Part shown: one piece after another, positions 1 to 64,000 of the stretch | How the letters are laid out: each line of letters begins with the position of its first letter | Position numbering within the stretch: position 1 is the first letter of the stretch | Source of the DNA: an uncultured Gammaproteobacteria bacterium | GTDB taxonomy: Bacteria; Patescibacteriota; Patescibacteriia; UBA11705; DATKZF01 | Length of the DNA stretch: 64,000 nt | Reading direction: 5' to 3' | NCBI GenBank assembly: GCA_964411255.1 | Contig: CAYPKD010000002.1 | Location: 98,141 to 162,140, forward strand | Made by a program: the position numbers and the translations under genes | The notes under the pieces: generated by a model | Databases searched by the model: none | What the model was told of the DNA's origin: nothing | Seen by the model: the letters and a program-made list of their open reading frames with translations, nothing else

Positions 1-72
1 GTCTTTTATTTGACAATAATTTTGTTAAATGATAAGTTAATCTGAACTTCTTGCCACATAAGGAGGGGAAAG

Positions 73-549
73 ATGGAAACAGTGGTTGCTAAGATAAGTC
101 AGATAGCGGTTGAATCTTTAGAAGCAGCAAGAGAGGTATATAGAGTAACAAAGTCTATGCTATTGTTTCGAAAAATGGTCAATGAAGCTCATCGAAAAAT
201 TGTTTCGCCCAAGAAAAGAAATTTTATTGGAAGATACATTTACAACATCAGGGGATTGCTTTCTTTTCTGAACGCCAATAATTTAATTGCCGCTTTTCAG
301 GTAGGACAAAGTATGAACACTCATGATAGACGCCTAACTGAAATACTGAAGGATAATGATGATTTACGAAGACAGCTGGAGCAGAGTGAAGAGCTTAGGC
401 TTAAATTCTGGAATGAATTGTCACAGCCGGCATTTTTTAGACAAATATTTAAAGGATTTATTAAATTTGAATGTTTGTCTCGAGAAGAGGAAAAAAAGGC
501 AATGCAAAGATTAAACTTTTTTACAGAACAAATTTTTCATAACTGCTAA
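73..549 (+). CDS. hypothetical protein
   Basis: ATG preceded by AGGAGG RBS at 61-66; 158-aa ORF; no recognisable motif. Confidence 0.5.
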   Translation: METVVAKISQIAVESLEAAREVYRVTKSMLLFRKMVNEAHRKIVSPKKRNFIGRYIYNIRGLLSFLNANNLIAAFQVGQSMNTHDRRLTEILKDNDDLRRQLEQSEELRLKFWNELSQPAFFRQIFKGFIKFECLSREEEKKAMQRLNFFTEQIFHNC

Positions 550-559
550 CACTTTAGCG

Positions 560-595
560 GTTTTTTAATTAAAAAACACTGATTATGAATCAGTG
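560..595 (-). terminator. hairpin CACTGATT-ATG-AATCAGTG with T-run on minus strand (A-run also flanks it on plus strand); probably bidirectional terminator
   Basis: perfect 8-bp inverted repeat at 577-595 flanked by A/T runs, between convergent genes. Confidence 0.5.
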
Positions 596-596
596 C

Positions 597-1685
597 TTAT
601 TGATTTATCATTTTTTCCATACGTCTAATCCTTCTTTCAGTTGACGGATGGTCTGTCCAAAGAAACATCGATGAATTTTCTGTCGGAGTTTTTGAGCCTA
701 GAAAACTGTGTATCTTTAAAAGACCAGAAATGCTGGCTTGTGGATTACTAGCATTTTTAACTGAGAATTTATCTGCTTTATATTCCTGTTTTCTACAAAT
801 AGCATTTAAGATATGCCCTGTGAAAAATCCAAAAATTTTACGAACCGCTAGAATTAGAGGTATCCAGATTACAATGTCAGTGTTATAAATCCAGCTGACA
901 TTGAAGAGAGTCCCTGCTACCCAAAGGATAAAGAACCAACTGGCTATCATAAATGTGATTCCAATCGCAGATCGTAAATAATGATCATATCTTTTTACAT
1001 GACCAATTTCATGCATAATAGATGCCTCCAATTCATCATCTGACATAATTTCAGCTAATTTTGAATGTATTAATAAAGATTTCCCACTTACTGCGAGAGG
1101 AATGTCTGCTTTGCTTGAGTCATATACATTGGCAAAATAAAATGATGTCTTTTCAAGAATATTATCAAGTACATTGTTTAGCTTTGATTTATCAAGAATA
1201 TTTTTTTTATAAAATGTTGATCTGATCAGTTTATTATGTAGAAGAATAATGCCAGTATTTATTGCTAATATTGGCAGCCACCAATTTGACTGGAAAAGCT
1301 TAACAAATAATAGGAAAAAAGCTGACAAACAGAATAGAAAGATTATTATCATAAGAAATGTTCCCAATATTTTAAATAATATTGGTGACCAATATTTTCT
1401 AATATTACTAAGTTTAAAATCATCATCATCTGATAATAATGCCATTGCTATGGCTCCTGGGAAAAAAAGAACTGAAAGAACAAAGGCCATCATAAAACTG
1501 GCCCAGGCCCAATGGCTATCATTTGTTATCATAGAATATAGATAGGTCTGAGCAATGTTGGTGACATAAAGAAGAAAAATCACAACTGCTAATCCATATT
1601 CAAAGAGCATTTGCCCAAAAAGCAAATAGATTCTATTTTTTGATTTATCTTCCTTGTTATTCAATGAATGTATCTGACTAACCAT
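597..1685 (-). CDS. M48-family zinc metalloprotease (HtpX/Ste24-like), multi-pass membrane
   Basis: HEIGH (HExxH) zinc motif in a protein with multiple hydrophobic segments; 362 aa. Confidence 0.7.
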   Translation of the reverse strand: MVSQIHSLNNKEDKSKNRIYLLFGQMLFEYGLAVVIFLLYVTNIAQTYLYSMITNDSHWAWASFMMAFVLSVLFFPGAIAMALLSDDDDFKLSNIRKYWSPILFKILGTFLMIIIFLFCLSAFFLLFVKLFQSNWWLPILAINTGIILLHNKLIRSTFYKKNILDKSKLNNVLDNILEKTSFYFANVYDSSKADIPLAVSGKSLLIHSKLAEIMSDDELEASIMHEIGHVKRYDHYLRSAIGITFMIASWFFILWVAGTLFNVSWIYNTDIVIWIPLILAVRKIFGFFTGHILNAICRKQEYKADKFSVKNASNPQASISGLLKIHSFLGSKTPTENSSMFLWTDHPSTERRIRRMEKMINQ

Positions 1686-1960
1686 TTTGCCCCCTTTTCA
1701 CCTTATTCAGGTGCGATTTTCAAAGAACTGAATTATTGTATCTTAAATAATTTTATAATTTATGTCAATAAGAAAAGCAATTTTTATATATGAAATTATT
1801 GCCTTTTTTTGCCTCTTCAAGTCTTGTTAAGCCTTATTTTTATATTTATCCCCTTTGTTTTAGCCAAATATTTGACAAAGTTTTATAAAAAGTATAGTAT
1901 TTATATGCAAATGTAAAATATATTATATTAAAATATCCCATAGTTAAGCTTAATTTAGGG

Positions 1961-1988
1961 TTGACTTATTTTTAATATTCTATATAAT
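1961..1988 (+). promoter_or_regulatory. sigma70-like promoter upstream of infA (TTGACT -35, 16-nt spacer, TATAAT -10)
   Basis: TTGACT at 1961-1966 and TATAAT at 1983-1988; a second candidate is TTGACA 1872-1877 / TAGTAT 1895-1900. Confidence 0.35.
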
Positions 1989-2014
1989 TAAATTACATTT
2001 TTAAATTATTATTC

Positions 2015-2233
2015 ATGGGAAAGAAAAATGATTTTATTGAGATGAAGGGAATAGTTGAAGAGACTCTGCCATCAACGATGTTTAAAGTTCGTTTAGAAAA
2101 TGGTCATGAAATTTTAGCTCATCTTTCAGGTAAAATGAGAATGCATCGTATTCGATTGTTACCAGGCGATGAGGTGAAAGTACAGCTAACCCCTTACGAT
2201 CTTAGTAAAGGTAGAATCGTTTATCGATTCTAA
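2015..2233 (+). CDS. infA: translation initiation factor IF-1
   Basis: 72-aa S1-like protein with the typical IF-1 sequence ([16 protein letters not shown]...[18 protein letters not shown]...). Confidence 0.95.
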
Positions 2234-2251
2234 ATTTTTATACTAAAATTT

Positions 2252-2365
2252 ATGAAAGTTAGAGCATCAGTCAAGAAAATTTGCAAGGACTGTAAGATTG
2301 TTGTTCGTCAAAGACGAGTTCATGTAATTTGTAAAAATCCTAAACATAAACAAAGGCAAGGATAA
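2252..2365 (+). CDS. rpmJ: 50S ribosomal protein L36
   Basis: 37-aa [40 protein letters not shown], below the ORF-track size cutoff; classic L36 zinc-ribbon sequence between infA and rpsM. Confidence 0.9.
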
Positions 2366-2445
2366 TTTTTAGATTTGTAGATCGGTAGCATTTAGATCAG
2401 TAGGAACTACGAATCTACCAATCTACAATTTACCAACCTAAACCT

Positions 2446-2835
2446 ATGGCCCGAATAGCAGGCATAACAATTCCAAAAGATAAAAGAGTCGAAGTGGCAT
2501 TGACTTATATTTATGGTATTGGCAGAAAAACTTCAGACATTATTTTAAGTGCTGCAAAGATTGATCCTGGCACCAGAGTAAAGGATTTAACAGATAACCA
2601 GGTAAATACGCTTCGGGAAGTTATTGAAAAACAATATAAAGTGGAAGGGGATTTGAAAAGAGAAAAAATTTCAAATATCAAAAGATATAAAGATATTAAA
2701 TGTTATCGCGGAATCAGACACATGAGAGGCCTGCCATCAAGAGGTCAGCGGACAAAGACAAATAGCCGTTCTGTCCGTGGAAATAAGAGAGTAACCATGG
2801 GAAGCGGTCGAAGGCAAGCAGCTCAAAAAACGTAA
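2446..2835 (+). CDS. rpsM: 30S ribosomal protein S13
   Basis: [10 protein letters not shown]...[12 protein letters not shown]13 signature. Confidence 0.95.
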
Positions 2836-2840
2836 TCAGG

Positions 2841-2875
2841 TTACGGAATTACGGATTTGTTACGGATATTACGGA
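2841..2875. repeat. tandem heptamer TTACGGA x4 (period 8-11) in the rpsM-rpsK spacer
   Basis: TTACGGA at 2841, 2849, 2860 and 2869, read directly. Confidence 0.8.
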
Positions 2876-2912
2876 AATATGTAGTAAATCTGATAGTTCA
2901 GTTTAATCAAAT

Positions 2913-3305
2913 ATGGTAAATAATGCAGTAAAATCTAAAAAGAAAAAAATAACTAAACAGGTTTCGCTTGGTCGTGCTTATATTAAAGCAACATATAATA
3001 ATACAATCGTCACTTTAACTGATCAAAATGGAAATGTATTAGCCTGGTCATCTGCAGGCATAAACGGTTTTCGGGGGCCAAAGAAAGCAACTCCATTTGC
3101 TGCTTCAATTATTGTAAAAGATGCGGTAGAAAAAGCGAAATCATACGGATTGCGAGACGTTAATGTATTTGTTAAAGGAGTTGGTTTAGGGAGAGATTCT
3201 GCTATCCGAGGCTTAAATGCTAATGGATTAAATGTTTTAACAATAAAGGATGTAACGCCTATTCCGCATAATGGCTGTCGCAGACGTAAACCAAGAAGGG
3301 TATAA
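2913..3305 (+). CDS. rpsK: 30S ribosomal protein S11
   Basis: [20 protein letters not shown]...AWSSAG S11 signature. Confidence 0.95.
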
Positions 3306-3307
3306 AT

Positions 3308-3937
3308 ATGGCAGTAAGACAAACATGTAAATTATGTCGGAGGGAAGGCAAAAAGCTTTTTTTGAAAGGCGAGCGTTGTAATACCACAAAGTGTGCTTTA
3401 ATAAAAAGAAATTATGCACCTGGAGCTCATGGGCCAAAACAGGGTATTTCCCGTAGAATGTCAGTGTTTGGCAGACAGCTTCGAGAAAAACAATCAGCGA
3501 AAAGAATTTATAATATTAAGGAGAAAAATTTAGTTAGATATTTTAAAAAGGCATCTGCCAAAGTAGGGAATACAGAAGACAATTTATACCGTTTATTAGA
3601 AACCAGACTGGATAATGTAGTTTTTCGGTTGGGTTTTGCCAAATCCAGAAGACAAGCCCGGCAATATGTCAGTCACGGACATATGCAGATAAATGATAAA
3701 AAGGTTGATATCCCTTCATACGCAGTCAGAATTAATGATGAAATTACCATAAAGCCAAAGAGTAAAGAGATGGTAATATTTAAAAATTTAGCTGAGAAAT
3801 TAAAGGACCAGGAAGTGCCTGATTGGTTGTTTTTAGATCCTAAACAGCTGAGTGGAAAAGTAGTAGGTTTGCCACAGCTTGGAAAGGCAGCCTTAGAGTT
3901 TGATATGAAACAAATAATCGAATTTTATTCAAGATAA
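3308..3937 (+). CDS. rpsD: 30S ribosomal protein S4
   Basis: MAVRQTCKLCRREGKKLFLKGERC... zinc-finger N-terminus and S4 domain. Confidence 0.95.
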   Translation: MAVRQTCKLCRREGKKLFLKGERCNTTKCALIKRNYAPGAHGPKQGISRRMSVFGRQLREKQSAKRIYNIKEKNLVRYFKKASAKVGNTEDNLYRLLETRLDNVVFRLGFAKSRRQARQYVSHGHMQINDKKVDIPSYAVRINDEITIKPKSKEMVIFKNLAEKLKDQEVPDWLFLDPKQLSGKVVGLPQLGKAALEFDMKQIIEFYSR

Positions 3938-3994
3938 TAAATAAACGAGGAGGTAGAAGGAAGAAGAATTTTTCTTTCCCTTCTAAAAAACAAT

Positions 3995-4843
3995 ATGGAA
4001 CCATTATTACTACCTTCTAAAATTCAATATGAAGAAGGACCTGAGGAAAATCAGGCAACCTTGACTATAGAGCCAATGTATATGGGGTATGGCATAACAG
4101 TTGGTAATGCTTTACGAAGAGTCTTGTTATCATCACTTACTGGAGCGGCTGCTACGGCAGTAAAAATTAAAGGAGTTGATCAGGAATTTTCCTCTATTCC
4201 GAAAGTTAAAGAAAATGCTCTTGAGGTTTGTTTGAATTTGAAATTACTTCGATTAAAAGTCTTTACTGAAGATCCTCAAAAGCTAAAATTAAAAGCTAAA
4301 GGCAAAAAAATAGTTACTGCAGCTGATATTGAAAAAAATGCTGATGTTGAAATCGTTAATCCAGAGCTTGAAATTGCTACGTTGACAGACAAAAATGCAG
4401 AAATAGAGATGGACATTACTGTTAGCCAGGGCAGAGGATATTCAGCGACTGAAGAAAGAAAAAAAGAGGATTTAGAAATCGGTACCATTTTAATTGATGC
4501 TTTGTTTTCTCCTGTAAAAAATGTCGGATTTAAAAGAGAAGATGTTCGTGTTGGTGAAATTACAAATTACGACAAATTGGTAATGACCATTGAAACTGAC
4601 GGCACTTTGATGCCAAAGGAAGTAGTAAAGCAAGCTTCTCAAATTTTAATTGACCATTTAAATTTATTGGTAGGTGAAAAAAAAGAGATAGAAATTGAAG
4701 AAGTTAAAAAAGAAGATGTAAAGAAAGAAAAAGAAGAGGCGCCCAAGAAAAATATAAAAGAATCTAAGAAAGAATCTAAAAAAAAGGAAAAGGAAAATAA
4801 AAAGAAAGCAAAAGCAGAGAAAAAGGAAGCAAAGAAAAAATAA
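3995..4843 (+). CDS. rpoA: DNA-directed RNA polymerase subunit alpha, N-terminal (dimerisation) domain only, with Lys/Glu-rich low-complexity tail; no alpha-CTD
   Basis: GYGITVGNALRRVLLSS alpha-NTD signature; residues ~230-282 are KE-rich low complexity; position between rpsD and rplQ. Confidence 0.85.
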   Translation: MEPLLLPSKIQYEEGPEENQATLTIEPMYMGYGITVGNALRRVLLSSLTGAAATAVKIKGVDQEFSSIPKVKENALEVCLNLKLLRLKVFTEDPQKLKLKAKGKKIVTAADIEKNADVEIVNPELEIATLTDKNAEIEMDITVSQGRGYSATEERKKEDLEIGTILIDALFSPVKNVGFKREDVRVGEITNYDKLVMTIETDGTLMPKEVVKQASQILIDHLNLLVGEKKEIEIEEVKKEDVKKEKEEAPKKNIKESKKESKKKEKENKKKAKAEKKEAKKK

Positions 4844-4846
4844 TTT

Positions 4847-5266
4847 ATGAGACATAGAAAAAAAGGAAAAACGTTAGGCAGGAAAGCAGGACCTCGCAAG
4901 GCAATGATGAGAAGCTTGGCGACTAGTTTAGTAATGCATGGAAAAATCAAAACTACTGAAACAAAAGCAAAAGAATTAAGGCCGATTATAGAAAAACATA
5001 TTACTGCTGCCAGAAAAAATAATTTAGCTGTTAGACGTAAATTATTGGGCTACTATTACAAGGAATCTGCAGTGAATACATTATTAGAAGAACTGGGCCC
5101 ATTATACAGTAAAAGAAAGGGCGGCTATACCAGGATTATTAAAGCTGGTACTCGTCAGGGCGATGCTGCCAGAATGGCCTTAATTGAATTAATCGATTAT
5201 AAAAAGAAAAAAGTGGAGAAAAAGGATGCTGTTAAAAAAAATGATAGTAAAGAAAAGAAAAAGTAA
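4847..5266 (+). CDS. rplQ: 50S ribosomal protein L17
   Basis: MRHRKKGKTLGRKAGPRKAMMRSLATSL L17 signature. Confidence 0.95.
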   Translation: MRHRKKGKTLGRKAGPRKAMMRSLATSLVMHGKIKTTETKAKELRPIIEKHITAARKNNLAVRRKLLGYYYKESAVNTLLEELGPLYSKRKGGYTRIIKAGTRQGDAARMALIELIDYKKKKVEKKDAVKKNDSKEKKK

Positions 5267-5301
5267 CAACGGATCAACGGATAGCAACAGATACAACGGA
5301 A
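5267..5301. repeat. tandem octamer CAACGGAT x4 in the rplQ-rplM spacer, followed by ATCTGTA x3 at 5329-5356
   Basis: direct repeats read in sequence; the first unit starts at the rplQ stop codon. Confidence 0.8.
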
Positions 5302-5368
5302 ACTAGGTTATATAAGTTATATGTATTGTATCTGTAACATCTGTAGTAGATCTGTATATTTCGTAAAT

Positions 5369-5731
5369 ATGCCAAAAGCAATAATAAGAAAAATTCATAA
5401 AATCGACGCAACTGATAAAGTTCTTGGAAGACTAGCCTCCGAGATTGCTGTTTTATTGCGCGGCAAGCATAAAGTGGATTTTCAGCCAAATCAGGATAGA
5501 GGAGATATTGTGGAAGTGAGTAACGCTGGGGAAATGAAATTTACAGGGAGAAAACTTGAACAAAAAAAATACCATCATCATTCAGGTTATCCAGGCGGAA
5601 TAAAGGAAGAGTCTTTGAGTGATTTAATAAAAGATAATCCTGAAAAAGTGTTAAAAAACGCAGTAGTCCATATGCTACCTAATAATAAATTAAGATCAGA
5701 GATGATTAAGCGACTTCGAATACATACATAG
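5369..5731 (+). CDS. rplM: 50S ribosomal protein L13
   Basis: L13 similarity begins at MPKAIIRKIHKIDATDKVLGRLAS (internal Met of the 5321 ORF); the upstream 16 codons are probably not translated. Confidence 0.85.
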   Translation: MPKAIIRKIHKIDATDKVLGRLASEIAVLLRGKHKVDFQPNQDRGDIVEVSNAGEMKFTGRKLEQKKYHHHSGYPGGIKEESLSDLIKDNPEKVLKNAVVHMLPNNKLRSEMIKRLRIHT

Positions 5732-5733
5732 AT

Positions 5734-6300
5734 ATGCCAAAGAAAATCACAAAAACCGAAAAGACGAAAAAGCCAGCTCCAAAAAAGAAAGCTGAGGTTA
5801 AGGCTGTGAAGAAAATAAGCAAGGCAGTTAAGCCTGAAGAGAAGAAAGAATCATCCTTAGTTAAAGCTTCGGAAAAAAAGAAACCAGAAGAAAAGAAAGC
5901 TGATAAAAAGAATGAATATTTATATGCGGTCGGTAAACGAAAATCCGCTATTGCCAGAGTGAGGGTTTATAAAAAAGGAGCAGGAAAGATTGTGGTTAAT
6001 GAAAGGGATTATGAAAAAGTATTCCCCCGCGCTACATGGCAGGAAATTATTATAAAACCTTTAAAATTAATTGGTCAAAAAGATAAATTAGATGTTACTG
6101 TAAAAATTGTGGGTGGCGGTACAAAAGGCCAGGCAGAAGCGATCAGACACGGGCTTTCAAAAGCCTTGATTCAGCTTAACCCTAATTTTAGAAAACCTTT
6201 GAAAAAAGCCGGTTATTTAACTCGCGATGCAAGAAAGAAAGAAAGAAAAAAGCCTGGTTTGAAAGGTGCGCGGCGTGCACCGCAATGGAGTAAACGTTAA
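5734..6300 (+). CDS. rpsI: 30S ribosomal protein S9 with ~60-aa Lys-rich N-terminal extension
   Basis: C-terminal 130 aa match S9 (YLYAVGKRKSAIARVRV...GGGTKGQAEAIRHG...KKPGLKGARRAPQWSKR); N-terminus is KKPAPKKK-rich. Confidence 0.9.
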   Translation: MPKKITKTEKTKKPAPKKKAEVKAVKKISKAVKPEEKKESSLVKASEKKKPEEKKADKKNEYLYAVGKRKSAIARVRVYKKGAGKIVVNERDYEKVFPRATWQEIIIKPLKLIGQKDKLDVTVKIVGGGTKGQAEAIRHGLSKALIQLNPNFRKPLKKAGYLTRDARKKERKKPGLKGARRAPQWSKR

Positions 6301-6320
6301 TTATAATTTAATTTATATAA

Positions 6321-6348
6321 AAAAATCCCCAATCGGGGATTTTTTGTT
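6321..6348 (+). terminator. intrinsic terminator after rpsI
   Basis: AAATCCCC-AATC-GGGGATTT hairpin followed by TTTTTGTTT. Confidence 0.6.
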
Positions 6349-6354
6349 TGGCAC

Positions 6355-6456
6355 CGGATGGGCGCAGCTGGTAACGACGAAGTCGTCGTTACCGGCCCGT
6401 AGAGACAGGTTTCGAACCTGTCTCTACAACATCCGTGCCGGATGTGCGCCCATCCG
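6355..6456. other. nested multi-hairpin (cloverleaf-like) element: outer 12-bp stem enclosing three perfect hairpins (10, 13 and 6 bp)
   Basis: CGGATGGGCGCA (6355-6366) pairs with TGCGCCCATCCG (6445-6456); inside are GGTAACGACG-AAGT-CGTCGTTACC, GTAGAGACAGGTT-TCG-AACCTGTCTCTAC and CATCCG-TGC-CGGATG; the third hairpin can alternatively pair with the outer 5' arm. Confidence 0.3.
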
Positions 6457-6507
6457 TTGTATTCCATTGAAATTTCAGAGAAATTTTGATACAATTGATT
6501 TATATTT

Positions 6508-7956
6508 ATGCCAAATGTAATTGCCAAGAACACAACTTATTTGACATTTGCCTACATATTACAGAAAGTAATATCCTTTTTTTATTTTATTTTTATTGCC
6601 AGAATGCTGGGAGTGGATGATGTGGGCAAATATACTTTTGCTATCAGTTTCACCACCTTATCTGCTGTATTTATTGATTGGGGATTGAGCCAGATATTAA
6701 TTCGAGAATCTGCAAAATACAAGGAAAAGGCTCAGGATTATCTTTCTGCAACCTTAACATTTCGATTAATTGCCTCAGCAGTAGTTTATTTATTGGTCTT
6801 TATTGGCATTGGTTTTTTTGTAAATTTATCCGGCTATGATCCAATTACTAAGCAATTAGTGTATTTATCAGGAATTGTCATGATTTTGGATTCATTTACC
6901 TTGGGATTTTGGAGCATGTTTCGAGGTTTTCAAAATTTAAAATACGAAGCAATAGCGGTTGTGGTAAATCAGATTATTGTAATTTCTGTTGGATCTATTG
7001 CCTTATTTCTTGGTTTGCCATTGCATTTTTTAATAATAGCATATGTCGTTGGCTCATTGTTTAATGTATTTTTTTCAGGTATTTCAGTTAAGAAAAAGCT
7101 GAATTTAAGCTTAACATTTAAGGTAGATAAAAAATTAATTTGGTTTTTACTGAAATTATCTTTCCCCTTTGCCTTATTGGCAATTTTTGGAAGAATTTAT
7201 GGATATGTTGACCAGGTGCTTTTATATTTTTTATCAGGTGAAAAGGAAATTGCCTGGTATACAGCTTCTTATAAAATGATTTTTGCCCTGCAGTTTATTC
7301 CATCAGCTTTTGCCGCTGCAATTTTCCCAGCCATGAGCTCTTATTTTATAAGATCGCATGAAAAATTAAAAGATTTGTTTGACAAGTCAATGGCATATCT
7401 TACTGTTCTGGCCGTACCAATGATGTTTGGCCTGGCCAGCTTGGCTGACAGAATTATAAAAACCGCATATGGTGATGAATATATTCCGTCCATTATTGTA
7501 TTGCAAATATTATCCATTGGACTAATTTTTGTATTTTTAAATTTTCCTATTGGTTCATTGCTAAATGCTACTGATCGTCAAAAAACAAACACCAAATTGG
7601 TCGGACTGACGATGGTAATTAATCTAATTCTAAACTTAATTTTAATTCCAAAGTTTAATTATCTTGGCGCCTGTATTGCATTTTTGTTCAGTCATGGATT
7701 TTTATTCTTTGCTGGACTTTTTGTTGCCAGAAAAATTATTCCATACTCAAAGCGATTGCTTTTAATTACTTTTGCCAAGACAATATTAAGCGGCGGTTTA
7801 ATGTCTTTGGCAGTTGTTTTATTGAAGCCGCGGGTTCATCTTTTAATTTCGATTGGCATTGGCGCAGCAGTATATTTTATTGTAATGATTTTAACCAAGG
7901 GGCTGGACAAAAAAGATTTGATTGAATTTAAGAGGATTTTTATAAAGAAGGGCTAG
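6508..7956 (+). CDS. MOP-superfamily polysaccharide/lipid-linked oligosaccharide flippase (Wzx/MurJ-like)
   Basis: 482 aa, ~14 predicted TM segments, N-terminal Polysacc_synt-like sequence; neighbours are cell-envelope genes. Confidence 0.65.
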   Translation: MPNVIAKNTTYLTFAYILQKVISFFYFIFIARMLGVDDVGKYTFAISFTTLSAVFIDWGLSQILIRESAKYKEKAQDYLSATLTFRLIASAVVYLLVFIGIGFFVNLSGYDPITKQLVYLSGIVMILDSFTLGFWSMFRGFQNLKYEAIAVVVNQIIVISVGSIALFLGLPLHFLIIAYVVGSLFNVFFSGISVKKKLNLSLTFKVDKKLIWFLLKLSFPFALLAIFGRIYGYVDQVLLYFLSGEKEIAWYTASYKMIFALQFIPSAFAAAIFPAMSSYFIRSHEKLKDLFDKSMAYLTVLAVPMMFGLASLADRIIKTAYGDEYIPSIIVLQILSIGLIFVFLNFPIGSLLNATDRQKTNTKLVGLTMVINLILNLILIPKFNYLGACIAFLFSHGFLFFAGLFVARKIIPYSKRLLLITFAKTILSGGLMSLAVVLLKPRVHLLISIGIGAAVYFIVMILTKGLDKKDLIEFKRIFIKKG

Positions 7957-7974
7957 AAGAGAATTTAAATTTAT

Positions 7975-8670
7975 ATGAGCGATTTTTTGCAAATATTTGA
8001 AAATGAAAAGAAGGTTTTAGCTGCGTTTTCTCTCAGAGCAGCAGGAGATTTGAAAAATAATCCAGAAAATCAGAAAAAATTTTTTCAGCAGTTTGGCATT
8101 GATTTTAAAAAAGTTGTGTTTATGAATCAGGTGCATAGCGCATATGTTGAATATGTTGGTGGTTCAAGCAATTGGATTAAAGGAACAGATGGCATTTTCA
8201 CAGATAAAAAGGGCATTATTTTAGCTGTCAATACTGCGGACTGTTTGCCAATATTTGTTTATAGTTCAAATCCGAAATTTGTTGGCATTATTCATGGTGG
8301 ATGGAGATGTTTAACAGCAGGCATTTTGCAAATTTTTTTTAAAAAGGCAAATGAAAAATTTGATTTGGATTTTTCAAATATAAAAGCAGTTATTGGCCCA
8401 GGTATTCATTGTTGTCATTTTGAAATTAAAAAAGATGTTATAAGTAAATTTAATAAATATTCTCAATTTATTATTATAAAAAAAGATAATAAAATGTTTG
8501 TTGATCTACCAGCGATGGCAAAAGAAATCTTGACGAAGATTGGTTTATCAATGTATAATATTAAATCTGAGAAGGATTGTACTTTCTGTCAGGAAAAAAA
8601 ATATTATTCTTTCCGAAGAGAAAAGAAAGATTTGGAGGGTGAAATGTTAGGATTTATAGGTTTAATATGA
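7975..8670 (+). CDS. PgeF/YfiH-family (DUF152, Cu-oxidase_4) purine nucleoside phosphorylase / peptidoglycan editing factor
   Basis: NQVHS, TADCLPIF, IHGGWRCLTAG and GPGIHCCHFE motifs typical of the YfiH family. Confidence 0.8.
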   Translation: MSDFLQIFENEKKVLAAFSLRAAGDLKNNPENQKKFFQQFGIDFKKVVFMNQVHSAYVEYVGGSSNWIKGTDGIFTDKKGIILAVNTADCLPIFVYSSNPKFVGIIHGGWRCLTAGILQIFFKKANEKFDLDFSNIKAVIGPGIHCCHFEIKKDVISKFNKYSQFIIIKKDNKMFVDLPAMAKEILTKIGLSMYNIKSEKDCTFCQEKKYYSFRREKKDLEGEMLGFIGLI

Positions 8671-9809
8671 AAAAAACCTTATTAGTAACAATTGATTTTC
8701 CTCCAATGATTGGCGGAGTGGCAAATTACTGGGCTAATTTGAATAAGAATTTACCAAGTGAAGATATAGTGGTATTAGCTCCAGAATATGATGGCTCCCA
8801 TGGTTTTGACATACATCAAAATTATTTAATTTATAGAAAAAATTTGATTTCAAAAATAAAGTGGCTTTGGCCTAAATGGCTGCCGCTTCTTTATTTTATG
8901 TACAGGTTGATAAAGGCAGAAAAGGTAGAAAGAGTAATCGTCGGTCAAATATTGCCAGTGGGTACCGCAGCTTATATTTTACATAAGTTCTTGAAATTTG
9001 ATTATATAGTTTCTGCACATGGGATGGATGTAAAAACTCCGGAAGTTGGATCTAGGAAATATAAAATTATGAAAAAAGTTTTAAATAAAGCCTGCCATGT
9101 TATTTCCAATAGTCAATTTACAAAAGGCGCCATTGAAAAACTGGGTGTGCCAGCTAAAAAAATTAGCATCGTGTATCCTTGCCCAAATATTCAAGCAATT
9201 GAAATTGACCCAGTTTTGCAGGAAGATATTGTTAAGCAGTATGATCTTGAGGATAAAAAAGTTTTATTAACCGTAGGCAGATTAGTTGAAAGAAAAGGAC
9301 ACGACCGGGTGATTCAATCTTTGGTAAAAGTGGTACAAAGGTTTCCTGATTTGCGATACATCATAATTGGCAAAGGATCAAATCTTAGTAATTTAAAATA
9401 TTTGGTTAAAAGATTGAGATTAAAAAAACACGTTATATTTTTAGAAAGAGTTGATGATGACGAATTGCAAATATTTTATGATTTGGCAAATGTTTTCATA
9501 ATGACTTCTAGAGAGCTTAGCTGCGGCGATGTCGAAGGATTTGGGATTGTCTATTTAGAGGCGAATAATTTTAAAAAGCCGGTTATTGCAGGCAGAACTG
9601 GCGGAGCAATTGAAGCGGTTGAGCACGAAGTTAATGGTCTATTAGTTAATCCAGATGATTTTAGGCATATTGCCAAGGCAATAACAAAATTATTTAAACA
9701 TCGTGATTATGCGCAACAATTAGGCGAGAAAGGGTTTGAAAGAAACCAAAACCGTTTTTGCTGGCCAGTACAGGCTGAAAAATTAGAAAGAATAATATGT
9801 GCGGAATAG
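8667..9809 (+). CDS. glycosyltransferase family 4 (GT-B, group 1)
   Basis: C-terminal EGFGIVYLEANNFKKPVIAGRTGG motif characteristic of GT4; 4-nt overlap with upstream gene. Confidence 0.8.
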   Translation: MKKTLLVTIDFPPMIGGVANYWANLNKNLPSEDIVVLAPEYDGSHGFDIHQNYLIYRKNLISKIKWLWPKWLPLLYFMYRLIKAEKVERVIVGQILPVGTAAYILHKFLKFDYIVSAHGMDVKTPEVGSRKYKIMKKVLNKACHVISNSQFTKGAIEKLGVPAKKISIVYPCPNIQAIEIDPVLQEDIVKQYDLEDKKVLLTVGRLVERKGHDRVIQSLVKVVQRFPDLRYIIIGKGSNLSNLKYLVKRLRLKKHVIFLERVDDDELQIFYDLANVFIMTSRELSCGDVEGFGIVYLEANNFKKPVIAGRTGGAIEAVEHEVNGLLVNPDDFRHIAKAITKLFKHRDYAQQLGEKGFERNQNRFCWPVQAEKLERIICAE

Positions 9810-11620
9810 TAGGCTATATTGGGAATAAACAAGCACTCCCTATTTTATTAAACGGTCTGCGCCGTTTAGAATACCGCGGCTATGATAGTGCTGGTGTTTG
9901 TTTATATAATTCTGAAGGTTTGGAAAGGGTTAGGCAGGTGGGAAAAATTGAAAGTTTGGTTAATGAAACAAAAAAACATAATTTATCAGGTGATTTTGGA
10001 ATTGCCCATACTCGCTGGGCCACTCATGGTGGAGTTACAGAAGAAAATGCCCATCCTCATTTTGATTGCCAGAACCAAATTGTACTTGCACATAATGGAA
10101 TTATTGAAAACTACAGAGAAATTCAGGACAGATTAAAAAGTAATCACACCTTTAAATCTGAAACAGATTCAGAAATTTTAGCTCATTTAATTGAGGAAAA
10201 TTATAATGGAGATTTTAGACGGGCAGTTGAGGTTTCATTAAAGCAGATTCGTGGAACGTATGGCTTGGCCGTGATGCATAAGAACCATCCAAATACTTTA
10301 ATTGCAGCCAGAATGGGTAGCCCTTTAGTGATTGGATTGGGTGAAAATGAATATTATCTGGCTAGCGATGCTACACCAATGTTGGCTTATACAAAAAAAG
10401 TAATTTTTCTAGAAGACGGAGAATTAGCTGAAATTTCCAGAGAAAATCTTGACGTGTTTAATTTGAAAGACGAGCAGATTACAAAAGATATTCAGGAAAT
10501 TGAGTGGGATGCAGAGCAAGCTCAGAAAGGCGGATTTGATCATTTTATGCTAAAAGAAATTCATGATCAGCCGGCAGTCTTTTTAGATGCTATTAGAGGC
10601 AGGGTGAATAAAGATAATGGTATTGCCCATTTGGGTGGTTTGAACATGACAGAAAATGAGATGAGAAAAATAAACAGAATTGTTTTGATTGCCTGCGGGA
10701 CTGCATCTTATGCGGCAATGGTAGGGAAATATATATTTGAAAGGTTGGCAAACATTCCAACAGAAGTGGACGTGGCAAGTGAATTTCGATATCGAGATCC
10801 TTTAGTTAATGAAAATACTTTAGTGTTTGCCATTTCTCAATCAGGTGAAACAGCAGATACTTTAGCTGCTCTCCGTGAAGCAAAAAGAAAGGGCGCTTAT
10901 GTACGCGGAATAGTAAATGTAATTGGTTCAACCATTGCCAGGGAAACAGACGGTGGTACTTATATGCATGCTGGCCCTGAGTTAGCTGTTGCTTCGACCA
11001 AAGCTTATACAAACATGGTGGCTGTATTATTTTTATATGCTTTACAATTTGGCAGATTGCGTAATTTAACTTTAATAAAAGGTCAGAGATTAATTGATGA
11101 GCTTTTTGAAATTCCGGAGAAAATGAAAAAAGTTTTAAATTTATCTGATCAAATAAAAAACCTGGCTGAAAAATACAGGAATTATATAGATTTTCTTTTT
11201 CTTGGCAGAGGTATTAATTTCCCAGTTTCCCTTGAAGGCTCACATAAGTTAAAAGAAATTTCATATATCCATAGTGAGGCATATCCGGCAGGGGAGATGA
11301 AGCATGGCATGAATGCATTGCTCAGCGAGCAAATGCCAGTGTTTGGTATTATTACCAAAAATCAATTGTATGATAAGATGCGCAGCAATATTGAAGAAGT
11401 GAAAGCACGTAAATCAAAAGTGATTTTATTGGCAAATGAAATGGATGAAAAAGCCAGACAATTGGCAGATGATATTATTTTTATTCCTGAAGCAAATTAT
11501 ATGCTTGAGCCAATATTAAATACCATACCTTTGCAGCTTTTTGCTTATTATGTCGCTACTTTGCTTGGCAGGGATGTGGATAGGCCCAGAAATTTGGCTA
11601 AAAGTGTGACTGTGGAATAG
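9797..11620 (+). CDS. glmS: glutamine--fructose-6-phosphate aminotransferase (isomerising)
   Basis: N-terminal MCGIVGYIG class-II amidotransferase Cys, two SIS domains, 607 aa. Confidence 0.95.
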   Translation: MCGIVGYIGNKQALPILLNGLRRLEYRGYDSAGVCLYNSEGLERVRQVGKIESLVNETKKHNLSGDFGIAHTRWATHGGVTEENAHPHFDCQNQIVLAHNGIIENYREIQDRLKSNHTFKSETDSEILAHLIEENYNGDFRRAVEVSLKQIRGTYGLAVMHKNHPNTLIAARMGSPLVIGLGENEYYLASDATPMLAYTKKVIFLEDGELAEISRENLDVFNLKDEQITKDIQEIEWDAEQAQKGGFDHFMLKEIHDQPAVFLDAIRGRVNKDNGIAHLGGLNMTENEMRKINRIVLIACGTASYAAMVGKYIFERLANIPTEVDVASEFRYRDPLVNENTLVFAISQSGETADTLAALREAKRKGAYVRGIVNVIGSTIARETDGGTYMHAGPELAVASTKAYTNMVAVLFLYALQFGRLRNLTLIKGQRLIDELFEIPEKMKKVLNLSDQIKNLAEKYRNYIDFLFLGRGINFPVSLEGSHKLKEISYIHSEAYPAGEMKHGMNALLSEQMPVFGIITKNQLYDKMRSNIEEVKARKSKVILLANEMDEKARQLADDIIFIPEANYMLEPILNTIPLQLFAYYVATLLGRDVDRPRNLAKSVTVE

Positions 11621-11667
11621 GGATTTGACACTTTTTTTATAGTTTGATATACTTTTTTTACAATCAA

Positions 11668-11752
11668 ATACCGCAGACAGTAAGGGCCGAAAGGCTTAAA
11701 AATTCAACCTTACCGAGGTACAAACATTTAGTATTTTGTATTTTTGCGGTAT
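11668..11752 (+). promoter_or_regulatory. structured leader upstream of rplJ (possible L10 autoregulatory leader)
   Basis: ATACCGCA (11668-75) pairs with TGCGGTAT (11745-52), enclosing GTAAGG/CCTTAC and GCCGAAAGGC hairpins; the L10-leader assignment is by position only. Confidence 0.3.
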
Positions 11753-11813
11753 TTTTCCCGCAATTTTTTATTGATATTTATTCGTAATAAATTTATAAAA
11801 TATTTGTAATTTT

Positions 11814-12341
11814 ATGGCACTGACAAAACAACAAAAAGAACAATTAGTAAAGAAATTAATTGAAAATATTAAGAATTCAAAATCTTTTGTGATTTCAGAT
11901 TTTACAGGTTTAACTGTAAATGATACTCAGGAATTGAGAAAACAATGCAAAGAGCAGGGAGTTAAGTTTAATGCAGTTAAAAAGACTTTGTTAACCTTGG
12001 CTTTGGCTGAATTGAAGATTGAAGGAATTGAGCCAAAAGAATTAGAGGGCGGCTTGGCAATTGCTTTAGGAAATGAAGATGAGATTGCGCCGGCAAAAAT
12101 ACTGGCCAACTTTTCAAAAAAACATGAGGAAGTTAAGATTTTAACAGGAGTTTTGGATAGCAAAGTTTTAAACCAGGAAGAGGTTATTGCCTTATCAAAG
12201 ATTCCGTCAAAAGATGAATTATTGGCCAAAGTTGTCGGTAGTATTAATGCTCCAGTATCTGGTTTTGTAAATGTGTTGGCTGGTAATTTAAGAGGCTTGG
12301 TGAATGTTTTGAATTCAATTAAAGACGCAAAGGAAGCATAA
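11814..12341 (+). CDS. rplJ: 50S ribosomal protein L10
   Basis: MALTKQQKEQLVKKL...FVISDFTGLTVND L10 signature. Confidence 0.9.
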   Translation: MALTKQQKEQLVKKLIENIKNSKSFVISDFTGLTVNDTQELRKQCKEQGVKFNAVKKTLLTLALAELKIEGIEPKELEGGLAIALGNEDEIAPAKILANFSKKHEEVKILTGVLDSKVLNQEEVIALSKIPSKDELLAKVVGSINAPVSGFVNVLAGNLRGLVNVLNSIKDAKEA

Positions 12342-12491
12342 TCCAGATCGGTAGATCTGTAGATCAGTAGAAATAAAATTAAGTATAATTATTATTAATA
12401 AAATCAGGATAGTAGGCTTAAAGGATTGTAGGATTTTGAAAAAATTTCCTACTAACCTATCGCCCTACCAACCTACCACTCTAAAAAATAT

Positions 12492-12911
12492 ATGGCAGAA
12501 GAAAAAAAGACTGAGGAAAAAAAAGACGTAGAAGTTCCAGAGAAATTTAAAAAATTAGTTGATGAAATTGAAAAAATGTCAATTTTAGATTTGTCTGAAT
12601 TAGTAAAAATTTTAGAAGAAAAATTTGGCGTATCAGCTGCTGCTCCAGTGGCTGCCATGGCCGCTGCTCCTGCTGCAGGAGAAGATGCTGCTGAAGAAAA
12701 ATCAGAATATGATGTTGAATTAGCAGGTGCAGGTGAAAATAAAATTGCAGTTATCAAGGTGGTGAAAGAAATTGCCGGCATTGGATTAAAAGACGCTAAA
12801 GATTTAGTTGACGGTGCACCAAAAGTTGTTAAGGAAAAAGTAAAGAAAGAGGAAGCTGAAGAAATGAAGAAAAAGCTTGAAGAAGCTGGCGCAACAGTAA
12901 ATTTGAAATAA
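12492..12911 (+). CDS. rplL: 50S ribosomal protein L7/L12
   Basis: Ala-rich hinge [16 protein letters not shown] and C-terminal [28 protein letters not shown]. Confidence 0.95.
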
Positions 12912-12934
12912 ATTCAACTATAAATATATAAAAG

Positions 12935-12958
12935 CTCTGTATAACGCAGAGTTTTTTT
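12935..12958 (+). terminator. intrinsic terminator after rplL
   Basis: CTCTG-TATAACG-CAGAG hairpin plus TTTTTTTG. Confidence 0.6.
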
Positions 12959-13023
12959 GTTTGCTTTGGATTCCATGAATTAAACTACTGCTACGAAGTG
13001 TACAGAAACGTAGATATTGACAA

Positions 13024-13052
13024 AATGCACTAAATTTGGTTAAAATAGAACC
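13024..13052 (+). promoter_or_regulatory. sigma70-like promoter of the 1475-aa repeat-protein gene
   Basis: TTGACA 13024-29, 17-nt spacer, TTAAAAT -10; a TATTTGACAA motif recurs at 13064. Confidence 0.35.
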
Positions 13053-13094
13053 TTAATGTTATTTGACAATCAAACCTTGGCACAGGAGCGTTAA

Positions 13095-16000
13095 ATGCCG
13101 AAAATGGCCAGAAATTACGCATATTATGATTGCTGGCAAAAGGCTAGTATAGCTCTATTAATACTTGATATTCGAAGCAAAGAGGAATATGAAAATCGTT
13201 ATGAAGAGGATTCTTGTCTGCCAATTGATCCAGAAAAATTTTATCCGGGTTTTCCAGGTTGGGACCAATTTCTTGCTCAGGAAGAATTAGCTGTTCCAAA
13301 AGAACTTTCAGACAGAGCTGAACCTGAAAAAGAAAAGATTCAAAGGCCAGAAAGATATGCTACCTGGCAGCAAGCCAGTGAAGCTGTAAAGGTGCTTGGA
13401 ATTAAAAGTAGGACTCAATATAATAGAAGATATAGAGAAGATCCAATGCTGCCATCATCTCTTAATAACTCTTATCCAGATTTTCCTGGAGCAGAAATAT
13501 TTTTTGGTGTAAAAAATGAAGGGAAAAGAAAAAAGAATTTTTATCCTACATGGCAGCAAGCAAGTCAGGCAGTTCAGAAATTAGGTGTTAAAAGTTCATC
13601 ACATTATTTGAGGTCGTATAAACAAGATGATAGGCTGCCTTCTGCTCCACGCACATACTATAAAGATTTTCCCGGCTGGGATAAATTTTTAGGAAGAGAT
13701 GAAGTTAAAAAAGAGCAAATTCAGCCACCTGAAAGATATGCTACTTGGCAGCAAGCCAGTGAAGCAGTAAAAAAACTTGGCATTACAAGTTGGCATCAAT
13801 ATCACAGGCGGTATAGAGAAGATCCAAAGCTTGGTTCAAATCCAAATATTTTATATGAAGATTTTCCTGGAGCTGAAATTTTCTTTGGAGTAAAACGAAA
13901 ACCCAGGAAGAAAAAGAATTATTATTCCAGTTGGCAGGAAGCAGGCAAAGCAGCACAGATGCTGGGTATTAAGAGCTCACTTCAATATGTTCGCAAATAC
14001 AAACAAGATATCAGATTGCCTTCAAATCCAAATGTTAAATATAAAGATTTTCCAGGCTGGGATGTATTTTTAGGCAAAGCAGAAATTGAAGAGCAAACTG
14101 TTGAGACAGAATATTATGCCACCTGGCAGCTGGCCAGCAAGGCAGCTGTCAATCTTGGTATTAAAAGTCTTGTTAGCTATTGCTCAGGTGCGTATATGGA
14201 AGATGATAAATTGCATCCAGATCCGCAGACATTTTATGAAGACTTTCCTGGTTGGAAAAAGTTTTTGGGAATTAAGGGAAAAAAGAAAAAAGGGAATGAA
14301 AAAAAATACTCAACTTGGCAGGAAGCAAGTATGGCTGCTAAAAAGTTAGGTATTAAAACATCTACCCAATACTGTATAGAAAAAAGATATAAGCAGGACT
14401 TGAGATTGCCATCCAGTCCTCAAACCTATTATTCAGATTTCCCAGGCTGGGGTGTCTTTTTAGGAACGCATGAAGTAAAAGGCGCTGCAGTGGCTAGAAG
14501 GAAGAAAAAAAAGTATCCCACTTGGCAGCAAGCAAGCAAAGCAGCTCGAAGACTTGGGATCAGCAGCTCGACTGAATATATGCGTGGGAAAGCATATAAA
14601 AAAGATTCACTTCTACCATCAAATCCGCAACAGTATTATCATGATTTTCCAGGCTGGGGTGAATTTTTAGGAACAAATAATAAGCGAGGTGCACCTAGAA
14701 AAAATTTTTATCCTACTTGGCAGCAGGCAAGAAATGCAGCATTGAAGCTGGGGATCACCGCTTCCACTGGATATATCAATGCAGAACAGTATAAGTTTGA
14801 CCGACGATTGCCTTCTAACCCTCAGCTCTATTACGAAGATTTTCCTGGTTGGAAAAAATTTTTAACTCCAGAAGTTAAAAGTGTAGAAATAACTGATCAA
14901 ATGGCTGCATCTATTGAAAAAGGATTAGATAAGAAAGATGGATTTGCTTCACAAAAGAGTAGTGATGTAAAAAGGCCTAAAAATGGATATTATGAGGACT
15001 GGGAAACTGCCTCTCGTGCTGCAATAAAGCTTGGTATTACGACTCAAGAGCAGTATGAAAATAATTGTCATAAAGATTCTAGATTGCCGAAAAAACCAAA
15101 GCTTTGTTATTCTGAGTTTAAGGATTGGGATGAATTTGAAAAAATGGCTCAAAATGAATATTATTCTACTTGGCAGGAAGCTAGCGAAGCAGTTCAAAAC
15201 ATGGGAATTAAATCCTGGAGTGAATATTCTGTACGGCAGAACGAAGATGAAATGTTACCTTTGCATCCTGACAAAGAATATGAAGATTTCCCAGGATGGA
15301 GAATTTATCTTGGAAAAGAAAATGATACTCAAAATGGTTTAAGTTACAAAAAAGACAAAAGAAAGAGTGGCAAGAATTTATATCCTACTTGGAAAGAAGC
15401 AAGCAAGATCGTGAGAGAAATGGGTATAAAGACTTCTAAACAATATCGAGACAGGTATAAAGAAGATCCAAGGCTGCCATCAACTCCTGAGAGATATTAT
15501 AAAGATTTCCCAGATTGGGATAAATTTTTTGTCAGAGAAAAAAATAAAAAATACACTACTTGGCAAGAGGCCAGTGAGGCTGCACGAAAATTGAATATAA
15601 AAAGGCGGGAAGATTATTTCAAAGAATATGAGAGAGATCCTAGGTTACACAAATATCCAGCAGACATATATAAAGATTTTCCAGGATGGCGCGTTTTTCT
15701 TAATAATAGAAGACCTCGCTATGCTACCTGGCAGGAAGCAAGTCAGGCAACAATTAGATTAGAAATTTCCAGCCGAGACGAATATTTGAAAAGATATACA
15801 GAAGATGAGAAGTTAAGGTGTGCTCCATATCAAGTATATGAAGATTTTCCAGGATGGAGAGTTTATTTGGGCAAAGCTGAGAAGGAATCAAAGGAAGATA
15901 AAGAACAAGAGAGAACAGGGGATGATAATGTGAGTAAGCGAAGAAAACGGGAAGATATGTATCAAACCTGGCAAGAAGCTGCAGTAGCAGCTCAAAAGGT

Positions 16001-17522
16001 TGGAATAAAAAGCGAAAAAGAATATAGAAAAAGATATAAATCTGATCAAAAGTTGCCTAGCTCTCCAGAAACAATATATTTAGATTTTCCAGGTTATGGA
16101 ATTTTTTTAAGCAATGTGAGTAAACGAAGAAAACGGGAAAATATGTATCCTACCTGGCAAGAAGCTGCAGTAGCAGCTCAAAGATTGGGAATAAAAAATA
16201 GAAGAGATTATGGAAAAAAATACAAACTTAATCAAAGGCTACCCTGTGACCCTTCCAGCGTTTATATGAATTTTCCAGGTTATGAAATTTTTTTAGGTAA
16301 TGTAGGTAAGCGAAGAACACGGAAAAACTTATATCAAACCTGGCAAGAAGCTTCAGCAGCAACTCAGAGGCTTGGAATAAAAACTCAAATAGAATATAGA
16401 AAGAGGTATAAATCTGATCAAAAGTTGCCTAGCTCTCCAGACACATTATATTTTGATTTTCCAGGATGGCGAGTTTATTTAGGAAAAGTTGATAAAGAAT
16501 TAAATGAAACCGAAAAAACAGACAGAACAGGAGGTGACGATGTGAGTAAACGCAGAAAACGGCAAGACTTATATCAAACCTGGCAGGAAGCAGCCGTGGC
16601 TGCTCATAGGCTGGGAATAAAAAGCAGAAGCGAATATAGAAAGAAATATAGGTCTAATCAAAAATTGCCTGGAGCTCCTGACAACTTCTACAAGGATTTC
16701 CCCGGATGGAAAGTGTTTTTAGATGAAACTTCTTTAAATTACTATCCAACCTGGCAGGAAGCCAGTGAGTCTGCGCAGAAGTTGAAGATTCAAACCAGTA
16801 CAGAATATGAACAAAGGTATAATTTGAACAGCCGATTGCCAGCTGATCCTTCTGTCTACTATAAAGATTTTCCAGGTTGGATTATCTTTCTAAACGTAGA
16901 GAAAAAGGATTATTATCTTACCTGGCAGGAAGCCAGCGCAGCAGCGCAGAAAATGATGATTTTTAGTGAAAGCCAATATAAAATGGTTTATAAGGCTGAT
17001 CCAAGGTTGCCTTCAACTCCAGATAAGTTTTATGATGATTTTCCCAGTTGGTTGATATTTTTAGGCAAAGTTGATGCAGATTCATTAGTATTAATGCCGC
17101 ATGAAAAAATGGTAAAGCCAAATTATGATCAAATGGTTGAAATGCTTGAGGGAACAAATAAGTTTTTACCAGTTAATGAATTATTCAGATATTCGGGGAT
17201 AATATTAGCAAGTAAATCTGATACAGCCGTTGATGATATGATGCTCGATTTGTTGCGGGTTAAAATAACTACAGCAATTTATAAAGTATTTGAGATCAAC
17301 ATGTGTTCAGTTGAGGTGAAAAAGTATGATGATAAGTATCGCATTGACATTGTGTTTGGCAAGCTTCAAGTTGGAGCAACATCTGTCAGCACTGAAGTGC
17401 AGATACCGCTAGGATTTCCGCATAATGCTGTATTGTATTTAGAGGCGATTGATCCTGTCCTAAAGCAAGAATTACCAGATTTTGAGTTTAATGAAATAGT
17501 GGTTTTCATAGGTGAGTCATGA
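13095..17522 (+). CDS. giant repeat protein: ~20 tandem ~55-aa repeats (TWQEAS-A--KLGIK...Y...Y-D-RLPS-P--Y-DFPGW--FLG) plus a ~150-aa C-terminal domain shared with the 17748 gene
   Basis: 1475-aa ORF; repeats read directly from the translation; repeat resembles the integrase repeat unit with conserved LPS motif (Pfam Integrase_1-like, recalled from memory, unverified). Confidence 0.85.
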   Translation: MPKMARNYAYYDCWQKASIALLILDIRSKEEYENRYEEDSCLPIDPEKFYPGFPGWDQFLAQEELAVPKELSDRAEPEKEKIQRPERYATWQQASEAVKVLGIKSRTQYNRRYREDPMLPSSLNNSYPDFPGAEIFFGVKNEGKRKKNFYPTWQQASQAVQKLGVKSSSHYLRSYKQDDRLPSAPRTYYKDFPGWDKFLGRDEVKKEQIQPPERYATWQQASEAVKKLGITSWHQYHRRYREDPKLGSNPNILYEDFPGAEIFFGVKRKPRKKKNYYSSWQEAGKAAQMLGIKSSLQYVRKYKQDIRLPSNPNVKYKDFPGWDVFLGKAEIEEQTVETEYYATWQLASKAAVNLGIKSLVSYCSGAYMEDDKLHPDPQTFYEDFPGWKKFLGIKGKKKKGNEKKYSTWQEASMAAKKLGIKTSTQYCIEKRYKQDLRLPSSPQTYYSDFPGWGVFLGTHEVKGAAVARRKKKKYPTWQQASKAARRLGISSSTEYMRGKAYKKDSLLPSNPQQYYHDFPGWGEFLGTNNKRGAPRKNFYPTWQQARNAALKLGITASTGYINAEQYKFDRRLPSNPQLYYEDFPGWKKFLTPEVKSVEITDQMAASIEKGLDKKDGFASQKSSDVKRPKNGYYEDWETASRAAIKLGITTQEQYENNCHKDSRLPKKPKLCYSEFKDWDEFEKMAQNEYYSTWQEASEAVQNMGIKSWSEYSVRQNEDEMLPLHPDKEYEDFPGWRIYLGKENDTQNGLSYKKDKRKSGKNLYPTWKEASKIVREMGIKTSKQYRDRYKEDPRLPSTPERYYKDFPDWDKFFVREKNKKYTTWQEASEAARKLNIKRREDYFKEYERDPRLHKYPADIYKDFPGWRVFLNNRRPRYATWQEASQATIRLEISSRDEYLKRYTEDEKLRCAPYQVYEDFPGWRVYLGKAEKESKEDKEQERTGDDNVSKRRKREDMYQTWQEAAVAAQKVGIKSEKEYRKRYKSDQKLPSSPETIYLDFPGYGIFLSNVSKRRKRENMYPTWQEAAVAAQRLGIKNRRDYGKKYKLNQRLPCDPSSVYMNFPGYEIFLGNVGKRRTRKNLYQTWQEASAATQRLGIKTQIEYRKRYKSDQKLPSSPDTLYFDFPGWRVYLGKVDKELNETEKTDRTGGDDVSKRRKRQDLYQTWQEAAVAAHRLGIKSRSEYRKKYRSNQKLPGAPDNFYKDFPGWKVFLDETSLNYYPTWQEASESAQKLKIQTSTEYEQRYNLNSRLPADPSVYYKDFPGWIIFLNVEKKDYYLTWQEASAAAQKMMIFSESQYKMVYKADPRLPSTPDKFYDDFPSWLIFLGKVDADSLVLMPHEKMVKPNYDQMVEMLEGTNKFLPVNELFRYSGIILASKSDTAVDDMMLDLLRVKITTAIYKVFEINMCSVEVKKYDDKYRIDIVFGKLQVGATSVSTEVQIPLGFPHNAVLYLEAIDPVLKQELPDFEFNEIVVFIGES

Positions 17523-17547
17523 CTTAATAAGTCGTGGCTTTTTTATT
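17516..17547 (+). terminator. intrinsic terminator after the 1475-aa gene
   Basis: GTCATGACTTA-ATA-AGTCGTGGC hairpin (with G-U pairs) followed by TTTTTTATTTG; near-identical terminator after the paralogue at 19863. Confidence 0.5.
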
Positions 17548-17747
17548 TGTAAAAACAGATCAACCCCTCGACTTCGCTCGGGGCAGGCAGATCAGCAACA
17601 GATATAAAACTTTATCAAAAAGGTGAGTTATTTGACTAAATTTAGGTAAATTTTATTAAAACAACTATAATATTGACAAAATAATAAAAATAGGCTAAAC
17701 TCTAATGTTACTGATATTTGACAAATTACGCATTCAGGAGGAAAAGA

Positions 17748-19862
17748 ATGCCAAAGACGCAGAAAAAGAGCAGAAAAAGCAAAGCAGATTTTTACCCAAC
17801 CTGGCAGGAAGCAGGTGCAGCAGCACAGAAATTAGGTATACGTACTTTGGGCGAGTATAATATTCGTTATCATGAAGATCCTCGTTTGCCATCAAACGCT
17901 TATGAGGTTTACGGTGAAGATTTCCCTGGAATGAAGGTTTTTCTGGGTGAAGCTTATAAGCCAAGAAATCGGAGTGTGAAAAGGCACTTTTACCGAACGT
18001 GGAAAGAAGCAGCGCAAGGAGCTGCTAATTTGGGCATTATGTCCAGAAGGCATTATAGCGGTAAATACCGTGATGATCCTTGGCTGCCTTCTCAGCCACA
18101 TCGCCAGTATAAGGATTTCCCTGGCTGGGATGAGTTCATGAGAACTGTCCAGCAGATTCGGGAAGAAAATGCCAAGAAAGAGGGTAAGATTGTCAAAAAG
18201 GATTATTATCCCACTTGCAAGCAGGCAAGTGACGCTGCCCAAAAGCTTGGCATCATGTCGCTTCGCGAATATCAAAGGCGTTATAAAGAAGATCCTCGTT
18301 TGCCTTCAACTCCTTCTGTCAAGTACAAAAATTTCCCAGGCTGGATTATTTTTCTTGGCAAAGACAAGGATGTCGCAGAAGAAAAATCGAAGAAGGATAA
18401 GCCTAAGCAGGATACGCCTAAGCTTGATAAACCCAAACTGGACAAGCCTAAGCAGGATAAGATCAAGAGGCGTAAAAATTATTTGACCTGGCAAGAAGCT
18501 GCAAAAGCAGTTGCTAAGCTGAATATCACCAGTATGCCAGAATACCAGAAACGCTGGAAAGAAGATCCTCGTCTGCCTGGCAATTTGTATGGCAGTTATA
18601 AGGACTTTCCTGGTACTGAAAAGTTCTTTGGCTTTGCAGCTTCTATCAAAGAGGCAGAATCAGAGCCAGAGGAAAATATGGCTGAGCCTGAAGAGGTAGA
18701 GGCTGCAACGTATTCAACTTGGCAGGCTGCTGCAGAAGCAGCAGCTGAGCTGGATATTATGACTCGTGAAGAGTACATAAAGGCTCATAGTGAAGATCCA
18801 AAATTGCCTGCTGACCCTGAAGCAGATTATGAGGATTTTCCTGGCTGGGACACTTTCTGTCAGTCTGCTGAAAAAGCCAGTACTGCGCAAAAGTCTGCTC
18901 CAAAGAAAAAGGGAAAGAAAAAGATCTACCAATCTTGGAAAGCTGCCAGTAGAGCCTGCCGAAGACTTGGCATCACCACTCGAGCTGAATATTTGAAAAG
19001 GTATAAAGAAAATCCCATGCTGCCTTCTCATCCTGAGAGAAGTTATAGGGATTGGCCAGGCTGGTCTGCTTTTTTCAATGGCGAGAGAGAAAGCAGGCCC
19101 AGGTTCCCGCCCAGAAGGAAATTCTATCCGACCTGGCAGGAAGCTCGAGAAGCTTGTCGTCGGCTGGATATTAGGGAACGCAAAGAATATGTAATTAGGT
19201 ACAGAGAAGATGAATTTCTTAACTCCAAACCTGAGCGATATTACGAGGATTTTCCTGGCTGGGATATCTTTCTTGCTCCAGTAGGAAAAGATCCGGCTGA
19301 AAAGGCTGCTAAGCCTACAAAGGCAAAGAAGCCTGAAAAGGCCGTATCGAAAAAGGCAACACCGAAAAAGGCTAAGCCCAAGGCAGTTGAGCCAGCTGAT
19401 CAGCCTGAAAAGGTTGAGGCAGAGCCTGGTGAAAAAGCAAAGAGCAAATTGGATTGGTTTGAGACTCTGGCTGAACCCTTGGCTGCAATAGAAGACTGGG
19501 ATGGTCAGCTGCTAACTTTACCGCCAAATTGGGTTTTTGTCTATTCAGGGGTTTTCAAGGCCGTTTCTGATGTAATGCTTGATGAACTGCTGTTGCAAAA
19601 TGCACGTTTGCAGATCATCATGAGCATGCACAAGGTATTTGGCCTGAATTTCTGTGAGGCAAATATCAGAAAAATCAAGGATGATTATCGACTTGATATT
19701 TCCTTTGCCAATATCTCAGGCAAAGGTGTTAATACCAATTTGGTACGCCCACTAGGCTATCCGTATTCAAGTATTCTGTTCACTGAAGTCATTCAGAAAG
19801 TGGCAGAAGAAGATTTTTCAGACTTTGTATTTTGGGAATGTTTGGTTTTCACCAAACGATAA
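17748..19862 (+). CDS. repeat protein paralogue (7 repeats, Pro/Lys-rich linkers, same C-terminal domain as the 13095 gene)
   Basis: the ORF track starts at a TTG at 17718; the ATG at 17748 follows an AGGAGG RBS; C-terminal ~150 aa align with the C-terminus of the 1475-aa protein; codon usage is visibly more GC-rich than neighbours. Confidence 0.8.
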   Translation: MPKTQKKSRKSKADFYPTWQEAGAAAQKLGIRTLGEYNIRYHEDPRLPSNAYEVYGEDFPGMKVFLGEAYKPRNRSVKRHFYRTWKEAAQGAANLGIMSRRHYSGKYRDDPWLPSQPHRQYKDFPGWDEFMRTVQQIREENAKKEGKIVKKDYYPTCKQASDAAQKLGIMSLREYQRRYKEDPRLPSTPSVKYKNFPGWIIFLGKDKDVAEEKSKKDKPKQDTPKLDKPKLDKPKQDKIKRRKNYLTWQEAAKAVAKLNITSMPEYQKRWKEDPRLPGNLYGSYKDFPGTEKFFGFAASIKEAESEPEENMAEPEEVEAATYSTWQAAAEAAAELDIMTREEYIKAHSEDPKLPADPEADYEDFPGWDTFCQSAEKASTAQKSAPKKKGKKKIYQSWKAASRACRRLGITTRAEYLKRYKENPMLPSHPERSYRDWPGWSAFFNGERESRPRFPPRRKFYPTWQEAREACRRLDIRERKEYVIRYREDEFLNSKPERYYEDFPGWDIFLAPVGKDPAEKAAKPTKAKKPEKAVSKKATPKKAKPKAVEPADQPEKVEAEPGEKAKSKLDWFETLAEPLAAIEDWDGQLLTLPPNWVFVYSGVFKAVSDVMLDELLLQNARLQIIMSMHKVFGLNFCEANIRKIKDDYRLDISFANISGKGVNTNLVRPLGYPYSSILFTEVIQKVAEEDFSDFVFWECLVFTKR

Positions 19863-19891
19863 GTCATGATTTAATTAATCGTGGCTTTTTT
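19863..19891 (+). terminator. intrinsic terminator after the 704-aa paralogue
   Basis: GTCATGATTTA-ATT-AATCGTGGC hairpin plus TTTTTTATTATTTG. Confidence 0.5.
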
Positions 19892-20056
19892 ATTATTTGT
19901 TACAAGATAATACCCTTCGACCTCTCGACCCCGCTCGAGGCAGGCAAGCTCAGGGCAGGCAAGATTGGAATATGATTATTTTATTTGCTGTGTATGCCCC
20001 GAATAAATGACCCGAATGAAATTACTACAGATATCCCGGATTACTGATCCTGATGC

Positions 20057-20085
20057 TTGACAATTTTATTAAAATATATTATTAT
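20057..20085 (+). promoter_or_regulatory. promoter of the mini repeat gene (TTGACA / TATTAT) with upstream CCCCGAAT / CCGAATG motifs at 19997-20018
   Basis: TTGACA 20057-62, 17-nt spacer, TATTAT 20080-85. Confidence 0.35.
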
Positions 20086-20125
20086 GATTTAACTCAATCA
20101 ACCCACCAGGACAAGGGAGGTAAAT

Positions 20126-20329
20126 ATGTCAAGAAATGGTGAAAATACGGATTGGAGCTGGCAAGAAGCCAGTGAAGCAGCTCAAAAGCTGGGCATTGAA
20201 ACCAGGGATGAATACAGAAGCCGAACACCGCATCATGGATTGCCAGATGATCCTGTTGCTGAATTTTCCAACTTTCCGCGAAAGTCAAATGGCGAACCTA
20301 ATTGGGAGTTATTTTTAGGAGTAAAATAA
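20126..20329 (+). CDS. 67-aa protein consisting of a single copy of the repeat module
   Basis: SWQEASEAAQKLGIETRDEY...LPDDPVAEFSNFP...WELFLG; GGGAGG RBS 8 nt upstream; own terminator. Confidence 0.6.
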   Translation: MSRNGENTDWSWQEASEAAQKLGIETRDEYRSRTPHHGLPDDPVAEFSNFPRKSNGEPNWELFLGVK

Positions 20330-20330
20330 A

Positions 20331-20359
20331 ATCCACTAGACAAAACTAGCGGATTTTTT
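20331..20359 (+). terminator. intrinsic terminator
   Basis: ATCCACTAG-ACAAAA-CTAGCGGAT hairpin plus TTTTTTATTTG. Confidence 0.55.
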
Positions 20360-20427
20360 ATTTGTTACGGATACCCCGAATGTTCTGACTTTTTATTCGA
20401 ATGACCTGAATATTATTAATTGTTAAT

Positions 20428-20456
20428 TTGACAAGAATGACGAAAACTGTTAAAGT
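20428..20456 (+). promoter_or_regulatory. promoter of the helicase gene with upstream CCCCGAATG at 20375
   Basis: TTGACA 20428-33, 17-nt spacer, TAAAGT. Confidence 0.3.
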
Positions 20457-20491
20457 TTGATATTGTTTCATTGACAATCAAGGAGCAAATC

Positions 20492-22294
20492 ATGTTTGAA
20501 CTATATGACTATCAGAAACGGCAATTAAAGGCAATTAATAAAGCATTTGAAACTACAATGCGAGCATTAATGGTAATGGCCAGCGGTTTGGGAAAAACTG
20601 TTGTTGCCGCATTTTGGGCAAAAGATCAGGTCCAAAATGGAAAAATGCTTTTCCTCTGCCATGAGAACGAAATTCTTGCTCAGGCATTGAGTATTTTTAG
20701 GCAAGTGCTAGGTGAAACTGTTTCGCTTGGCGTATTTACTGGCCAGCAAAAAGACTATGAAGAAGTTGATGTACTTTTTGCTTCTTTCCAGACAATGCGT
20801 GAATGGAAACAAGCCTTTTTCCCAAATGAGTTTGCCACTATCATTGTAGATGAATCTCATCATGGCCAAGCGCCGACCTACAAAGAGGTAATAGAATATT
20901 TTACTCCTCAAAAGCTTTTTGGCATGACAGCCACACCAGATCGAATGGATGAAAAAGACATTCGTGAGATTTTTGGTGATGAGGTTGTTAATCTATCGCT
21001 TGAAGAAGGCATTGCCAAAGGCTGGCTAACGCCAGTTGAATATTATGTAATGAATGATGGGCTGAATACCAAGGTTCTGCGAGAAATCGTTGATAGAGTA
21101 TTAAAAAAAGGTGAGCGTATTTCAATTAAACAACTCAATGAAACCATTTTTATTAAAGCTCGGGATGAAGAGATCGCTCGAATCATTCAGGGGCGTGGCA
21201 GAAAGACAATTATTTTCTGTGAGCGCATTGAGCATGCAGAAGAATTTGTTCAGCATTTGCCAAAAGCAGAGTGTTTTCACTCTTGTAAAAGTGCACATCA
21301 CAATGAACTTGTTTTGAAGGCTTTCCGAGATGGAACACTGCAATATATTTTAGCAGTTGATAAATTCAATGAAGGAATTGACATTCCTGATGCTGAAATG
21401 GTTGTGTTCCTGCGCTGTACAGACTCAAGAACTGTCTTTTTGCAGCAGTTGGGCAGGGGATTGCGAAAGATTGAGGGTAAGGATAATGTTGTAGTCCTTG
21501 ATTTTGTTGCTAACTGTGAACGGCTAAAAATAGTTAGAGATATGGCCGGAAGAGTAAAATCAATGGCTAACGGCCAGGCTTTGTGTGAAGATGTGCTAAA
21601 GGTTTCAGGCAAAGCATTTGATTTTCTATTCACTGATAAACAGCAGGATATTTTTACAATTCTTGAAACAATCAAGCCTCGATATATCTCAGATATCCCG
21701 CATCTTTTGGCTGAATATTCAGATAAAAACGAATTGCCGCCAGAGCAAGTGAGTGCCGGCACATCCAAAAATCTGTGGTGGAAATGTCAAAAAGTGAAAT
21801 GTGGATATGAATGGCAGGTTAGTGGGAATTGTAGAATATCTAAAGTGACAGGATGCCCCGCCTGTGCTAATCGTATTGCCACTTTAAACAATAGTTTGGC
21901 GGTAACTCATCCAGAATTAGCAGAAGAATATTCTGATAAAAATCAGTTCACTGTTGATGAGGTAGTTGCAGGCACAAGAAAAAAGTTGTGGTGGAAATGT
22001 AAAACATGCAATCATGAATGGCAGGCAGCAGGAGATAGAAGGGTTCACGGAACAGGCTGCCCAGTTTGCGCAATAAAAAGAACAATAGAAAAACGCAGAA
22101 AGAAATTTTTTCAGACTTGGCAGGAATCTAGTCGATTGGCAATATCCTTAGGAGTAAAAAATTGGCATGAGTATAGAAATATGTATAAAAAGGATCCAAG
22201 ATTGCCTTCTGTTCCACAAACATTTTATTTAAATTTTCCTAAAAAGCCAAACGGCCGTCCTGATTGGGATTTGTTTTTTGGGAGGAAAAAATAA
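20492..22294 (+). CDS. SF2 DExH-box helicase (ResIII / type-III restriction res-subunit-like N-terminus plus Helicase_C) fused to two zinc-ribbon modules and one C-terminal copy of the repeat module
   Basis: motifs GLGKT (I), DESHH (II), TATP (III), QQLGRGLR (VI); two repeats of LAEYSDKN...WWKC-K-C-GYEWQ...GCP-C (recalled as DUF4379-like zinc ribbon); final 60 aa TWQESSRLAISLGVKNWHEY...LPSVP...FLNFP...WDLFFG; ATG 20492 (RBS AAGGAG) preferred over the TTG at 20471. Confidence 0.85.
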   Translation: MFELYDYQKRQLKAINKAFETTMRALMVMASGLGKTVVAAFWAKDQVQNGKMLFLCHENEILAQALSIFRQVLGETVSLGVFTGQQKDYEEVDVLFASFQTMREWKQAFFPNEFATIIVDESHHGQAPTYKEVIEYFTPQKLFGMTATPDRMDEKDIREIFGDEVVNLSLEEGIAKGWLTPVEYYVMNDGLNTKVLREIVDRVLKKGERISIKQLNETIFIKARDEEIARIIQGRGRKTIIFCERIEHAEEFVQHLPKAECFHSCKSAHHNELVLKAFRDGTLQYILAVDKFNEGIDIPDAEMVVFLRCTDSRTVFLQQLGRGLRKIEGKDNVVVLDFVANCERLKIVRDMAGRVKSMANGQALCEDVLKVSGKAFDFLFTDKQQDIFTILETIKPRYISDIPHLLAEYSDKNELPPEQVSAGTSKNLWWKCQKVKCGYEWQVSGNCRISKVTGCPACANRIATLNNSLAVTHPELAEEYSDKNQFTVDEVVAGTRKKLWWKCKTCNHEWQAAGDRRVHGTGCPVCAIKRTIEKRRKKFFQTWQESSRLAISLGVKNWHEYRNMYKKDPRLPSVPQTFYLNFPKKPNGRPDWDLFFGRKK

Positions 22295-22367
22295 ATTCCC
22301 TTAGTAAAACTAAAGGGAATTTTTTTTAAATTTTATTGTTAATCAACCTACCAATCTACCAATCTCG

Positions 22368-24500
22368 TTATAAGTGTTTAAGATTAATTGAAATAATTTT
22401 TTGACCATCTATCAAATAAATCTTTCTATTTCCCTCATCCACTGCCATATCTGAAACAGACTGGGCATTTTCAATCTGATATTGGATTACCACCAGACCA
22501 TTTTTGCCATAAACAATAACTCTGTTTGTGTTTTTGTCTAAAACATAAATATAACTTGAATCAACATCAGTATATATCTTGCTTGCGCTTTCAATCTTTG
22601 GCTCAATGTTTTGAGCAGAAAAGCTCTGCTTATCTCCGCTAAGGAATTTTTGGATTGTACCATTTGAACTCAATACATAAATATCGCCATCAATGGCCAT
22701 TGAAGTGGCGCTGCTAAAATCTGCTGCGTCATTTACCCAGCTAGCTGGAGGACCATAAGAATTTGACCCAACATTTCTGAGTTTATAGATCTGATTATCA
22801 GCAGGTGATAAAAAGTAAAGATGAGTGTTGTATACGTAAAAATCAGTCCATGAGCCCTCTGAATCCAGACTTACTTTTTCAAATTGATCATTATCAGTAG
22901 AGTATTGATATAGACTATTATTTTCAAATAATATATATAAAGTTTGATCATCAAAAGCAAACTGGCTTAAAACATTTGCGTTTATATTAGTTTCCACTGT
23001 AGATAAAATTTGCGCTGAAGATAAATTAATGGAATTAAGATTGTTTTGATCAGATACGATTAGGATTTGATCGTTTAAAACCTGCAGCTTCATTGAATCC
23101 TGGTTTAGATTGGCTAAAGTAATAAGATCTTGCGCCTGAACTGATTCAAGCTTTAATAGTTTATTATTTAAAGCCTTGTATTGATTCTCAAGTTTTACAA
23201 TATTTTGATTTTCCTCTTCAGATTCTTTTGGTAGTTTTGAAATCAAATCTTTTACTTCAGCCATTAAATTTAAGCTTTTATCAGTATTTCTGAATAAGAA
23301 AGCAGCTTCAGCCTGATTTAATTTGGTTTCAATTGCTTTAATTGAGCTGTTATATGCTGCATCGTCTTTTTTTGTTTCCTGATTTTTATATATCCAGACT
23401 ATGCTTAAGGCAAAGACTATAACTAATGCAATTATTAAAATTATAATAATTTTTTTTGTTTTTGGAGCCATTGGCTTTTCTTTTTTTTCTGATTTTGATT
23501 CAGTAGTCACTTTTTTTCCTTTTGATATGCCAAGTTTATTGAGAATGCTTTTTATCAAACTTGGAGAGCTTCGTATTTCGTCAACAGCAATACCTTTTGG
23601 TTTTTTTTGTCTGCTAAATATAGATATGAACTTTTTTCCAATATTTTTAAATTTTTGTTTAATATTTATGCCAATTGCTGGGGTGAGAAATTTTTCAGTA
23701 TCCATTTGAGTATTGACCAGCGTATTGATTGATTGCTGGGATGCTTTTTCCTGTTCAATTAATTGAAGATCTTCTTGTTTTATAAAAATAGCAGAAAATG
23801 TTTTGGCATACCCTTGAGGTCTTTTTTGCAAAAGAATTTTAAAATCTTCGATAAGTTCTTTTACTGGTCTGTTTGAAGCTATTTGGTTTATTTTTTCAGC
23901 AGAAAAAAATCTGGCAAATCCTTCATTAGAGATGATTAATGCGTCAGGCAGAAAGATTTTACCAGAAATAATGCTGGCAAAAATTTTGACTTTATTTTCA
24001 GGAGAATTTTCAGATCCAGCTAAAATGTCAATTATTTTATAGTTTGATTTTTTAGTTTTATGGATTAAAAAACTTTGGATATTACCCCGATGGCTGAATA
24101 TTATATCAGATTCAATATTGCTTGGCTTTATCACAGCCACTAAAAAGTTAATATTTTCTAAAATTAGCTGAATTTGGCCATTTTGTATCAATTGGAGCAC
24201 TTTTTCATTGGTTTTTTGAAGCGCATGTTCAAAAACTGTCTCTAAATTCAATTTTTGCGGATCAGGAGAGGTAACGATTTGCCTGTAATAATGGTCTTTT
24301 AAGCTGGAAATTATGGTATTTGAGATTTTCTGTCCATGCTCAGTGGGGGTAGCATTAATTTCAATAATTCCTAAAACATGGCCGCCAAATTTTTCTTTGC
24401 CATCTGGGAAAATAATAAAATTTTCACAAAAATAATCATTTTGCACTTGATTTGAAGGAAGAAATATTTCTTCAATCCTTAGTGCTTTTTGTTTGTCCAT
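22368..24500 (-). CDS. hypothetical membrane protein: N-terminal cytoplasmic domain, one TM helix, coiled coil, C-terminal beta-propeller-like repeats
   Basis: 710-aa ORF; TM segment IIIILIIALVIVFALSIVWIY; Gln/Leu-rich heptads; C-terminal repeated IYVLD / IYLID-type strands. Confidence 0.65.
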   Translation of the reverse strand: MDKQKALRIEEIFLPSNQVQNDYFCENFIIFPDGKEKFGGHVLGIIEINATPTEHGQKISNTIISSLKDHYYRQIVTSPDPQKLNLETVFEHALQKTNEKVLQLIQNGQIQLILENINFLVAVIKPSNIESDIIFSHRGNIQSFLIHKTKKSNYKIIDILAGSENSPENKVKIFASIISGKIFLPDALIISNEGFARFFSAEKINQIASNRPVKELIEDFKILLQKRPQGYAKTFSAIFIKQEDLQLIEQEKASQQSINTLVNTQMDTEKFLTPAIGINIKQKFKNIGKKFISIFSRQKKPKGIAVDEIRSSPSLIKSILNKLGISKGKKVTTESKSEKKEKPMAPKTKKIIIILIIALVIVFALSIVWIYKNQETKKDDAAYNSSIKAIETKLNQAEAAFLFRNTDKSLNLMAEVKDLISKLPKESEEENQNIVKLENQYKALNNKLLKLESVQAQDLITLANLNQDSMKLQVLNDQILIVSDQNNLNSINLSSAQILSTVETNINANVLSQFAFDDQTLYILFENNSLYQYSTDNDQFEKVSLDSEGSWTDFYVYNTHLYFLSPADNQIYKLRNVGSNSYGPPASWVNDAADFSSATSMAIDGDIYVLSSNGTIQKFLSGDKQSFSAQNIEPKIESASKIYTDVDSSYIYVLDKNTNRVIVYGKNGLVVIQYQIENAQSVSDMAVDEGNRKIYLIDGQKIISINLKHL

Positions 24501-24647
24501 ATTAAGAATTGACGGGTGAATTGTACATGTATTATACTATAAGTAAGGTAAAAATGAAAGGAATTGGGAGTTAGCTTGTAGGACATTAGCTTGTAGTAAC
24601 CAAAAACTACCAGCTATTAGCTACCAGCTACAAGCTATAAGCTAATT

Positions 24648-25268
24648 ATGTTTGAACAACTTTTTGGGTCAAAGACCAGAGCAAAGCTGATAAAAACATT
24701 TTTGGAATATCCAGATCGGGCTTTTTACGTACGTGAATTGACCAGAGTTACTGGCTCAATGATAAATTCAGTCAGGCGTGAATTGAAAATTCTCGAAGAT
24801 TTGGATATTATTTACGTTGAAAAATCCTTGATTGAAAAAAATATTGTTCAGCATAATTTGCCTGAAGGCCTGAATACAAAGAAATTTTTTAAATTAAATC
24901 AGGAAAATGTTTTTCACAAGGAGTTAAGGACTATTTTTAAGAAAAATGATATAATAAATGAGAAGAATCTTGCAACCAACTTAGACGAAATAAATGGTGT
25001 ATATTTGGCTGTGCTGGTTGGTGTCTTTATAAAAAATGAAAGTTCACCTACAGATGTGCTAATTGTTGCTGAGTCTGGCCGAAATAATAGAATTTTACCA
25101 ATTGTAAAGACTTTGCAAGATGATATAAAAAAAGAAATGAGTTATACAATACTGCCTCCAGAAGAATATTTACTCAGAAAAGATATTAATGACAGGTTTT
25201 TGTATGCAATTATTAATGATCGAAAAAAAATTACATTACTAGATAAACTAAGTGAAATAACTAAATAG
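24648..25268 (+). CDS. winged-helix (wHTH) domain protein, possible transcriptional regulator
   Basis: N-terminal FLEYPDRAFYVRELTRVTGSMINSVRRELKILEDLDII resembles a wHTH; remainder unassigned. Confidence 0.5.
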   Translation: MFEQLFGSKTRAKLIKTFLEYPDRAFYVRELTRVTGSMINSVRRELKILEDLDIIYVEKSLIEKNIVQHNLPEGLNTKKFFKLNQENVFHKELRTIFKKNDIINEKNLATNLDEINGVYLAVLVGVFIKNESSPTDVLIVAESGRNNRILPIVKTLQDDIKKEMSYTILPPEEYLLRKDINDRFLYAIINDRKKITLLDKLSEITK

Positions 25269-25274
25269 AAAAAT

Positions 25275-26738
25275 ATGAAATTAAAAACACTTGCTGTATT
25301 GTTAATAGTTTTTGGAGCTGCCTTTGCTTTTGGAGTAAAAGCGCAGGCATTTGAACAAGATGAATTAGCAATAAAAATTTTTGATAAAAATCTCAATTTA
25401 ACAAAACAATTTAATTTTTTGCCTGAAGATTTTTTTGGAGATGTAGACATGACTTTGGGAGATATAACGGGAGATGGCCAAACTGAAATCATTGTAAGTT
25501 TAAGCGATAGGGAAAATGATTCAAAAGTTATTATTTATTCAGCAGACGGATTGATACTAAATGAATTCCACCCGTATGTGAAGGGATTTAAAGGCATGAT
25601 TTACATTACCAGTGCTGATTTAGATAATGATGGTGTAGCTGAAATTATCACTGGTGCCGGTTATATGGGTGGTCCACAGGTCAGAATTTTTGATCATTTA
25701 GGAGAAACAAAGTTTGTATCTGGCTTTTGGGCGGAAGACAAGGATAAGTACAGAAATGGCGTTCGGGTAGCAGCTGGAGATGTTAATGGCGATGGTCTAA
25801 AGGAAATAATAACTACCACGGTTGATAATAAAATGGATGTAAAGTTCTTTAATCGATTCGGACAGGAAACTTTAGAAAAAATTGAATTAAGTGAGGGCAG
25901 CTTTTTTGAGCCAGGAAAAATTATTTCTATTGATCTTGGCGTTGATGGAATAAATGAACTGGTTGTAAATTACGGATATGGCAATAGTCCTAAATTAATG
26001 ATATTACGCGCAGATGGATCAGAAATAACTTCATTTGACGCTTATCACCCAGGTTTTGGCGGCGGAGTAGACATGGCCAGCTATAAAGAAGGGGATAGAC
26101 AAATATTTGTCACTGGAGCAGGATATAGTGGCGGTCCGCATGTTCGATTTTTAGACCAGGAAGGAAATAATGTTAGTGATCCAACTTTCTTTGTCTACCC
26201 AGATGATTATAAGGGCGGAGTGAATGTTGCAGCATTGGATTTGGACAACAATAAGGAAATTGAATATGTGGTTGCTCCAAAGGTTATTGTTGATCAGGAT
26301 GAAAATTTTTGGCCAAAGCACATTGAAGTTGATATTTCAAAGCAGAAATTATACGTATATGAATATAACAGATTGATTCGTGAGTTTTGGGTGTCTACTG
26401 GAAAATGGAGCCATCCAACACCTTTGGGTAAATTTAAAGTGTACAGAAAGAGAAGAAGCGTGCATATGAGATGGTCATATGGGCCAAACCATCCAGATAA
26501 TTATGATTTGCCAGGAGTGCCCTATGTATTGTCATTTGTCGGTGCGTACACAATTCACGGCACGTATTGGCATAGTAATTTTGGCCATCGGATGAGTCAC
26601 GGCTGCGTAAACATGTATACCCCTGATTCTCAATGGGTTTATAATTGGGCGCCAATGGGAACGCCGGTTATAGTTCATAATGGAAATATTGATGCTATTT
26701 TGGGAAGAGATAAGACTGAGGAAGACAAGGAGGAATAA
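25275..26738 (+). CDS. secreted FG-GAP/VCBS-repeat protein with C-terminal L,D-transpeptidase (YkuD) catalytic domain
   Basis: signal peptide; repeated DxDxDG-like DLDNDGVAEI / DVNGDGLKEI; C-terminal HGT...SHGCVNM (YkuD His/Cys catalytic motif). Confidence 0.8.
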   Translation: MKLKTLAVLLIVFGAAFAFGVKAQAFEQDELAIKIFDKNLNLTKQFNFLPEDFFGDVDMTLGDITGDGQTEIIVSLSDRENDSKVIIYSADGLILNEFHPYVKGFKGMIYITSADLDNDGVAEIITGAGYMGGPQVRIFDHLGETKFVSGFWAEDKDKYRNGVRVAAGDVNGDGLKEIITTTVDNKMDVKFFNRFGQETLEKIELSEGSFFEPGKIISIDLGVDGINELVVNYGYGNSPKLMILRADGSEITSFDAYHPGFGGGVDMASYKEGDRQIFVTGAGYSGGPHVRFLDQEGNNVSDPTFFVYPDDYKGGVNVAALDLDNNKEIEYVVAPKVIVDQDENFWPKHIEVDISKQKLYVYEYNRLIREFWVSTGKWSHPTPLGKFKVYRKRRSVHMRWSYGPNHPDNYDLPGVPYVLSFVGAYTIHGTYWHSNFGHRMSHGCVNMYTPDSQWVYNWAPMGTPVIVHNGNIDAILGRDKTEEDKEE

Positions 26739-26747
26739 TTTGAAAGT

Positions 26748-27149
26748 ATGAAATTAATAGTAAGTACTGAATCAAACCAAAAGTTTTCAATAGGATTAGC
26801 TGACGCAAGTCAGCTAATTGATTTTGAATTGGTTGAAAAGCCCTTTATGCAATCTGAATTAGTTTTAAAGACAATTGATAAATTTTTTAGCAAGTATAAA
26901 GTTTCAATTAAAAACTTAGAAGAAATTATTGTCATTTCTGGACCAGGCGATTTTTCAGCAGTTAGAATTGGAATATCAATTGCCAATGCTTTAGCCTATG
27001 CCTGGAACATTTCAGTGAAAGCTGTAGAATCAGAAAAGAATTATAAATCTGAAGAAAAGAAATTGAAAGAAGTTTTAAAAATGAGCGAACAGATTAAAGT
27101 AAGCAAAATAGCTAAACCTGTCTATATAGCTGAGCCGAATATAACATAA
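26748..27149 (+). CDS. TsaB/YeaZ-like protein (N-terminal half only, 133 aa)
   Basis: ISGPGDFSAVRIGISIANALAYAW matches the GPGSFTGVRIG TsaB motif; about half the usual length. Confidence 0.5.
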   Translation: MKLIVSTESNQKFSIGLADASQLIDFELVEKPFMQSELVLKTIDKFFSKYKVSIKNLEEIIVISGPGDFSAVRIGISIANALAYAWNISVKAVESEKNYKSEEKKLKEVLKMSEQIKVSKIAKPVYIAEPNIT

Positions 27150-27316
27150 AAAAAATGAATATCACTATCCAGCAGAAAGCTTGTCTTTCTGCTTTTAATT
27201 TTCTGCTGATTTTATCAACATTACATTAACAAATATTGTTTGTATTCTGTAAATAAAATGCTATAATACTAAAGTAATTATTTCATTAAATATAAACAAA
27301 AAATAATTTAGATTGT

Positions 27317-30300
27317 ATGAAACAAAAAACAAACATTTGTAAAAAAACTGCCTTAATTATGGCAGGTTTTATTTTTGCCATTTCAATTACAGCATTAATC
27401 GTTGCTGCGCCGGCAAACGCGCAGTCAGTTACCCCTGAGGGGGATAATTCTTATTTGGGCGGAATTGGAACTGATTTCTCACTAGATGATGTCTCTATAA
27501 ATTCCAGTATTCCAATTTATGGCTCAATGTCTGAGGCCAGGTATAATTTTGTACTTTTTAATGTGCAGAGAGCTCCTGGGGCTTCTGCTGATTCGACGTT
27601 TCTAACCATTACAGGATTAATTCCAGACACATCCTATAATGTCCATGAGGACGGGTTTGTACCCCTTGTTTACACTTCAGACTCTACTGGTGAGATTAAT
27701 TTTAACCAGGATATAGGTACTCCTCATACTTTGACGATTAAAACCGACAGCTCAATTTTTGAGATAACCGCAGATTCCACTTGCGGGGATGTTGAAGCTT
27801 TTGGTGGTGTATGTGATGATTCTGGACCAGAATTAAATGTAACCATGCCTGCATCATGTATGATTAATGACTCTGTTTGGATTCATGATTTTTCTGGCAA
27901 TATTTATTTTAACGATTGCACTATCACTGCAAAGCCAGGCTATGGTATAGCCTTGTATCTTACAAATGTCAGCGGAATTATGCGAGACGTAAAAGTAAAA
28001 GCAGCAAGGACGGGAATAGCCTTTGGGGCTGGTACGAAATATTTATATATAGAGAATGTTGAAGTGACACCTACTATAGGCGATGGATTGGAACGAATTG
28101 GTTTTAATTTTGTTGGCCAGGATGTTGAAGAGATTGCCGTATACGACTATGTGTGTAATTTCTTTGAATTACCTTCTGATGTTAACAAGGGAGATATTTG
28201 CGTTTTAGCTCAGGATGGACAATCAAAGATTGATTTTGCATTAGGCACTATTTCTTATTCTGATAGGGGATTTATTTTTGAGAATTCAACTTTTTCATCA
28301 TCTGAAATACAGATTGTCAATACTCAGATTTATCTTAATTATAGCGAGTCTATCGGTCTTAGTTTAAGAAGAGCAAACATCATAAAGTCTACTAATAATA
28401 ATTATCTTTCTTACCCAGGTAATGACATTCCATTTTATAAGGCGATTGAAATAAAAGATGTTCCTTTTGGTGTTTCAGTTAATGATTTTATAAGTATTTC
28501 TGACAGATTTGGCCTTTGTCAATATGGGGCAACTGTAGAAAATGGAAGTAATATTAATTTTATTTCGCCTCACGAGGATCAAGAGACTAGTGCTCAAATT
28601 GCTGGTATTGTTGCTATTGATTCTGAAAATGTGAATATTGTCGGTACTGCAGCTGAACCTTCACTTTTTTACCCAAAGATCTTTGCAAATGCATTTGAAT
28701 ATGAAAACACAACAGGTATAGTAGGTAATTACATGAACGCGACTAGTACGGGTAGGGATCAAACAATTTTTAGAACTGATGAAGGCAATATTATTCTTTC
28801 GACTGACATTGGCTATTATGATGCGGCAGTTGAAATATCAGAAGGCGTGCTGCCTCCTGAAATTTCGCATCTATCAGATGATAGCATTCGTATTAGGAAT
28901 ATAGGGGACGATATAGATATATTATTTTATGATACTTATGGCGTGCCAATTGCACAAGCGCGTCTACACCCCGGAACTGAATTTATGGTATTTCATAATG
29001 AAGACGGCGGTGTTACTGTAGTTAATACCAACCTAGGGTCAGAAGTTACGGTGTTTAGATTGTATGACGATCCTGGTTGGTTTGTTGGCGCTTCTCCAAT
29101 CGGTACTGTGATATCAATGCCTGGAGATGTAATGTCATTTAATTCAGGAAATTCAGTGTATGTAAAAAACGAAGCTGGAAATTGGGATTTGGAGTTATAT
29201 GATAGCAATAGCAATTGGGTAATGAATGTTCCAATGAGCCAGGGAGATCATGTAATGGTTGAGGGAAATGTTGATGGCAGCACATCATTAACCAATGTAA
29301 ATACTTCAGCCCAAGATGTTTATGCTATTGAATGGGTAGAATCAGCAGGTATGCTGACCTTAGATCAAAATGAAACATTATCGGCAATTTCTGGTGTTGA
29401 TGTAGTTAATGTAAATGTAGCTGATGGAGCGATTGATTTAGATATATTAGATGTTGGTAGCCAAATTGCTATTGCCAAAACAGTATTAGCTCAAGGTAGT
29501 CAGGCCAGTCTTGCTGTTAATACTGCCGGTGGCACTGAATTAGTTAATCTAGGCACTGGTGTTTTTGATATAATAATAGATGATCTTGCACAATTCAGTC
29601 TTGAATCAACTGAAGGCGCTGTTTTTTCAGGTACTGTAAAAAAAGATATTACACCGATTTATGGCAATTTTGACATTGAATTTTTAGACAGCCAGGATAC
29701 AGTTGCCAGAGTGATAATGAATGATCCGACTCAGACAGCCAGACTGCAAAGAGATCCAGAAGGCTATGCTAATGTTCAAAATATTTCTCAAACAGAGATA
29801 ACAGTTGAAGGATATGATACAGCCAGAATTAGTAGATCAAGGCTTGGCTATGGAGACACGATTGGATTTAAGAGAGGATCTTTGCAACTAAAAGATACAT
29901 TAGGTTCCTTTGATGTTGAATATATTGCTTTAAATGGCGGAATTGTTGGTGTTACAACATTGCAGAATTTTGAAAAAATGAATTTAACTCATGTTGGCCA
30001 GACTGATGTGCAGGTAGAAAATATTGGCACTGTATCATTTGATATATTGAATCTGTTTACTAATCAGACTGAAACCGTTATTTCAGGTCAAACAACTGTT
30101 GTTATTCCTGGCCCTACTGGCCAGATTGAAGCAAAGGTTAAGGGCGGACATCCAAAGAAAGCGCTGGAATATGCAACTGTGAAAACTTATAATAAAAATG
30201 ACAGCTGTGTTTCTGAATATTTTCCAAATGCAGGACAAGTAAATGAATTTTGCGAACCAGTAGCTATGTGCGTTACTGGAGCAGATGGTAAATGCTTAAT

Positions 30301-30427
30301 GACTGTGTTAGCAGAAGAACATTATTTTGTACTGTCAGAGCATGAAGATTATCTTGGTGATTATTCTAGTCATTCAGTGGGTAAAGTAACAGAAAACAAA
30401 ACAAAGAAGGCAACACTCGTATTTTGA
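27317..30427 (+). CDS. large secreted protein (1036 aa), possible beta-helix/adhesin-like surface protein
   Basis: N-terminal signal peptide (IFAISITALIVAAPANA); Thr/Ser/Asn/Gly-rich beta-strand-like composition; no catalytic motif recognised. Confidence 0.7.
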   Translation: MKQKTNICKKTALIMAGFIFAISITALIVAAPANAQSVTPEGDNSYLGGIGTDFSLDDVSINSSIPIYGSMSEARYNFVLFNVQRAPGASADSTFLTITGLIPDTSYNVHEDGFVPLVYTSDSTGEINFNQDIGTPHTLTIKTDSSIFEITADSTCGDVEAFGGVCDDSGPELNVTMPASCMINDSVWIHDFSGNIYFNDCTITAKPGYGIALYLTNVSGIMRDVKVKAARTGIAFGAGTKYLYIENVEVTPTIGDGLERIGFNFVGQDVEEIAVYDYVCNFFELPSDVNKGDICVLAQDGQSKIDFALGTISYSDRGFIFENSTFSSSEIQIVNTQIYLNYSESIGLSLRRANIIKSTNNNYLSYPGNDIPFYKAIEIKDVPFGVSVNDFISISDRFGLCQYGATVENGSNINFISPHEDQETSAQIAGIVAIDSENVNIVGTAAEPSLFYPKIFANAFEYENTTGIVGNYMNATSTGRDQTIFRTDEGNIILSTDIGYYDAAVEISEGVLPPEISHLSDDSIRIRNIGDDIDILFYDTYGVPIAQARLHPGTEFMVFHNEDGGVTVVNTNLGSEVTVFRLYDDPGWFVGASPIGTVISMPGDVMSFNSGNSVYVKNEAGNWDLELYDSNSNWVMNVPMSQGDHVMVEGNVDGSTSLTNVNTSAQDVYAIEWVESAGMLTLDQNETLSAISGVDVVNVNVADGAIDLDILDVGSQIAIAKTVLAQGSQASLAVNTAGGTELVNLGTGVFDIIIDDLAQFSLESTEGAVFSGTVKKDITPIYGNFDIEFLDSQDTVARVIMNDPTQTARLQRDPEGYANVQNISQTEITVEGYDTARISRSRLGYGDTIGFKRGSLQLKDTLGSFDVEYIALNGGIVGVTTLQNFEKMNLTHVGQTDVQVENIGTVSFDILNLFTNQTETVISGQTTVVIPGPTGQIEAKVKGGHPKKALEYATVKTYNKNDSCVSEYFPNAGQVNEFCEPVAMCVTGADGKCLMTVLAEEHYFVLSEHEDYLGDYSSHSVGKVTENKTKKATLVF

Positions 30428-30447
30428 GAATTTATTAAGATAATATA

Positions 30448-30479
30448 AAACCAGTCTTTAATAGGCTGGTTTTTGTTTT
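30448..30479 (+). terminator. intrinsic terminator
   Basis: AAACCAGTCT-TTAAT-AGGCTGGTTT plus TTTTGTTTT. Confidence 0.55.
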
Positions 30480-30523
30480 AATTCACCTCTATAATATAAA
30501 AGTGTGCAATACTTGACAAAAAG

Positions 30524-30566
30524 GAACCACTGATATAAGATATCCGGTTCCTTGACGTACGCGGTT
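30524..30566 (+). promoter_or_regulatory. promoter (TTGACA, 17 nt, TAAGAT) with 7-bp inverted repeat AGGAACC...GGTTCCT spanning the -10
   Basis: read from sequence at 30524-30566. Confidence 0.3.
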
Positions 30567-30586
30567 AGGCCGCTTGGAGGCAGCCA

Positions 30587-31549
30587 ATGCAATGCAATTT
30601 TGTTAAAGTCGTGATTTTGATAGTCACGTTTGGATGTAGCACCGTATCAAATCAAAAAGCAAAAGAATATGTTGATGTGGTTTATATGGATACTCAAAAA
30701 GATGAATCGAATTCTATATTGGATATAGAAAATGATTTGAATGATCAATATCAAAAAGATTCAGTTGACCAGATTCATTTGGTACAAGATGCAGAAGTAG
30801 GAACAGAATCTGTTCAGGAGATTGAAACTGATCAGACAGATGAAATTGACAGAGTAGGGGATATTCAAATTAAGGATCTGGAGGTCGAGGTTGAGGACAC
30901 TTTTGATACATTCGATTCTGAGGAATTGGGTACATTGGATATTCAATTCGATGAACAACCAGAAGCTGATCAGCAAATACCTGCTCAATTTGTCCAGATT
31001 GTGTTTATTTCAATTACTGAAGATGAACCAAATGTAAACGTCTGCATTGATTCAGCGTTTGCATCATGTTCTGATCCAATTATTACGCCTGTGATTATTG
31101 AATTTGAAGTTAATTCAAGCCATCCTGTTTGCGCTTTTCAGACAGGGTATAATGATTTTTGCTTTATGGTTCAGGTAGGAAATGAACCAATGGACGTAAT
31201 CATTGATCTGGAGCAAACCACACATGCAGATATTTGTCCCTGGATGACGGGCAATTATACATATGATGGCGGAAGTGTCGGGCCTTTTGATGATATTTTC
31301 GTTGTTGTACAGGTAGCCAGTGACCATTGCTTGGTATGTGGTTTAGAGCCGCCGGCTTTTGCTGGTATGTGTCTCATGGCAGTCTATCGCCCTCTAACTG
31401 AAGATTTTATCATTCATTGTTTACCAAATGATGATGCTTGTCCAAATGTTAAATGCGACATTATTCCCTGGCCAGGGATAATTGAATGCACTTACGATGA
31501 TGAATCTGGAATAGAGCAGACCATTTCCTGGCTTCAAGATCTTTTCTAG
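30587..31549 (+). CDS. secreted/lipid-anchored acidic Cys-rich protein
   Basis: N-terminal hydrophobic segment ending FGCS; Asp/Glu-rich middle; many Cys in C-terminal half. Confidence 0.65.
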   Translation: MQCNFVKVVILIVTFGCSTVSNQKAKEYVDVVYMDTQKDESNSILDIENDLNDQYQKDSVDQIHLVQDAEVGTESVQEIETDQTDEIDRVGDIQIKDLEVEVEDTFDTFDSEELGTLDIQFDEQPEADQQIPAQFVQIVFISITEDEPNVNVCIDSAFASCSDPIITPVIIEFEVNSSHPVCAFQTGYNDFCFMVQVGNEPMDVIIDLEQTTHADICPWMTGNYTYDGGSVGPFDDIFVVVQVASDHCLVCGLEPPAFAGMCLMAVYRPLTEDFIIHCLPNDDACPNVKCDIIPWPGIIECTYDDESGIEQTISWLQDLF

Positions 31550-31789
31550 AGTCCTTGTTTCATGAATAAGGGCTTTTTATTTTGGCTTATCCACAAAAAT
31601 GGTGATAAGTCATAAAAATATTAAATATCAAAAATAAAATATCAAATAAAATTTAGACACTTTTTTTATCCACATAATTTTGCTGATTTTATATCTAAAA
31701 TTAGGAAAAAAATGAGATCATCTTGACTTTTATTATATAAAATGATACAGTATATTGTTTAGTAATTCCTGCTTGGAAAGGGGATAATA

Positions 31790-32545
31790 ATGATAGAGCA
31801 AGCTAAATCTAGGAAAATTGGTCTTATCGTTTCCATCATTTTGGTAATAATGTGGATTGTTGTAGCAATTATTGACAGTGTAACGGTTTCTGCACAGAAA
31901 AAGAAGATTCTGGATCTCTGGAAGCAGAAGGAGGATCTACAAACAGATCTTCAGAAGCAGAAGGAGGATCTACAAACAGATCTTCAGAAGCAGAAGGAGG
32001 ATCATCAGGCAAGATATGATTTTGCCATTGGAAAGTTCAGAGAAACCATTAAGAGCGCATCTTTTATCCTTGCAAAATCAGGCCTGGAATTGCCTGAAAA
32101 GTGTTGGGTAAAAAGAAATTTTGAAGTGAATGACGAGCATAACATGCTTGAGATCATTCAGGATTTGTTGGATTGTATTGATTCTGCAATGGAGATGTCA
32201 GAAGATATCAGGGATAATTTGGTAATAAAATTGACTAATACGCAAATTGAGCTGCTCGAGGCTCAAATGAGTCTGAAGCTAATCACCAAATCGTATGAAA
32301 AATGCGAAACCATGGCTAAAGGCGGAACTCATGTATATAAGAAGGCAACAGCCAAGCGCTGGCGTGCCAGTGCATTCCGGTGGAAAAATCAGGTTCAAGG
32401 TCTTGAAGAACAAGTTGAAACCTTGAAGAGAGAAAATGAAGCATTGAGAAATAATCGAAAACCCAGAGTACAAGCACCAGTGCCACATAAGACTCCAAGA
32501 TCATTGGATATACAAGAAAATGATCAAAGGGGTTGTTCAAAATAA
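31790..32545 (+). CDS. membrane-anchored coiled-coil protein with in-frame 33-bp tandem repeat
   Basis: TM helix at residues 10-30; LQTDLQKQKED repeated 2.5 times; 251 aa. Confidence 0.65.
   Translation: MIEQAKSRKIGLIVSIILVIMWIVVAIIDSVTVSAQKKKILDLWKQKEDLQTDLQKQKEDLQTDLQKQKEDHQARYDFAIGKFRETIKSASFILAKSGLELPEKCWVKRNFEVNDEHNMLEIIQDLLDCIDSAMEMSEDIRDNLVIKLTNTQIELLEAQMSLKLITKSYEKCETMAKGGTHVYKKATAKRWRASAFRWKNQVQGLEEQVETLKRENEALRNNRKPRVQAPVPHKTPRSLDIQENDQRGCSK
31921..31999 (+). repeat. 33-bp tandem repeat (GAAGCAGAAGGAGGATCTACAAACAGATCTTCA) x2.4 inside the CDS
   Basis: two perfect copies plus a partial third, read directly. Confidence 0.85.
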
Positions 32546-32760
32546 GTAACCCAAGTCACCCAGTCCTAATCGCTATTTAGGACTTTTTTAATTGTTTATT
32601 TTTATCCCCATTTTTGGGGATAAGTTTATTAATTAACTAAAAAAAATAGATTTTTTTCCAATAAACTTTACACACGATTTATCCACATAAAACAATAAAT
32701 ATTTGAAAAATGCCTTAAAATAGGGTGTTTATTAATCTTTATACAGGTGTTGATTAGTGG

Positions 32761-32824
32761 TTGATTGGATGTGTATTGTGGGGTATAATGGATGTAGTAA
32801 GTTAATTTGTGGGGAAAAGTGGGG
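32761..32824 (+). promoter_or_regulatory. candidate mra promoter (TTGATT -35, 17 nt, TATAAT -10) overlapped by three GTGGGG direct repeats (MraZ-box-like)
   Basis: TTGATT 32761-66, TATAAT 32784-89; GTGGGG at 32778, 32809 and 32819 (10-bp phasing of the last two); MraZ is known to bind GTGGG direct repeats near Pmra in E. coli. Confidence 0.4.
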
Positions 32825-32829
32825 ATAAT

Positions 32830-32870
32830 CTGGCGGAAAACTAAACTGAGCTTTATTGGTTTTCCGCCAG
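32830..32870 (+). promoter_or_regulatory. 12-bp perfect stem-loop in the mraZ leader, loop contains CTAAACTGAG
   Basis: CTGGCGGAAAAC ... GTTTTCCGCCAG; no following T-run. Confidence 0.4.
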
Positions 32871-33025
32871 GTTCACTTAATATTACAAATAATCAAATCT
32901 ATTTTGATTATTTATTGCGTGATTTGAAATATTACAAATAATTACAAATGATTCAGATATTTGTAGTTATTCGTAATAGATCCCTAATACTTTATTATCC
33001 AACTAGTATAGGATATTTGTAATAT

Positions 33026-33457
33026 ATGTTTATCGGCGAGTATCAACATAACCTTGATCAAAAAGACAGGCTGGCTGTGCCTGTTAAGTTTAGAGCTAAA
33101 TTAAAGCAGGGTGCTGTTGTCACTCGCGGATTAGATAATTGTTTATTTCTATACCCGCAAGCTGAGTGGAAAAAGTTAGCTGAAAAGCTGGCCTCATTGC
33201 CAATCAGCAAATCAAATACCAGGGCATTCAGTCGGTTTATGCTCTCTGGAGCAATGGATGTAAATGTTGACAAGCAGGGAAGAATAAAGCTGCCGGATTA
33301 TTTAAAAAAATTTGCAGGTATGAAAAAGACCGTTATCGTTGCCGGGCTATATAATCGTTTAGAGCTTTGGGATAAGGAATCATGGAATAAATATAAACAG
33401 GGTACTGAAAAGGCAAGTACAGATATAGCTGAGGAATTAGAAAATCTTGATGTCTAG
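33026..33457 (+). CDS. mraZ: transcriptional regulator MraZ
   Basis: MFIGEYQHNLDQKDRLAVPVKFR... tandem MraZ domain sequence, 143 aa. Confidence 0.9.
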   Translation: MFIGEYQHNLDQKDRLAVPVKFRAKLKQGAVVTRGLDNCLFLYPQAEWKKLAEKLASLPISKSNTRAFSRFMLSGAMDVNVDKQGRIKLPDYLKKFAGMKKTVIVAGLYNRLELWDKESWNKYKQGTEKASTDIAEELENLDV

Positions 33458-33544
33458 ATCCTACGAGATCTACAGATCCTCTACAGATACTACAGATATC
33501 TGTAAAAACAGTGGCAGATCTGTAGATCATGTAGCAGCTAATAT

Positions 33545-34471
33545 ATGACTATTCACAAACCCGTTTTAGTTAAGGAGGTACTTGAATTGCTCGAACCGAG
33601 TAAAAACCAAAATTTTATTGACTGTACATTAGGCGCTGGCGGACACACAAAAGCGTTGCTTGACCAGACGAAGCCGAATGGAAGAATTTTAGCAATTGAC
33701 TGGGATGAAAATGCAGTTGAATCAGCAAAAAATAATTTAAAACAATATTTGCCCAGACTGGTTTTGATAAATGATAATTACACGAATTTAAAAAACATTG
33801 TAGCTGATAATAATTTTGAAAAGATAAATGGTATTTTACTTGATCTGGGATTATCATCAGATCAATTCGCATCATCAGGCAGGGGATTTAGTTTTCAAAA
33901 AGATGAGCCTTTAGACATGCGATATAGCACTGATAGCAGTTTAACAGCTGCGCAAATAATTAATTCATGGTCAGAAAAAGAATTGAAGAGGATTTTTAAA
34001 GAATTGGGAGAAGAAAAAAGGGTTCATAAAATCGCTGCAGAAATAATAAAATATCGCCGGAAAAGAAAAATAAAAACAACTAAGCAATTAGTTGAAATAA
34101 TTCAAAGAGTAAAAGGGAAGCAACAATCCAGAATTCATCCTGCTACCAAAGTATTTCAGGCATTGCGTATAACCGTAAATAATGAATTGGAAAATATTGA
34201 AAGTACATTGAAGCAGGCTATTGAAATAATGCCTTCAGAATCAAAAATCGCAGTTATTAGCTTTCATTCACTCGAAGATAAAATAGTTAAGCATTTTTTT
34301 CAAAAAGAAAGTAAAAATTGCATTTGCCCGCCAGAAATTCCAGAATGCAGATGTGAGCATAAAACCAGTTTAAAAATTAAAACAAAAAAACCGATTATTG
34401 CATCTGAAGAGGAAGTAGCAGAAAATCCTCGTTCAAGATCTGCAAAATTAAGAGTGGCAGAGCGGATATAA
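33545..34471 (+). CDS. rsmH: 16S rRNA (cytosine1402-N4)-methyltransferase
   Basis: HKPVLVKEVLELL...DCTLGAGGHT SAM-binding signature; follows mraZ. Confidence 0.95.
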   Translation: MTIHKPVLVKEVLELLEPSKNQNFIDCTLGAGGHTKALLDQTKPNGRILAIDWDENAVESAKNNLKQYLPRLVLINDNYTNLKNIVADNNFEKINGILLDLGLSSDQFASSGRGFSFQKDEPLDMRYSTDSSLTAAQIINSWSEKELKRIFKELGEEKRVHKIAAEIIKYRRKRKIKTTKQLVEIIQRVKGKQQSRIHPATKVFQALRITVNNELENIESTLKQAIEIMPSESKIAVISFHSLEDKIVKHFFQKESKNCICPPEIPECRCEHKTSLKIKTKKPIIASEEEVAENPRSRSAKLRVAERI

Positions 34472-34495
34472 ACAAAAATAAAATAGAACTTTATT

Positions 34496-34861
34496 ATGTC
34501 TCCATTTTTTAAGTTTCAAAAATGTTCCAGGGCCAATAGGAATGAAGAAAAACCATGCGCCAAAATAAAAATAGGCAATAAATCAAAATTGTTTATTAAG
34601 ATTTTAATCATTATATTTTTAGTTGGTTCAGTATTCTTATATTTACTTCAAATAAACAGCTTGGCAACAAAGGGATTTAAAATTCAGGCTTTAGAAATGC
34701 AGGTAAGTGAATTAAATGAATCCAATAAGAAATTAAGCTTAGAGGCAGTAAGACTAAGATCCATGGCTGAATTAAATGAAAAAGTGCAGAATTTGGATAT
34801 GGTGCCAATTAACAATTTTTCATATATTGATGCAACCTCTACTGGAATGGCAAAAAAATAA
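34496..34861 (+). CDS. FtsL-like cell-division protein (single TM plus coiled coil)
   Basis: position after rsmH; TM helix ILIIIFLVGSVFLYLL followed by heptad region; sequence alone is weak; true start may be internal. Confidence 0.4.
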   Translation: MSPFFKFQKCSRANRNEEKPCAKIKIGNKSKLFIKILIIIFLVGSVFLYLLQINSLATKGFKIQALEMQVSELNESNKKLSLEAVRLRSMAELNEKVQNLDMVPINNFSYIDATSTGMAKK

Positions 34862-34982
34862 TAGATATTATTATAATAAAATTTCGGTCCACGAGGGCCG
34901 ATTTTTTTTAAAAAATCATTATTGACAAATAGTTAAAAATTTGCTAAGGTTACATAAATCTTAAATAAATAATACTATAAAT

Positions 34983-36050
34983 ATGGCAAAAACAATATCA
35001 TCGATTTTATTAATTGCAGTTATAGTGATTGTCTTATCATTAATCGGCGGTGGCCTTTTTTACTGGTTTTTGACCAATAAAGTGGATGTAGAACCCAGCG
35101 CAGCTTTGCAAAAACAGCAGCAAATATCAACCGAGGACGCGTTGCAGGATATTGAAGAAAAGTATGCATTGTATGAGAATGATGATTTTGGTTTTGAATT
35201 TTATTATCCAGCAAAATGGCTTATTGTTCGAGAAGGATCTGATATGGGAAGCGCTTATGTCCAGTTTGGAAAAAATATGAATCCAGAAGACTTAGTGGCG
35301 CCAGAAGACTTCAAGTTTACGATTTGGGCTAATCCTCCAGGCATGGGATTTGAATATTTAAATAATGTTCTTGAAGAAGATACTATTAACTTTGGAAAAC
35401 CAAGTGTGGAGGCTGACAGAGCTTTGGCAACTGGTGAAGTTGAAGATAAAACAGTAAAAGGTGAAAGACTGCGTTTTAACAGGAATCAAGATTCTTATTT
35501 TATTTTATATCAGGTAGATTTGGATAAATGGGAAGAATATGAGCCATATTTGAAAAAATTCAAGGAGACCTGGAAGTTTGCAGATGAAAATGTAGATATC
35601 CGAGAGTTTTCATATGATGATAAAGCAAATGATTTTAAGGTACTTAAGGAAGCTTTTGATATTAAAGGAACTTTTAGGACTGAGAAGTTGGTTGGACAAA
35701 GTAAAGAATGCGGTACTAATAAAAGTGAAAAATATTTTGAAAAATTAATGTCAGAATATAAGGATGGGGAAAAGGGCGTTGTTTATTCTTTTGAATATGG
35801 TAAAGCATCTCAAAAACCAAGTTATTGGACTATGCAGATTATGCCAAATAGGCTTGGATATAAAAATTTAGATGAATTCAAAAAAGATTTTGATTTTTGC
35901 GCTGCAGGCGGTGTTTATCCATTTGCAGTATCAGAAAATTATCTAGCTTTTTCAATATCTTGCGGTACTGGATTTTCAGACGGATCTGGATTGCCGATTG
36001 GGTGTGAAGAGGTGAGGATAATTGTTGAGCCTTCAATAAAATTAAAGTAA
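34983..36050 (+). CDS. membrane-anchored (N-terminal signal-anchor) protein, member of the paralogous ectodomain family
   Basis: N-terminal TM SSILLIAVIVIVLSLIGGGLFYWF followed by QKQQQ linker and an F-x-F-YP-x-W containing domain like the 36870, 40462 and 41147 proteins. Confidence 0.65.
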   Translation: MAKTISSILLIAVIVIVLSLIGGGLFYWFLTNKVDVEPSAALQKQQQISTEDALQDIEEKYALYENDDFGFEFYYPAKWLIVREGSDMGSAYVQFGKNMNPEDLVAPEDFKFTIWANPPGMGFEYLNNVLEEDTINFGKPSVEADRALATGEVEDKTVKGERLRFNRNQDSYFILYQVDLDKWEEYEPYLKKFKETWKFADENVDIREFSYDDKANDFKVLKEAFDIKGTFRTEKLVGQSKECGTNKSEKYFEKLMSEYKDGEKGVVYSFEYGKASQKPSYWTMQIMPNRLGYKNLDEFKKDFDFCAAGGVYPFAVSENYLAFSISCGTGFSDGSGLPIGCEEVRIIVEPSIKLK

Positions 36051-36148
36051 AGCAAATTAAATAGAAAATCAGCCTAAAGCAGGTTGATTTTTGTTTTGAA
36101 TTAATATTGAGTTTAATCATTGTTAATGCAAGTTCAATTTTTTCTAAA

Positions 36149-36315
36149 CAGGCTAAAGCCTGCTTTGCCCTTTCCAATGTTGGCTTGCGCCAAGTTACTT
36201 TTTGCCACCAAAAAGTAACCAAAAACCGCTGGGGGGCTTCAAATGCGAAGTAATGATTGAGTTTATGTATCGCGCAAGGGGCAATCAGCCCCCCAGACCC
36301 CCGGTGCTATAGAAG
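36149..36315 (+). ncRNA. GC-rich structured element, copy A (candidate novel ncRNA or miniature repeat)
   Basis: ~90% identical to 45314-45478; contains hairpins CAGGC-TAAA-GCCTG, TTGGC-TTGC-GCCAA, GTTACTTTTT-GCCACC-AAAAAGTAAC and GGGGGC-AATCA-GCCCCC; G/C-rich in an AT-rich intergenic region. Confidence 0.3.
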
Positions 36316-36385
36316 ATAAGATGTTTTAAATTTGAAATTTTGGCATGTTTATATATTTACACAGATTTTTTCGCCCGGTTTTCAT

Positions 36386-36877
36386 CTTTATGGTATAATT
36401 AGTAACAGAGAAACAAAGAAATTTATAAAAAGATATATTACATGTCTAATACAATTTTTCGTTTTAGAGAATTCCCTGTATATAACGATGCCAGGAAATT
36501 TAGAGCAGATTTGAAAAAATTATCAAAAGAAAAATTTCCTTCAGAAGAACAATACATTTTAAGAAGACAGCTTTGGCGAGCATTAGATTCAATAATATTA
36601 AATATTGCAGAGGGAGCAGATAAGCATTCTGATAAGGATTTCAGTCATTATCTAAATCATGCTCTTGGATCAATTAATGAAGTTATCGGATGCTTAGATT
36701 GCGCCTTAGATGATTATTATATTGAAATCACTGAACATAAAAGGTATTTAGAACAAGCTGAAAACATTATTAAACAATTAAAAGCATTTATTTCCAAGCT
36801 TAGAAAAGATGATAAACGTTTTTAGTTTTTATTTGTGTTTCTTTGTTTCTATGTGCTTTTGTTAATTTTATGCCAAA
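36386..36877 (+). repeat. ~0.5-kb direct duplication, copy 1 (promoter plus four-helix-bundle gene plus 5' end of next gene)
   Basis: near-identical to 39193-39697 (few substitutions, one 16-bp tandem insertion in copy 2). Confidence 0.9.
36442..36825 (+). CDS. four-helix-bundle protein (23S rRNA IVS protein / Avd-like family)
   Basis: LDSIILNIAEGADKHSDKDFSHYLNHALGSINEV matches the family core motif (NIAEG...S.KDF); extended -10 TATGGTATAAT at 36388-36398. Confidence 0.7.
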   Translation: MSNTIFRFREFPVYNDARKFRADLKKLSKEKFPSEEQYILRRQLWRALDSIILNIAEGADKHSDKDFSHYLNHALGSINEVIGCLDCALDDYYIEITEHKRYLEQAENIIKQLKAFISKLRKDDKRF

Positions 36878-37541
36878 CAAAAAATTTAAACCGTCAATGA
36901 TACCAATTTATGTAATTTTGGCCATTGCTATTATTACAGTCACTTTTTTAATAGTAGGCGGCGCATATTTGTGGCACTATTCTTTAATTACAAAAATCGA
37001 CACTTTAGAGCAAAATCAGGCTGTTTTAGAGCAAAAAATAGAGTATATACAACCAAAGGCAACTGAAGAAGAGATTATTAAAAAAGAAAAAGACAGCATT
37101 GAAGAAGAAGAAAAAGGATTCATCGAAGTAAAGGATTATGAATTTAAATATCCAACTGATTGGATAAAGAAAAAAGCTGAGTATTCGAAATATTCTGATA
37201 GTGTAGATTTTAATTTTTATGATCAATCAAATAATTTAATCGCTATGCTTGCCTGCCCAATACCGGAAATTGGATTTGAAGCAATGATCTACGAAGAGAC
37301 TAAAAGGCATATAAAAAAAAATAATAAGACATATGAAATTTTATTATGGGAAGGTAAAATCAGACCAGAATTGATAGAGCCAGATTTTGATCAGCCTGAA
37401 GAAGAAATGATTATTTTTATGAGAGAAAGCGATTGGCTGGATTCTGGAACAGATAGTTATATGAATTCATGCATGTTAATAATCAGACATTTGGATGACC
37501 TGGTAGGTACAGCTCAAGATATTTATCATTCAATTAAATAA
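36870..37541 (+). CDS. membrane-anchored paralogue (conserved MPNKKFKPSMIPIYVIL... anchor, variable ectodomain)
   Basis: start at the internal Met of the 36843 ORF, by analogy with 37547 and 38400; C-terminal domain homologous to the 41147 protein (YEFKYP..W...GFEAM.YEET). Confidence 0.7.
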   Translation: MPNKKFKPSMIPIYVILAIAIITVTFLIVGGAYLWHYSLITKIDTLEQNQAVLEQKIEYIQPKATEEEIIKKEKDSIEEEEKGFIEVKDYEFKYPTDWIKKKAEYSKYSDSVDFNFYDQSNNLIAMLACPIPEIGFEAMIYEETKRHIKKNNKTYEILLWEGKIRPELIEPDFDQPEEEMIIFMRESDWLDSGTDSYMNSCMLIIRHLDDLVGTAQDIYHSIK

Positions 37542-37546
37542 ATTTT

Positions 37547-38350
37547 ATGCCAAAGAAAAAATTCAAACCATCAATGATACCAATTTATGTGATTTTAGTA
37601 ATTGCTATTATTACAGTCACGTTTTTAATCGTAGGCGGAGCATATTTATGGCACTATTCTTTAATAACAAAAATCGACACTTTAGAACAAAGTCAGGCTG
37701 TTCTACAGCAAAAATTAAATGCTACCGCTGATGCTGAAGAAGATGAAGCTACAGATACTGAAGAAGAAGATGTTGAAGAAGCAGTTCAGCAAGATTTATC
37801 TCCATTAAAATCAGCTATAGAGGCTGAGGAAATAGCGCAGGATTATCAATATAGGCATGGTCAGCTAGAAGGTTTTATTTCACTTGAAAAAGGCAATTCG
37901 CTTGTTTTTGCAAAAAAAGCATTGGCAAAACTGTATGAAAATGAAGAAATTATTCAAGGCTTTTATTTTCCAAAAAGTCCGGCAAATGAAAATGTAATCT
38001 TTTTATCAACCAGCGTGGATGCATATAACCTGAAAACTCCCCATCTAAATAAAATTTATTCTTATAATATAAAAACAGGGGAAATAACTGAACTTTATGA
38101 GGAAAAAGTGACCAATGACCGATTATTGCGAACAATGGGTATTGAAGGATCAAAGCTAATTTTAATGGTAGATATGATTGATAATTCTCCTGGCCCTTGT
38201 TTTTCAATCTGGGCTCATTGGGATGATTTTGAATATCTTGAATTATCAGATGTTAATGCTGGTTTAGAATCTTATAAAGTCCCAGCGTATCAGGTAAATG
38301 AAGGCAGAAAGGAAAGTGAAAAGTGCGAAGAACAAATGAAGCAAGACTAA
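37547..38350 (+). CDS. membrane-anchored paralogue
   Basis: first ~55 aa ~90% identical to the 36870 and 38400 proteins; acidic linker; distinct ectodomain. Confidence 0.7.
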   Translation: MPKKKFKPSMIPIYVILVIAIITVTFLIVGGAYLWHYSLITKIDTLEQSQAVLQQKLNATADAEEDEATDTEEEDVEEAVQQDLSPLKSAIEAEEIAQDYQYRHGQLEGFISLEKGNSLVFAKKALAKLYENEEIIQGFYFPKSPANENVIFLSTSVDAYNLKTPHLNKIYSYNIKTGEITELYEEKVTNDRLLRTMGIEGSKLILMVDMIDNSPGPCFSIWAHWDDFEYLELSDVNAGLESYKVPAYQVNEGRKESEKCEEQMKQD

Positions 38351-38399
38351 TATTTATAACTATCTTTTAAAAAAATAAAAATAATAAATTCGTAACCTT

Positions 38400-39080
38400 A
38401 TGCCAAAGAAAAAATTTAAACCGTCAATGATTCCAATTTATGTAATTTTAGCCATTGCTATTATTACAGTCGCATTCCTTATTGTTGGCGGAGCCTATTT
38501 ATGGCACTATTCTTTAATAACAAAAATTGACACATTAGAGCAAAATCAGGCTGCTTTAGAGCTGGAGATTAAGAAAGCAAAGCCAGAGGCTGATAAAAAG
38601 GTGGAGGAGGTTGATGATGAAGTAGATGGAGAGGATGAAATAGGGGTAACTGATAAAGTATTTGAAGGTGATGGTTTCTCATTCATATATCCAGAAAAAT
38701 TTATTGCTGATGAAAAAGGACTTTGGACAAAAGAAGGATATGACCGCCATATTAATCCGTCCTATGGATGTGATACGTGTCAAATCCCGGAAATTGAAAT
38801 AAAGTCAGTGTCTACTTCTATTTCTTTGGAAAAATACATTCTTTCAGATTATGATTTGCCTGGCAATACCTTAAAGGAGATGACAAAACAAATAAATATT
38901 CCATATTCAACTATGAATCTGGGAGATAATGAGTTTATAAAAATTACTGTTGGAGACATGTATAATTTAACAGGGTATTATACAAAAGATGATAAGAACA
39001 TTGTTGCTTTTAGAGTCTATTTTGACAGTAGAGACACCTCAGAGTTAAGAGAGATTATTTCATCATTAAAGTTTGATTAA
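38400..39080 (+). CDS. membrane-anchored paralogue
   Basis: same conserved anchor; distinct ectodomain. Confidence 0.7.
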   Translation: MPKKKFKPSMIPIYVILAIAIITVAFLIVGGAYLWHYSLITKIDTLEQNQAALELEIKKAKPEADKKVEEVDDEVDGEDEIGVTDKVFEGDGFSFIYPEKFIADEKGLWTKEGYDRHINPSYGCDTCQIPEIEIKSVSTSISLEKYILSDYDLPGNTLKEMTKQINIPYSTMNLGDNEFIKITVGDMYNLTGYYTKDDKNIVAFRVYFDSRDTSELREIISSLKFD

Positions 39081-39192
39081 ATTAATTATACAAAAAAACC
39101 AGCGTAGTTTCTATGTTGGTTTTTTAGTTACAAGGTTGGAATAGAATTTTATTTATACACAAGAAAATAATAAATAATTACAAATATTAGCG

Positions 39193-39697
39193 TTTATGGT
39201 ATAATTAGTAACAGAGAAACAGAAGAACAGAGAAACAAAGAAATTTTTAAAGATATATAACATGTCTAATACTATTTTTCGTTTTAGAGAATTCCCTGTA
39301 TATAAGGATGCCAGGAAATTTAGAGCAGATTTGAAAAAATTATCAAAAGAAAAATTTCCTTCAGAAGAACAATACATTTTAAGAAGACAGCTTTGGCGAG
39401 CATTAGATTCAATAATATTAAATATTGCAGAGGGAGCAGATAAGCATTCTGATAAGGATTTCAGTCATTATCTAAATCATGCTCTTGGATCAATTAATGA
39501 AGTTATCGGATGCTTAGATTGCGCCTTAGATGATTATTATATTGAAATCACTGAACATAAAAGGTATTTAGAACAAGCTGAAAACATTATTAAACAATTA
39601 AAAGCATTTATTTCCAAGCTTAGAAAAGATGATAAACGTTTTTAGTTTTTATTTGTGTTTCTTTGTTTCTATGTGCTTTTGTTAATTTTATGCCAAA
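39193..39697 (+). repeat. ~0.5-kb direct duplication, copy 2
   Basis: see copy 1; contains an extra GAAGAACAGAGAAACA tandem insertion. Confidence 0.9.
39262..39645 (+). CDS. four-helix-bundle protein (Avd-like), second copy
   Basis: identical to the 36442 product except N15K. Confidence 0.7.
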   Translation: MSNTIFRFREFPVYKDARKFRADLKKLSKEKFPSEEQYILRRQLWRALDSIILNIAEGADKHSDKDFSHYLNHALGSINEVIGCLDCALDDYYIEITEHKRYLEQAENIIKQLKAFISKLRKDDKRF

Positions 39698-40445
39698 GAA
39701 AAAGAAAACAAAAAACAAAACAGATTTTAAAATCATTCCATTTATTACAATGGTTATTTCAGGCCTGACATTGCTTTTTGTATTGATTAGCGTGGGTTAT
39801 ATTTTATATTACACAGCAGTGCTTACGCCTATTTTTCAGTTAGCCCAGAATCAAATGATTATACAGCAGGAAATTATTGATTTAACTGATGAGATTAAGA
39901 TAGCGGATGGAGATTCTGATCAAGGTGAAGTTATTCAAATCAGAGAGACCAATGCAACTGACAGCTGGATAGATTATTTTGATAATGATTTAGGAATTGC
40001 CATAAAATATCCAAAAGATTTTTTTCATCAAGAACCAAAGGTTACAGAAATTTCATGTAAAGATGTTAATTTTCCGAGAGAATGTCCCAAAATTGATCAG
40101 GCGGTTGAAGTTGTGACAGGCAGTCCTATTGAAAATTCTTTAGCTGCAGGTTTGCCAACTTCATATTATTGGCATAATCCAAATGGTGAAAAGGTAATGA
40201 TTAATAATGATTCATATTGCTTGTATCGCCATGTTGAAGGAGCAGCAGGTTCCACTTTTGTAAGTTATTATTATACAACCGTTTCGAAAAATATGTGTAA
40301 AGTAATTAATTTAGTTGTAAAATATCAAAATTGTAGTATTCTGGGATCTAAAGGTGATGAGGATTATGAAAAATGTATAATGGAAAATGAACAGACAACG
40401 CCAGATGTGATTGATAAAGTTATTTCAACTTTAGAATTTAATTAA
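39690..40445 (+). CDS. membrane-anchored paralogue (second sub-array)
   Basis: MPKKKKTKNKTDFKIIPFITMVISGLTLLF anchor (start at the internal Met of the 39663 ORF); Cys-containing ectodomain. Confidence 0.65.
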   Translation: MPKKKKTKNKTDFKIIPFITMVISGLTLLFVLISVGYILYYTAVLTPIFQLAQNQMIIQQEIIDLTDEIKIADGDSDQGEVIQIRETNATDSWIDYFDNDLGIAIKYPKDFFHQEPKVTEISCKDVNFPRECPKIDQAVEVVTGSPIENSLAAGLPTSYYWHNPNGEKVMINNDSYCLYRHVEGAAGSTFVSYYYTTVSKNMCKVINLVVKYQNCSILGSKGDEDYEKCIMENEQTTPDVIDKVISTLEFN

Positions 40446-40461
40446 ATATTTATTTATCATT

Positions 40462-41127
40462 ATGCCAAACAAAAAAAACAAAAAACAATTACTAATAGTT
40501 CCATGGATAACAATGATAATTTCAGGTGTAGTTCTGATTTTTGTCATTGTTATTTTCGGTTATTTAGCTTATTACACTACTGTGCTCGAACCAATTTTAA
40601 AACTATCTGACCATCAGGCTCTTTTAGAACAAAAGATTGAAAAAGTGCAGCCAGACGTTGATTTAGAAGAGGTGGTGGAAGAAGATGCTGTTGTTGTTGA
40701 GGAAATGAATGTTTATACTAGTAGGATTTTTGATTTTCAATTTGAATATTCAAAAAATTGGGTTATTGATGATTCATATTCAGATTTATTAAACTTTCTA
40801 TTAGTAAAATTGGAAGATAGGTCAATTACCACAAAAAGTCCGTTTTCTGATTACGCATCATTATGGGTTGAAGTTAATAGTCCAGGTAGGGGAATAGAGT
40901 ATTTTAATACAGTAATCAGCACTGATAAAATTATTGTTGATGGTATTATTGCTGATAGACAGGAAATTTCAGGTATTTATGATAATAATAAAATAAATGC
41001 ATATGTAGTTAGATTTGAAAAGGGAGGCGATTCATATTTCATTCATTATCAAGTTGATTCAAAGAAATGGCAAGAAAATAAAAAGAAATTTAATACTTTC
41101 CTTAGTAGTTTTGAATTTATTGATTAA
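40462..41127 (+). CDS. membrane-anchored paralogue
   Basis: anchor MPNKKNKKQLLIVPWITMIISGVVLIF similar to 39690; ectodomain resembles the 34983 protein (FDFQFEYSKNW). Confidence 0.65.
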   Translation: MPNKKNKKQLLIVPWITMIISGVVLIFVIVIFGYLAYYTTVLEPILKLSDHQALLEQKIEKVQPDVDLEEVVEEDAVVVEEMNVYTSRIFDFQFEYSKNWVIDDSYSDLLNFLLVKLEDRSITTKSPFSDYASLWVEVNSPGRGIEYFNTVISTDKIIVDGIIADRQEISGIYDNNKINAYVVRFEKGGDSYFIHYQVDSKKWQENKKKFNTFLSSFEFID

Positions 41128-41146
41128 TATTTTGACTTAAAAAAAT

Positions 41147-41854
41147 ATGCCTGAAAAAACCAAAACAAATAAACCAGATAATAAATCCGCATTTAACGCC
41201 TGGGCGCTTATTGCAGCAATTTTAATTACAGTTATTTTTGTCGGAATTATACTGATCTGGCAAAATAATGCAATGAAGCAATTAAAAAATGAAGTTGCTG
41301 GCACTCAGAAAACTTTATCTCAAAAAGTTGAGAAAATTGAAAATGGAACATCTAAAGAAACAGTAGTAACTGAAGCAGAAGCAGATCCAACAGAAGATTG
41401 GGAAACATTTAGTATTGCTGGATATGAATTCATTTATCCAGATAGCTGGACTTATACTGAGCAGGAATCGCAAGTTCCAGGCCAGACTATTTATGGATTT
41501 TACGATGAAAATGATGTTAGAGTAGGATTATTGTTTACGCCTGTTTTAGAAACCGGATTTGAAGCTATGGTTTATGAAGAAACAAACCGACTTTATAAAA
41601 AGAAAGATGATGTCTACACAATAAAATTATTAGAAGGCCGGCCAGATTTAACTGAATATCCGGAATATTATGAGCAATTACCTGAAAAAGAAATGATTAT
41701 TATAATGCAGGAGAAAAAGCCTCCTCAGGAGTTTTATCAGGGGGATTTCCCGGAAAGTTTGTCTGATGATGGTTCAGTTTTATTAATTATTAGAAATTTA
41801 GATGAAACAACCATGGTGGAGATAGCAGATCTAATTTATGAATCAATAGAGTAG
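41147..41854 (+). CDS. membrane-anchored paralogue
   Basis: TM anchor; C-terminal domain homologous to the 36870 protein. Confidence 0.65.
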   Translation: MPEKTKTNKPDNKSAFNAWALIAAILITVIFVGIILIWQNNAMKQLKNEVAGTQKTLSQKVEKIENGTSKETVVTEAEADPTEDWETFSIAGYEFIYPDSWTYTEQESQVPGQTIYGFYDENDVRVGLLFTPVLETGFEAMVYEETNRLYKKKDDVYTIKLLEGRPDLTEYPEYYEQLPEKEMIIIMQEKKPPQEFYQGDFPESLSDDGSVLLIIRNLDETTMVEIADLIYESIE

Positions 41855-41855
41855 T

Positions 41856-42422
41856 ATGATTAAATCAAGAGCTATAATTTTAGTATTTGTATTTTTAATT
41901 ATTGGTGTAGGCATATATTTGCTATACCTTGGTTTAGAGGATACTGAAATAATTCCTGATGATGGTAAAATTACAAATTTTGAACAGTGTGCTGCTGCTG
42001 GTAATCCAGTAATGGAAAGTTATCCACGGCAATGCAGAGCTGATGGTCAAACGTTTGTAGAGGAAATTGATGATATGCCTGCAACAGAAGACGAAACCAT
42101 AGATGTTAATCAAAAAGATTTAGATCCCTTGGATGATCTTGGGAATAGCGCTCAATTAGCCAATCCTGCATCAGTCTATTGTGAACAAGAGGGTGGTGAG
42201 ATAGAGAATAGGGAATTTGAAGATGGTACTGCAGGGTTCTGCCTGTTTGAAGATGGTTCAGAATGTGGGCAATGGGCATTTTATAGAAATGAATGCAATC
42301 CTGGCCAGAATTTTTGCAAAGATATGTGTGGTGATGGCAGATGCGACGAAGTGGTTTGCGAGGCTGTAGGCTGTCCGTGTGGTGAAACACCAAAAGGATG
42401 CCCTGCTGATTGCCGGAAATAA
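41856..42422 (+). CDS. membrane-anchored Cys-rich protein with DUF333-like (putative hemolysin) module
   Basis: ANPASVYCEQEGGEIE...DGTAGFCLFEDGSECGQWAFYRNEC resembles the DUF333 consensus (from memory). Confidence 0.55.
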   Translation: MIKSRAIILVFVFLIIGVGIYLLYLGLEDTEIIPDDGKITNFEQCAAAGNPVMESYPRQCRADGQTFVEEIDDMPATEDETIDVNQKDLDPLDDLGNSAQLANPASVYCEQEGGEIENREFEDGTAGFCLFEDGSECGQWAFYRNECNPGQNFCKDMCGDGRCDEVVCEAVGCPCGETPKGCPADCRK

Positions 42423-42472
42423 CGCAATATAACACAAACAATAACGCACACATAACGCATAATAACGCAATA
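42419..42472 (+). repeat. tandem TAAC(G/A)CA repeats x5 starting at the stop codon of the 41856 gene
   Basis: ATAACGCA / ATAACACA units with 8-11 bp period, read directly. Confidence 0.8.
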
Positions 42473-42497
42473 TATCGAAAAGACCGAAATAACCAGG
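42468..42497 (+). terminator. intrinsic terminator
   Basis: AAGACC-GAAATAACC-AGGTCTT plus T8. Confidence 0.55.
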
Positions 42498-42592
42498 TCT
42501 TTTTTTTATTCTTCCTGTTTATAACTCTCTTGAAAATAGATTAATCAGCTGCTATAATTTTGTTGTGTATTTTTAAATTAATATCGTAAAGT

Positions 42593-44143
42593 ATGACATT
42601 TTTTCAAGATGTTTTTTTATTTTTCAAAAGGGTTTGCAATTTTTTTCCTTTAAAGATTTTGCCAAATTTCAAAAGTATCCGAAGCTGGCTGATTATAGTA
42701 TTCATAGCTGGAGCCATAGTTGTGCCGCAAGTTTGGGCCAGTCAGCCTGAGCATGCTGAAACTCCAGTTCCGGTTGCCGTTGAAGAATCTGTTGAAGTAG
42801 CTGAAGAGCATGAAACAGAATCAAGCCACGAAGGCGGACATGGAGCTGAAGCAGCAAAAACTTTCATGTGGATTGCAATAATTTTAATTGTTGCAAAACT
42901 TTCAAGCCTGGTTGAAAAAGTGGGCCAGCCTTCTGTTTTAGGTGAATTAGTAATGGGTGTGATTTTAGGAAATTTAGTATTGGTTGGCATAAACTTTTTT
43001 GAACCTTTGAAAGAAAATAATATAATTACATTTTTATCTGAATTGGGTGTTGTCATTCTATTATTCCAAATCGGTTTAGAATCAAATATTAAAGAAATGA
43101 AATCGGTTGGTATGAAAGCATTTTTAGTAGCAATTGTAGGCGTAGTAGCTCCTTTTGTCTTGGGAACATATGTTGTCGGCCCTTGGCTTTTACCAGGCTT
43201 ATCAATGAATGCCTATTTATTTTTAGGCGCAGCTTTAACAGCCACCTCAGTAGGCATTACTGCCAGGGTGTTCCAGGATCTTGGAAAGTTGAAAATCAAA
43301 GAAGCGCAAATTATTTTGGGAGCTGCGGTTATTGATGATGTTCTGGGATTGATTATTCTGGCTGTTGTTTCTGCTATGGTTACAATCGGCGCAGTTAGCA
43401 TTGGCGTGATTAGTTTGATAGTGGCAAAAGCTATTCTATTTTTGATTGGAGCTATTGTTATCGGACAATTATTAGCAAAAGTTTTGGGTCGAGTTTTTGC
43501 AAAAATCCAGACCGGAGTGGGCATGAAATTCACATTAGCCATTTGTTTTGGACTGTTATTTGCATTTTTAGCCCAAAAAATCGGATTAGCTCCAATTGTC
43601 GGCGCATTTGCTGCAGGTTTGGTGCTTGACCCAGTTCATTTTAAATATTTTAAAGACGCAAAGATTGTAAAAGACATGAAAAAGGTGGCTGCCGAGGCTC
43701 GGCCTGATGTTCGTGATAAATTTTATAATGCAATTGAACCGCATGCTCATAGACATATTGAAGATTTGATTGAGCCGATCGGCATGTTTTTAATTCCAAT
43801 TTTCTTTATTATGACTGGCATGGCCGTAAAACTTGAAACATTGTTTGATTTTAAAATATTGCTGGTTGCTTTAGGTATCACAGTTATTGCTTTTATTGGA
43901 AAATATATAACCGGTTTTGCAGCTGGGAAGGGGGTTAATAAGTCAATTATTGGTTTTGGCATGGTTCCACGGGGAGAAGTAGGTTTAATTTTCGCTACTA
44001 TTGGAAAAGGGCTTGGAGTGGTCTCAGATTCTGTATTTTCAGTTATTGTCATTATGGTAATATTTACTACACTATTAACTCCGCCAATTTTAACATTTTT
44101 ATTAAAGCGTCAAAGCAATAAACAAGCTGCTTCAGAAACATAA
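42593..44143 (+). CDS. cation:proton antiporter (CPA/Na+-H+ exchanger family)
   Basis: 516 aa, ~12 TM helices, typical CPA family sequence; N-terminal acidic/His-rich secreted stretch. Confidence 0.75.
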   Translation: MTFFQDVFLFFKRVCNFFPLKILPNFKSIRSWLIIVFIAGAIVVPQVWASQPEHAETPVPVAVEESVEVAEEHETESSHEGGHGAEAAKTFMWIAIILIVAKLSSLVEKVGQPSVLGELVMGVILGNLVLVGINFFEPLKENNIITFLSELGVVILLFQIGLESNIKEMKSVGMKAFLVAIVGVVAPFVLGTYVVGPWLLPGLSMNAYLFLGAALTATSVGITARVFQDLGKLKIKEAQIILGAAVIDDVLGLIILAVVSAMVTIGAVSIGVISLIVAKAILFLIGAIVIGQLLAKVLGRVFAKIQTGVGMKFTLAICFGLLFAFLAQKIGLAPIVGAFAAGLVLDPVHFKYFKDAKIVKDMKKVAAEARPDVRDKFYNAIEPHAHRHIEDLIEPIGMFLIPIFFIMTGMAVKLETLFDFKILLVALGITVIAFIGKYITGFAAGKGVNKSIIGFGMVPRGEVGLIFATIGKGLGVVSDSVFSVIVIMVIFTTLLTPPILTFLLKRQSNKQAASET

Positions 44144-44181
44144 CACAAATTTAACACAAAATAACACATTATAACGCAAAA
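44140..44181 (+). repeat. tandem TAACACA / TAACGCA repeats x4 starting at the stop codon of the antiporter gene
   Basis: read directly; same unit as at 42419. Confidence 0.8.
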
Positions 44182-44248
44182 AAGGGCTTACACAGTCCTT
44201 TTTTATTGACAATATTAATACTTCTATGTATAATAATCTAATTGTTTC

Positions 44249-45247
44249 TTGTCAAAAAAGGAGGGAAACATGACCTTTGAACAACTACAAGAAAAATTCG
44301 GGTTTGGCTTTGCTGTACGAGTATATGAAAATCAAACTGATCCAAAATTTTTTAAAGGTTTAAATCTAGATCAATGGGTTGAAATTGCAATGATCACCAA
44401 TGATCAAACAGATTTAAACAAGCAAGCAATGAAAAAAATTCAATCAGCTATAAAGCCTTTTCAATTTTGGGCCAAAGTTGAAAGAGAAAGAAATATTGAC
44501 TTTTGGTCATTTGAAAATGCGGAATTTACAGAGTTTGTGCGCAAACGCATGTATGAAACAGCTTATCGTTTTTGGCATTGGCTTAGCGTTTTCATATGTT
44601 ATAATAGTTTTTCAGATGATGAAAAGGAAGAAATTCTCAGGCAGTTATTTAAGTATGCCAGAAATAATACAAAAAATTTAAAGCAAATGTATAAAACAGC
44701 AGAAATTGCTTTGCCTGAAGGTTTGGATCCAGGACTGAATGATTTTAGAGAGCAAATTTTAGAAAAAATGATTGATATTGCTCAAACATTTGAAGACTGG
44801 TTTTTTATCATTGATAATTGTAAAGATGGTTATCGATATGTTGATAAAATTATGCCTTTGATTCAAACTCCATCACAATGGTGGAAAGCCTGGTTGAAAT
44901 TTCTATATTGTTTTGATGATTTTAGGCAAAAAGCTTTTTATAAACTTGAGGAGCTCTGCAGCAGCTTTGATGATTGGTATCAATTCTATTGTAGATTTGC
45001 TAGACTTGATAAAAGCTTGAGATTCAAAGTTTTTCATTACATGATGAATACGGCAAATAGTAAGCTAGAGTGGTGGATCACATACAAAGTGGCCAGCAAG
45101 TTTGATGATTTTGATACATATTTAGAAGTTGTAAAAAAACTATTAGAGCATGATTTATCAATAGAGCAGTATGCAGAAATGTGGGAGGATGCGTCTGATT
45201 GGGATGATCAGGAAATGATTATTGTAGCAATTCAAAAGAGAATTTAA
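44249..45247 (+). CDS. hypothetical protein (Trp/Phe-rich, alpha-helical)
   Basis: 332-aa ORF with AGGAGG RBS; no motif recognised. Confidence 0.55.
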   Translation: MSKKEGNMTFEQLQEKFGFGFAVRVYENQTDPKFFKGLNLDQWVEIAMITNDQTDLNKQAMKKIQSAIKPFQFWAKVERERNIDFWSFENAEFTEFVRKRMYETAYRFWHWLSVFICYNSFSDDEKEEILRQLFKYARNNTKNLKQMYKTAEIALPEGLDPGLNDFREQILEKMIDIAQTFEDWFFIIDNCKDGYRYVDKIMPLIQTPSQWWKAWLKFLYCFDDFRQKAFYKLEELCSSFDDWYQFYCRFARLDKSLRFKVFHYMMNTANSKLEWWITYKVASKFDDFDTYLEVVKKLLEHDLSIEQYAEMWEDASDWDDQEMIIVAIQKRI

Positions 45248-45256
45248 ATTACATGA

Positions 45257-45283
45257 CCAGCTAAACTGAGCTGGTTTTTTTTA
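45257..45283 (+). terminator. intrinsic terminator with CTAAACTGAG loop
   Basis: CCAGC-TAAACTGA-GCTGG plus T9. Confidence 0.6.
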
Positions 45284-45313
45284 TAAATTTAATAATATTT
45301 ATTTTTACTTATG

Positions 45314-45478
45314 CAGGCGAAAGCCTGCGTTGCCTTTTCCAATGTTGGCTTGCGCCAAGTTACTTTTTGGCGCCAAAAAGTAACCAAAAACCGCTGGGGG
45401 GCTTCAAATGCGAAGTAATGATGATGTTTCCATCTCGCTCCGGGGGCAATCAGCCCCCCAGACCCCCGTTGCGATAGA
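45314..45478 (+). ncRNA. GC-rich structured element, copy B (candidate novel ncRNA or miniature repeat)
   Basis: paralogue of 36149-36315; here CAGGC-GAAA-GCCTG and the perfect 26-nt palindrome GTTACTTTTTGGCGCCAAAAAGTAAC; bracketed by terminators at 45257 and 45502. Confidence 0.3.
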
Positions 45479-45501
45479 TTAAAAATCGCTTTAACATATA
45501 C

Positions 45502-45529
45502 AACCAGCTAAACTGAGTTGGTTTTTTTA
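45502..45529 (+). terminator. intrinsic terminator with CTAAACTGAG loop
   Basis: AACCAGC-TAAACTGA-GTTGGTT plus T7. Confidence 0.6.
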
Positions 45530-45619
45530 ATTTATTCTCGCATTTTGAATAATTAAATGCTAAAATAAAATGTAGTTCTTTGTAAAAAAGCGCAGTTTGA
45601 TCTGCATAGGGAGTAGTAA

Positions 45620-47086
45620 ATGAAAATAGCGTTGATTGAAGCTGGGTCGCCTGGCTTTCATGTGTTTAAAAAATTTGTTTTGCCAAGGCTTGGATTGCCA
45701 ATACTTGGAGCAATACTTCGTGATTTAAAACATGATGTGAAAATATTTTGTGAAGACTTATCAGGAATTGACTGGGGTTATGTGAGACAAGCTGATCTTG
45801 TCGGTATTTCTACAATTACCTGTACAGCTGAAAGAGCTTTTGATATTGTGAGAAAGATTAAAAAGCTTTGGCCCAAAAAGACCGTTATTATGGGTGGGCC
45901 GCATGTAACATTTTTACCAAAAGAAGCTTTGGATAAAGGTGTCGATTTTGTTGTTCGCGGAGAGGGAGAGCGAACAATGGTTGAAATTATAGACTGGATG
46001 AATGATTCAGGAAGCTTGGATAAAATTTTAGGGCTGTCTTATGAAGTAGCAGGTAAGCCTATCCATAATCCGGATCGTCCTAAAGATAAGGCTGTATTTG
46101 ATAATATCCCATTTCCTGCATTGGAAATGATTGAAGGCTATGAGAGAATGAGATTTATTCCAATTCAGACTTCACGAGGATGCCAGCATAAATGTGAGTT
46201 TTGTTCAGTAACGCCCATGTTTGGCCGAAAATTACGTTGCGCCACCGTGGTTACAGTTGTGGAAGAGCTAGAACGATTGATAGAGTTGATGCCAGGCAGA
46301 AAAGTTTTTTTCTACGATGACAATCTAGTCAGTAAACCACGCTGGACAAAAGAACTTTTGAGCCTGATGATTGAAAGAAAAGTGGAAGTTGATTGGATGG
46401 CGCAGGTTACTGTCAAAGCGGTTAAGGATACTGAATTAATGGATTTGTTTAAACAAGCCGGGTGTAAGCAGGTTTATGTCGGCCTTGAATCTGTTAATCC
46501 TCAAACGTTAAAAGATTGGAAAAAAAGTCAAACAGTGGAAGAGATGAAAAGAGCAATTCGAATTTTCCATGAATATGGTATTACAGTTCATGGGATGTTT
46601 GTTCTTGGTGGAGATAATGATAATCAGCAGACAGTAAAAGATACGGTAAAATTTGCAATTAAAATGAAAGTTGACACAGTAATGTTTTCAATCTTATGCC
46701 CGCTTCCTGGATCAGCTGTTTACGACAAGCTTGTAAGCGAAGGCAGACTACTTTCCAGATCATGGCGATATTTTGATGCTCATCATGTTGTTTTTCTACC
46801 GGCAAAGATACCAGCCTGGAAGCTTCAAAAAGCAGTAATGCTTCAGGCCATGCCCCGGTTTTATTCTTTAGGCAGAGTGATGAAAAGAGCATTAAAAGCA
46901 ATAACAGCATTTATTTTTTCCCTGTCTTTTAGAAAACAAGCTGGACGGAATCTATTTCTTACAATATACGGGCATATTACAGTAAGGAAATTTAGGAAGC
47001 AAAAAGGAGAGAGAGCGTTTTTTAAGCGGTTAAAAGAATTGCCATCAAGGATACGTAGAGATAAGAGTAAAGAATCTGCAAGCTGA
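45620..47086 (+). CDS. B12-binding-domain radical SAM protein
   Basis: CQHKCEFCSV (CxxxCxxC) radical SAM cluster motif after an N-terminal B12-binding-like domain; 488 aa. Confidence 0.8.
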   Translation: MKIALIEAGSPGFHVFKKFVLPRLGLPILGAILRDLKHDVKIFCEDLSGIDWGYVRQADLVGISTITCTAERAFDIVRKIKKLWPKKTVIMGGPHVTFLPKEALDKGVDFVVRGEGERTMVEIIDWMNDSGSLDKILGLSYEVAGKPIHNPDRPKDKAVFDNIPFPALEMIEGYERMRFIPIQTSRGCQHKCEFCSVTPMFGRKLRCATVVTVVEELERLIELMPGRKVFFYDDNLVSKPRWTKELLSLMIERKVEVDWMAQVTVKAVKDTELMDLFKQAGCKQVYVGLESVNPQTLKDWKKSQTVEEMKRAIRIFHEYGITVHGMFVLGGDNDNQQTVKDTVKFAIKMKVDTVMFSILCPLPGSAVYDKLVSEGRLLSRSWRYFDAHHVVFLPAKIPAWKLQKAVMLQAMPRFYSLGRVMKRALKAITAFIFSLSFRKQAGRNLFLTIYGHITVRKFRKQKGERAFFKRLKELPSRIRRDKSKESAS

Positions 47087-47175
47087 GTACAATGTGCTCA
47101 GCTTTTTTAAAATCTTGCTTTTTTAGTATAGATTGAGTAAAATAAGTAAATATTGAAAGGGGAGGGAAGCAAGCG

Positions 47176-47535
47176 ATGAGGATTTTAATAGCACTATGCA
47201 TCATTTTGACAAGTTTTAGTTCTTTAGCAAATTATCAGGTGTGTCTTGATAAAAAGCAGAAATTTTTTTCAAAAAAAATCGATGAAGCACAGTTGTTAAG
47301 TGATTTAAAATCTTGTTTTATAAATCCATATGTGTCAATGGGAAATCCAGTTACATATAAGACAGGTAAATGTATTTTTGATGATAAAGGCCAGAGATAC
47401 TTGTTAATATCTGCAATTGGAAATTATGAACATATCAGAAAGCAGTTTGAAAGAGAAGTGAATAATGATCTGTGGCTTTATTCTCTAAAAATAGAGAGGA
47501 GAAGAAGGCTAAGGGCAGTGCACTTGCCATTGTAA
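47176..47535 (+). CDS. small secreted hypothetical protein
   Basis: signal peptide MRILIALCIILTSFSSLANY; GGGGAGGG RBS. Confidence 0.5.
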   Translation: MRILIALCIILTSFSSLANYQVCLDKKQKFFSKKIDEAQLLSDLKSCFINPYVSMGNPVTYKTGKCIFDDKGQRYLLISAIGNYEHIRKQFEREVNNDLWLYSLKIERRRRLRAVHLPL

Positions 47536-47653
47536 TAAAGAGTAGGATAAGATCCTGCGCTTGCCCTGAATTGAACGAAGTTTTAGTTCAGGGTTTTTTG
47601 ATTGATTTTTTAAAATAAAATGCTAAAATAAAAAATAGGTAATGGGTAAAAAT

Positions 47654-47814
47654 ATGAGATATAATATTCCAATAGCATTTGCAATAATAGTAGCTATAAC
47701 GCTTGGTGTTTTAATCTTTGGAATTTATAGCACCTATACCATGTTTTCCGCTAATGCTGCTGATGAGGAATTAGATATTGATATTCGTTTGGAAAGATTG
47801 AATAATAAAGATTA
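47654..47814 (+). CDS. possible 53-aa single-TM peptide (MRYNIPIAFAIIVAITLGVLIFGIY...)
   Basis: short ORF below the track cutoff, read manually; weak RBS. Confidence 0.25.
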
Positions 47815-47925
47815 AAATTGAGATATAATCCGAATGCCCCGAATAATTTGACAAGTTTGAGAAAGACAAAGCAAGCTAGAGGGGAGTTAGGATTTATAAT
47901 TTCTTATTCGTGTTTAAAAAAAAGA

Positions 47926-47952
47926 CGCCACAGATATGACTGGGCGGTTTTT
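47926..47952. terminator. probable bidirectional terminator
   Basis: CGCCA...TGGCG hairpin flanked by A8 upstream and T6 downstream. Confidence 0.4.
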
Positions 47953-48155
47953 TATTGATTAACAATAGAATCTTCTGTTATTAGCTCGTCACTGCCTGGA
48001 CATTTTTTGCCATCATACACTGGATCAGCATGCGGAACGACAACATATATTTGTTTCCCCTCATCATCAAATTCATTGTCAATTAATATAGCAGTTACAA
48101 CACTGGTACAAATAGGGCACTCTCCAGATTCTTCTATGTAGCAGACAAAAGCCAT
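47952..48155 (-). CDS. small Cys-rich protein (CxxC...C-PGS), paralogue 4
   Basis: internal Met of the 47952..48182 ORF gives a 67-aa product MAFVCYIEESGECPIC...HADPVYDGKKCPGSDE aligning with the three upstream paralogues. Confidence 0.4.
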   Translation of the reverse strand: MAFVCYIEESGECPICTSVVTAILIDNEFDDEGKQIYVVVPHADPVYDGKKCPGSDELITEDSIVNQ

Positions 48156-48334
48156 CTGGGTGCCACTCCGCTGCCATCGCATGGTTTTTTGCTGTATGGA
48201 TCTTTATGCTTTGTTAGAACATATTCTTTTTGATCTGCAATCTGTCTTGCTTTTGGATCTGGATCAGTAACTCTTTGTATGGGAAAATGTCCATCGCAAA
48301 GATAGCAAACGCCTAACTGTTTTTTCATGCGCAC
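48134..48334 (-). CDS. small Cys-rich protein (CxxC...C-GSG), paralogue 3
   Basis: MRMKKQLGVCYLC...KHKDPYSKKPCDGSG. Confidence 0.5.
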   Translation of the reverse strand: MRMKKQLGVCYLCDGHFPIQRVTDPDPKARQIADQKEYVLTKHKDPYSKKPCDGSGVAPRWLLSAT

Positions 48335-48484
48335 CTCCTTGATTGCAATCTATATGTTTTTATATCAATTTTGATTAATTTTGTCAATAAGATATGTACG
48401 TTATGTTTGCGTTATTTGGACGTTGTTATAAGAAATTAAATAATTCGAAAACCACTGTAGCATTGCTCAGTGGCTTTGTTTGTT

Positions 48485-48682
48485 CTAGAGACCTGGCCTG
48501 ACAGGTTCGTAGTGTTCACGGGGGATATTGCCGCTGCCTTTGCAGCGGTAGCCGGTCTGGCTGAAATGGTTTTTCAGAACCAGATGCGGATCTGGGAGGG
48601 TTTTTTTTCCAGGCGGCTGAGGATCACAGATTTCCAGCTCTACTTCTTTGCCACAAAGGTGGCAGGTTCCCTTGTTTTTCAT
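48485..48682 (-). CDS. small Cys-rich protein (CxxC...C-GSG), paralogue 2
   Basis: MKNKGTCHLCGKE...RCKGSG; followed by a terminator hairpin CCACTG...CAGTGG. Confidence 0.5.
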   Translation of the reverse strand: MKNKGTCHLCGKEVELEICDPQPPGKKTLPDPHLVLKNHFSQTGYRCKGSGNIPREHYEPVRPGL

Positions 48683-48683
48683 T

Positions 48684-48896
48684 TTATTTTCCTTTCACCA
48701 GGATTTGTGGTTCTTGGCCAGATCCTTGGCATTGTACATCTGACCCATTGAATTTGTGAGGAGCCATTATATAGTCCTCACAAGGCTCATGTAGAATTTG
48801 ACAGAGAAAAGGATCTTCTTTTGTGTCAGATGGTTTACAGCTATGAATAACCGGATGAACTGACTGACAATAGCAGCAGACGCCCTTTTTATGCAT
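48684..48896 (-). CDS. small Cys-rich protein (CxxC...C-GSG), paralogue 1
   Basis: MHKKGVCCYCQS...QCQGSG; 1-nt gap to paralogue 2. Confidence 0.5.
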   Translation of the reverse strand: MHKKGVCCYCQSVHPVIHSCKPSDTKEDPFLCQILHEPCEDYIMAPHKFNGSDVQCQGSGQEPQILVKGK

Positions 48897-49018
48897 GTTT
48901 TTCTCCTATATAAGGTTCAAAGTATTATACCATACATTATTCTTTTTGTCAACATTTTCGTGTATTTTTAGGTAAAATTGTGATAAAATATGTATTAGAT
49001 TCATAAATATTAAATAAT

Positions 49019-49618
49019 ATGGACAATTTATATTCACTTCCTGATCTTCCATATGGATATGCAGATCTTGCTCCTCATATTTCTGAAGAGCAATTAACAA
49101 TTCATCATACTAAACATCACCAAGGCTATGTCAATGGAGCAAATACAATTTTTAAAATACTGGATGATGCTCGGAAAAATGGTTCAGAATATGATGTCAA
49201 AGCCACACAAAGGGAATTATCATTTAATGTTGCTGGACATTTGCTTCATGCTCTTTTTTGGACAAAAATAGCTCCAGCAGGCAAAGGTGGCGAACCAGGG
49301 GATATTGGGAAATTATTAGAAAAGGAGTTTGGATCAATTGAGCGATTTAAAGAAGAATTTACTAAAGTTGCAGTTTCTGTGGAAGGCTCTGGCTGGGCAG
49401 TCCTGGCCTATGATCCTTTAGTAAAGAAATTAATGATTATGCAAATTGAAAAGCATAATATGAATCTAGTGCCAAGTTTGCCAGTTTTAATGGCAGTTGA
49501 TGTCTGGGAGCATGCTTATTATTTAGATTATAAAAATGAAAGAGGCAAGTTTGTGGAGGCTTTTTGGAATATAGTGAATTGGAATGGAATCAATGAAAGA
49601 TTTAAAAAATTTCAATAA
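49019..49618 (+). CDS. sodA: Fe/Mn superoxide dismutase
   Basis: [14 protein letters not shown] and [11 protein letters not shown] signatures. Confidence 0.9.
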
Positions 49619-49638
49619 ATATTACTTGAAATAGATTT

Positions 49639-49673
49639 GCGGCTCTGATAGGATAGTTAGAGCCGCATTTTTA
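49639..49673 (+). terminator. intrinsic terminator after sodA
   Basis: GCGGCTCT-GATAGGATAGTT-AGAGCCGC plus ATTTTTAT. Confidence 0.6.
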
Positions 49674-49684
49674 TCCTGGATTAC

Positions 49685-49783
49685 TCGGGGCAGCAGAGCT
49701 ACCCCTCGACCTTGAATTGCAGGATAAAAATGCGGCACTTCAGCTTTGGACTGCCTGATGCTGAGGGGTAGCTCTGCTGCCCC
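49685..49783. repeat. long GC-rich inverted repeat (22-bp perfect arms, ~54-nt loop) containing the CGGGGCAGC / TACCCCTC motif
   Basis: CGGGGCAGCAGAGCTACCCCTC (49686-49707) and its exact reverse complement at 49762-49783. Confidence 0.8.
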
Positions 49784-49820
49784 GACCAAAACTACAGGCC
49801 AAGGCTGGGAATTTTTTCTT

Positions 49821-50444
49821 ATGCAAAAATTATTAGAACAAATCCAGGAATTAAAAAAATCCCCTGTCAAAAAGCAAATTGATCAGCGGATTTTAGAATT
49901 TAAAAAAGCAGGACAGTCTTCTAATAATACAATATTTAAGGAATTGTGCTTTTGCATTTTGACTGCTAATTCTACTGCTGAGCGTTGTATTGAAGTGTGT
50001 ACTAAAGTAGGTAATGGTTTTTTGAATTTGCCTGAACAAGATTTGCAAAAGCTATTAAAGACCTGCGGCGCCAGATTCCATACCAAACGCGCAAATTATA
50101 TTGCAGAATCTCAAAAGTATAAAAATGAATTGAAAAAATTAATGAAAGAATTGGATGAATTTGAAATGCGCGAATGGTTGATTGAAAATATTAAGGGTTT
50201 GGGATGGAAAGAAGCAAGTCATTTTTTAAGAAATATTGGTTACAAAAATGTGGCCATAATTGATTTTCATATTATTGATTTATTAGAAAAGCAAAAATTA
50301 GCTGTTCGTCCCAAGACTTTAAATAAAAAAACATATTTAGAAATTGAAAATGTTTTAAGAAAAGTAGGAGAGAAGGTCAAATTGAATTTAGCAGAACTTG
50401 ATTTATATTTATGGTATTTGGAGACTGGAACAGTTTTGAAATAA
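49821..50444 (+). CDS. ogg: Ogg2-type (archaeal-type) 8-oxoguanine DNA glycosylase / HhH-GPD N-glycosylase-DNA lyase
   Basis: GWKEASHFLRNIGYKNVAIIDFHI motif typical of Ogg2; start taken at the second Met (MQKLLEQ), downstream of the inverted repeat. Confidence 0.7.
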   Translation: MQKLLEQIQELKKSPVKKQIDQRILEFKKAGQSSNNTIFKELCFCILTANSTAERCIEVCTKVGNGFLNLPEQDLQKLLKTCGARFHTKRANYIAESQKYKNELKKLMKELDEFEMREWLIENIKGLGWKEASHFLRNIGYKNVAIIDFHIIDLLEKQKLAVRPKTLNKKTYLEIENVLRKVGEKVKLNLAELDLYLWYLETGTVLK

Positions 50445-50553
50445 AAAGCAATTTACATATTCAATAAAAAACGCAGATTTATTTAATGCTGCGTTTTTTT
50501 GATATTTGTGATTTTTGAGTAAAAAAAGAAGCCCAGATATGATCCAGGCTTGG

Positions 50554-50796
50554 TTAGACAGATTGCATATTTTTAACATCAAGGTGCACACATACAGGAT
50601 AACCGTCAAAAGGAATTTCCAATAATGCCTGTATGGATTGAAAACTCACACAAGGAATTGAAATAGGTGTTATTCTGGCAATAATTGTTCTGTTTACAAT
50701 TTCAGCATGAAGTTCATATCCCAGGTTAAATGCCTTTTGTGCAAATTTAGTTAAAAAATGTGATAACACATGATCTGTCAGTGTTTGTTTGGCCAT
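50554..50796 (-). CDS. hypothetical 80-aa protein
   Basis: ORF with terminator-like hairpin downstream on minus strand; no motif. Confidence 0.35.
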   Translation of the reverse strand: MAKQTLTDHVLSHFLTKFAQKAFNLGYELHAEIVNRTIIARITPISIPCVSFQSIQALLEIPFDGYPVCVHLDVKNMQSV

Positions 50797-50977
50797 TATT
50801 CCTCCTACACTTCATTTTACACAATTACAAGACAAAAACCAATGGATATGATAAAATGCTATTCTATTGTCATTTGAACATTGTATTCATCCTTATTTTT
50901 AAGGCTTGGCAAATCTAAGGGTGCAGGATATATTGGAATTAATTAGTTATATTAGATATAATTAATATAGTCAATTT

Positions 50978-52108
50978 ATGAAATTTACAGTAAAAAAACA
51001 AGCAAAAAAATCAAAGGCCAGATTAACTGAAATAGAAACTTCAAGAGGTAAAATTGAAGGTCCTTTTTTTATGCCAATTGCTACCAAAGGAGCTGTAAAA
51101 TATTTAACATATCAGGATTTGAAAGCGCTTGAAGCACAAATCATATTATCAAATACATATCATTTGTTATTAAAACCAGGCCAGGAATTAATGGAGAATT
51201 TTGGCGGATTGCATAAAATGATGAATTGGGATAAACCAATTTTAACTGACAGTGGTGGTTTTCAGGTTTTTTCATTAGCAAAGATTAGAAAATTAACAAA
51301 AGACGGAGTAGAATTTGCATCGCATATTGACGGATCAAAAATTATGCTTACTCCGGAAAAATCCATTGAAATGCAAATGACAATTGGTTCTGATATTATG
51401 ATGGTTCTGGATGTGTGCTGTGAGTTGCCGGCGACAAAGTCAAAACTCGAAGAGTCATTGGAGCATACTTATGAATGGGCAAAAAGATGTAAAGAATATT
51501 ACCAAAAAGCTCAGCTGGCTGAAGCCAGGCATAAAACTTCGCTTTTTGGAATCATACAAGGCGGAATCGATAAGGATTTAAGAATGAAAAGTGTTGAACA
51601 AATTACAAGTCTGGATTTTGATGGTTATGCAATCGGCGGCTTATCAGTTGGGGAAAGCGCTGAGGAAATGTATGAAGTTTTGGACTGGGTTTGCCCTGCA
51701 TTGCCAAAAGACAAGCCAAGATATTTAATGGGAGTTGGCCGGCCTGAAAATATTGTTGAAGCTGTAAAGCGCGGAATTGATATGTTTGACTGTGTCATTC
51801 CAACGCGTGAAGCCAGACATGGCAGATTATATGTTGTTGATGAAAATATTAAAATAGAAGATTTGATGGATGAGAAAAAAATAGCAGAAAAAGACTGCTG
51901 CTTTACCATGAATATTAAAAGTGAAGTTTTTAAAGAAAACTTTTCTCCTATAAATGAAAAAAGCAAATTTGAAGTATTAAAAAAATGTTCCAAAGCATAT
52001 TTGCGGCATTTGTTCGTTGTCAATGAGCCTTTGGCGCAAAGACTGGCTACTTTAAATAACTTAGAATTTTATTTAGAATGGATGAAGAATATTCGGAAAT
52101 CAATTTGA
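50978..52108 (+). CDS. tgt: queuine tRNA-ribosyltransferase
   Basis: PIATKGAVK..., DSGGFQV, GGLSVGE Tgt signatures; the usual CxCxxC zinc site reads DCCFTMN...KKCSKAYLRHL with an insertion. Confidence 0.85.
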   Translation: MKFTVKKQAKKSKARLTEIETSRGKIEGPFFMPIATKGAVKYLTYQDLKALEAQIILSNTYHLLLKPGQELMENFGGLHKMMNWDKPILTDSGGFQVFSLAKIRKLTKDGVEFASHIDGSKIMLTPEKSIEMQMTIGSDIMMVLDVCCELPATKSKLEESLEHTYEWAKRCKEYYQKAQLAEARHKTSLFGIIQGGIDKDLRMKSVEQITSLDFDGYAIGGLSVGESAEEMYEVLDWVCPALPKDKPRYLMGVGRPENIVEAVKRGIDMFDCVIPTREARHGRLYVVDENIKIEDLMDEKKIAEKDCCFTMNIKSEVFKENFSPINEKSKFEVLKKCSKAYLRHLFVVNEPLAQRLATLNNLEFYLEWMKNIRKSI

Positions 52109-52227
52109 TTTATGGTCAATGGTTTTTGGGAGCTGGCAGCCAGTATGGTCTTTAGGTTTTGGTCATTGGAGAAATTATTTAATGACTAATGACTTTTGCC
52201 TAAACCGTCAGCCAAGACTAACGACCA

Positions 52228-52923
52228 ATGACTGGTAAAATTATGAGTAAATATTTTGAAGATAAACTTTACGAAATTGAAACAAAATTTTTAGTAAAAG
52301 ATGAAAAAGCTTTGGCTGTTTTGGAATCCTTTAAGAGTATTGCCGGCCTTGAATTAAAAAGTACAAAAGATATTAAAATTCATGATATATATTTTGAAAC
52401 CCCAGACTTTTATTTAATTAAAGAATGGTATGCTTATCGTTTCAGACAAAAAGATGACCAATATCATGTGGCATTTAAGCATAAACTTGGGGTGAGCGGT
52501 GATTCTACGCATGTTGTGGAAGAAGTTGAAGAAAAAATTTCTGAAGATCAAGTCAGTGATTTATTAAATCATAAACTGCAGATAAGGCCCTTTTTAGAGA
52601 CAAAAAAAATTATTGACCCAGAAAAATTGACTGAAAAGATAGAGGTTGACAATTTTAGAAAAATATTTGTATACTGTGATGATAAAGATAATTGCATTGA
52701 ACTGGCTTTTGATAATATTATGTCAAAGGCTAAAGGTATTGAATTAAGAGAAAAAGAGCTTGAAATAGAAGCACAAGGTATTGAAAAAGATGTTTATAAT
52801 AAATTCATTGAACAAATAAAAACAAAAATACCAGGACTTGAACCGACTGAACATGGTAAAATTGAAAGATTAATAATGCATATGGGAGAAAAGGTTAAAG
52901 ATATGAAGTATATGCAACTTTAA
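52228..52923 (+). CDS. CYTH-domain (triphosphate tunnel metalloenzyme) protein
   Basis: YEIETKFLV N-terminal signature (EIExKF) of CYTH/CyaB-ThTPase domains. Confidence 0.65.
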   Translation: MTGKIMSKYFEDKLYEIETKFLVKDEKALAVLESFKSIAGLELKSTKDIKIHDIYFETPDFYLIKEWYAYRFRQKDDQYHVAFKHKLGVSGDSTHVVEEVEEKISEDQVSDLLNHKLQIRPFLETKKIIDPEKLTEKIEVDNFRKIFVYCDDKDNCIELAFDNIMSKAKGIELREKELEIEAQGIEKDVYNKFIEQIKTKIPGLEPTEHGKIERLIMHMGEKVKDMKYMQL

Positions 52924-52941
52924 ATATATCAGGAGGAGAAA

Positions 52942-53130
52942 ATGGAGGAAGTACATGAATTTAGGAGAGGAGAACTTGTTTTAGTTCCAATGTATGGCAA
53001 AAGATCTAAAAATCTTGGAGAATTCAGATGTAGGCGGGGTAATAAGTATATCGTCAAGGTATTAGATGGTATTAATAAAGCATATGTTTTTAATTTGGAA
53101 GAGGTAAAGCCTTATCCAAAAAGCGCGTAA
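52942..53130 (+). CDS. small hypothetical protein (62 aa)
   Basis: GGAGGAG RBS; no motif. Confidence 0.35.
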   Translation: MEEVHEFRRGELVLVPMYGKRSKNLGEFRCRRGNKYIVKVLDGINKAYVFNLEEVKPYPKSA

Positions 53131-53174
53131 ATCAAAACAGAACTGCTTGAGTTCTGTTTTTTTATGCGAAATAT

Positions 53175-53915
53175 TTAAGCTGCTTTTTCTTCTTCAAATA
53201 AAGGTGTTAGTTTCTCTTTTATATTCTTTTTATTTTTGCTTAAAATATCTATAATTGACTGCACTCCATCAACCTGTTCTCCTGATAAGGATATTTGATG
53301 TCGGCTGTGCATATTAAGAAATTTTTTACTATAGGTTAATACTTTATTTATTTGTTCATTTATTTCAGGTGTATCCTCATATTCATCAGGTAGGGCATTG
53401 TATAAATCTTCCACTCTTCGATAAAATCCTTTGGCTCCTTTTTCTTTGTCTTCCTCCATTTCTTTCATCACTTTGCCAATTTTTGCTAAGCCAGACATTC
53501 TTTCAGCCTGCATTTTATGCAAATCCTCAACATCCACTTTAGGACGTCGAATCGGTTCATGCTTAATGCCTTCTTTCTCAAAAAGCATTTTTTCTTTTTC
53601 AGCAACCCACTCATCAATATATGAAGGTCGCCGAGTTTTTGCTTTTAATGCTCTTTCTGAAGAAGATAAAGTACCCTGCATTTCTTTTGCAGTGTCAATC
53701 ATAAGTCCTTCAGCTTTTTGGCTTATGCCCTTAAGTTTTTTTGTTGTGTTTCCATCATATGCTTTTTGGGTGCCTGTTGCTTTAATATCCTCAACTTCTG
53801 TTTCCATTTCTTGAAGTTTAGATAATGCAAGATTTTCAGCTGAGGTCTTTTTCATTTCAGGAGTTTTAATTTGTTCTGCTGATTGCTGAGGTGAATTTTT
53901 TTCTCTCATTGCCAT
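53175..53915 (-). CDS. hypothetical Lys/Glu-rich protein
   Basis: 246-aa ORF, low complexity. Confidence 0.5.
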   Translation of the reverse strand: MAMREKNSPQQSAEQIKTPEMKKTSAENLALSKLQEMETEVEDIKATGTQKAYDGNTTKKLKGISQKAEGLMIDTAKEMQGTLSSSERALKAKTRRPSYIDEWVAEKEKMLFEKEGIKHEPIRRPKVDVEDLHKMQAERMSGLAKIGKVMKEMEEDKEKGAKGFYRRVEDLYNALPDEYEDTPEINEQINKVLTYSKKFLNMHSRHQISLSGEQVDGVQSIIDILSKNKKNIKEKLTPLFEEEKAA

Positions 53916-53919
53916 ATAT

Positions 53920-54150
53920 TTATTGGTTAAGTTCTTTTTCTAGTTTTTTAATCTTCTCTTCATCTCTCTTTTTATTATGTTGTTTTATAATTTCAAGCTG
54001 TTCAATTCGTAATTGGGCAATCTTTTTTTGAAAATTTTTCCAGATTTTTTCAAGCTTTTCAATCTTTTCTTCTTCTGGATCCTTAGGATTTTGTTTAGCC
54101 ATATTTTTTCGAAAAAGTTTATTAAAGAAATTTTTAATTTTGTTCCACAT
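53920..54150 (-). CDS. small coiled-coil protein
   Basis: 76 aa, KIEKLEK heptads. Confidence 0.35.
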   Translation of the reverse strand: MWNKIKNFFNKLFRKNMAKQNPKDPEEEKIEKLEKIWKNFQKKIAQLRIEQLEIIKQHNKKRDEEKIKKLEKELNQ

Positions 54151-54196
54151 ATTGTTTATTTAGAAGGCTTAATAAGGCGTAAGAGGGCCAGCCTTC

Positions 54197-54292
54197 GCAC
54201 TATTATGGTCGGGGCAGCGTCAGCCTTCGTTAAAACTTCGGCTGACAAGGAGTTACCCCTCAGCAATAGTGGCTTCGGCTGGTAAACTTAAG
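54197..54292. repeat. GC-rich imperfect palindromic element containing CGGGGCAGC ... TACCCCTC
   Basis: CCAGCCTTCGCACTATT / AATAGTGGCTTCGGCTGG arms; inner GTCAGCC...GGCTGAC hairpin; same flanking motif as 49686. Confidence 0.6.
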
Positions 54293-54381
54293 AAGGCAGA
54301 GAAGGAAACTATAGTACTTATATTATAACGAAAAACAGCCTTTTTCGCAACGTAACATAAAAATTACTATTTACTTTTTTC

Positions 54382-54729
54382 TTGGTTCTGCTAAAATATA
54401 AGAAACATATGATTCCAGAGCGATGGGAAGAAATTAAAGAGATGGCTCAAAAAAGCTTTGAAATATCTGACTTTGGGAAAGAGCCAATTGAAGATATTCC
54501 AAATGCCAAATTGGAATTTATTGAGTTTGATGGGCCGCTGGGCAAAATGCGTCTGGAATTTTCTACAAAGCCAAAAGTTTTAGATAAAAAAACCCTATAT
54601 TCTGGCAGAGCTGGAAGTGATGTAAAGGTTGATTATGTATATTCTGAAGATGAGCTGGTTTATACCCTAAAAGCGTATAAATGGGATGATGAGCTGGATG
54701 ATTGGGTTGAAGCTGAGTTTAATTTATAA
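54382..54729 (+). CDS. hypothetical protein
   Basis: 115-aa ORF (possible internal start MIPERWEE). Confidence 0.45.
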   Translation: MVLLKYKKHMIPERWEEIKEMAQKSFEISDFGKEPIEDIPNAKLEFIEFDGPLGKMRLEFSTKPKVLDKKTLYSGRAGSDVKVDYVYSEDELVYTLKAYKWDDELDDWVEAEFNL

Positions 54730-54834
54730 ATATAAGTAAGACAAGCAAGAAAGCAAGACTAGCAAGACAAGTTTTCAATAGATTATTTGTTTTACTTATC
54801 TCGCTTGTCTCGCTCGTCTCGCTTTTTAAAAAAT

Positions 54835-55608
54835 ATGGCCGCAATTATTCCACTTATCGTTATTGTACTGTTCATTATTTTGATCAGTCTGCGCCAGATC
54901 AACCAATATGAGAGAGGCGTAAAATTTACCATGGGTAAATACAGTGGCACTGTAAACCCTGGCTGGAGAATTGTACTTCCCATTTTCCAAAGCATGAAAA
55001 AAGTTGACCTGCGTGTCAAAGCAGTTGACGTGCCTGAGCAAAAGGCAATTACCAAGGATAATGTATCTGTTGGTGTAAATGCAGTTATTTACTGGAAAGT
55101 CGCTTCAGCTGAAAAAGCAGTGTTAGAAGTTGAAAGTTATTTCTGGGCAGTCTCACAGCTGGCTCAGACAACAATGAGAAATATTGTTGGTGAAGTTACT
55201 TTAGATGAACTTTTAAGTGAAAGAGATGCTATTTCTCAAAGGATTAAAGAAATTGTTGATAAAGCAACTGATGAATGGGGGATAAAAGTTAATAATGTTG
55301 AATTAAAAGATATTTTGCTGCCTGGTGATATGGAAAGAACCATTGCTAAACAGGCTGAGGCTGAGAGAGAAAGACGAGCTGTCATCATTAAAGCTAAAGG
55401 TGAGGTTGTGGCAGCTGAAAATTTGTCCAAAGCAGCATCTACTTTATCATCAGTTACTGGTGCATTGCATTTGAGAACTTTGCAATCAATTAATGATTTG
55501 AGCTCTGACCAGTCAAATACAGTAATTTTTGCTATGCCGCTTGAAATTTTACGGGCTTTTGAAAGCTGGAATCAAAAAGTTGAGTCAGATATTAAGCCAA
55601 GACAATAA
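54835..55608 (+). CDS. SPFH/band-7 (stomatin/prohibitin-like) membrane protein
   Basis: N-terminal TM helix then typical SPFH core (YERGVKFTMGKY...VNAVIYWKV...); start at the internal Met MAAIIPL. Confidence 0.8.
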   Translation: MAAIIPLIVIVLFIILISLRQINQYERGVKFTMGKYSGTVNPGWRIVLPIFQSMKKVDLRVKAVDVPEQKAITKDNVSVGVNAVIYWKVASAEKAVLEVESYFWAVSQLAQTTMRNIVGEVTLDELLSERDAISQRIKEIVDKATDEWGIKVNNVELKDILLPGDMERTIAKQAEAERERRAVIIKAKGEVVAAENLSKAASTLSSVTGALHLRTLQSINDLSSDQSNTVIFAMPLEILRAFESWNQKVESDIKPRQ

Positions 55609-55684
55609 TAAATTAATTGAACTAAAAAAGAGGAGCCAGCTAGGCTCTCTTTTTTGTTGTTTGTTATTTGAAATATTTAGTATT

Positions 55685-56353
55685 TTACAGCTCTATTCCT
55701 ACCATATCGAGAGTAGTGAACTTTACAATGCCTTCTTGTTTTATTGTCTTAATCGTATCTGCAAATCTATTATTTTTTAGAATAAAGGTATAAAGATCTA
55801 AATCTGCTATTTTTTGATAAACAATTAAATCGTATTTTTCAGCTAATTGATTAATATCTTCTGCAGATGTGTTTTTATGAAAAGTAACTATTATTGTATT
55901 TTTCATGAAATTACTGACTGGTACATCTTCAGTTTCTAATATTTTCTCCTTTTCTTTTTTTGAGGAAACAACTTGCCTTTTTATTATTTCATCCGGAATA
56001 ATAAAATTATCAGGGAACATACTTGGTGTAAGTCGCCCTTTACCTAAGGGATTTGTCCCATCAATGATTTCCTTTTTGTCTGTTATTCCATCATTATCAG
56101 TATCTTCTTTTTGAGAGTCTGTACCAAATTTATTTTCAATTTCATCTTTAATCCCATCACCATCTGAGTCCTTGCTTAAAATAATTTTACTGGGCAGTTC
56201 TTCAAGAGTTTTTTGGGTTTCTTCTGAAATACGAATAGACTTTTTTTCAGGTTTTATTTCAACTTTTTTGAAGTAAAGTATAATGACTATAGCTCCAACG
56301 ATTAAGACAATTAATATAATTGTAAAAATTACTATATTCTTTTTGTTTTTCAT
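55685..56353 (-). CDS. membrane-anchored protein with Asp-rich calcium-binding (thrombospondin type-3-like) repeats
   Basis: N-terminal TM; DSDGDGIKDEIE and DTDNDGITDKKE repeats. Confidence 0.55.
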   Translation of the reverse strand: MKNKKNIVIFTIILIVLIVGAIVIILYFKKVEIKPEKKSIRISEETQKTLEELPSKIILSKDSDGDGIKDEIENKFGTDSQKEDTDNDGITDKKEIIDGTNPLGKGRLTPSMFPDNFIIPDEIIKRQVVSSKKEKEKILETEDVPVSNFMKNTIIVTFHKNTSAEDINQLAEKYDLIVYQKIADLDLYTFILKNNRFADTIKTIKQEGIVKFTTLDMVGIEL

Positions 56354-56372
56354 ATTATTAACTTATTTATAT

Positions 56373-59300
56373 TTATTCTTTTTCCCAAATAATGACCACA
56401 GCATGGTTGCCATCAGCATCCCAGTTTGCATAACCATTAAAGCTTGTTTCTGGTTCATATGTTAATTTTATCCTTGGGTTTAATGAAAAATGGTTTTGAT
56501 AATATTCAGCAACTTTATCTCTATTTGAGCTTGAGTTAGTGGATTTATCCAGCGGTACTGTGACAATATCTATTTTTCTTTTTTTCGCTGTTTCTATTGC
56601 ATAATCAAGTATTTCCTTAATCAAGGCATCCTGGCCAGCTTTGGTCAATAAATTTTCGCGTGGATTGTTTGCTCTGATATTTAGCACCTTTTTTCCATCT
56701 GGAGTGGTGGTTTCAATAAATAATACTGAACCCTCAATGTTTTGCTGTGGTTTATTGCGGTTGGTTACAAATACGATGGCAGTAATTCCTTCATATTCAC
56801 CATTGGCCAGTTCAAAATGTTGTGAGGTATAGCAGGCATCGCCAATGTCTCCGGCAAATATGCGGAGCAATCCTTTCTGAGGAACAAAATTGACTTCTGT
56901 TTTTACTATAGATTTTCTTTCGCCAATCTGAATGTTCTCTAATTTTTTTTGAGCGCTTAAAAGGATATGTTTTTCCGAGTCCTGGCTGGTTTGCCATAAA
57001 GATCCAAGCGCTTTAACCAAATTTTTTGAAAAAGGCTGATGATAAGTATGCTCTGGAATTTGATCTGAATGAAGATAATGTTCTCTTATATTAAAAACCA
57101 TTAAGTCACCAACTCGATCAATGTCTTGTTTTGTTAGCGTATCTTCAGCCTGACTGATTTTTTCTAGGATTTCCTTCCAGCCTTGTGCTGATATTTGATT
57201 GAGATGAAACGCTGATAAAGTATGCAGGACTGGCCAGGCTTCTTTTATTTGTGATAATTTATTCATTAATTCAATTAATTCATTCTCATCTGCTCCAGGG
57301 GAGAGAATAGAGTTTTCAAGTGTTTGTTTTGCTTCAGTCAGTCTTTGAATATTTTTTTCAATTCCTGGCCTGGCTTTTTCTGGCAAAGTTTCCAATCGGT
57401 CTTTGTTAGCCTTAATTTTTATATCAATTGAATCAATCAGCTTTTGTTTTTCTTCTTTCCAAAAACTGCCAATATCATCTATCTCAACACCTTGCTTAAT
57501 TGCATTTTTAAAATAATTAAAAGCTTCAATTAATTTTTCTCTATCTAGAATTTTTCTTTCCTGTTGCTTTAATTCTTGTTCACTAAAAGCTGGTCTTAAT
57601 ATATCAGCCTCTATTTTTACTGCTTTTTCCGTATATCCATTCGGCAGTTTAGTAGCTTGAGGATTTTTTTCTATTGTATTTTGCCAAGTGTAGAATAGAT
57701 CTTCATAATTATCAGACCGGCCCCAACGTGTGGTACCCAGCATGCCTTTGAAAATATCTATGCCTAAAGCTGAGTCAATTTTCTTTGGCATTTTATCTTT
57801 TAGAAGTTGGGTCATTAATTTTGTCCTAAACAATTTGATTTCATTTAAAATGGCAGCATTATTTGGCAGTTTTTCAATTTTTTTTGGACCAATAATTTCA
57901 ATTAAATAATTTTTTACATTTGGAGGTACATCTTCCAGTTTTTTTGTTTTTTTCAAAGCAACATAGGTAGACAGCAGTTCTGGAGTGTTAAATGGCCCAA
58001 AATCCTTAACAAAAGAAAGAAATAGCTGGCCGTCTTTTTTATTTTTCAAAGACAGATCTATATCTTCTCGTTTCTCAGCTTCATTGATAAGCGGAGTGAG
58101 CGCAACTACCCATGGGCAATATGCTTTTTTGTCTGCAAATGCCTGGACTTTTTTTAATTTTTGCAAGGAATCATACCATGGAATGTGTTTTTTATCTGAT
58201 TTGTCTATAAGAGCTAAATCTTTAAGCGAATCAAGGCCTTGATGATAATAATATTCAGGCGCAAACTGCTGGAATTCTTCTTCAGTATATAAACTACTAT
58301 TGGTTAATAAAAAGCCAAATTGGCCTTTTTCTAAAGCTAGTTTAGCAACTTCTACTTTTGACATGTTTAATTTATCTGGATTTTCAAAGAGTACACGTAA
58401 GTTCGTTTTTGAAATAAGTTGTTCAGCTAATAATTTTTTTCTTTTTGGCGTGATTTCAAAATGTTTAATAAAATCAGTGAACAATGCATATGAAGTTTGT
58501 ACTGCTGCATGATTAAATAATTCATCTTTTTGCTCATCAGTTAATGGTAGCTTTTCTTGGTCCATGGACCAGAGCATCCATCTGGGGTTGACTGGAATGA
58601 CCATATCAATGAAATCTTTTTCACTAAGTTCAAGATTATCTAAATGTTTGTATATTAATTCATAATTTTGAGAATATTTTAACAATGCCTGGGTAAGTGC
58701 TGTTTTATGCTCTTTGGTTAAAGGAAGTTTACCCATGACTTTTAGTAATTCATTTGGTGCTTTTTCTATACCCATTTCAATTAAATATTTTTTTTGGAGG
58801 TCAGAAAGTTCCAGATCATCAAGTCGTTTTAAAGCTTTTGCTGTTAATTTAGATGATATTTGAAAGATAAAGTTGTTATATTGACTTTTTGATAATTCAA
58901 TATCATTATTTAAATAATCTATAAAAACTGGTTCTGGAGATTGTTGAATTGTCAAATCAATTAGCTCTTGTTTATTTTCATCCGATAGGTTTTCTAAAAA
59001 AAGAGTATGAATATAAAGGCCTTGGATGACATTTGGTTTAGCAGCTGCTGCTTTAATCATTTTTTCCATATCATCATCTGTGAGATTAATTTTGTCTTGA
59101 GCTCTCGCTAGCCATACAGGATCTGATTCGATTACTAATTTTTTAAATTCGTCTTTTGGATAGCCTATTTTATCTAAATATTGAAGGATAAGGCCATATT
59201 TTTTTTTGTCCAATAATTTTTCTACTAAAAGCTCTTGTTGATCATCTGTTAAAGTAAAATTGTCTATAATGGTGACAAAACGATCAGGGCAATGTCTTAT

Positions 59301-61532
59301 TGATGCTTTTATGAATTTTGCTTTGAAATCATTAAAATCAGGATCATCTTTAATATGTTCATTAAAATTATTAATCATCCATTTGGTTGCCATGTAAGAA
59401 TGGGCTGCTTTCATTATAAATTGTCCTTTGCTGCGGTTTACTTTATCCAGATTTTCAAATAAAAGACCTGGATTTTTATCAATAAGTTCATTAACTAAAT
59501 AACTTTCTTGTTTATTCTCTAATTTTACTTTGTCAATATTCTTTATTAAATTTTCAGGATGAAAAACAGTTAATTCATGAATAAGCATGGGCATCTGCTC
59601 CTCAGTTATTCCAAATTGGGATAAGTTGTCAATTATTATTACAGGATTTTTAGCCAGCACACATAAGGTGAATTCTTTTTTTGTTATGCCGAATTTGGGA
59701 TAAAGATCAAACATTTCATCAATATTTTTTTCAATTAGATATTTCATGATCTGCTTTTTTTCCTGATCATTTAATTCATATTGGCCAATGTTTTCAAAAA
59801 GTTCAATATACTTTTCAATTAATTCCAAAGATACTTCATATGAATAATCTCCAAGCAGAATTTGGCTTGTTAATTTATGCTTTTCATCCTGAGTGAATTG
59901 GTGCTTGCCTTTTATTTTTTCTATTTCATCTTTCTTGTCGAGTTCATCTTCAAGTTCTTTTTCATCTAGTTTACCTTCAATAATAGGCATGTTTCTCAAT
60001 AACCAAATAGCATTTTCTTTTATTATGCTATTTATTATAGTTTCATCAGTTAATTTCATTTTTTTAGCATATTCAAATAATATGGCTGGATTGCGTCCGG
60101 CAGTTAGTTGTATTAATAAATTTAGTTGAGGCTGAGTGAATTCAAATTTGTCATAATTCTTTATTAAATATTCACTGGCATATTGTGTTTTTAAAGCAAT
60201 ATCAACTACTTTTGTTTTTTGCTCAGCAGTAAGTTTGAGTTCATTTATATTTTCAATCACCCATCTTGGTGATCGTTGGATTATCATATCAATTGCTTCA
60301 TCTTTTGTTATCCCTAATTTATCTAGATTTTCAAGAAGCTTATCTTGGCGATACATTGATAATCTGTTTGCTATTTTATCTAGATCTGGTTTCTCAAGTT
60401 TAAATTCATCAAGTTTTGTAACAATAACTTCAGGGAATCTGTTGATCATATAAGCTATTATTTCCCGCTTTTGATCATCAGTTAATTCAAATTTATTCAT
60501 ATTTTCAAACAGCCATTTGCTTCTGTCTAAAATTTTCTTATTTATTAGCCGCTCTTTTGTCATATCAAATTTATCCAGGTGTTTGAGTAGAAGATCAGGC
60601 TTTCTGTCATATAAATAAATTCGGACTTCATTAATTGCTGCCTGAGAAGGGGATATTTTGTTCCAGTTTTCTAAAATCATTTCAACATTGCCATGCTTTA
60701 AATCTTGAACAATTCTATCATGAATTCCCTGTGGTAAATTCAATTTATCAATATTGTCAAACAATGGCTGAGCTTTGTTTTCAAAACCCCAGCCGAGCAT
60801 ACCATCTACCAGCTCTTCAATTTGTTTTTGTGAAAATTTGAATTTTTCAATGTTATCAAAAATTGGCTTTGGATCACGGAGAAAGGTTTTGCTTACCAAT
60901 TCAAATAATTTTTCTTTTGGCAGATTAATTGAATCCATATTTTCGGCGATTTCAATCATATTTTTTTCAAAAAGCCTGGTAATAATCATTTCTGTTTGAT
61001 CTGGAGTGAACTGGGAAAAATCTATTTTGCTGATTATGCCTTTGAAATTTTCAGGCGAATATGACATTGATCTGATAAAATTGTGATATTGCGATTTTTT
61101 CGCTTCTTGTTCTGGCTTTTTTTCCATTTTAGCAACTTCAGGCAGGTATTTGTCTAAATTCTTTCTAAAAATTTTGATTGCTTTTTCTGGATTTGAATCA
61201 AATAATGAATAACAGCCATTGCTAATAAGATAAAATTTGAATATCGGGTGATTAACTTTTTTTTCAAATTCAGTAATAGCCAGTTCTGGATATTTTTCAA
61301 GTATATCATCAAGTGGCCTGAATATCTTTTCAAATTTATCCTCATCAGCTTCAGACATTTCTAATTGATCAGGATGAATATAGTAATTTTTACCACTAAA
61401 AAACTTATCAACCAATTGGTTAATGTTTTTTATTACCTTTGTCAATTCCTTAACATCAACTTCTTTTTCTTTTGGCTCTTTCAGTTCTTTTGGTTCAGAA
61501 GGAATGTCAATTTTTTGTACAGGCTCAGCCAT
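56373..61532 (-). CDS. giant (1719 aa) alpha-helical repeat protein, function unknown
   Basis: single uninterrupted ORF; dozens of ~35-40-aa Leu/Lys/Glu-rich helical units (L.N.DK..L...Q...L...); no TM or catalytic motif; distinct C-terminal ~200 aa. Confidence 0.75.
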   Translation of the reverse strand: MAEPVQKIDIPSEPKELKEPKEKEVDVKELTKVIKNINQLVDKFFSGKNYYIHPDQLEMSEADEDKFEKIFRPLDDILEKYPELAITEFEKKVNHPIFKFYLISNGCYSLFDSNPEKAIKIFRKNLDKYLPEVAKMEKKPEQEAKKSQYHNFIRSMSYSPENFKGIISKIDFSQFTPDQTEMIITRLFEKNMIEIAENMDSINLPKEKLFELVSKTFLRDPKPIFDNIEKFKFSQKQIEELVDGMLGWGFENKAQPLFDNIDKLNLPQGIHDRIVQDLKHGNVEMILENWNKISPSQAAINEVRIYLYDRKPDLLLKHLDKFDMTKERLINKKILDRSKWLFENMNKFELTDDQKREIIAYMINRFPEVIVTKLDEFKLEKPDLDKIANRLSMYRQDKLLENLDKLGITKDEAIDMIIQRSPRWVIENINELKLTAEQKTKVVDIALKTQYASEYLIKNYDKFEFTQPQLNLLIQLTAGRNPAILFEYAKKMKLTDETIINSIIKENAIWLLRNMPIIEGKLDEKELEDELDKKDEIEKIKGKHQFTQDEKHKLTSQILLGDYSYEVSLELIEKYIELFENIGQYELNDQEKKQIMKYLIEKNIDEMFDLYPKFGITKKEFTLCVLAKNPVIIIDNLSQFGITEEQMPMLIHELTVFHPENLIKNIDKVKLENKQESYLVNELIDKNPGLLFENLDKVNRSKGQFIMKAAHSYMATKWMINNFNEHIKDDPDFNDFKAKFIKASIRHCPDRFVTIIDNFTLTDDQQELLVEKLLDKKKYGLILQYLDKIGYPKDEFKKLVIESDPVWLARAQDKINLTDDDMEKMIKAAAAKPNVIQGLYIHTLFLENLSDENKQELIDLTIQQSPEPVFIDYLNNDIELSKSQYNNFIFQISSKLTAKALKRLDDLELSDLQKKYLIEMGIEKAPNELLKVMGKLPLTKEHKTALTQALLKYSQNYELIYKHLDNLELSEKDFIDMVIPVNPRWMLWSMDQEKLPLTDEQKDELFNHAAVQTSYALFTDFIKHFEITPKRKKLLAEQLISKTNLRVLFENPDKLNMSKVEVAKLALEKGQFGFLLTNSSLYTEEEFQQFAPEYYYHQGLDSLKDLALIDKSDKKHIPWYDSLQKLKKVQAFADKKAYCPWVVALTPLINEAEKREDIDLSLKNKKDGQLFLSFVKDFGPFNTPELLSTYVALKKTKKLEDVPPNVKNYLIEIIGPKKIEKLPNNAAILNEIKLFRTKLMTQLLKDKMPKKIDSALGIDIFKGMLGTTRWGRSDNYEDLFYTWQNTIEKNPQATKLPNGYTEKAVKIEADILRPAFSEQELKQQERKILDREKLIEAFNYFKNAIKQGVEIDDIGSFWKEEKQKLIDSIDIKIKANKDRLETLPEKARPGIEKNIQRLTEAKQTLENSILSPGADENELIELMNKLSQIKEAWPVLHTLSAFHLNQISAQGWKEILEKISQAEDTLTKQDIDRVGDLMVFNIREHYLHSDQIPEHTYHQPFSKNLVKALGSLWQTSQDSEKHILLSAQKKLENIQIGERKSIVKTEVNFVPQKGLLRIFAGDIGDACYTSQHFELANGEYEGITAIVFVTNRNKPQQNIEGSVLFIETTTPDGKKVLNIRANNPRENLLTKAGQDALIKEILDYAIETAKKRKIDIVTVPLDKSTNSSSNRDKVAEYYQNHFSLNPRIKLTYEPETSFNGYANWDADGNHAVVIIWEKE

Positions 61533-61761
61533 ATTATTTCAACGAGACAAGCCCCATAGGGGCGCCTTTGGGGTACGACCAGTAGTTTAATTTGTTGCAC
61601 TTGTTTTACTTGTCTTGCTCGTCTTGCTGGTGATTACTTAAATTATACTAAATTTTACTCAGTTTTACTATTTAAATTGTTATTAAGTGCAGCTATTATG
61701 TTTTTCTGTTCTTTTGTTTTTCAGTTCTTTAGTTCTTCCCCCTGTTCTTTAGCTGAAAAAT

Positions 61762-63564
61762 ATGCTATTTTATATTATAGAAAAGCTTTTAGCAATGAGA
61801 AAATTAAGAAAACCAAAAAAATTTGAAAAAGAGAAAAAAGCGAGAATTATGGATCGCCGAATTTTTGTTTTACGCGGTTTTTTTATAATTTTTGCATTAA
61901 TAATTGCAGCAAAATTATTTACTGTCCAGGTTTTAGATCATCAGTATTATTACGCCTTGGCTTCTGACCAATATGAGATCTTCAAACAGCTTTATCCAGT
62001 GCGAGGAGATATTTTTGTCAGGGATGAAAAAGTGGGCGTAATTAATGAAGACTCTCTTTATCCGCTGGCTACCAACAAGGAATTGTCTTTAGTTTTTGCC
62101 AAGCCTTATGAAATACAGGATTCAGAAGAAGTAATGGAGGCATTAAAAGAGGTTTTTCATATAGATAATGAAGAAGAGGAAAAGGAAATTTTAGAAAAGC
62201 TGAACAAAGAAAATGATCCTTATGAACCGATCTGGCACCGGGTGGATGACAATACGGTTCAAAGGTTGAAAGATTTAAATCTTCAGGGTATATATTTTGC
62301 GCCTGAAAAGACGCGTTATTATCCAGAAGGCAATATTGGCAGTCATATTTTAGGATTTGTTAATTATTCAGAATCAAAAGGCAATTATGGCACTGAAGGT
62401 TGTTATGATGAAGTATTGGCTGGCAAGGCTGGATTTTTGCAATCAGAACTTGATAGCTTAGGCAGATGGATTTCAGTTTCTAATAAACGATTTGAAAAAG
62501 CAGAAGACGGAGCTGATATTATTTTAACAATAGATAAGTCAATTCAGTTTTTTGCCTGTGATCAGCTGAATAAAGCGGTTGAATCATATAATGCGCAGAG
62601 CGGCAGCTTAATAATAATGGAACCAAATACTGGAAAGATTATTGCCATGTGTGGTTCGCCTGATTATGATCCGAATAATTATAATAAAGTATCAGATATT
62701 GACGTTTTTAATGTTCAGGCAGTATCTGATGTTTACGAACCAGGTTCAATTTTTAAAACCATAACCATGGCCGCAGCAATTGACGCTGGTAAAGTTGATC
62801 CTTATACAACTTATAATGACACTGGATCGGTTACTATTGCAGATCATACGATTAGAAATTCTGATGGAGAAGGTCATGGAATAAAAAATATGACCAATGT
62901 TTTGGAAGAATCCTTAAATACAGGGTCTATTTTTGCAGCCAGGCAGCTGGGAGTTGGGGTATTTAAAAATTATGTTGAGAATTTTGGATTTGGGCAAAAA
63001 ACTGACATTGGTTTAACGCCAGAGTTTGCCGGAGATATTAGTTCATTAGAAAAACCAGGAGAAATTTATATGGCCACCGGATCTTTTGGCCAAGGTATTA
63101 CAACCACCGCAATTCAAATGGCAAATGCATATGCGGCAATTGTTAATGGAGGTAATTTGGTTAAACCATATATTATTGATGAAATTAGACATAATGATGG
63201 TACTGTTGAAAAAACAGAACCTCAGGTTTTGCGGCAGGTTATTTCAGAGCGAACTTCAGCCCTGGTCAAAGGCATGTTGATTTCTGTGGTAAAAAACGGC
63301 CATGCTGAACCTGCAGGCGTGCCAGGATATTTAGTTGGCGGCAAAACCGGAACTGCGCAGGTTCCAGATAAAGTGCACGGGGGATATAGCGCAGAAACCA
63401 TTCATTCATTTGTCGGGTTTGCGCCGCTGGAAGATCCCAAGTTTGTAATGATTGTAAAAATTGACAAGCCGCACCGGGCCTATGCAGTCTTGACTGCAGC
63501 CCCAACATTTGGTAAAATTTCTAAGTTCGTATTGGAATATTATGGAATTCCACCCACTGAATAA
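61762..63564 (+). CDS. ftsI: class B penicillin-binding protein (FtsI/PBP2-like transpeptidase)
   Basis: N-terminal TM anchor, GSIFKT (SxxK), SDG (SxN-like) and KTGTAQV (KTG) motifs; true start may be an internal Met. Confidence 0.8.
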   Translation: MLFYIIEKLLAMRKLRKPKKFEKEKKARIMDRRIFVLRGFFIIFALIIAAKLFTVQVLDHQYYYALASDQYEIFKQLYPVRGDIFVRDEKVGVINEDSLYPLATNKELSLVFAKPYEIQDSEEVMEALKEVFHIDNEEEEKEILEKLNKENDPYEPIWHRVDDNTVQRLKDLNLQGIYFAPEKTRYYPEGNIGSHILGFVNYSESKGNYGTEGCYDEVLAGKAGFLQSELDSLGRWISVSNKRFEKAEDGADIILTIDKSIQFFACDQLNKAVESYNAQSGSLIIMEPNTGKIIAMCGSPDYDPNNYNKVSDIDVFNVQAVSDVYEPGSIFKTITMAAAIDAGKVDPYTTYNDTGSVTIADHTIRNSDGEGHGIKNMTNVLEESLNTGSIFAARQLGVGVFKNYVENFGFGQKTDIGLTPEFAGDISSLEKPGEIYMATGSFGQGITTTAIQMANAYAAIVNGGNLVKPYIIDEIRHNDGTVEKTEPQVLRQVISERTSALVKGMLISVVKNGHAEPAGVPGYLVGGKTGTAQVPDKVHGGYSAETIHSFVGFAPLEDPKFVMIVKIDKPHRAYAVLTAAPTFGKISKFVLEYYGIPPTE

Positions 63565-63609
63565 ATTTCAAAGAACAAATTACAAATAACAAATAAAATC
63601 TAAATTTCA

Positions 63610-63999
63610 ATGAACGAAATTCCAAATAGTAAAAAAGTATATGATTTAGAGGATAGAACATATACATTCGCCAAAGACGCGGCTTTATTTTGTAAAAAAA
63701 TTCCTAGGACGGTGAGTAATATCGAATATGGAAAACAATTGATTAGAGCAACAGCATCTGTCGGTGCAAATTATATTGAAGCAAATGAATCTCTAAGTAA
63801 AAAGGATTTCTCATTTAGAATTAAAATTTGTATAAAAGAATCAAAAGAGTCTGGCTATTGGTTACGATTAATAATTGAAACAAATGATGAAAGTTTTAGA
63901 GAAGAAGGAATGAGTCTTTTTGATGAATCAGTAGAATTAAAAAAGATTTTTTGTTCAATATTAGTTGAAGCAGATCCAAGTAAAAAGTTGGATAAGTAA
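63610..63999 (+). CDS. four-helix-bundle protein (23S rRNA intervening-sequence protein / Avd-like family)
   Basis: IRATASVGANYIEANESLSKKDFSFRIKICIKESKESGYWLRLI classic family motif. Confidence 0.8.
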   Translation: MNEIPNSKKVYDLEDRTYTFAKDAALFCKKIPRTVSNIEYGKQLIRATASVGANYIEANESLSKKDFSFRIKICIKESKESGYWLRLIIETNDESFREEGMSLFDESVELKKIFCSILVEADPSKKLDK

Positions 64000-64000
64000 A

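Follow-up and report, generated by a model that had tools for sequence, protein, structure and literature searches.

A compositionally foreign appearance at all three codon positions is supported for the gene of a 704-aa protein located next to a helicase gene in a low-GC genome of the candidate phyla radiation. No other single explanation accounts for this gene as well as an origin in a GC-richer genome does, and we hold with evenly balanced confidence that it is an old, partly ameliorated import from a GC-richer relative of the same clade, which was later reshuffled by homologous recombination. At this locus, only one event was at once recent and horizontal, an allelic one affecting a ~1-kb block inside the 704-aa gene. 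A plausible-looking call of horizontal transfer is corrected in this way, since the signal belongs to one old gene and the adjoining helicase gene is vertical.

The window, namely the whole 64,000-nt stretch that was analysed, corresponds to positions 98,141 to 162,140 on the forward strand of contig CAYPKD010000002.1 (assembly GCA_964411255.1) from an uncultured Gammaproteobacteria bacterium (GTDB: Patescibacteriota; Patescibacteriia; UBA11705; DATKZF01), and its GC content is 0.344. Coordinates are given below as window positions. A variable slot lies between rplL, encoding ribosomal protein L7/L12 (12492..12911, + strand; Pfam Ribosomal_L12 on an identical contig), and a convergent, conserved 710-aa gene without a family match (22368..24500, − strand), which was used to calibrate divergence. 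The slot contains two paralogous INT_rpt-array genes, a mini-gene and a resident helicase gene. Specifically, the 1475-aa protein (13095..17522, +) has 21 INT_rpt units, as counted with a repeat HMM, and a C-terminal domain of ~150 aa, and the 704-aa protein (17748..19862, +) has 7 units and a C-terminal domain of ~138 aa. Pro/Ala/Lys-rich linkers are evident in the translation of the latter and absent from that of the former, as the preliminary description had stated. An intrinsic-terminator hairpin (family D17; 17515..17547, +) overlaps the stop codon of the 1475-aa gene, and the hairpin of the 704-aa gene (19862..19894, +) is identical to it at 30 of 33 nt. Further downstream are a GC-rich insert of ~95 bp (19875..19971, no strand assigned), which is a gap in the sister lineage L006 and has a 79% match elsewhere in the more distant relative L016, and a mini-gene for a 67-aa protein with a single INT_rpt unit (20126..20329, +), which has its own promoter-like site and terminator. 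The SF2 helicase (20492..22294, +) combines ResIII and Helicase_C with a pair of DUF4379 zinc ribbons and, at its C-terminus, a single INT_rpt unit (22097..22291, +).

GC of the 704-aa gene was 0.444, compared with 0.340 ± 0.023 (maximum 0.393) across non-overlapping windows of equal length (z 4.5), and its GC3 of 0.403 was the highest among 51 ORFs (range 0.18 to 0.38). Synonymous GC3, whose expectation was derived from the window's own synonymous codon usage with amino-acid content controlled, was 0.375 versus 0.238 expected (z 8.5; background genes, sd 1.34, maximum 3.8). The GC excess spans the whole gene with sharp edges in AT-rich intergenic DNA. In the repeat units, GC at codon positions 1/2/3 was 0.527/0.450/0.373 in the 704-aa gene versus 0.453/0.404/0.288 in the 1475-aa gene, and the corresponding values in the C-terminal domains were 0.50/0.312/0.406 versus 0.50/0.253/0.307. 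The repeat units had an R/(R+K) of 0.57 versus 0.41, and this ratio, together with the three-position shift, points to prolonged evolution under a regime of higher GC. Codon choice differed from that of the window in AAG (0.54 vs 0.25), CAG (0.72 vs 0.40), CTG (0.34 vs 0.09), TTA (0.05 vs 0.42) and ATC (0.44 vs 0.10), although GAT/AAT usage was unshifted. GC-normalised signatures, which have low power at 2.1 kb, were not clearly foreign; dinucleotide delta* was 106 (91st percentile of same-size windows) and the tetranucleotide z-score correlation was 0.305 (34th percentile). Note that the 67-aa gene has a GC of 0.438, but from few codons.

Composition could also be selected without any transfer, if protein function (Ala/Pro/Arg-rich linkers and repeats) were combined with selection of codons specific to this gene, acting for instance on expression or mRNA structure. 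We regard this as improbable. The Pro/Ala/Lys-rich linkers and the purifying selection on the gene would suit such an explanation; however, the synonymous GC3 excess is equal across the repeat part (0.376), the C-terminal domain (0.374) and the linkers. Codons favoured in the 704-aa gene, that is, CTG, GGC, ATC, TTC, CGT, ACT and GCT, are similar to the codon sets regarded as 'optimal' in many bacteria, as selection would have it, but AAC and GAC are not favoured, the ribosomal protein genes in the window do not use the favoured codons (rplL GC3, 0.20), and codon usage is native in the 1475-aa paralogue, whose repeats belong to the same family.

The preliminary description had taken the entire region of ~17.75-22.3 kb as richer in G/C, and had proposed a GC and codon-usage calculation as a check. 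The difference was significant for the 704-aa gene only: synonymous GC3 gave z 0.3 in the 1475-aa gene, whose composition is the genome's own, and 0.285 versus 0.247 expected (z 2.2) in the helicase gene. The helicase gene, with a GC of 0.392 and dinucleotide and tetranucleotide signatures near the 50th percentile, is compositionally native and not an outlier. Its product scored over the cut-offs for ResIII (109.3 bits), Helicase_C (59.7 bits) and DUF4379 (99.4 bits), and had more than 3600 homologues, of which the named ones were mostly from Patescibacteria. In L016, a distant relative within the Patescibacteria, the slot has the same order of rplL, helicase and convergent 710-aa gene, and the array genes are absent. 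Amino-acid identity to L016 was 77% for the helicase and 56-82% for neighbouring core genes (rplL, 82%). Because of its native composition and this synteny, the helicase gene was not part of a joint import; it is an old resident, ancestral at the site, vertically inherited and outside any import.

Recent acquisition of the 704-aa gene and the helicase gene together, as a second copy of the system, is thus very improbable. The raw GC of 17700-22320 is indeed high (0.412, z 4.2), but only because the 704-aa gene lies inside. A cassette of INT_rpt-array gene, one-repeat small gene and helicase gene is indeed present in another lineage, L009, which would suit joint movement; however, the helicase gene is syntenic in L016 without the array genes, and the sister lineage, described below, retains the scar of a helicase deletion and a 704 orthologue diverged to about the same extent as its flanks. 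The earlier claim of co-acquisition therefore fails. That of a second, horizontal copy beside an ameliorated resident survives in part, in that the 704-aa gene looks foreign and the 1475-aa gene native, while no distant donor is visible.

The sister lineage L006 shows ~89% nucleotide identity to the window, and its orthologue of the 704-aa gene has an equal GC excess (GC 0.441, GC3 0.402; flanks, GC3 0.24-0.29). Note that a third variant, P0125 (locus L015), is the same DNA as L006, so that the comparison rests on two lineages. Nucleotide identity was 89.6% for the 704-aa gene and 89.2% for the 710-aa flank. Given the same GC excess and the flank-like divergence of the orthologue, any acquisition of the 704-aa gene predates the split of L006, and the acquisition was not recent as had been proposed. 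The 704-aa gene is absent only from L016, which is much more distant than L006 (the 710-aa gene is 61% identical to its L012 homologue and 56% to its L016 homologue). Purifying selection (dN/dS about 0.22) has acted on the 704-aa gene, which has been passed on together with its flanks. Its divergent 5' part had a dS of 0.37, not above that of the 710-aa gene (0.46). On the other hand, the block at 18870..19874 (+), which extends over repeats 6 and 7, the final linker and the C-terminal domain, is 99% identical to L006, with 10 mismatches in about 1 kb (dS 0.011) versus ~82% identity just upstream. From this block we infer that homologous recombination recently swapped the 3' part of the gene between the sister lineages, which amounts to kilobase-scale allelic exchange between lineages about 11% diverged. 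Other blocks of low divergence were found at 16.9-17.4 kb (3' end of the 1475-aa gene, 94-98%) and at 22.5-22.8 kb (710-aa gene).

The helicase gene is missing from L006, and its mini-gene is chimeric, with 13/152 mismatches to the 67-aa gene followed by 6/51 to the helicase tail. L006 thus lost the helicase by recombination between the mini-gene repeat and the helicase-tail repeat, two INT_rpt units; this repeat-mediated deletion took out the helicase and left the chimeric mini-gene.

Such recombination bears on another explanation, in which the paralogues arose by in-situ tandem duplication and GC-biased gene conversion then raised, and maintains, the GC of the 704-aa gene at a locus that recombines often between co-occurring lineages. 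Gene conversion of this type was reportedly described by Lassalle et al. in 2015 at bacterial recombination hot spots, and the elevated GC3 here likewise stands at a locus with recent inter-lineage recombination. Also in keeping with it are the C-terminal domains, which are limited to the clade and are each other's best match, the near-identical terminators, the repeats that interleave in a tree and the GC-normalised signatures, which are not clearly foreign. Unlike in the reported cases, however, the neighbouring recombined blocks at 16.9-17.4 kb and 22.5-22.8 kb have no comparable rise in GC, and within the 704-aa gene GC is as high in the divergent 5' half as in the 3' half that recombined. 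Moreover, codon positions 1 and 2 and amino-acid usage, which conversion alters slowly, are shifted, and constant GAT/AAT usage beside strong shifts in other codon families is unlike a uniform W->S drive. We consider this explanation unlikely, though it deserves some weight. An origin within the genome is disfavoured more generally, since a duplicate as old as the 704/1475 split should have native GC, as the 1475-aa gene does.

An import from a GC-richer relative would involve the following steps. Most likely, a GC-richer genome of the same clade was for a long time the home of the 704-aa copy; known relatives in the clade have GC of 0.37-0.42 and GC3 of 0.36-0.5 (L012, GC 0.369 and GC3 about 0.36; L016, GC 0.423 and GC3 0.484). 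This copy probably came into the slot as a xenologue, a further copy of the gene unit already there, and this entry would have preceded the split of the two sampled sister lineages. Since then the gene, inherited with its flanks, would have lost its GC excess only in part, and its 3' part would later have been swapped between the sister lineages.

Several results speak against such an import. No donor was found; outside the clade, the best matches to the 704-aa protein were about 36% identical and covered repeats only. Codon usage appears unlike that of L016, the one GC-richer relative compared; the 704-aa gene prefers GCT/CCT and L016 prefers GCC/GCG/CCG, and an L016-like donor was rejected, as the codon-usage log-likelihood ratio favoured the window model over L016. 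In addition, the repeat units of the paralogues interleave, the GC-normalised signatures are not clearly foreign, and rapid amelioration predicts a 5' dS above that of the flank, as opposed to 0.37 versus 0.46. In the model attributed to Lawrence and Ochman, horizontally acquired, compositionally atypical genes are said to ameliorate gradually. The 704-aa gene is like such genes in having GC and codons far from those of the host, three shifted positions and sharp intergenic borders. However, it differs from them in that no mobility genes, tRNA genes or att-like repeats are nearby, its homologues occur in the same small clade only, the closest one next door, and its anomaly is common to the sister lineage and hence not recent.

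Specifically, tRNA genes numbered 0 in the 64-kb window, and a Pfam scan of four locus proteins (1475-aa, 704-aa, helicase and 710-aa) gave no integrase domain. The only direct repeat flanking the 704-aa gene, of 33 nt, was rejected as an att site; it is the conserved terminator hairpin, common to all genes with the C-terminal domain, and similar hairpins are located 3' of the relatives' standalone domain genes in L012 and L014. A phage or mobile-element origin was likewise rejected, with no matches in phage or viral collections. PADLOC defence models matched only the helicase motor, through generic models (type IV mREase, PbeA, type I R), and gave zero matches to the 1475-aa, 704-aa, 67-aa and 710-aa proteins. 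A chimeric contig fusing DNA of two organisms is hardly credible: the source is metagenomic and the short contig L005 ends in 530 nt of unrelated AT-rich sequence, but the same junctions recur in 11 contigs from several metagenomes, in independent assemblies and samples, and are also present in L006. The four fetched loci (L001, L003-L005) matched the window at 99.98-100%, and identity was 99.9-100% overall, over 13-22 kb.

INT_rpt (PF14882, integrase repeat unit; gathering threshold 26.5 bits) scored 342.8 bits in the 1475-aa protein and 100.8 bits in the 704-aa protein; the helicase tail scored 21.8 bits, under the threshold, and aligns with INT_rpt units. Identity of repeat units was 0.49 within each array protein and 0.48 between the two. 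A profile of the C-terminal domain retrieved 5 of 1.84 billion representative proteins. The domain is present in four of these, which come from the window lineage, the sister lineage or loci with neighbours in common (either rplL upstream or a 710-aa gene homologue); the remaining match covers a linker only. The 704 domain matched the 1475 domain next to it best (85.9 bits, 35-36% identity); the two are 36% identical in direct comparison, about as distant from each other as either is from the relatives' standalone domain genes (27-35% identity), which are flanked by a gene 61% identical to the window's 710-aa gene. A metagenome scan with the domain recovered the L006 contig alone. On these searches the domain appears nearly confined to a small clade, with the two window copies as mutual closest relatives, and a closest homologue in a distant taxon, as expected of a recently acquired island, is not seen.

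Another reading, which we find rather improbable, is that the slot downstream of rplL is a fast-evolving, lineage-specific hot spot in which array proteins, mini-protein and helicase would form one system, perhaps for conflict or DNA surveillance, and alleles of the C-terminal domain sweep across species by recombination. It would explain the low divergence of both C-terminal-domain regions (dS 0.011 and 0.148 vs 0.46 in core flanks), and repeated exchange between lineages would then have made one copy GC-rich as a side effect. In any case, a variable slot directly after rplL illustrates genome dynamics in a little-studied, streamlined phylum.

The compositional finding is itself ordinary, and the architecture of INT_rpt array and orphan domain is uncharacterised; a literature search on INT_rpt/PF14882 did not find a functional study. 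Profile searches of the C-terminal domain against PDB sequences gave zero matches, and its AlphaFold2 model (pLDDT 79.7) gave weak ferredoxin-like PDB matches (TM about 0.4) and none in BFVD. The INT_rpt unit was modelled confidently (pLDDT 96) as a small helical domain, with no fold match in PDB. Hundreds of SF2 helicase-INT_rpt fusions occur in Patescibacteria, annotated as 'integrase repeat-containing protein' or 'DEAD/DEAH box helicase family protein'. The window shares their repeat and helicase families, and the grouping of array, mini-gene and helicase is found in L009 as well. However, the window arrays (21 and 7 units) are on separate proteins with a clade-restricted C-terminal domain, and the window helicase has one unit only, after its two zinc ribbons. 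Since INT_rpt units stand in for the C-terminal zinc ribbons of the same helicase family in this phylum, they are probably nucleic-acid- or partner-binding modules acting with the helicase.

The GC content of the window is 0.344, and its 1-kb profile peaks at 0.45–0.47 at 18.0–19.5 kb. As resolved in a 200-bp profile, GC rises at ~17.70–17.75 kb and falls at ~19.6–19.9 kb, and these limits are those of a single ORF (17748–19862, + strand), whose product is 704 aa long when started at the ATG chosen by gene callers and 714 aa when started at an upstream TTG. The GC content of this 704-aa gene (0.444) was 4.5 sd above that of same-size non-overlapping windows, whose maximum was 0.393, and its GC3 (0.403) was the highest of 51 ORFs. 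When amino-acid content was controlled for with synonymous codon usage taken from 47 background genes, its synonymous GC3 was 0.375 versus 0.238 expected (z 8.5; background z-scores had an sd of 1.34 and a maximum of 3.8), and the excess was equal in the repeats (0.376) and the C-terminal domain (0.374). On the other hand, the helicase gene (20492–22294, +) was not an outlier, having a z of 2.2 and, after GC normalisation, dinucleotide and tetranucleotide signatures near the median, so that the GC shift which the preliminary description had drawn over 17.7–22.3 kb is real but narrower, being confined to the 704-aa gene. The upstream 1475-aa paralogue (13095–17522, +) showed no outlying synonymous GC3 either (z 0.3) and is native in codon usage, as had been proposed. 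Note that an assembly artefact was ruled out, given that 11 contigs, drawn from several independent metagenome assemblies, encode an identical 704-aa protein, and that four of the five fetched loci (L001, L003–L005, the same locus on other contigs) match the window at 99.98–100%. Moderately raised synonymous GC3 was also observed in a 251-aa ORF that matches no family (31790–32545, z 3.8) and in MraZ (33026–33457, z 2.2), the highest values among background genes.

In homologous parts, every codon position is shifted in the 704-aa gene relative to its 1475-aa paralogue. GC1/GC2/GC3 were 0.527/0.450/0.373 versus 0.453/0.404/0.288 in the repeat units, and 0.50/0.312/0.406 versus 0.50/0.253/0.307 in the C-terminal domain. 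The repeat units of the 704-aa gene favour arginine over lysine more than those of the 1475-aa gene do (R/(R+K) 0.57 versus 0.41); in the 704-aa gene AAG, CAG, CTG, GGC and ATC codons were increased, GAT and AAT were unchanged, and A-ending codons were avoided. The all-position GC shift together with the arginine preference points to long residence in a higher-GC regime.

The sister lineage L006, to which L015 is identical in DNA, aligns with the window at ~89% nucleotide identity over the whole region (1475-aa homologue, 84–90%; 704-aa orthologue, 89.6%; mini-gene, 88%; 710-aa flanking gene at 22368–24500 on the − strand, 89.2%). Its 711-aa orthologue of the 704-aa protein has a GC content of 0.441 and a GC3 of 0.402, where flanking L006 genes have a GC3 of 0.24–0.29, indicating that the anomaly is older than the split of the two lineages; the acquisition was thus not recent, contrary to what had been suggested. 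The dN/dS of 0.22 between the two orthologues indicates that the 704-aa gene is functional. Divergence from L006 was uneven. Specifically, window 18870–19874 showed only 10 differences, with a dS of 0.011 in the C-terminal domain, and the stretch just 5′ of it was ~82% identical; the 710-aa flank had a dS of 0.46 with some shorter high-identity stretches, and the 3′ end of the 1475-aa gene (16.9–17.4 kb) was 94–98% identical. We read this mosaic as recent homologous exchange between the two co-occurring lineages. A GC-rich insert of ~95 bp at 19875–19971 (containing CTCGAGGCAGGCAAGCTCAGGGCAGGCAAG), perhaps a small mobile or REP-like element, is present in the window and absent from L006, and it has a 79% match at an unrelated place (3772–3859) in L016 (MAG187), a distant Patescibacteria relative.

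The C-terminal domain (140–150 aa) that ends both the 1475-aa and 704-aa proteins has no Pfam match. In pairwise comparison the two copies were each other's best match (35–36% identity, E 4e-27, 85.9 bits). A domain profile searched against 1.84 billion representative proteins returned just five matches, namely both L006 proteins, a pair of standalone proteins (133 and 123 aa; 27–35% identity to the window domains in cross-comparisons) and one protein matching in the linker only, and a metagenome DNA scan with the domain gave nothing further; judged by these searches, the domain is clade-restricted. A terminator hairpin overlaps the stop codon of both window genes (17515–17547 and 19862–19894; 30 of 33 nt identical), and a related hairpin lies 3′ of the standalone genes on two other loci (L012, 460–490; L014, 610–635), and the hairpin, common to all these domain genes, belongs to the ancestral gene unit.

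GC-richer relatives exist in the clade (L016, GC 0.423 and GC3 0.484; L012, GC 0.369 and GC3 ~0.36), and the two window domains have diverged from each other about as much as from the relatives' domains. A duplicate of that age, if always in this genome, would be expected at native GC, as the 1475-aa gene is. Given the comparable divergence and this expected equilibration, the most economical reading is that the 704-aa gene would be a xenologous copy, which entered from a GC-richer relative before L006 split off and has since ameliorated only in part. As caveats, its codon pattern is unlike that of L016, its GC-normalised signatures are not clearly foreign, and dS is not elevated; the comparison covers two lineages, too few to polarise substitutions, and no donor was found in homologue searches or with the domain profile. 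The main rival is that biased gene conversion at this recombining locus produced the GC excess, an explanation weakened by the other recombined blocks, which are not GC-rich, and by the divergent half of the 704-aa gene, which equals the recombined half in GC richness. The proposed horizontal origin was retained in part: the 704-aa gene probably has a foreign history, but neither recency nor the inclusion of the helicase held.

The window and L016 have a common gene order, namely MurJ, Cu-oxidase_4, GT4, rplJ, rplL, helicase, convergent 710-aa homologue, 206-aa homologue and YkuD, and L016 is without array genes. The L016 helicase is 77% identical to that of the window, within the range of neighbouring genes (56–82%), and the next-best homologues are at 57–59%, indicating that the helicase was vertically inherited rather than acquired. 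L006 has no counterpart of ~2.0 kb of the window (~20.3–22.3 kb) and lacks the helicase; its small gene ends at 5182, followed by ~85 bp of intergenic DNA and the 710-aa gene. This 70-aa mini-gene is a chimera, whose first 155 alignment columns match the window 67-aa gene (20126–20329, +; 13/152 mismatches) and whose last 51 match the helicase repeat tail (6/51 mismatches versus 16/51 to the 67-aa gene), indicating that two repeat units recombined in L006 with loss of the helicase, and that the window arrangement is ancestral. At helicase motif VI, eight of the nine differences between L002 (JGI 3300018080) and the window over 13.8 kb fall inside 75 bp (21395–21468) and include two stop codons, reflecting either local inactivation or assembly error; L005 has a SNP in the same region (21440).

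In this clade rplJ–rplL is not followed by rpoB, and the slot from rplL (12492–12911, +) to the convergent 710-aa gene (window 12492–24500; L016 10001–15000) differs by lineage, holding arrays, mini-gene and helicase in the window, arrays and mini-gene in L006, and the helicase only in L016. The two standalone domain genes occupy the same slot, directly 3′ of rplL in L014 and abutting a homologue (61% identity) of the 710-aa gene in L012, on contigs too short for a view of the whole slot.

INT_rpt (PF14882) arrays scored 342.8 bits in the 1475-aa protein and 100.8 bits in the 704-aa protein by Pfam. A repeat HMM found 21 and 7 units, respectively, which interleave in a tree, and one each in the 67-aa ORF and the helicase C-terminus, where the unit follows a ResIII/Helicase_C motor and two DUF4379 zinc ribbons. 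Among Patescibacteria, members of this helicase family have, at the C-terminus, either DUF4379 zinc ribbons or INT_rpt arrays, and in another lineage, L009, a helicase bearing INT_rpt units adjoins an array gene and a one-repeat mini-gene. The unit was modelled with confidence (pLDDT 96) and is a small helical domain with no PDB match; the model of the C-terminal domain (pLDDT 79.7) is an alpha/beta sandwich whose only matches are weak ferredoxin-like ones. We infer that the arrays are putative multivalent nucleic-acid- or partner-binding modules working with the helicase.

Each gene of the locus has a promoter-like site and a hairpin/T-run terminator of its own; the genomic setting is chromosomal, with rplJ and rplL on the upstream side and with MraZ and PBP2/FtsI encoded in other parts of the window. 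CCCGAAT/CCGAAT clusters, with three of the eight window copies, lie immediately 5′ of the sigma-70-like promoters that serve the 67-aa gene and the helicase (19998–20017, 20375–20381), and similar clusters occur in equivalent intergenic DNA of relatives (L014, 640–724; L006, 5220–5265); these could be a putative regulator binding site. Further along the window, a 300-nt direct repeat (99% identity, 2.8 kb apart; 36429–36728 and 39249–39548, in duplicated 127-aa ORFs) and a 198-nt family with three copies (36863, 37540 and 38393; 83–84% identity) suggest a paralogous gene cluster.

Follow-up and report, generated by a model that had tools for sequence, protein, structure and literature searches.

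Organisation of the locus

The window, that is the whole 64-kb stretch of DNA analysed here, belongs to an AT-rich, small-genome uncultivated bacterium and encodes, between positions 34983 and 42422, a lineage-specific tandem family of eight ORFs, all on the + strand (Table 1). The initial annotation counted nine genes but listed eight starts; these starts stand, and the count is eight. Two further ORFs, each encoding 127 aa, lie among the array genes. The array would be organised as a single gene (34983) and two transcription units, each with the same extended -10 promoter and with a terminator hairpin between them. Comparisons were made with L004, a syntenic contig of a related species, which is the sole informative relative.

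Table 1. Positions of the array genes, the four-helix-bundle (4HB) cassettes and the associated signals
Feature	Position	Strand	Remarks
Array gene 1	34983..36050	+	355 aa; TM anchor at the N-terminus, next a domain with PsbP-like motif, C-terminal domain with Cys; L004 orthologue 92% aa
Terminator-like hairpin 3' of gene 1	36064..36092	+	
Promoter P1, extended -10 (TTTATGGTATAAT)	36387..36399	+	The array's own, not the cassette's: present in L004 without 4HB gene
4HB cassette, copy 1	36400..36868	+	Stands where the native leader of 36870 would be (-10 box to ATG)
Cassette 1, 5' arm	36404..36421	+	Octamer-type repeats AACAGAGAAACAAAGAAA
4HB protein, copy 1	36442..36825	+	127 aa; PF05635 / TIGR02436
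Cassette 1, 3' arm (TTTCTTTGTTTCT...)	36838..36863	+	Complementary to 5' arm; long-range stem closed in MFE and centroid folds
Array gene 2	36870..37541	+	223 aa; conserved 5' module 36870-37037; PsbP/Mog1-fold ectodomain (modelled), paralogue of 41147; ectodomain missing from L004 sub-array 1
Array gene 3	37547..38350	+	267 aa; conserved 5' module 37547-37714; L004 orthologue 84% aa
Array gene 4	38400..39080	+	226 aa; conserved 5' module 38400-38562; PsbP/Mog1-fold ectodomain (modelled), missing from L004
Terminator-like hairpin closing sub-array 1	39090..39128	+	-17 kcal/mol; stem better in L004
Promoter P2, also TTTATGGTATAAT	39193..39205	+	Present in L004 without 4HB gene
4HB cassette, copy 2	39206..39688	+	5' arm with two extra octamers
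Cassette 2, 5' arm	39218..39243	+	
4HB protein, copy 2	39262..39645	+	127 aa; N14K vs copy 1
Cassette 2, 3' arm	39658..39683	+	26 nt, 88% complementary to 5' arm
Array gene 5	39690..40445	+	251 aa, 6 Cys; L004 orthologue 85% aa
Array gene 6	40462..41127	+	221 aa; PsbP_2/PsbP match weak but over the whole domain; paralogue of 34983; L004 retains the N-terminal 123 aa only (56%)
Array gene 7	41147..41854	+	235 aa; paralogue of 36870; L004 orthologue 85% aa
Array gene 8	41856..42422	+	188 aa; TM anchor, DUF333, Cys-rich tail; L004 orthologue 82% aa

Each array protein has, as previously described, a basic N-terminal flank followed by a single strongly hydrophobic N-terminal segment (Kyte-Doolittle 2.6-3.0), and these proteins are probably type-II (N-in, C-out) membrane-anchored envelope proteins, as far as topology can be read from sequence. 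Conservation of the N-terminal anchors holds for 36870, 37547 and 38400 (71-91% aa identity) and, more weakly, for 39690 and 40462 (~50% over 60 aa), whereas the other genes have only the architecture in common. The shared 5' sequence reported for 36870, 37547 and 38400 was recovered by self-BLAST (88-91% identity over 156-174 nt), and no other repeats of this type occur in the 64 kb. The paralogous modules differ from one another at 16-30 sites in 165 nt, mostly synonymous and in a mosaic pattern, and the orthologous pair 37547/L4_7296 shows 26 differences in the 5' module; paralogues are thus as similar as orthologues, which fits gene conversion.

Ectodomain families and their turnover

The ectodomains proved less heterogeneous than the "different C-terminal domains" of the initial annotation. 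Indeed, (i) a common strand motif, hxFxYPxx[WF], stands at the start of six of the eight, and (ii) the two that were modelled (36870 and 38400) adopt one fold, PsbP/Mog1-like, a similarity resting on a confident model. The genes 36870 and 41147 share 34% identity over 236 aa, and 34983 and 40462 share 29% over 217 aa, in line with the homologies proposed earlier, and the gene 41856 matches DUF333 in Pfam (E=5e-16, 59.1 bits, cut-off 25), as had been suspected. All matches to PsbP and PsbP_2 in Pfam lie under the gathering score (best E=0.001-0.016, 15-19 bits vs a cut-off of 27), including that of gene 34983 to PsbP_2 (E=0.0056), and profile-profile alignment between ectodomain classes covered the first strand motif and nothing more. 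Most ectodomains would be very divergent PsbP/Mog1-like modules and one a DUF333 module, the homology between classes being modelled at the fold level for two members only. The nearest comparison in terms of fold is with envelope PsbP/Mog1-fold proteins (mycobacterial LpqN, Mtc28 and Apa; DcrB; DUF1795/PsbP_2 proteins); in contrast to these, the window proteins are tethered by a TM helix and a coiled linker rather than a lipobox, their genes stand in tandem with a common 5' module, and their sequence matches fall under Pfam cut-offs. The ectodomain of 38400 shares 50-56% identity with single-copy lipoproteins and TM proteins, differently anchored, in other bacteria.

The same array, with both sub-arrays and both TTTATGGTATAAT promoters, is encoded in L004, which has no 4HB gene. 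Full-length orthologues were found there for five of the eight window genes. Two ectodomains are specific to the window and four to L004, all of them behind the same MPxKKFKPSMIPIY... anchor, and one further ectodomain, that of 40462, has been replaced, its match in L004 being limited to the N-terminal 123 aa. Judged from these sequences, the ectodomains are swapped between related species, a modular mode of evolution. The family would undergo birth and death through recombination, unequal or illegitimate, and through gene conversion, both acting at the conserved 5' anchor-linker module. These processes would delete, duplicate or replace ectodomains, including modules that are elsewhere single-copy lipoproteins or TM proteins, and would yield envelope-protein repertoires that differ between related species, on an evolutionary timescale rather than through a programmed switch. 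The locus offers an envelope-protein family, in a small-genome uncultivated lineage, that exchanges its outer domains while the membrane anchor stays fixed, and its genes are plausible candidates for contact with the host or the environment.

The earlier proposal of a surface-protein diversification system based on recombination stands as regards the exchange of ectodomains behind a conserved 5' module, which is seen between species, and finds no support as regards a programmed system with the 4HB genes as a part of it. In a dedicated system of this kind, the Avd-like protein would have an accessory part, and cassette exchange by recombination within the population would take place at the conserved 5' segments. 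The conserved 5' modules with ectodomain content varying among relatives, the same head on both sub-arrays and the nucleic-acid binding of Avd-type proteins in diversity-generating retroelements (DGRs) (PMC10053308) would agree with it. It is nevertheless very unlikely: L004, with no 4HB gene at all, shows this array and this turnover too, homologous 4HB cassettes are found in unrelated operons of many phyla, and neither a recombinase nor silent cassettes nor phase-variable tract differences were found in the window and L004. Indeed, Pfam scans detected no recombinase in the 64-kb window; each of the array genes is intact, having a start and an anchor of its own, which leaves no silent cassettes; and the poly-A tracts that follow the ATG are in frame in 14/14 genes of both genomes, with no frameshift. 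The gene shuffling expected within the population was not observed either, as at least nine contigs of the window's population have one arrangement with the same neighbours (in short-read assemblies, where rare variants would be missed), and nothing therefore indicates programmed switching.

A second explanation, that the locus is part of a DGR whose reverse transcriptase (RT) and template repeat lie outside the window, finds a point in its favour in the 4HB protein, which belongs to the family that includes Avd. We regard it as extremely improbable. In agreement with the initial annotation, Pfam scans of the array genes and of ~35 other ORFs of >=110 aa (~45 ORFs in total) revealed no RT in the 64-kb window and self-BLAST revealed no TR/VR pair; none of the repeat pairs listed by self-BLAST has A-biased mismatches, their mismatch spectra being unbiased. 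Moreover, the variable parts are whole domains instead of a short C-terminal VR, and the relatives of the cassette are standalone genes with no RT adjoining. The Avd-type 4HB protein is thus the one DGR component present in the window.

The 4HB cassettes

The two 127-aa proteins, which differ by the single residue listed in Table 1, match PF05635 (E=4e-25, 88.5 bits, cut-off 33.8) and TIGR02436 (E=8e-25, 87.2 bits, cut-off 24), which upholds their description as Avd-like four-helix-bundle proteins. The ~0.5-kb unit reported as duplicated was found at 36387 to ~36886 and at 39193 to ~39706, with 98.5% identity over 480 nt and, besides substitutions, a 16-nt (two-octamer) indel in the leader. 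A closing stem is predicted in the MFE and centroid folds of both cassette copies (z=-2.4 and -3.1); 6 nt separate the 3' arm from the downstream start codon.

At both equivalent sites L004 has TTTATGGTATAAT, then a unique ~55-nt leader, then ATG. The leader at site 1 ends in ATTCGTARCCKT-ATG, a motif found also in front of 38400 and L4_10036, two paralogues that have no cassette, and the empty state is on these grounds taken as ancestral. Since L004 has the promoters and sub-arrays without 4HB genes, and since the cassette replaces a native leader of ~55 nt, the presumed "heads" of the sub-arrays are derived and dispensable, and a 4HB gene is not a fixed part of each sub-array. The cassette was thus probably acquired in the window lineage, a polarity based on parsimony and on the leader motif in one relative, from which the order of events is also deduced. 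A ~470-nt PF05635 cassette would have replaced, at the first gene of one unit, the leader that runs from the -10 box to the start codon, and would then have been copied into the equivalent place of the other. This copying is apparently recent, judging by the 98.5% identity of the cassette copies, compared with 24% for the genes that they head, and by the patchwork of differences from the assembly L001 described below. Gene conversion would keep the two copies alike, the cassette would ride on host transcription, and the long closing stem would be a putative RNase III-type processing site that parts the cassette from the flanking RNA.

The duplication, called almost perfect earlier, is so in this assembly. 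Sites within the 4HB genes distinguish the window from three other assemblies, one of which, L001, spans both copies. The window and L001 differ at seven positions over 14.9 kb, six of them inside the two 4HB genes and in a patchwork pattern; the 4HB copies of L001 are ~97.7% identical. The near-identity of the copies is therefore assembly-specific and could be partly an assembly consensus effect. That the duplicated head as a whole is an artefact of metagenome assembly, from a collapsed or mis-joined repeat, is hardly credible, even if assemblies differ from one another mainly in the two cassette copies and many 4HB homologues lie on ~1-kb contigs, as is usual for assembly-breaking repeats. 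Both copies have unique flanks on each side in L001, an independent 164-kb assembly, a separate 4.4-kb assembly (L002) holds copy 1 and the start of copy 2, and the copies differ by the indel and substitutions mentioned above.

The cassette may be selfish in nature; the equivalent promoter-proximal sites of both copies could instead reflect selection for a regulatory role. A domesticated cassette would have been retained in both leaders to co-regulate the two sub-operons, through its stem and RNase III-type processing or through 4HB pentamer-repeat binding. Both copies lie exactly between -10 box and ATG, the 3' arm stops just short of the start codon, the next start codon follows the 3' repeats of relatives elsewhere at a median distance of <=42 nt, and the stems are predicted to be stable, all of which would suit such a role. 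We consider it rather unlikely, however, because L004, lacking the cassette, presumably expresses these operons from the same promoters, and because the contexts elsewhere share no function. The locus is probably best read as two independent things superimposed: a modular envelope-protein array, and IVS-like 4HB cassettes that were recently inserted and then copied. Accordingly, an "Avd-like" gene beside variable surface genes is not in itself evidence of a diversification machine, and is here a recent passenger.

Relatives of the cassette and comparison with known systems

Relatives of the 4HB gene were surveyed at 46 loci from Patescibacteria, Omnitrophota and other phyla; homologues sharing 60-78% identity with the window protein are all PF05635 members. 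Cassettes of this class are widespread: the 4HB ORF lies between tandem 7-8-nt repeats upstream and their reverse complement downstream, wedged tightly between co-oriented, unrelated genes. Neighbours are co-oriented upstream in 30/33 and downstream in 29/32 cases, with median gaps of 55 and 42 nt, respectively, and the genomic contexts are mutually unrelated, with no common function. Nearly all loci have a repeat period of 7, 8 or 14, and the repeat unit depends on the lineage, the inverted symmetry being kept. A flank duplex with z<-2.5 was detected in 29/46 loci; in the other 17 the bracket is absent, and thus not universal, or was missed through ORF boundaries or the 120-nt flanks. No rRNA was detected with Rfam in the window and in 40 related loci.

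At another locus (L012), a PDDEXK_3 gene wedged between genes has inverted arrays of tandem repeats of this kind on either side. Small PDDEXK_3 (GxxExxY) genes belong to another protein family, with no member in the window, and share the bracket type, which suggests a common "shell" able to carry different cargo (4HB, PDDEXK_3). Free-standing 4HB genes, very common in uncultivated bacteria, look like stem-bracketed, operon-resident cassettes built like rRNA intervening sequences (IVSs), a concrete and testable picture.

The array recalls the vsp, vlp and vsa families of Mycoplasma, in which tandem genes of small-genome bacteria have a highly conserved 5' export/anchor region and a divergent remainder, and the window genes likewise combine a conserved 5' region with divergent remainders. 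In contrast to those families, the window yielded no site-specific recombinase, recombination sites or phase-variable promoter tract, inspection by eye showed no internal repeat domains, and variation of the array is seen between species only, with none within the population.

The 4HB protein, in turn, is small and basic like Avd, which is of the same PF05635-like four-helix-bundle superfamily (PMC10053308). It differs from DGR Avd in that the window has no RT, TR/VR pair or adenine-specific mutation pattern, and in that the gene is missing from L004, which has the same array.

The closest counterpart of the cassette is the S23p IVS of 23S rRNA (Coxiella burnetii, Leptospira). In Coxiella the IVS measures 428 nt, its two ends pair in a stem of 28 bp, variable heptamer repeats precede the S23p ORF, and RNase III carries out the excision (PMC4990558). 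Elements of both kinds have (i) a length of ~430-480 nt with a PF05635 four-helix-bundle ORF, (ii) complementary termini that would form a long stem around the element, (iii) a variable number of short tandem repeats immediately 5' of the ORF (GACAGAT heptamers in Coxiella, octamers such as AACAGAGA in the window) and (iv), by analogy, a place within the host transcript. The window cassette differs in lying in the leader of a protein-coding operon and not in helix 25/45 of 23S rRNA, in being flanked by a promoter and a protein-coding gene, and in having arms made of 7-8-nt repeat arrays. In architecture it may be viewed as a non-rRNA counterpart of the S23p-encoding IVS, and excision by RNase III may be envisaged on the same analogy. 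As a tentative extension, in which we place low confidence, PF05635 cassettes could belong to a class of small mobile "operon-riding" elements, undescribed so far and spanning phyla. Such an element would have a short ORF (4HB, apparently also PDDEXK_3) within lineage-specific inverted 7-8-nt repeat arrays, would insert into leaders or between genes of like orientation, and would be cut out of the RNA via the closing stem; in the window they would have captured the leaders of both array operons, possibly gating their expression, and the IVS of 23S rRNA would be their rRNA-resident special case.

Two coinciding phenomena and the organisation of the array

The sequence features claimed for this locus in the initial annotation are, as a whole, real. 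The apparent 'system' is the coincidence of two phenomena: (i) a family of PsbP-like, membrane-anchored envelope proteins that turns over fast and has a recombinogenic 5' module (the conserved anchor-linker start), and (ii) two recent copies of a four-helix-bundle (4HB) cassette, resembling an intervening sequence (IVS), which occupy the leaders of the array's two operons.

The eight plus-strand array genes that had been listed, named here by their start positions, were all found in this AT-rich window (30-38% GC), along with two 127-aa ORFs (Table). All array proteins contain one N-terminal hydrophobic segment with Lys/Arg ahead of it, from which an N-in, C-out topology is predicted by the positive-inside rule. 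Across 156-174 nt at their 5' ends, genes 36870, 37547 and 38400 show 88-91% identity, close to the ~90% first reported; 36870 and 41147, as well as 34983 and 40462, for which homologous ectodomains had been proposed, are full-length paralogues, and 41856 does carry DUF333. No further copies of the 5' modules, of the duplicated 0.5-kb unit or of the paralogue sequences were detected in the 64 kb. Since the terminator-like hairpins after 34983 and 38400 are each followed by a TTTATGGTATAAT promoter, the array is composed of a single gene and two transcription units. Phase variation at the poly-A tracts located 3' of the start codons was rejected, these tracts being in frame in all genes, without frameshifts. 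An FtsL/DivIC-like reading of the anchor-linker was likewise set aside, as it had sub-threshold matches alone (E=0.007-0.09). Profile-profile comparison of the ectodomain classes (the parts C-terminal to the anchor) aligned the first strand motif alone, with probabilities of 3-60%, and a common origin of all ectodomains thus lacks sequence support; a PDB sequence search with the 37547 protein was empty.

Features of the window and amino acid identity of orthologues on L004, the syntenic contig of a related species
Feature	Position	Remark	L004 orthologue
INT_rpt (PF14882) repeat proteins (1475 and 714 aa), first interval	13095-19862	internal DNA repeats	
INT_rpt (PF14882) repeat proteins, second interval	20471-22294	internal DNA repeats	
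Three genes (1036, 320, 251 aa)	27317-32545	between tsaD-like gene and mraZ	
33-nt tandem repeat	31921-32003		
mraZ-rsmH-ftsL	33026-34861		
mraZ	33026	upstream of array	
rsmH	33545	upstream of array	
ftsL-like gene	34496	last gene ahead of array	
Array gene	34983		92%
Terminator-like hairpin	36064-36092	after 34983	
~180-nt repeat, near cassette	36137-36313	intergenic	
0.5-kb unit, first	36387-~36886		
4HB gene, copy 1	36442-36825	127 aa	
Array gene	36870		
Array gene	37547		84%
Array gene	38400		
Terminator-like hairpin	39090-39128	after 38400	
0.5-kb unit, second	39193-~39706		
4HB gene, copy 2	39262-39645	127 aa	
Array gene	39690		85%
Array gene	40462		
Array gene	41147		85%
Array gene	41856	DUF333	82%
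Na+/H+ exchanger	42593	after array	
~180-nt repeat, other copy	45301-45478	intergenic	
PBP transpeptidase gene	61762-63564	nearest to mraZ-rsmH-ftsL	

The gene after ftsL is usually ftsI. In the window this place is taken by the envelope-protein array; a penicillin-binding protein (PBP) gene lies ~20 kb beyond the exchanger, and the gap from mraZ-rsmH-ftsL to the nearest PBP transpeptidase gene is ~27 kb. The three genes ahead of mraZ have no Pfam family above cut-off and are missing in L004, where ~470 nt separate the tsaD-like gene from mraZ. The two large INT_rpt proteins are followed by a ResIII/DEAD helicase with DUF4379 zinc fingers. A GC-rich intergenic repeat of ~180 nt is present in two copies (89% identical) with a stable predicted fold (z=-3.1), and the copy near the cassette had no match in Rfam. 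At the same site L004 carries no more than the right third of it, a pattern suggestive of a small RNA or a MITE-like element.

Turnover of ectodomains between related species

Among 5.8 billion proteins, a search found only eight homologues of the 36870 protein, and four of these are encoded by one 12.9-kb contig, L004. This contig is syntenic with the window, at 81-94% nucleotide identity, and its FtsL protein is 98% identical. Its gene order is tsaD-like, mraZ, rsmH, ftsL, then an ORF of 355 aa, a group of 296, 260(269), 228, 257(266) and 286 aa, a group of 252, 234, 235 and 188 aa (the last with DUF333), and finally the exchanger. Five array genes have orthologues there (Table). No counterpart of the 36870 and 38400 ectodomains was found on L004, four L004 ectodomains are missing from the window, and 40462 shares its first ~123 residues with L4_10036, a gene of L004, and nothing beyond.

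The window and L004 together have eight 5' modules of the 'MPxKKFKPSMIPIY' type, all of which differ at 16-30 of 165 nt; most of these differences are synonymous, and they form mosaic blocks. In comparison, 26 differences separate the modules of the orthologous pair 37547/L4_7269. Paralogous modules are therefore as similar as orthologous ones, while their ectodomains are unalignable, which probably reflects recombination or gene conversion acting on the module. The proposal of a recombination-based diversification of surface proteins gains from this pattern and holds as turnover between species only.

Scanning metagenomes with the N-terminal module recovered L004 again and one 1.2-kb contig (L070), and no further array variants. 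L070, which ends in the module, represents a third, more distant relative: its module gene (1126-1214), ~82% identical in nucleotides to the N-terminal module, adjoins a 291-aa ORF (98-973, minus strand) that was judged by eye to be a putative DDE (rve-type) transposase.

Pfam scans of about 45 ORFs, i.e. the array genes and ~35 others of the window, found ribosomal proteins, RpoA, glycosyltransferases, GlmS, INT_rpt repeat proteins, a helicase, L,D-transpeptidase, SOD, OGG, TGT, CYTH, SPFH and PBP, and no reverse transcriptase, integrase or invertase, in agreement with the claimed absence of a reverse transcriptase at the locus. A signature of diversity-generating retroelements (DGR) in the repeats was rejected, as the mismatches are without adenine bias.

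Cassettes in the operon leaders

The duplication of the 0.5-kb unit was verified (98.5% identity over 480 nt), with a 16-nt indel in the leader, and both 127-aa proteins are indeed four-helix-bundle proteins, members of PF05635/TIGR02436. The ORFs lie between complementary arms, AACAGAGAAACAAAGAAA ... TTTCTTTGTTTCT, which in copy 2 measure 26 nt and are 88% complementary. Both copies have a closing stem in their MFE as well as their centroid fold (z=-2.4, -3.1); an Rfam search with the cassette gave no match. At least nine contigs encode the exact 4HB protein and the product of 36870 (P0001), with the same neighbours; an exact look-up of the copy-2 protein gave no record. One of these contigs, the independent assembly L001, matches the window at 99.95% identity, and six of the seven differences over 14.9 kb fall within the two 4HB genes. 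Their distribution leaves the two copies in the window more uniform than those of L001, which indicates either gene conversion between copies or assembly mixing. The 33-nt tandem repeat also differs in copy number between the two assemblies.

The initial annotation had an identical Avd-like gene as the head of each sub-array. As a constitutive feature this does not hold: junction alignments place both TTTATGGTATAAT promoters in L004, each followed by a ~55-nt leader of its own and then the ATG, and no 4HB gene is present on this contig. In the window, the cassette substitutes for all sequence from the -10 box to the T before the ATG. The L004 leader at site 1 terminates in ATTCGTAGCCGT-ATG, and this motif also stands ahead of the cassette-free genes 38400 and L4_10036, so that the cassette-free leader appears to be the native state. 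The 4HB genes thus appear to be derived and dispensable, not constitutive heads.

The cassette family and its known relatives

With the 4HB protein alone as query, GTDB genomes gave no matches; an alignment-based scan found 50 loci with relatives, of which 44 were analysed with the two window copies (46 loci). The relatives belong for the most part to Patescibacteria and Omnitrophota, which makes a CPR-type bacterium a plausible source of the window; the closest relatives of the protein share only 60-78% identity with it and come from many uncultivated phyla. At the three loci examined first, the 4HB gene lies between unrelated co-oriented genes (HD / CTP-transferase; UDP-glucose dehydrogenase / epimerase; giant surface protein / TSP3), in each case with octamers in tandem on either side, (NNAGAAAC)n upstream of the gene and (GTTTCTNN)n downstream of it. 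Neighbours are co-oriented upstream in 30/33 and downstream in 29/32 cases, and the median distance is 55 nt from the upstream ORF and 42 nt from the start codon that follows; no rRNA was found in 40 loci examined.

Of the by-products of the analysis, this bracket of inverted short-repeat arrays, which extends across the family, is the most interesting. In 29 of the 46 loci the 120-nt segments on the two sides pair as a duplex with z<-2.5, and the repeats have a dominant period of 8 or 7/14. The repeat unit is lineage-specific (GAAAC, GAAGAAC, TTGACA and GGAATAAC types), and the downstream array is the reverse complement of the upstream unit despite these changes between lineages. The commonest upstream pentamer recurs downstream as its reverse complement at least twice in 14 loci, in the same sense in two, and within the ORF in none. 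Two loci, L038 and L023, carry same-sense repeats on both sides of the 4HB gene. A bracket of the same kind (1757-2310) encloses a PDDEXK_3 (GxxExxY-type) gene (1856-2266) at locus L012, between a 278-aa gene and a 448-aa UDP-glucose dehydrogenase-family gene, with tandem ~8-nt repeats (..CGAAT..) upstream and the reverse complement (ATTCG..) downstream.

The literature on PF05635, TIGR02436, S23p and 'four helix bundle protein' covers the DGR/Avd link, the Coxiella IVS and insertions in CPR rRNA, the last of which contain PF05635 ORFs (PMC11270868). No description of repeat-bracketed free-standing (non-rRNA) cassettes was found in the searchable literature, which is thin on pre-2000 IVS work. 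The S23p IVS of Coxiella 23S rRNA, an element of 428 nt that RNase III excises, ends in a stem of 28 bp and carries variable heptamer repeats ahead of its ORF (PMC4990558); the architecture of the cassette agrees with it in several respects.

Follow-up and report, generated by a model that had tools for sequence, protein, structure and literature searches.

Two intergenic structured repeats in a Patescibacteria genome segment are members of a dispersed, multi-copy non-coding family

Two GC-rich stretches about 9 kb apart in the genome of a Patescibacteria organism known from metagenomes of hypersaline sediments of the Salton Sea type raise the question of whether they encode a novel non-coding RNA, form the leader of a neighbouring gene, or are copies of a miniature mobile element. 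The window examined here is the whole 64,000-nucleotide stretch of DNA that contains them. An initial annotation had described a ~165-bp structured element present in two intergenic copies, co-oriented with their flanking genes, ~90% identical and differing mostly in hairpin loops, and these points held on re-examination. Copy A (36149-36313) and copy B (45313-45478) both lie on the + strand, are 89% identical and have a GC content of ~50% against ~33% for the window; their 108-nt cores have GC fractions of 0.49 and 0.53, compared with 0.25-0.45 in the surrounding 200-nt bins. Alignment of the segments 36120-36340 and 45285-45505 was free of gaps, with 89% column identity, and the similarity sets in at the first hairpin and ends ~10 nt past the ACCCCC run. 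Invariant 26- and 32-mers shared by the two copies each occur exactly twice in the window and were never recovered in 100 shuffles. Only A and B were detected in the 64-kb window by mismatch search, a repeat finder and a covariance model, the last of which scores the core of copy A (36194-36301) at 89.4 bits and that of copy B (45359-45466) at 87.7 bits. The copy B sequence is identical in 4 other assemblies from the same organism; in every other assembly of this organism the copies are either identical or the contig breaks within them. The parts of the two copies and the hairpins around them are as follows.

36064-36092, + strand: terminator-like hairpin of the 355-aa gene, ~55 nt upstream of copy A
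36149-36313, + strand: copy A, whole repeated unit as delimited by similarity with copy B (P0, P1, P2, linker, pseudoknot triplet, P3, C-run tail and a 3' extension of ~10 nt)
36149-36162, + strand: P0 hairpin of A, CAGGC-TAAA-GCCTG, lineage-specific and outside the family core
36180-36193, + strand: P1 of A, a small GC hairpin, TTGGC-TTGC-GCCAA, directly 5' of P2
36194-36219, + strand: P2 hairpin of A, GTTACTTTTTG-CCAC-CAAAAAGTAAC, with the CCAC loop at 36205-36208
36220-36228, + strand: linker CAAAAA (36220-36225) and pseudoknot triplet CCG (36226-36228) of A
36229-36296, + strand: P3 of A, a long irregular hairpin with a variable interior; base CTGGGGGGCT (36229-36238) paired with AGCCCCCCAG (36287-36296)
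36297-36302, + strand: second C-run tail of A, ACCCCC
45243-45289, + strand: upstream copy of a 47-nt direct repeat, with the terminator-like hairpin CCAGCTAAACTGAGCTGG and a T-run (terminator of the 332-aa gene)
45313-45478, + strand: copy B, whole repeated unit as delimited by similarity with copy A
45313-45328, + strand: P0 hairpin of B, GCAGGC-GAAA-GCCTGC
45345-45358, + strand: P1 hairpin of B, TTGGC-TTGC-GCCAA
45359-45384, + strand: P2 hairpin of B, GTTACTTTTTG-GCGC-CAAAAAGTAAC, with the loop at 45370-45373
45385-45393, + strand: linker CAAAAA and pseudoknot triplet CCG of B
45394-45461, + strand: P3 hairpin of B, with the same base, CTGGGGGGCT paired with AGCCCCCCAG, and an interior tip unlike that of A
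45462-45467, + strand: C-run tail of B, ACCCCC
45490-45536, + strand: downstream copy of the 47-nt direct repeat, with its own terminator-like hairpin

The + strand of both copies folds better than shuffled sequences (z = -2.8 and -4.4), and folding of the - strand is about equally good. Read along the + strand, the optional GC hairpins P0 and P1 are followed by P2, a (C)A5 linker, the pseudoknot triplet, P3 and ACCCC. The loop-proximal part of P2 is a nearly invariant U5:A5 tract, and nucleotides 2-4 of its loop form a 3-bp pseudoknot with the triplet immediately 5' of P3. P3 itself, also a hairpin, is long and irregular; its base, CUGGGG/CCCCAG, is conserved and its interior varies freely, and the second C-run in ACCCC duplicates the 3' strand of that base. 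P0 is missing upstream of a distant relative (L009b), and the position of P1 is taken in many lineages by a GC-rich hairpin of other sequence. Substitutions between A and B fall in the GAAA/TAAA tetraloop, in the loop of the 10-11-bp GTTACTTTTT(G) hairpin (CCAC in A, GCGC in B) and at the tip of the central hairpin, together with a few bases beside the first hairpin and past the C-run; there are none in the P1, P2 and P3-base stems. The difference in the GTTACTTTTT(G) hairpin had been taken, as GGCGCC versus GCCACC, for neutral loop variation, a description that misses the role of this loop as the pseudoknot partner. A GTGG loop would pair with the linker triplet; copy A carries its reverse complement, CCAC, and because the loop is flipped in this way the pseudoknot of copy A is broken, with 1 of 3 pairs left. 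The GCGC loop of copy B allows 2 of the 3 family-register pairs and possibly an extra G-C pair with the first C of CTGGGG. Judged by these pairings, the pseudoknot of copy B would be mostly intact, and copy A is probably a decaying or inactive copy.

The initial annotation had matched the element to no RNase P, SRP, tmRNA, 6S or common riboswitch consensus, and Rfam searches at gathering scores and at E<=10 likewise assigned it to no family. With Rfam 15 at gathering thresholds, the sole match in the whole window was an L10 leader at 11653-11778, and at E<=10 the region of copy A returned only chance matches of the snoRNA/miRNA type below 21 bits. Searches of 6 and then 18 loci bearing relatives gave nothing that overlapped an element, the tRNA matches there lying elsewhere, and nothing relevant was found at E<=10 for the element at locus L091. 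The Rfam models of known ribozymes did not match the element, and ARAGORN found neither tRNA nor tmRNA in the window. A full-text literature search on RNA motifs, repeats and pseudoknots of CPR/Patescibacteria, and on the motif sequence itself, also yielded nothing relevant. The element family is absent from Rfam.

The description as a two-copy element holds within the window only. Scanning GTDB genomes with the pattern AAAAANNNCTGGGGN{45,75}CCCCAGACCCC recovered at least 103 loci, and among the loci listed nearly all are in Patescibacteria MAGs, often with several copies per MAG; an exact 20-mer of the 3' core had no match in the genome scan. A metagenome scan added 3 copies that are 85-91% identical, each of them at the end of a contig, and a relative with ~60% identity. 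The covariance model gave 90 matches at E<=1e-6 from 78 sources, some of them outside the search pattern. The same core, ~110 nt within a whole unit of ~165 nt in the window organism, is kept from Dojkabacteria to Saccharibacteria and Peregrinibacteria. A and B therefore belong, as diverged members, to a family of non-coding structured elements that is dispersed in many copies across Patescibacteria/CPR.

The fold could be examined over 88 distinct members of this family, in which 94.1% of cells are paired; shuffling lowers this to 77%, and sliding the partners to 41-55%. The covariation of P2, pseudoknot and P3 is very strong, its score being reached by 0 of 500 shuffles. P2 is 98.4% paired, with 7 of its 10 pairs covarying, and the pseudoknot helix is 88.3% paired. 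All three pseudoknot pairs vary on both sides (CG 44, AU 17, GC 11 and UA 9; AU 46, GC 32 and UA 1; GC 27, CG 26, AU 7 and UA 4), and the arrangement is that of an H-type pseudoknot, which denotes a structural class and not homology. The P3 base also covaries in matches that are independent of the search pattern (CCGGGG/CCCCGG, UUGGGG/CCCCAA and UCGGGG/CCCCGA). The idea that an interior GGG(C) also pairs with the ACCCC tail, as a second pseudoknot, was rejected as a general feature, since an interior G-run is missing where the tail is ACCCA or GCCCG; in these variants the tail changes along with the 3' strand of P3 instead. Copies within one genome, as in CALKWM01, carry triplets that differ and yet remain complementary to their loops (UGC/GCA, GAA/UUC, CAA/UUG, UAG/CUA and AAA/UUU), a pattern that speaks for selection having kept the fold in old copies. 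The member at L009, 4774-4881, has a perfect pseudoknot. A conserved core of U5, A5, A5, CUGGGG and CCCCAGACCCC surrounds the freely variable insert, these runs being partly imposed by the pattern of the genome scan. The U-A pairs of P2 are present in 84-88 of the 88 sequences and the linker is invariant. One divergent subfamily has the tract UUUCC/GGAAA and the linker CAAAGA (UCUUUG on the - strand), and in some members, such as L054, the U5:A5 tract is replaced altogether. No conserved unpaired nucleotides were found inside P3, and neither the P2 loop nor the P3 interior is conserved across lineages.

With the family in hand, the proposal of a riboswitch-like leader or attenuator, formed by copy B for the B12-binding radical SAM gene behind it and by copy A for its four-helix-bundle gene, could be weighed and appears very improbable. 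It had been suggested by the position of both window copies upstream of a co-oriented gene and by the terminator-like hairpin that follows copy B, 95 nt before the start codon of the radical SAM gene. Copy B does lie between two terminator-like hairpins, as first described, and these proved to be parts of the 47-nt direct repeats, 81% identical, that bracket it; the hairpin past copy B is thus a duplicate of the upstream gene's terminator and does not belong to what is conserved in the element. Over the family as a whole, only about half of the downstream genes share the element's orientation, and downstream genes belong to unrelated families: the 150 neighbouring proteins represent 138 Pfam families, with no family seen more than 3 times. 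Only 6 of 98 members have a terminator-like site in the 110 nt that follow, and the elements at L009, L011 and L091 face the 3' end of a convergent gene. The hypervariable P2 loop and P3 interior leave no conserved ligand pocket. A riboswitch or 5' leader was therefore rejected as a class for the family, which shows no single downstream gene class, no conserved unpaired aptamer and rarely a terminator, and the element is most likely not a riboswitch of the radical SAM gene. The four-helix-bundle gene that adjoins copy A is Avd-like (23S_rRNA_IVP).

An independent transcript bounded by terminators, the other use made of these hairpins, is peculiar to copy B. Neither strand showed a peak of -10-like hexamers clearly above background in a simple consensus scan, CPR promoters being poorly known, and an independent sRNA gene with its own promoter and terminator was rejected across the family. 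A free-standing functional RNA class, such as a small self-cleaving ribozyme or a protein-binding sRNA in which the junction of P2, pseudoknot, P3 base and C-run would be the active core, is an improbable reading. It would account for a compact pseudoknotted core with invariant nucleotides around a variable insert, and for a multi-copy distribution with neither gene association nor Rfam match, the fold being kept in old paralogues. Apart from the missing promoter and the rare terminator, it has to contend with a P3 interior devoid of conserved unpaired nucleotides, with conserved runs that owe something to the search pattern, and with the frequency of flipped, pseudoknot-less copies. Twister, hammerhead and HDV-like ribozymes resemble the element in their compact pseudoknotted cores, variable optional insert, many copies, distant host taxa and freedom from a fixed gene partner, and are set apart from it by the Rfam result and the lack of conserved unpaired core nucleotides inside P3.

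Whether the structure acts as RNA at all was then considered from its pairing. In a model-based alignment pairing is almost purely Watson-Crick, with 11 G-U and 15 A-C cells among 1897; an earlier excess of G-U seen in a MAFFT alignment was largely a register artefact. Owing to this near absence of G-U, wobble pairing identifies neither RNA nor a strand. GNRA and UNCG tetraloops likewise gave no strand asymmetry (4 versus 4 of 35). Exact flips of the P2 loop occurred in at least 5 lineages and affect about half of the copies of one genome, from which at least 24 near-identical copies were sampled (hereafter the burst genome). Such a flip is a DNA-level event by which the pseudoknot is destroyed. 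Because pairing is confined to Watson-Crick pairs and hairpin loops flip, an ssDNA mobile element is a serious rival, although on balance we regard it as less likely than not. Under this explanation the repeat is a non-autonomous mobile element folded and recognised as single-stranded DNA on the lagging-strand template, with the RNA structure as a by-product; P3 would be a subterminal palindrome and the triplet at its 5' foot a 'guide' to a site in the P2 loop ~17 nt upstream, as at IS200/IS605 ends and in REPs handled by HUH/Y1 enzymes. Strictly Watson-Crick covariation, loop flips that are independent among lineages and near 50:50 in the burst genome, and the number of near-identical copies there would all follow. 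So would the clusters with partial, P2-only copies, the extra hairpins nested within the P2 loop of some members, the breaking of assemblies inside the element, the want of a promoter or terminator of its own, and the location of the + strand on the G-rich strand at 79 of 94 loci, as judged by local GC skew. In IS608 the left-end cleavage site is recognised by a guide 5' of the hairpin foot that pairs ~19 nt away, a geometry similar to that of the element when the two are compared by description.

Against this explanation, terminal inverted repeats or target-site duplications were absent from the unit ends in A, B and the 24 near-identical copies, the CTGGGG/CCCCAG inverted repeat being internal and not terminal; of the MITE idea, the many additional dispersed copies were found and the target-site duplications were not. 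Within ~8 kb around each copy, the neighbours included no transposase and showed no enrichment of transposases, integrases or reverse transcriptases, and the element itself contains no ORF. Searching 813 kb with approximate query sequences found two Y1_Tnp-like genes (L041, 7336-7974, Pfam E=5.8e-07; L123, 5492-6040, no Pfam match at E<=0.01), neither of which is flanked by the element. Two scans of viral contigs recovered no copy. Diverged copies within one genome retain the fold through compensatory changes, and the core is conserved over very distant CPR classes, unlike the species-specific REPs. A comparison of occupied with empty sites found no syntenic pairs at the nucleotide level among GTDB representatives. 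Both options named at the outset, a novel ncRNA and a miniature mobile element, remain live.

Several known kinds of mobile or recombining DNA were compared with the element. A REP/RAYT system is contradicted by a length of at least 110 nt, two hairpins, the lack of GTAG and the lack of any RAYT flanked by the element. An IS200/IS605 end or PATE is contradicted by the absence of TnpA/TnpB beside any copy, a single hairpin-plus-guide module and the lack of a conserved flanking tetranucleotide. IS200/IS605 ends and PATEs nonetheless share with the element strand specificity, GC-run hairpins, the lack of target-site duplications and an orientation tied to the replication strand, and in IS200/IS605 too a short 5'-foot sequence pairs with a site ~17-19 nt away; in the element, by contrast, the partner site lies within the loop of a second conserved hairpin, and there is one 'end' and not two. 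A diversity-generating retroelement (TR/VR), which the Avd-like gene had brought to mind, was dismissed: the differences between A and B are not adenine-specific, and four-helix-bundle genes do not recur near other copies. A and B were also considered as attL and attR of the 9-kb island between them, for which there is no integrase and which the family context makes unnecessary. Integron attC sites, like the element, are structured as single strands, multi-copy and strand-specific relative to replication, with a variable centre and conserved ends. Unlike them, the element has no R''/R' (RYYYAAC/GTTRRRY) boxes spanning its whole length, no cassette arrays and no nearby integrase, and consists of two hairpins with a pseudoknot and not of one long bulged hairpin.

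Where the flanking genes lie in tandem, the element runs in their direction in 34 cases and against it in 9 (28 versus 8 with the burst genome left out, p=0.001), a preference that fits transcription as well as it fits the ssDNA explanation. Convergent regions outnumber divergent ones by 29 to 11, and most elements follow the 3' end of a gene of the same orientation, frequently at a spacing of 35-130 nt; such genes include rplL and uvrA, each in two lineages, and in an Oscillospiraceae MAG the element lies 24 nt past the stop codon. Some genomes carry elements antisense to all neighbouring genes (L047), and since orientation follows local GC skew, it may track replication rather than transcription. 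In 29 of 98 members, A and B included, a terminator-like hairpin stands between the upstream gene and the element and would limit co-transcription.

The reading we favour, held at somewhat less than even confidence, is that the element works in cis as a structured RNA module, propagated in the manner of a non-autonomous repeat, that protects, defines or processes transcript ends. It would be transcribed with the co-oriented upstream gene or through read-through from that gene, and its compact pseudoknot would then form a stable, nuclease-resistant block that defines or protects the transcript end, or would serve as a processing site. The family may have multiplied as a non-autonomous repeat, with a role that, by analogy, could be comparable to that of REP, BOX or Correia-type structured repeats. 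Like the element, REP/BIME, BOX, Correia (CREE), bcr1 and RPE sequences are short, non-coding, multi-copy, intergenic and strongly self-complementary, and they too favour gene ends, cluster with partial copies and break assemblies; their known functions are at the RNA level (mRNA stabilisation, processing and termination), exerted on a selfish repeat. These families are species- or genus-specific, whereas the core of the element is common to many CPR classes, and Correia elements and bcr1 have the terminal inverted repeats and target-site duplications that the element lacks. We know of no family of this type with a covarying hairpin-loop pseudoknot and invariant U5/A5/A5 tracts.

The invariant A/U tracts invite comparison with RNA pseudoknots. 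A hairpin, an A-rich linker and loop pairing make up the classical layout of an H-type RNA pseudoknot such as preQ1-I, and the element, as in such pseudoknots, places a linker that is homopurine on the + strand and homopyrimidine on the - strand between the hairpin and the loop-pairing strand. It shares invariant A/U tracts with preQ1-I, whose A-rich tail occupies the minor groove, and with the U.A-U triple helices of telomerase RNA, SAM-II and ENE. Unlike all of these, it has a stem of 10-11 bp, is multi-copy and tied to no gene class, and has no Rfam match; with a P2 loop of only 4 hypervariable nucleotides it offers no ligand pocket.

The - strand is another candidate for the functional one, an explanation we consider quite remote. 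Here the U5 linker would lie in the major groove of the A5:U5 tract of P2, parallel to the A strand, in a U.A-U triple-helix pseudoknot of the telomerase-RNA/SAM-II/ENE type that is followed by P1. Invariance of both the P2 U-A pairs and the linker is what base triples demand, and an A-rich linker in the minor groove would not require it. The UUUCC/GGAAA subfamily fits an exchange of U.A-U for C+.G-C at one position; however, this triple covariation comes from that one subfamily, its neighbouring position misfits, and L054 dispenses with the tract. The - strand folds as well as the + strand and wobble pairs do not favour the latter, but in 34 of 43 tandem contexts the - strand is antisense to both neighbours, and it has no clear promoter and no terminator.

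A more speculative reading, doubtful but conceivable, is that the element represents a new functional RNA class specific to, or greatly expanded in, Patescibacteria: a double-hairpin pseudoknot, possibly stabilised by A/U triples, whose conserved junction (U5/A5/A5, CUGGGG/CCCCAG and ACCCC) might have a function, for instance in self-cleaving, in blocking exonucleases or in binding a conserved CPR protein, at dozens of intergenic sites of these minimal genomes.

Patescibacteria have streamlined genomes of ~1 Mb, and to our knowledge almost nothing of their non-coding RNA or repeat biology has been characterised. Despite these small genomes, some of them carry dozens of copies of the element. 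Should it prove to act as RNA, Rfam would lack a cis element, or a class akin to ribozymes, that spans the phylum, and the family would offer a handle on how transcripts are shaped in these organisms; action as DNA would make it a mobile repeat of a new, structure-dependent kind. In both cases it serves as a practical marker that breaks short-read CPR assemblies and can be annotated with a covariance model.

The element's core was defined from parsed pattern matches and from an alignment of 90 hits to a covariance model (model R1). Read on the plus strand, it consists of six parts:

Part 1 (+): P1, a small GC-rich hairpin, often present.
Part 2 (+): P2, a hairpin of 9-12 bp with a 4-nt loop; its upper part is U5:A5 with a closing G-C.
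Part 3 (+): a linker, (C)A5.
Part 4 (+): three variable nucleotides.
Part 5 (+): P3, a long hairpin opening with CUGGGG and closing with CCCCAG, with a lineage-specific interior of 45-75 nt (up to ~140 nt).
Part 6 (+): a tail, ACCCC.

At 80% de-duplication the consensus is ..t.yTTTTTg..r.cAAAAAg.a..cAAAAA.y.CtGGGG...CCCCaGACCCC, with no conserved position in the P3 interior. The key finding is that nucleotides 2-4 of the P2 loop are complementary to the triplet between the A5 linker and CUGGGG, and at least 17 different kinds of loop/triplet pair occur (for example GCA/UGC, CUG/CAG, GUU/AAC, CCG/CGG, GUC/GAC, UUC/GAA, UUG/CAA, CUA/UAG, GUG/CAC and UUU/AAA). Hairpin, then homopurine linker, then loop pairing is the classical H-type layout of an RNA pseudoknot. 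Across 88 distinct rows of the model-based alignment, P2 was paired in 98.4% of cells with two-sided changes in 7 of 10 pairs, the pseudoknot in 88.3% with two-sided changes in all three pairs (CG44/AU17/GC11/UA9; AU46/GC32/UA1; GC27/CG26/AU7/UA4), and the base of P3 in 95%. The whole structure reached 94.1% paired cells compared with 77% in shuffles and 41-55% with partners slid, and none of 500 shuffles attained the observed covariation score. Conservation of CTGGGG/CCCCAG is partly ascertainment because these bases were fixed in the search pattern; model hits outside the pattern carry compensated changes there (CCGGGG/CCCCGG, UUGGGG/CCCCAA, UCGGGG/CCCCGA and CCGGGUG/CACCCGG). In both variants altered in the P3 C-run the tail changes with it (CACCCGG-ACCCA; GCCCAG-GCCCG), indicating that the tail duplicates the 3' strand of the P3 base; pairing of the tail with an interior G-run was rejected as a general feature, since these variants have no such run.

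Two members, copy A (36149-36313, +) and copy B (45313-45478, +), lie in the window. The initial annotation was right that these are GC-rich and ~90% identical: 36120-36340 and 45285-45505 align without gaps at 89% identity, their 108-nt cores have 49% and 53% GC against 25-45% in neighbouring 200-nt bins, and an invariant 32-mer and 26-mer each have two occurrences in the window and none in shuffled sequence. The similarity (repeat family D13) sets in precisely with the first hairpin (CAGGC.AAAGCCTG) and tails off ~10 nt past ACCCCC. The proposed restriction of differences to loops largely holds, the stems of P1, P2 and the P3 base being free of substitutions; the differences lie in the first hairpin's tetraloop, a few positions 3' of that hairpin, the 4-nt P2 loop of the GTTACTTTTTG/CAAAAAGTAAC hairpin, the central hairpin tip and two bases past the C-run. 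In copy B the loop GCGC forms two pairs with triplet CCG in the family register (three counting the first C of CUGGGG), and this copy seems mostly intact. A loop GUGG would pair with CCG; the loop of copy A, CCAC, is GUGG in exact reverse complement, and copy A looks like a member that lost its pseudoknot with the loop flipped. Both copies are intergenic and on the strand of every neighbouring ORF, as originally described:

A, upstream side: mraZ, rsmH, a gene resembling ftsL, and the gene of a 355-aa protein.
A, downstream side: a four-helix-bundle gene (23S_rRNA_IVP).
B, upstream side: genes for a Na+/H+ exchanger and a 332-aa protein.
B, downstream side: a radical SAM gene (B12-binding).
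45243-45289 and 45490-45536: 47-nt direct repeat (family D17) around B, taking in the terminator of the 332-aa gene and the region of its stop codon.

The two terminators reported around B are present as terminator-like hairpins, one per side, and both belong to this 81%-identical repeat, which has no further copy in the window and could be a long duplication from the element's arrival or a separate terminator duplication. Other features of the window are as follows:

11653-11778 (+): ribosomal protein L10 leader RF00557 (74 bits), the only Rfam match over the window.
13095-17522 and 17718-19862 (+): Integrase repeat unit (PF14882) proteins of 1475 and 714 aa, with 11 and 3 matched stretches.
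20471-22294 (+): ResIII/DEAD helicase that carries DUF4379 zinc fingers and, terminally, an INT_rpt fragment, 3' of the Integrase repeat unit genes.
36429-36728 and 39249-39548: 23S_rRNA_IVP gene pair, 127 aa, four-helix-bundle, Avd-like, 99% identical, 2.8 kb apart; the first is the gene next to copy A.
36387-36439 / 39193-39261: promoter-like stretch of that pair.
36843-39080 (also 39663-41854): paralogous genes of 226-267 aa between the four-helix-bundle genes, no Pfam match above threshold.

The Integrase repeat unit genes contain 18-21 tandem repeat copies at DNA level, spaced ~190 nt. Upstream of the second 23S_rRNA_IVP copy the sequence resembles that of the first and the element is absent; apparently the gene was duplicated independently, as a cassette. 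The paralogous genes have a 198-nt stretch in common (83-84%, family D8) and may encode a secreted or pilin-like protein family.

The element is not limited to two copies, as first supposed. An 18-mer scan of metagenome contigs found three more at 85-91% identity, each at a contig end (L009, L011, L015), and in L009 a ~60%-identity relative (L009b) with like architecture and different stem sequences. The pattern AAAAANNNCTGGGGN{45,75}CCCCAGACCCC, derived from features common to close and distant copies, gave at least 103 loci in a scan across GTDB species, each represented by one genome. Record titles among the matches listed include Dojkabacteria, Falkowbacteria, Peregrinibacteria, Peribacteria, Magasanikbacteria, Kerfeldbacteria, Parcubacteria, Saccharibacteria, many 'Patescibacteria group' MAGs, low-GC MAGs labelled Gammaproteobacteria, one Bacteroidota MAG and one Oscillospiraceae MAG, with many loci from each of several genomes. 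At least 24 copies, distinct but near-identical, come from MAG SO_2017_GW3_23, and an 8-kb piece of CALKWM01 has four full and two partial ones, while the viral contigs scanned had none. In L047, two full elements have two modules of P2 and an A-run, lacking P3, immediately on their upstream side (4588-4680); incomplete copies thus build up beside complete ones. SO_2017_GW3_23 (~55% GC) carries the element in composite non-coding arrays (L039 4430-5030; equivalents in L090, L097, L100 and L102), where two plus-strand copies spaced 336 or 431 nt, with other shared modules besides, enclose a divergent second-type copy on the opposite strand (P2 CACUUUCC/GGAAAGUG, tail CCCCCCUGACCCC).

The pseudoknot can only be explained by single-strand folding, which leaves RNA and single-stranded DNA to be weighed. 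G-U pairs (11) and A-C mismatches (15) are equally rare among 1897 cells, one-sided changes are almost absent in the 88 rows and stable tetraloops have no strand bias, so the usual RNA signatures are missing. A mobile repeat acting as single-stranded DNA is a possible but doubtful reading. The loop flips, the nested hairpins, the incomplete copies and the bursts of identical ones all represent behaviour at the level of DNA: exact reverse-complement P2 loops also occur in L009b, L066, L094 and about half of the SO_2017_GW3_23 copies, and extra hairpins are nested in the P2 loop in L011, L028 and L025. The plus strand is the locally G-rich one in 79 of 94 loci, so replication, and not just transcription, could be what the element's orientation tracks. 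Against purely selfish DNA, old, diverged copies in one genome have different triplets that remain complementary, which requires selection on the fold. Moreover, many copies exist, as expected of a MITE, but neither target-site duplications nor terminal inverted repeats at the element ends were found, nor was a partner enzyme among the neighbours (transposase, integrase and reverse transcriptase are missing from the 25 most frequent neighbour Pfam families listed). A search with RAYT-type queries gave two Y1_Tnp-like genes, neither flanked by the element:

L041 7336-7974 (+): RAYT-like gene, Pfam Y1_Tnp match.
L123 5492-6040 (+): RAYT-like gene, no Pfam match at E<=0.01, called from shared motifs and a weak match to a RAYT query.

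These genes appear to be associated with another palindrome, of GTAG type. At L123 6085-6125, 3' of the gene, the palindrome GTAG-GGGCGAATGATTATTTGCCC has the form of a classical REP, and the gene product contains the peptide VGANNHSPL, resembling translated REP; this REP system seems separate from our element. At L062 851-925 (Synergistaceae MAG), hairpin CCTGGGGTTTTTCCCCAGG precedes ~8 tandem heptamers CCCCAGG/CCCCAGA, so the CCCCAGACCCC motif (1.5 heptamers) can expand into a repeat tract. Higher-GC non-CPR genomes contain a short 3'-core-like motif without P2, (C)GCTGGGG(GG)CT-loop-AGCCCCCCAGACCCCC (L010 6576-6680; L013 and L024, same sequence; L017 4507-4540; L044, L051, L088, L103 and L112, MAG NGEE_A_bin7, 63-65% GC), at some sites as inverted pairs or tandem units and multi-copy in one MAG; the 32 nt in common with the window element may reflect homology or convergence.

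Element orientation relative to genes is non-random. Tandem gene spacers have it co-oriented in 34 cases versus 9 (28 versus 8 without the burst genome SO_2017_GW3_23, p=0.001), and convergent spacers outnumber divergent ones 29 to 11 (17 to 9 without that genome, not significant). A frequent position is 35-130 nt 3' of a co-oriented gene (rplL in two lineages, uvrA twice, a TrmB-like gene twice), and in the Oscillospiraceae MAG it is 24 nt past the stop codon. Other findings weigh against this picture: every copy in the L047 genome is antisense to neighbouring genes, and terminator-like hairpins separate upstream gene and element in 29 of 98 members, A and B alike, and follow the element in only 6 of 98. 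No positioned -10 box was seen on either strand; a free-standing RNA class or ribozyme, with a putative activity, is improbable. A triple-helix RNA formed by the minus strand is quite improbable, and gene context speaks against minus-strand transcription. On that strand the linker reads U5, and in U.A-U triple-helix pseudoknots the third strand runs parallel to the A strand in the major groove; such a fold of U5 along the A strand of P2 would account for the invariant U-A pairs, and one subfamily has a partly matching three-way change of tract and linker. The initial suggestion of a riboswitch or leader of the radical SAM gene is very unlikely, since no gene family is linked to the element: 150 neighbours scanned contain 138 Pfam families, each in at most three proteins, and all-against-all clustering of 520 neighbouring ORFs gave no family common across genomes beyond a few housekeeping genes.

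The family is absent from Rfam 15 and was not found in the literature searched. The window's own contig is metagenomic (164 kb), and in hypersaline-sediment samples with the same organism copy B is always identical or the contig ends inside the element. L004 begins at the equivalent of window 45443 and L129 stops at the equivalent of 36187, and contigs L009, L011 and L015 likewise have an end inside the element; in several samples the break point is the edge of the stretch common to copies. Such short-read assembly breaks show in practice that the element is a repeat, and they contribute to the fragmentation of CPR bins. Taken together, this pseudoknotted non-coding element family is real, conserved, multi-copy and widespread in Patescibacteria, and we tentatively read it as a cis-acting RNA module multiplied as a repeat, which would lie in 3'-UTR or intergenic transcripts.
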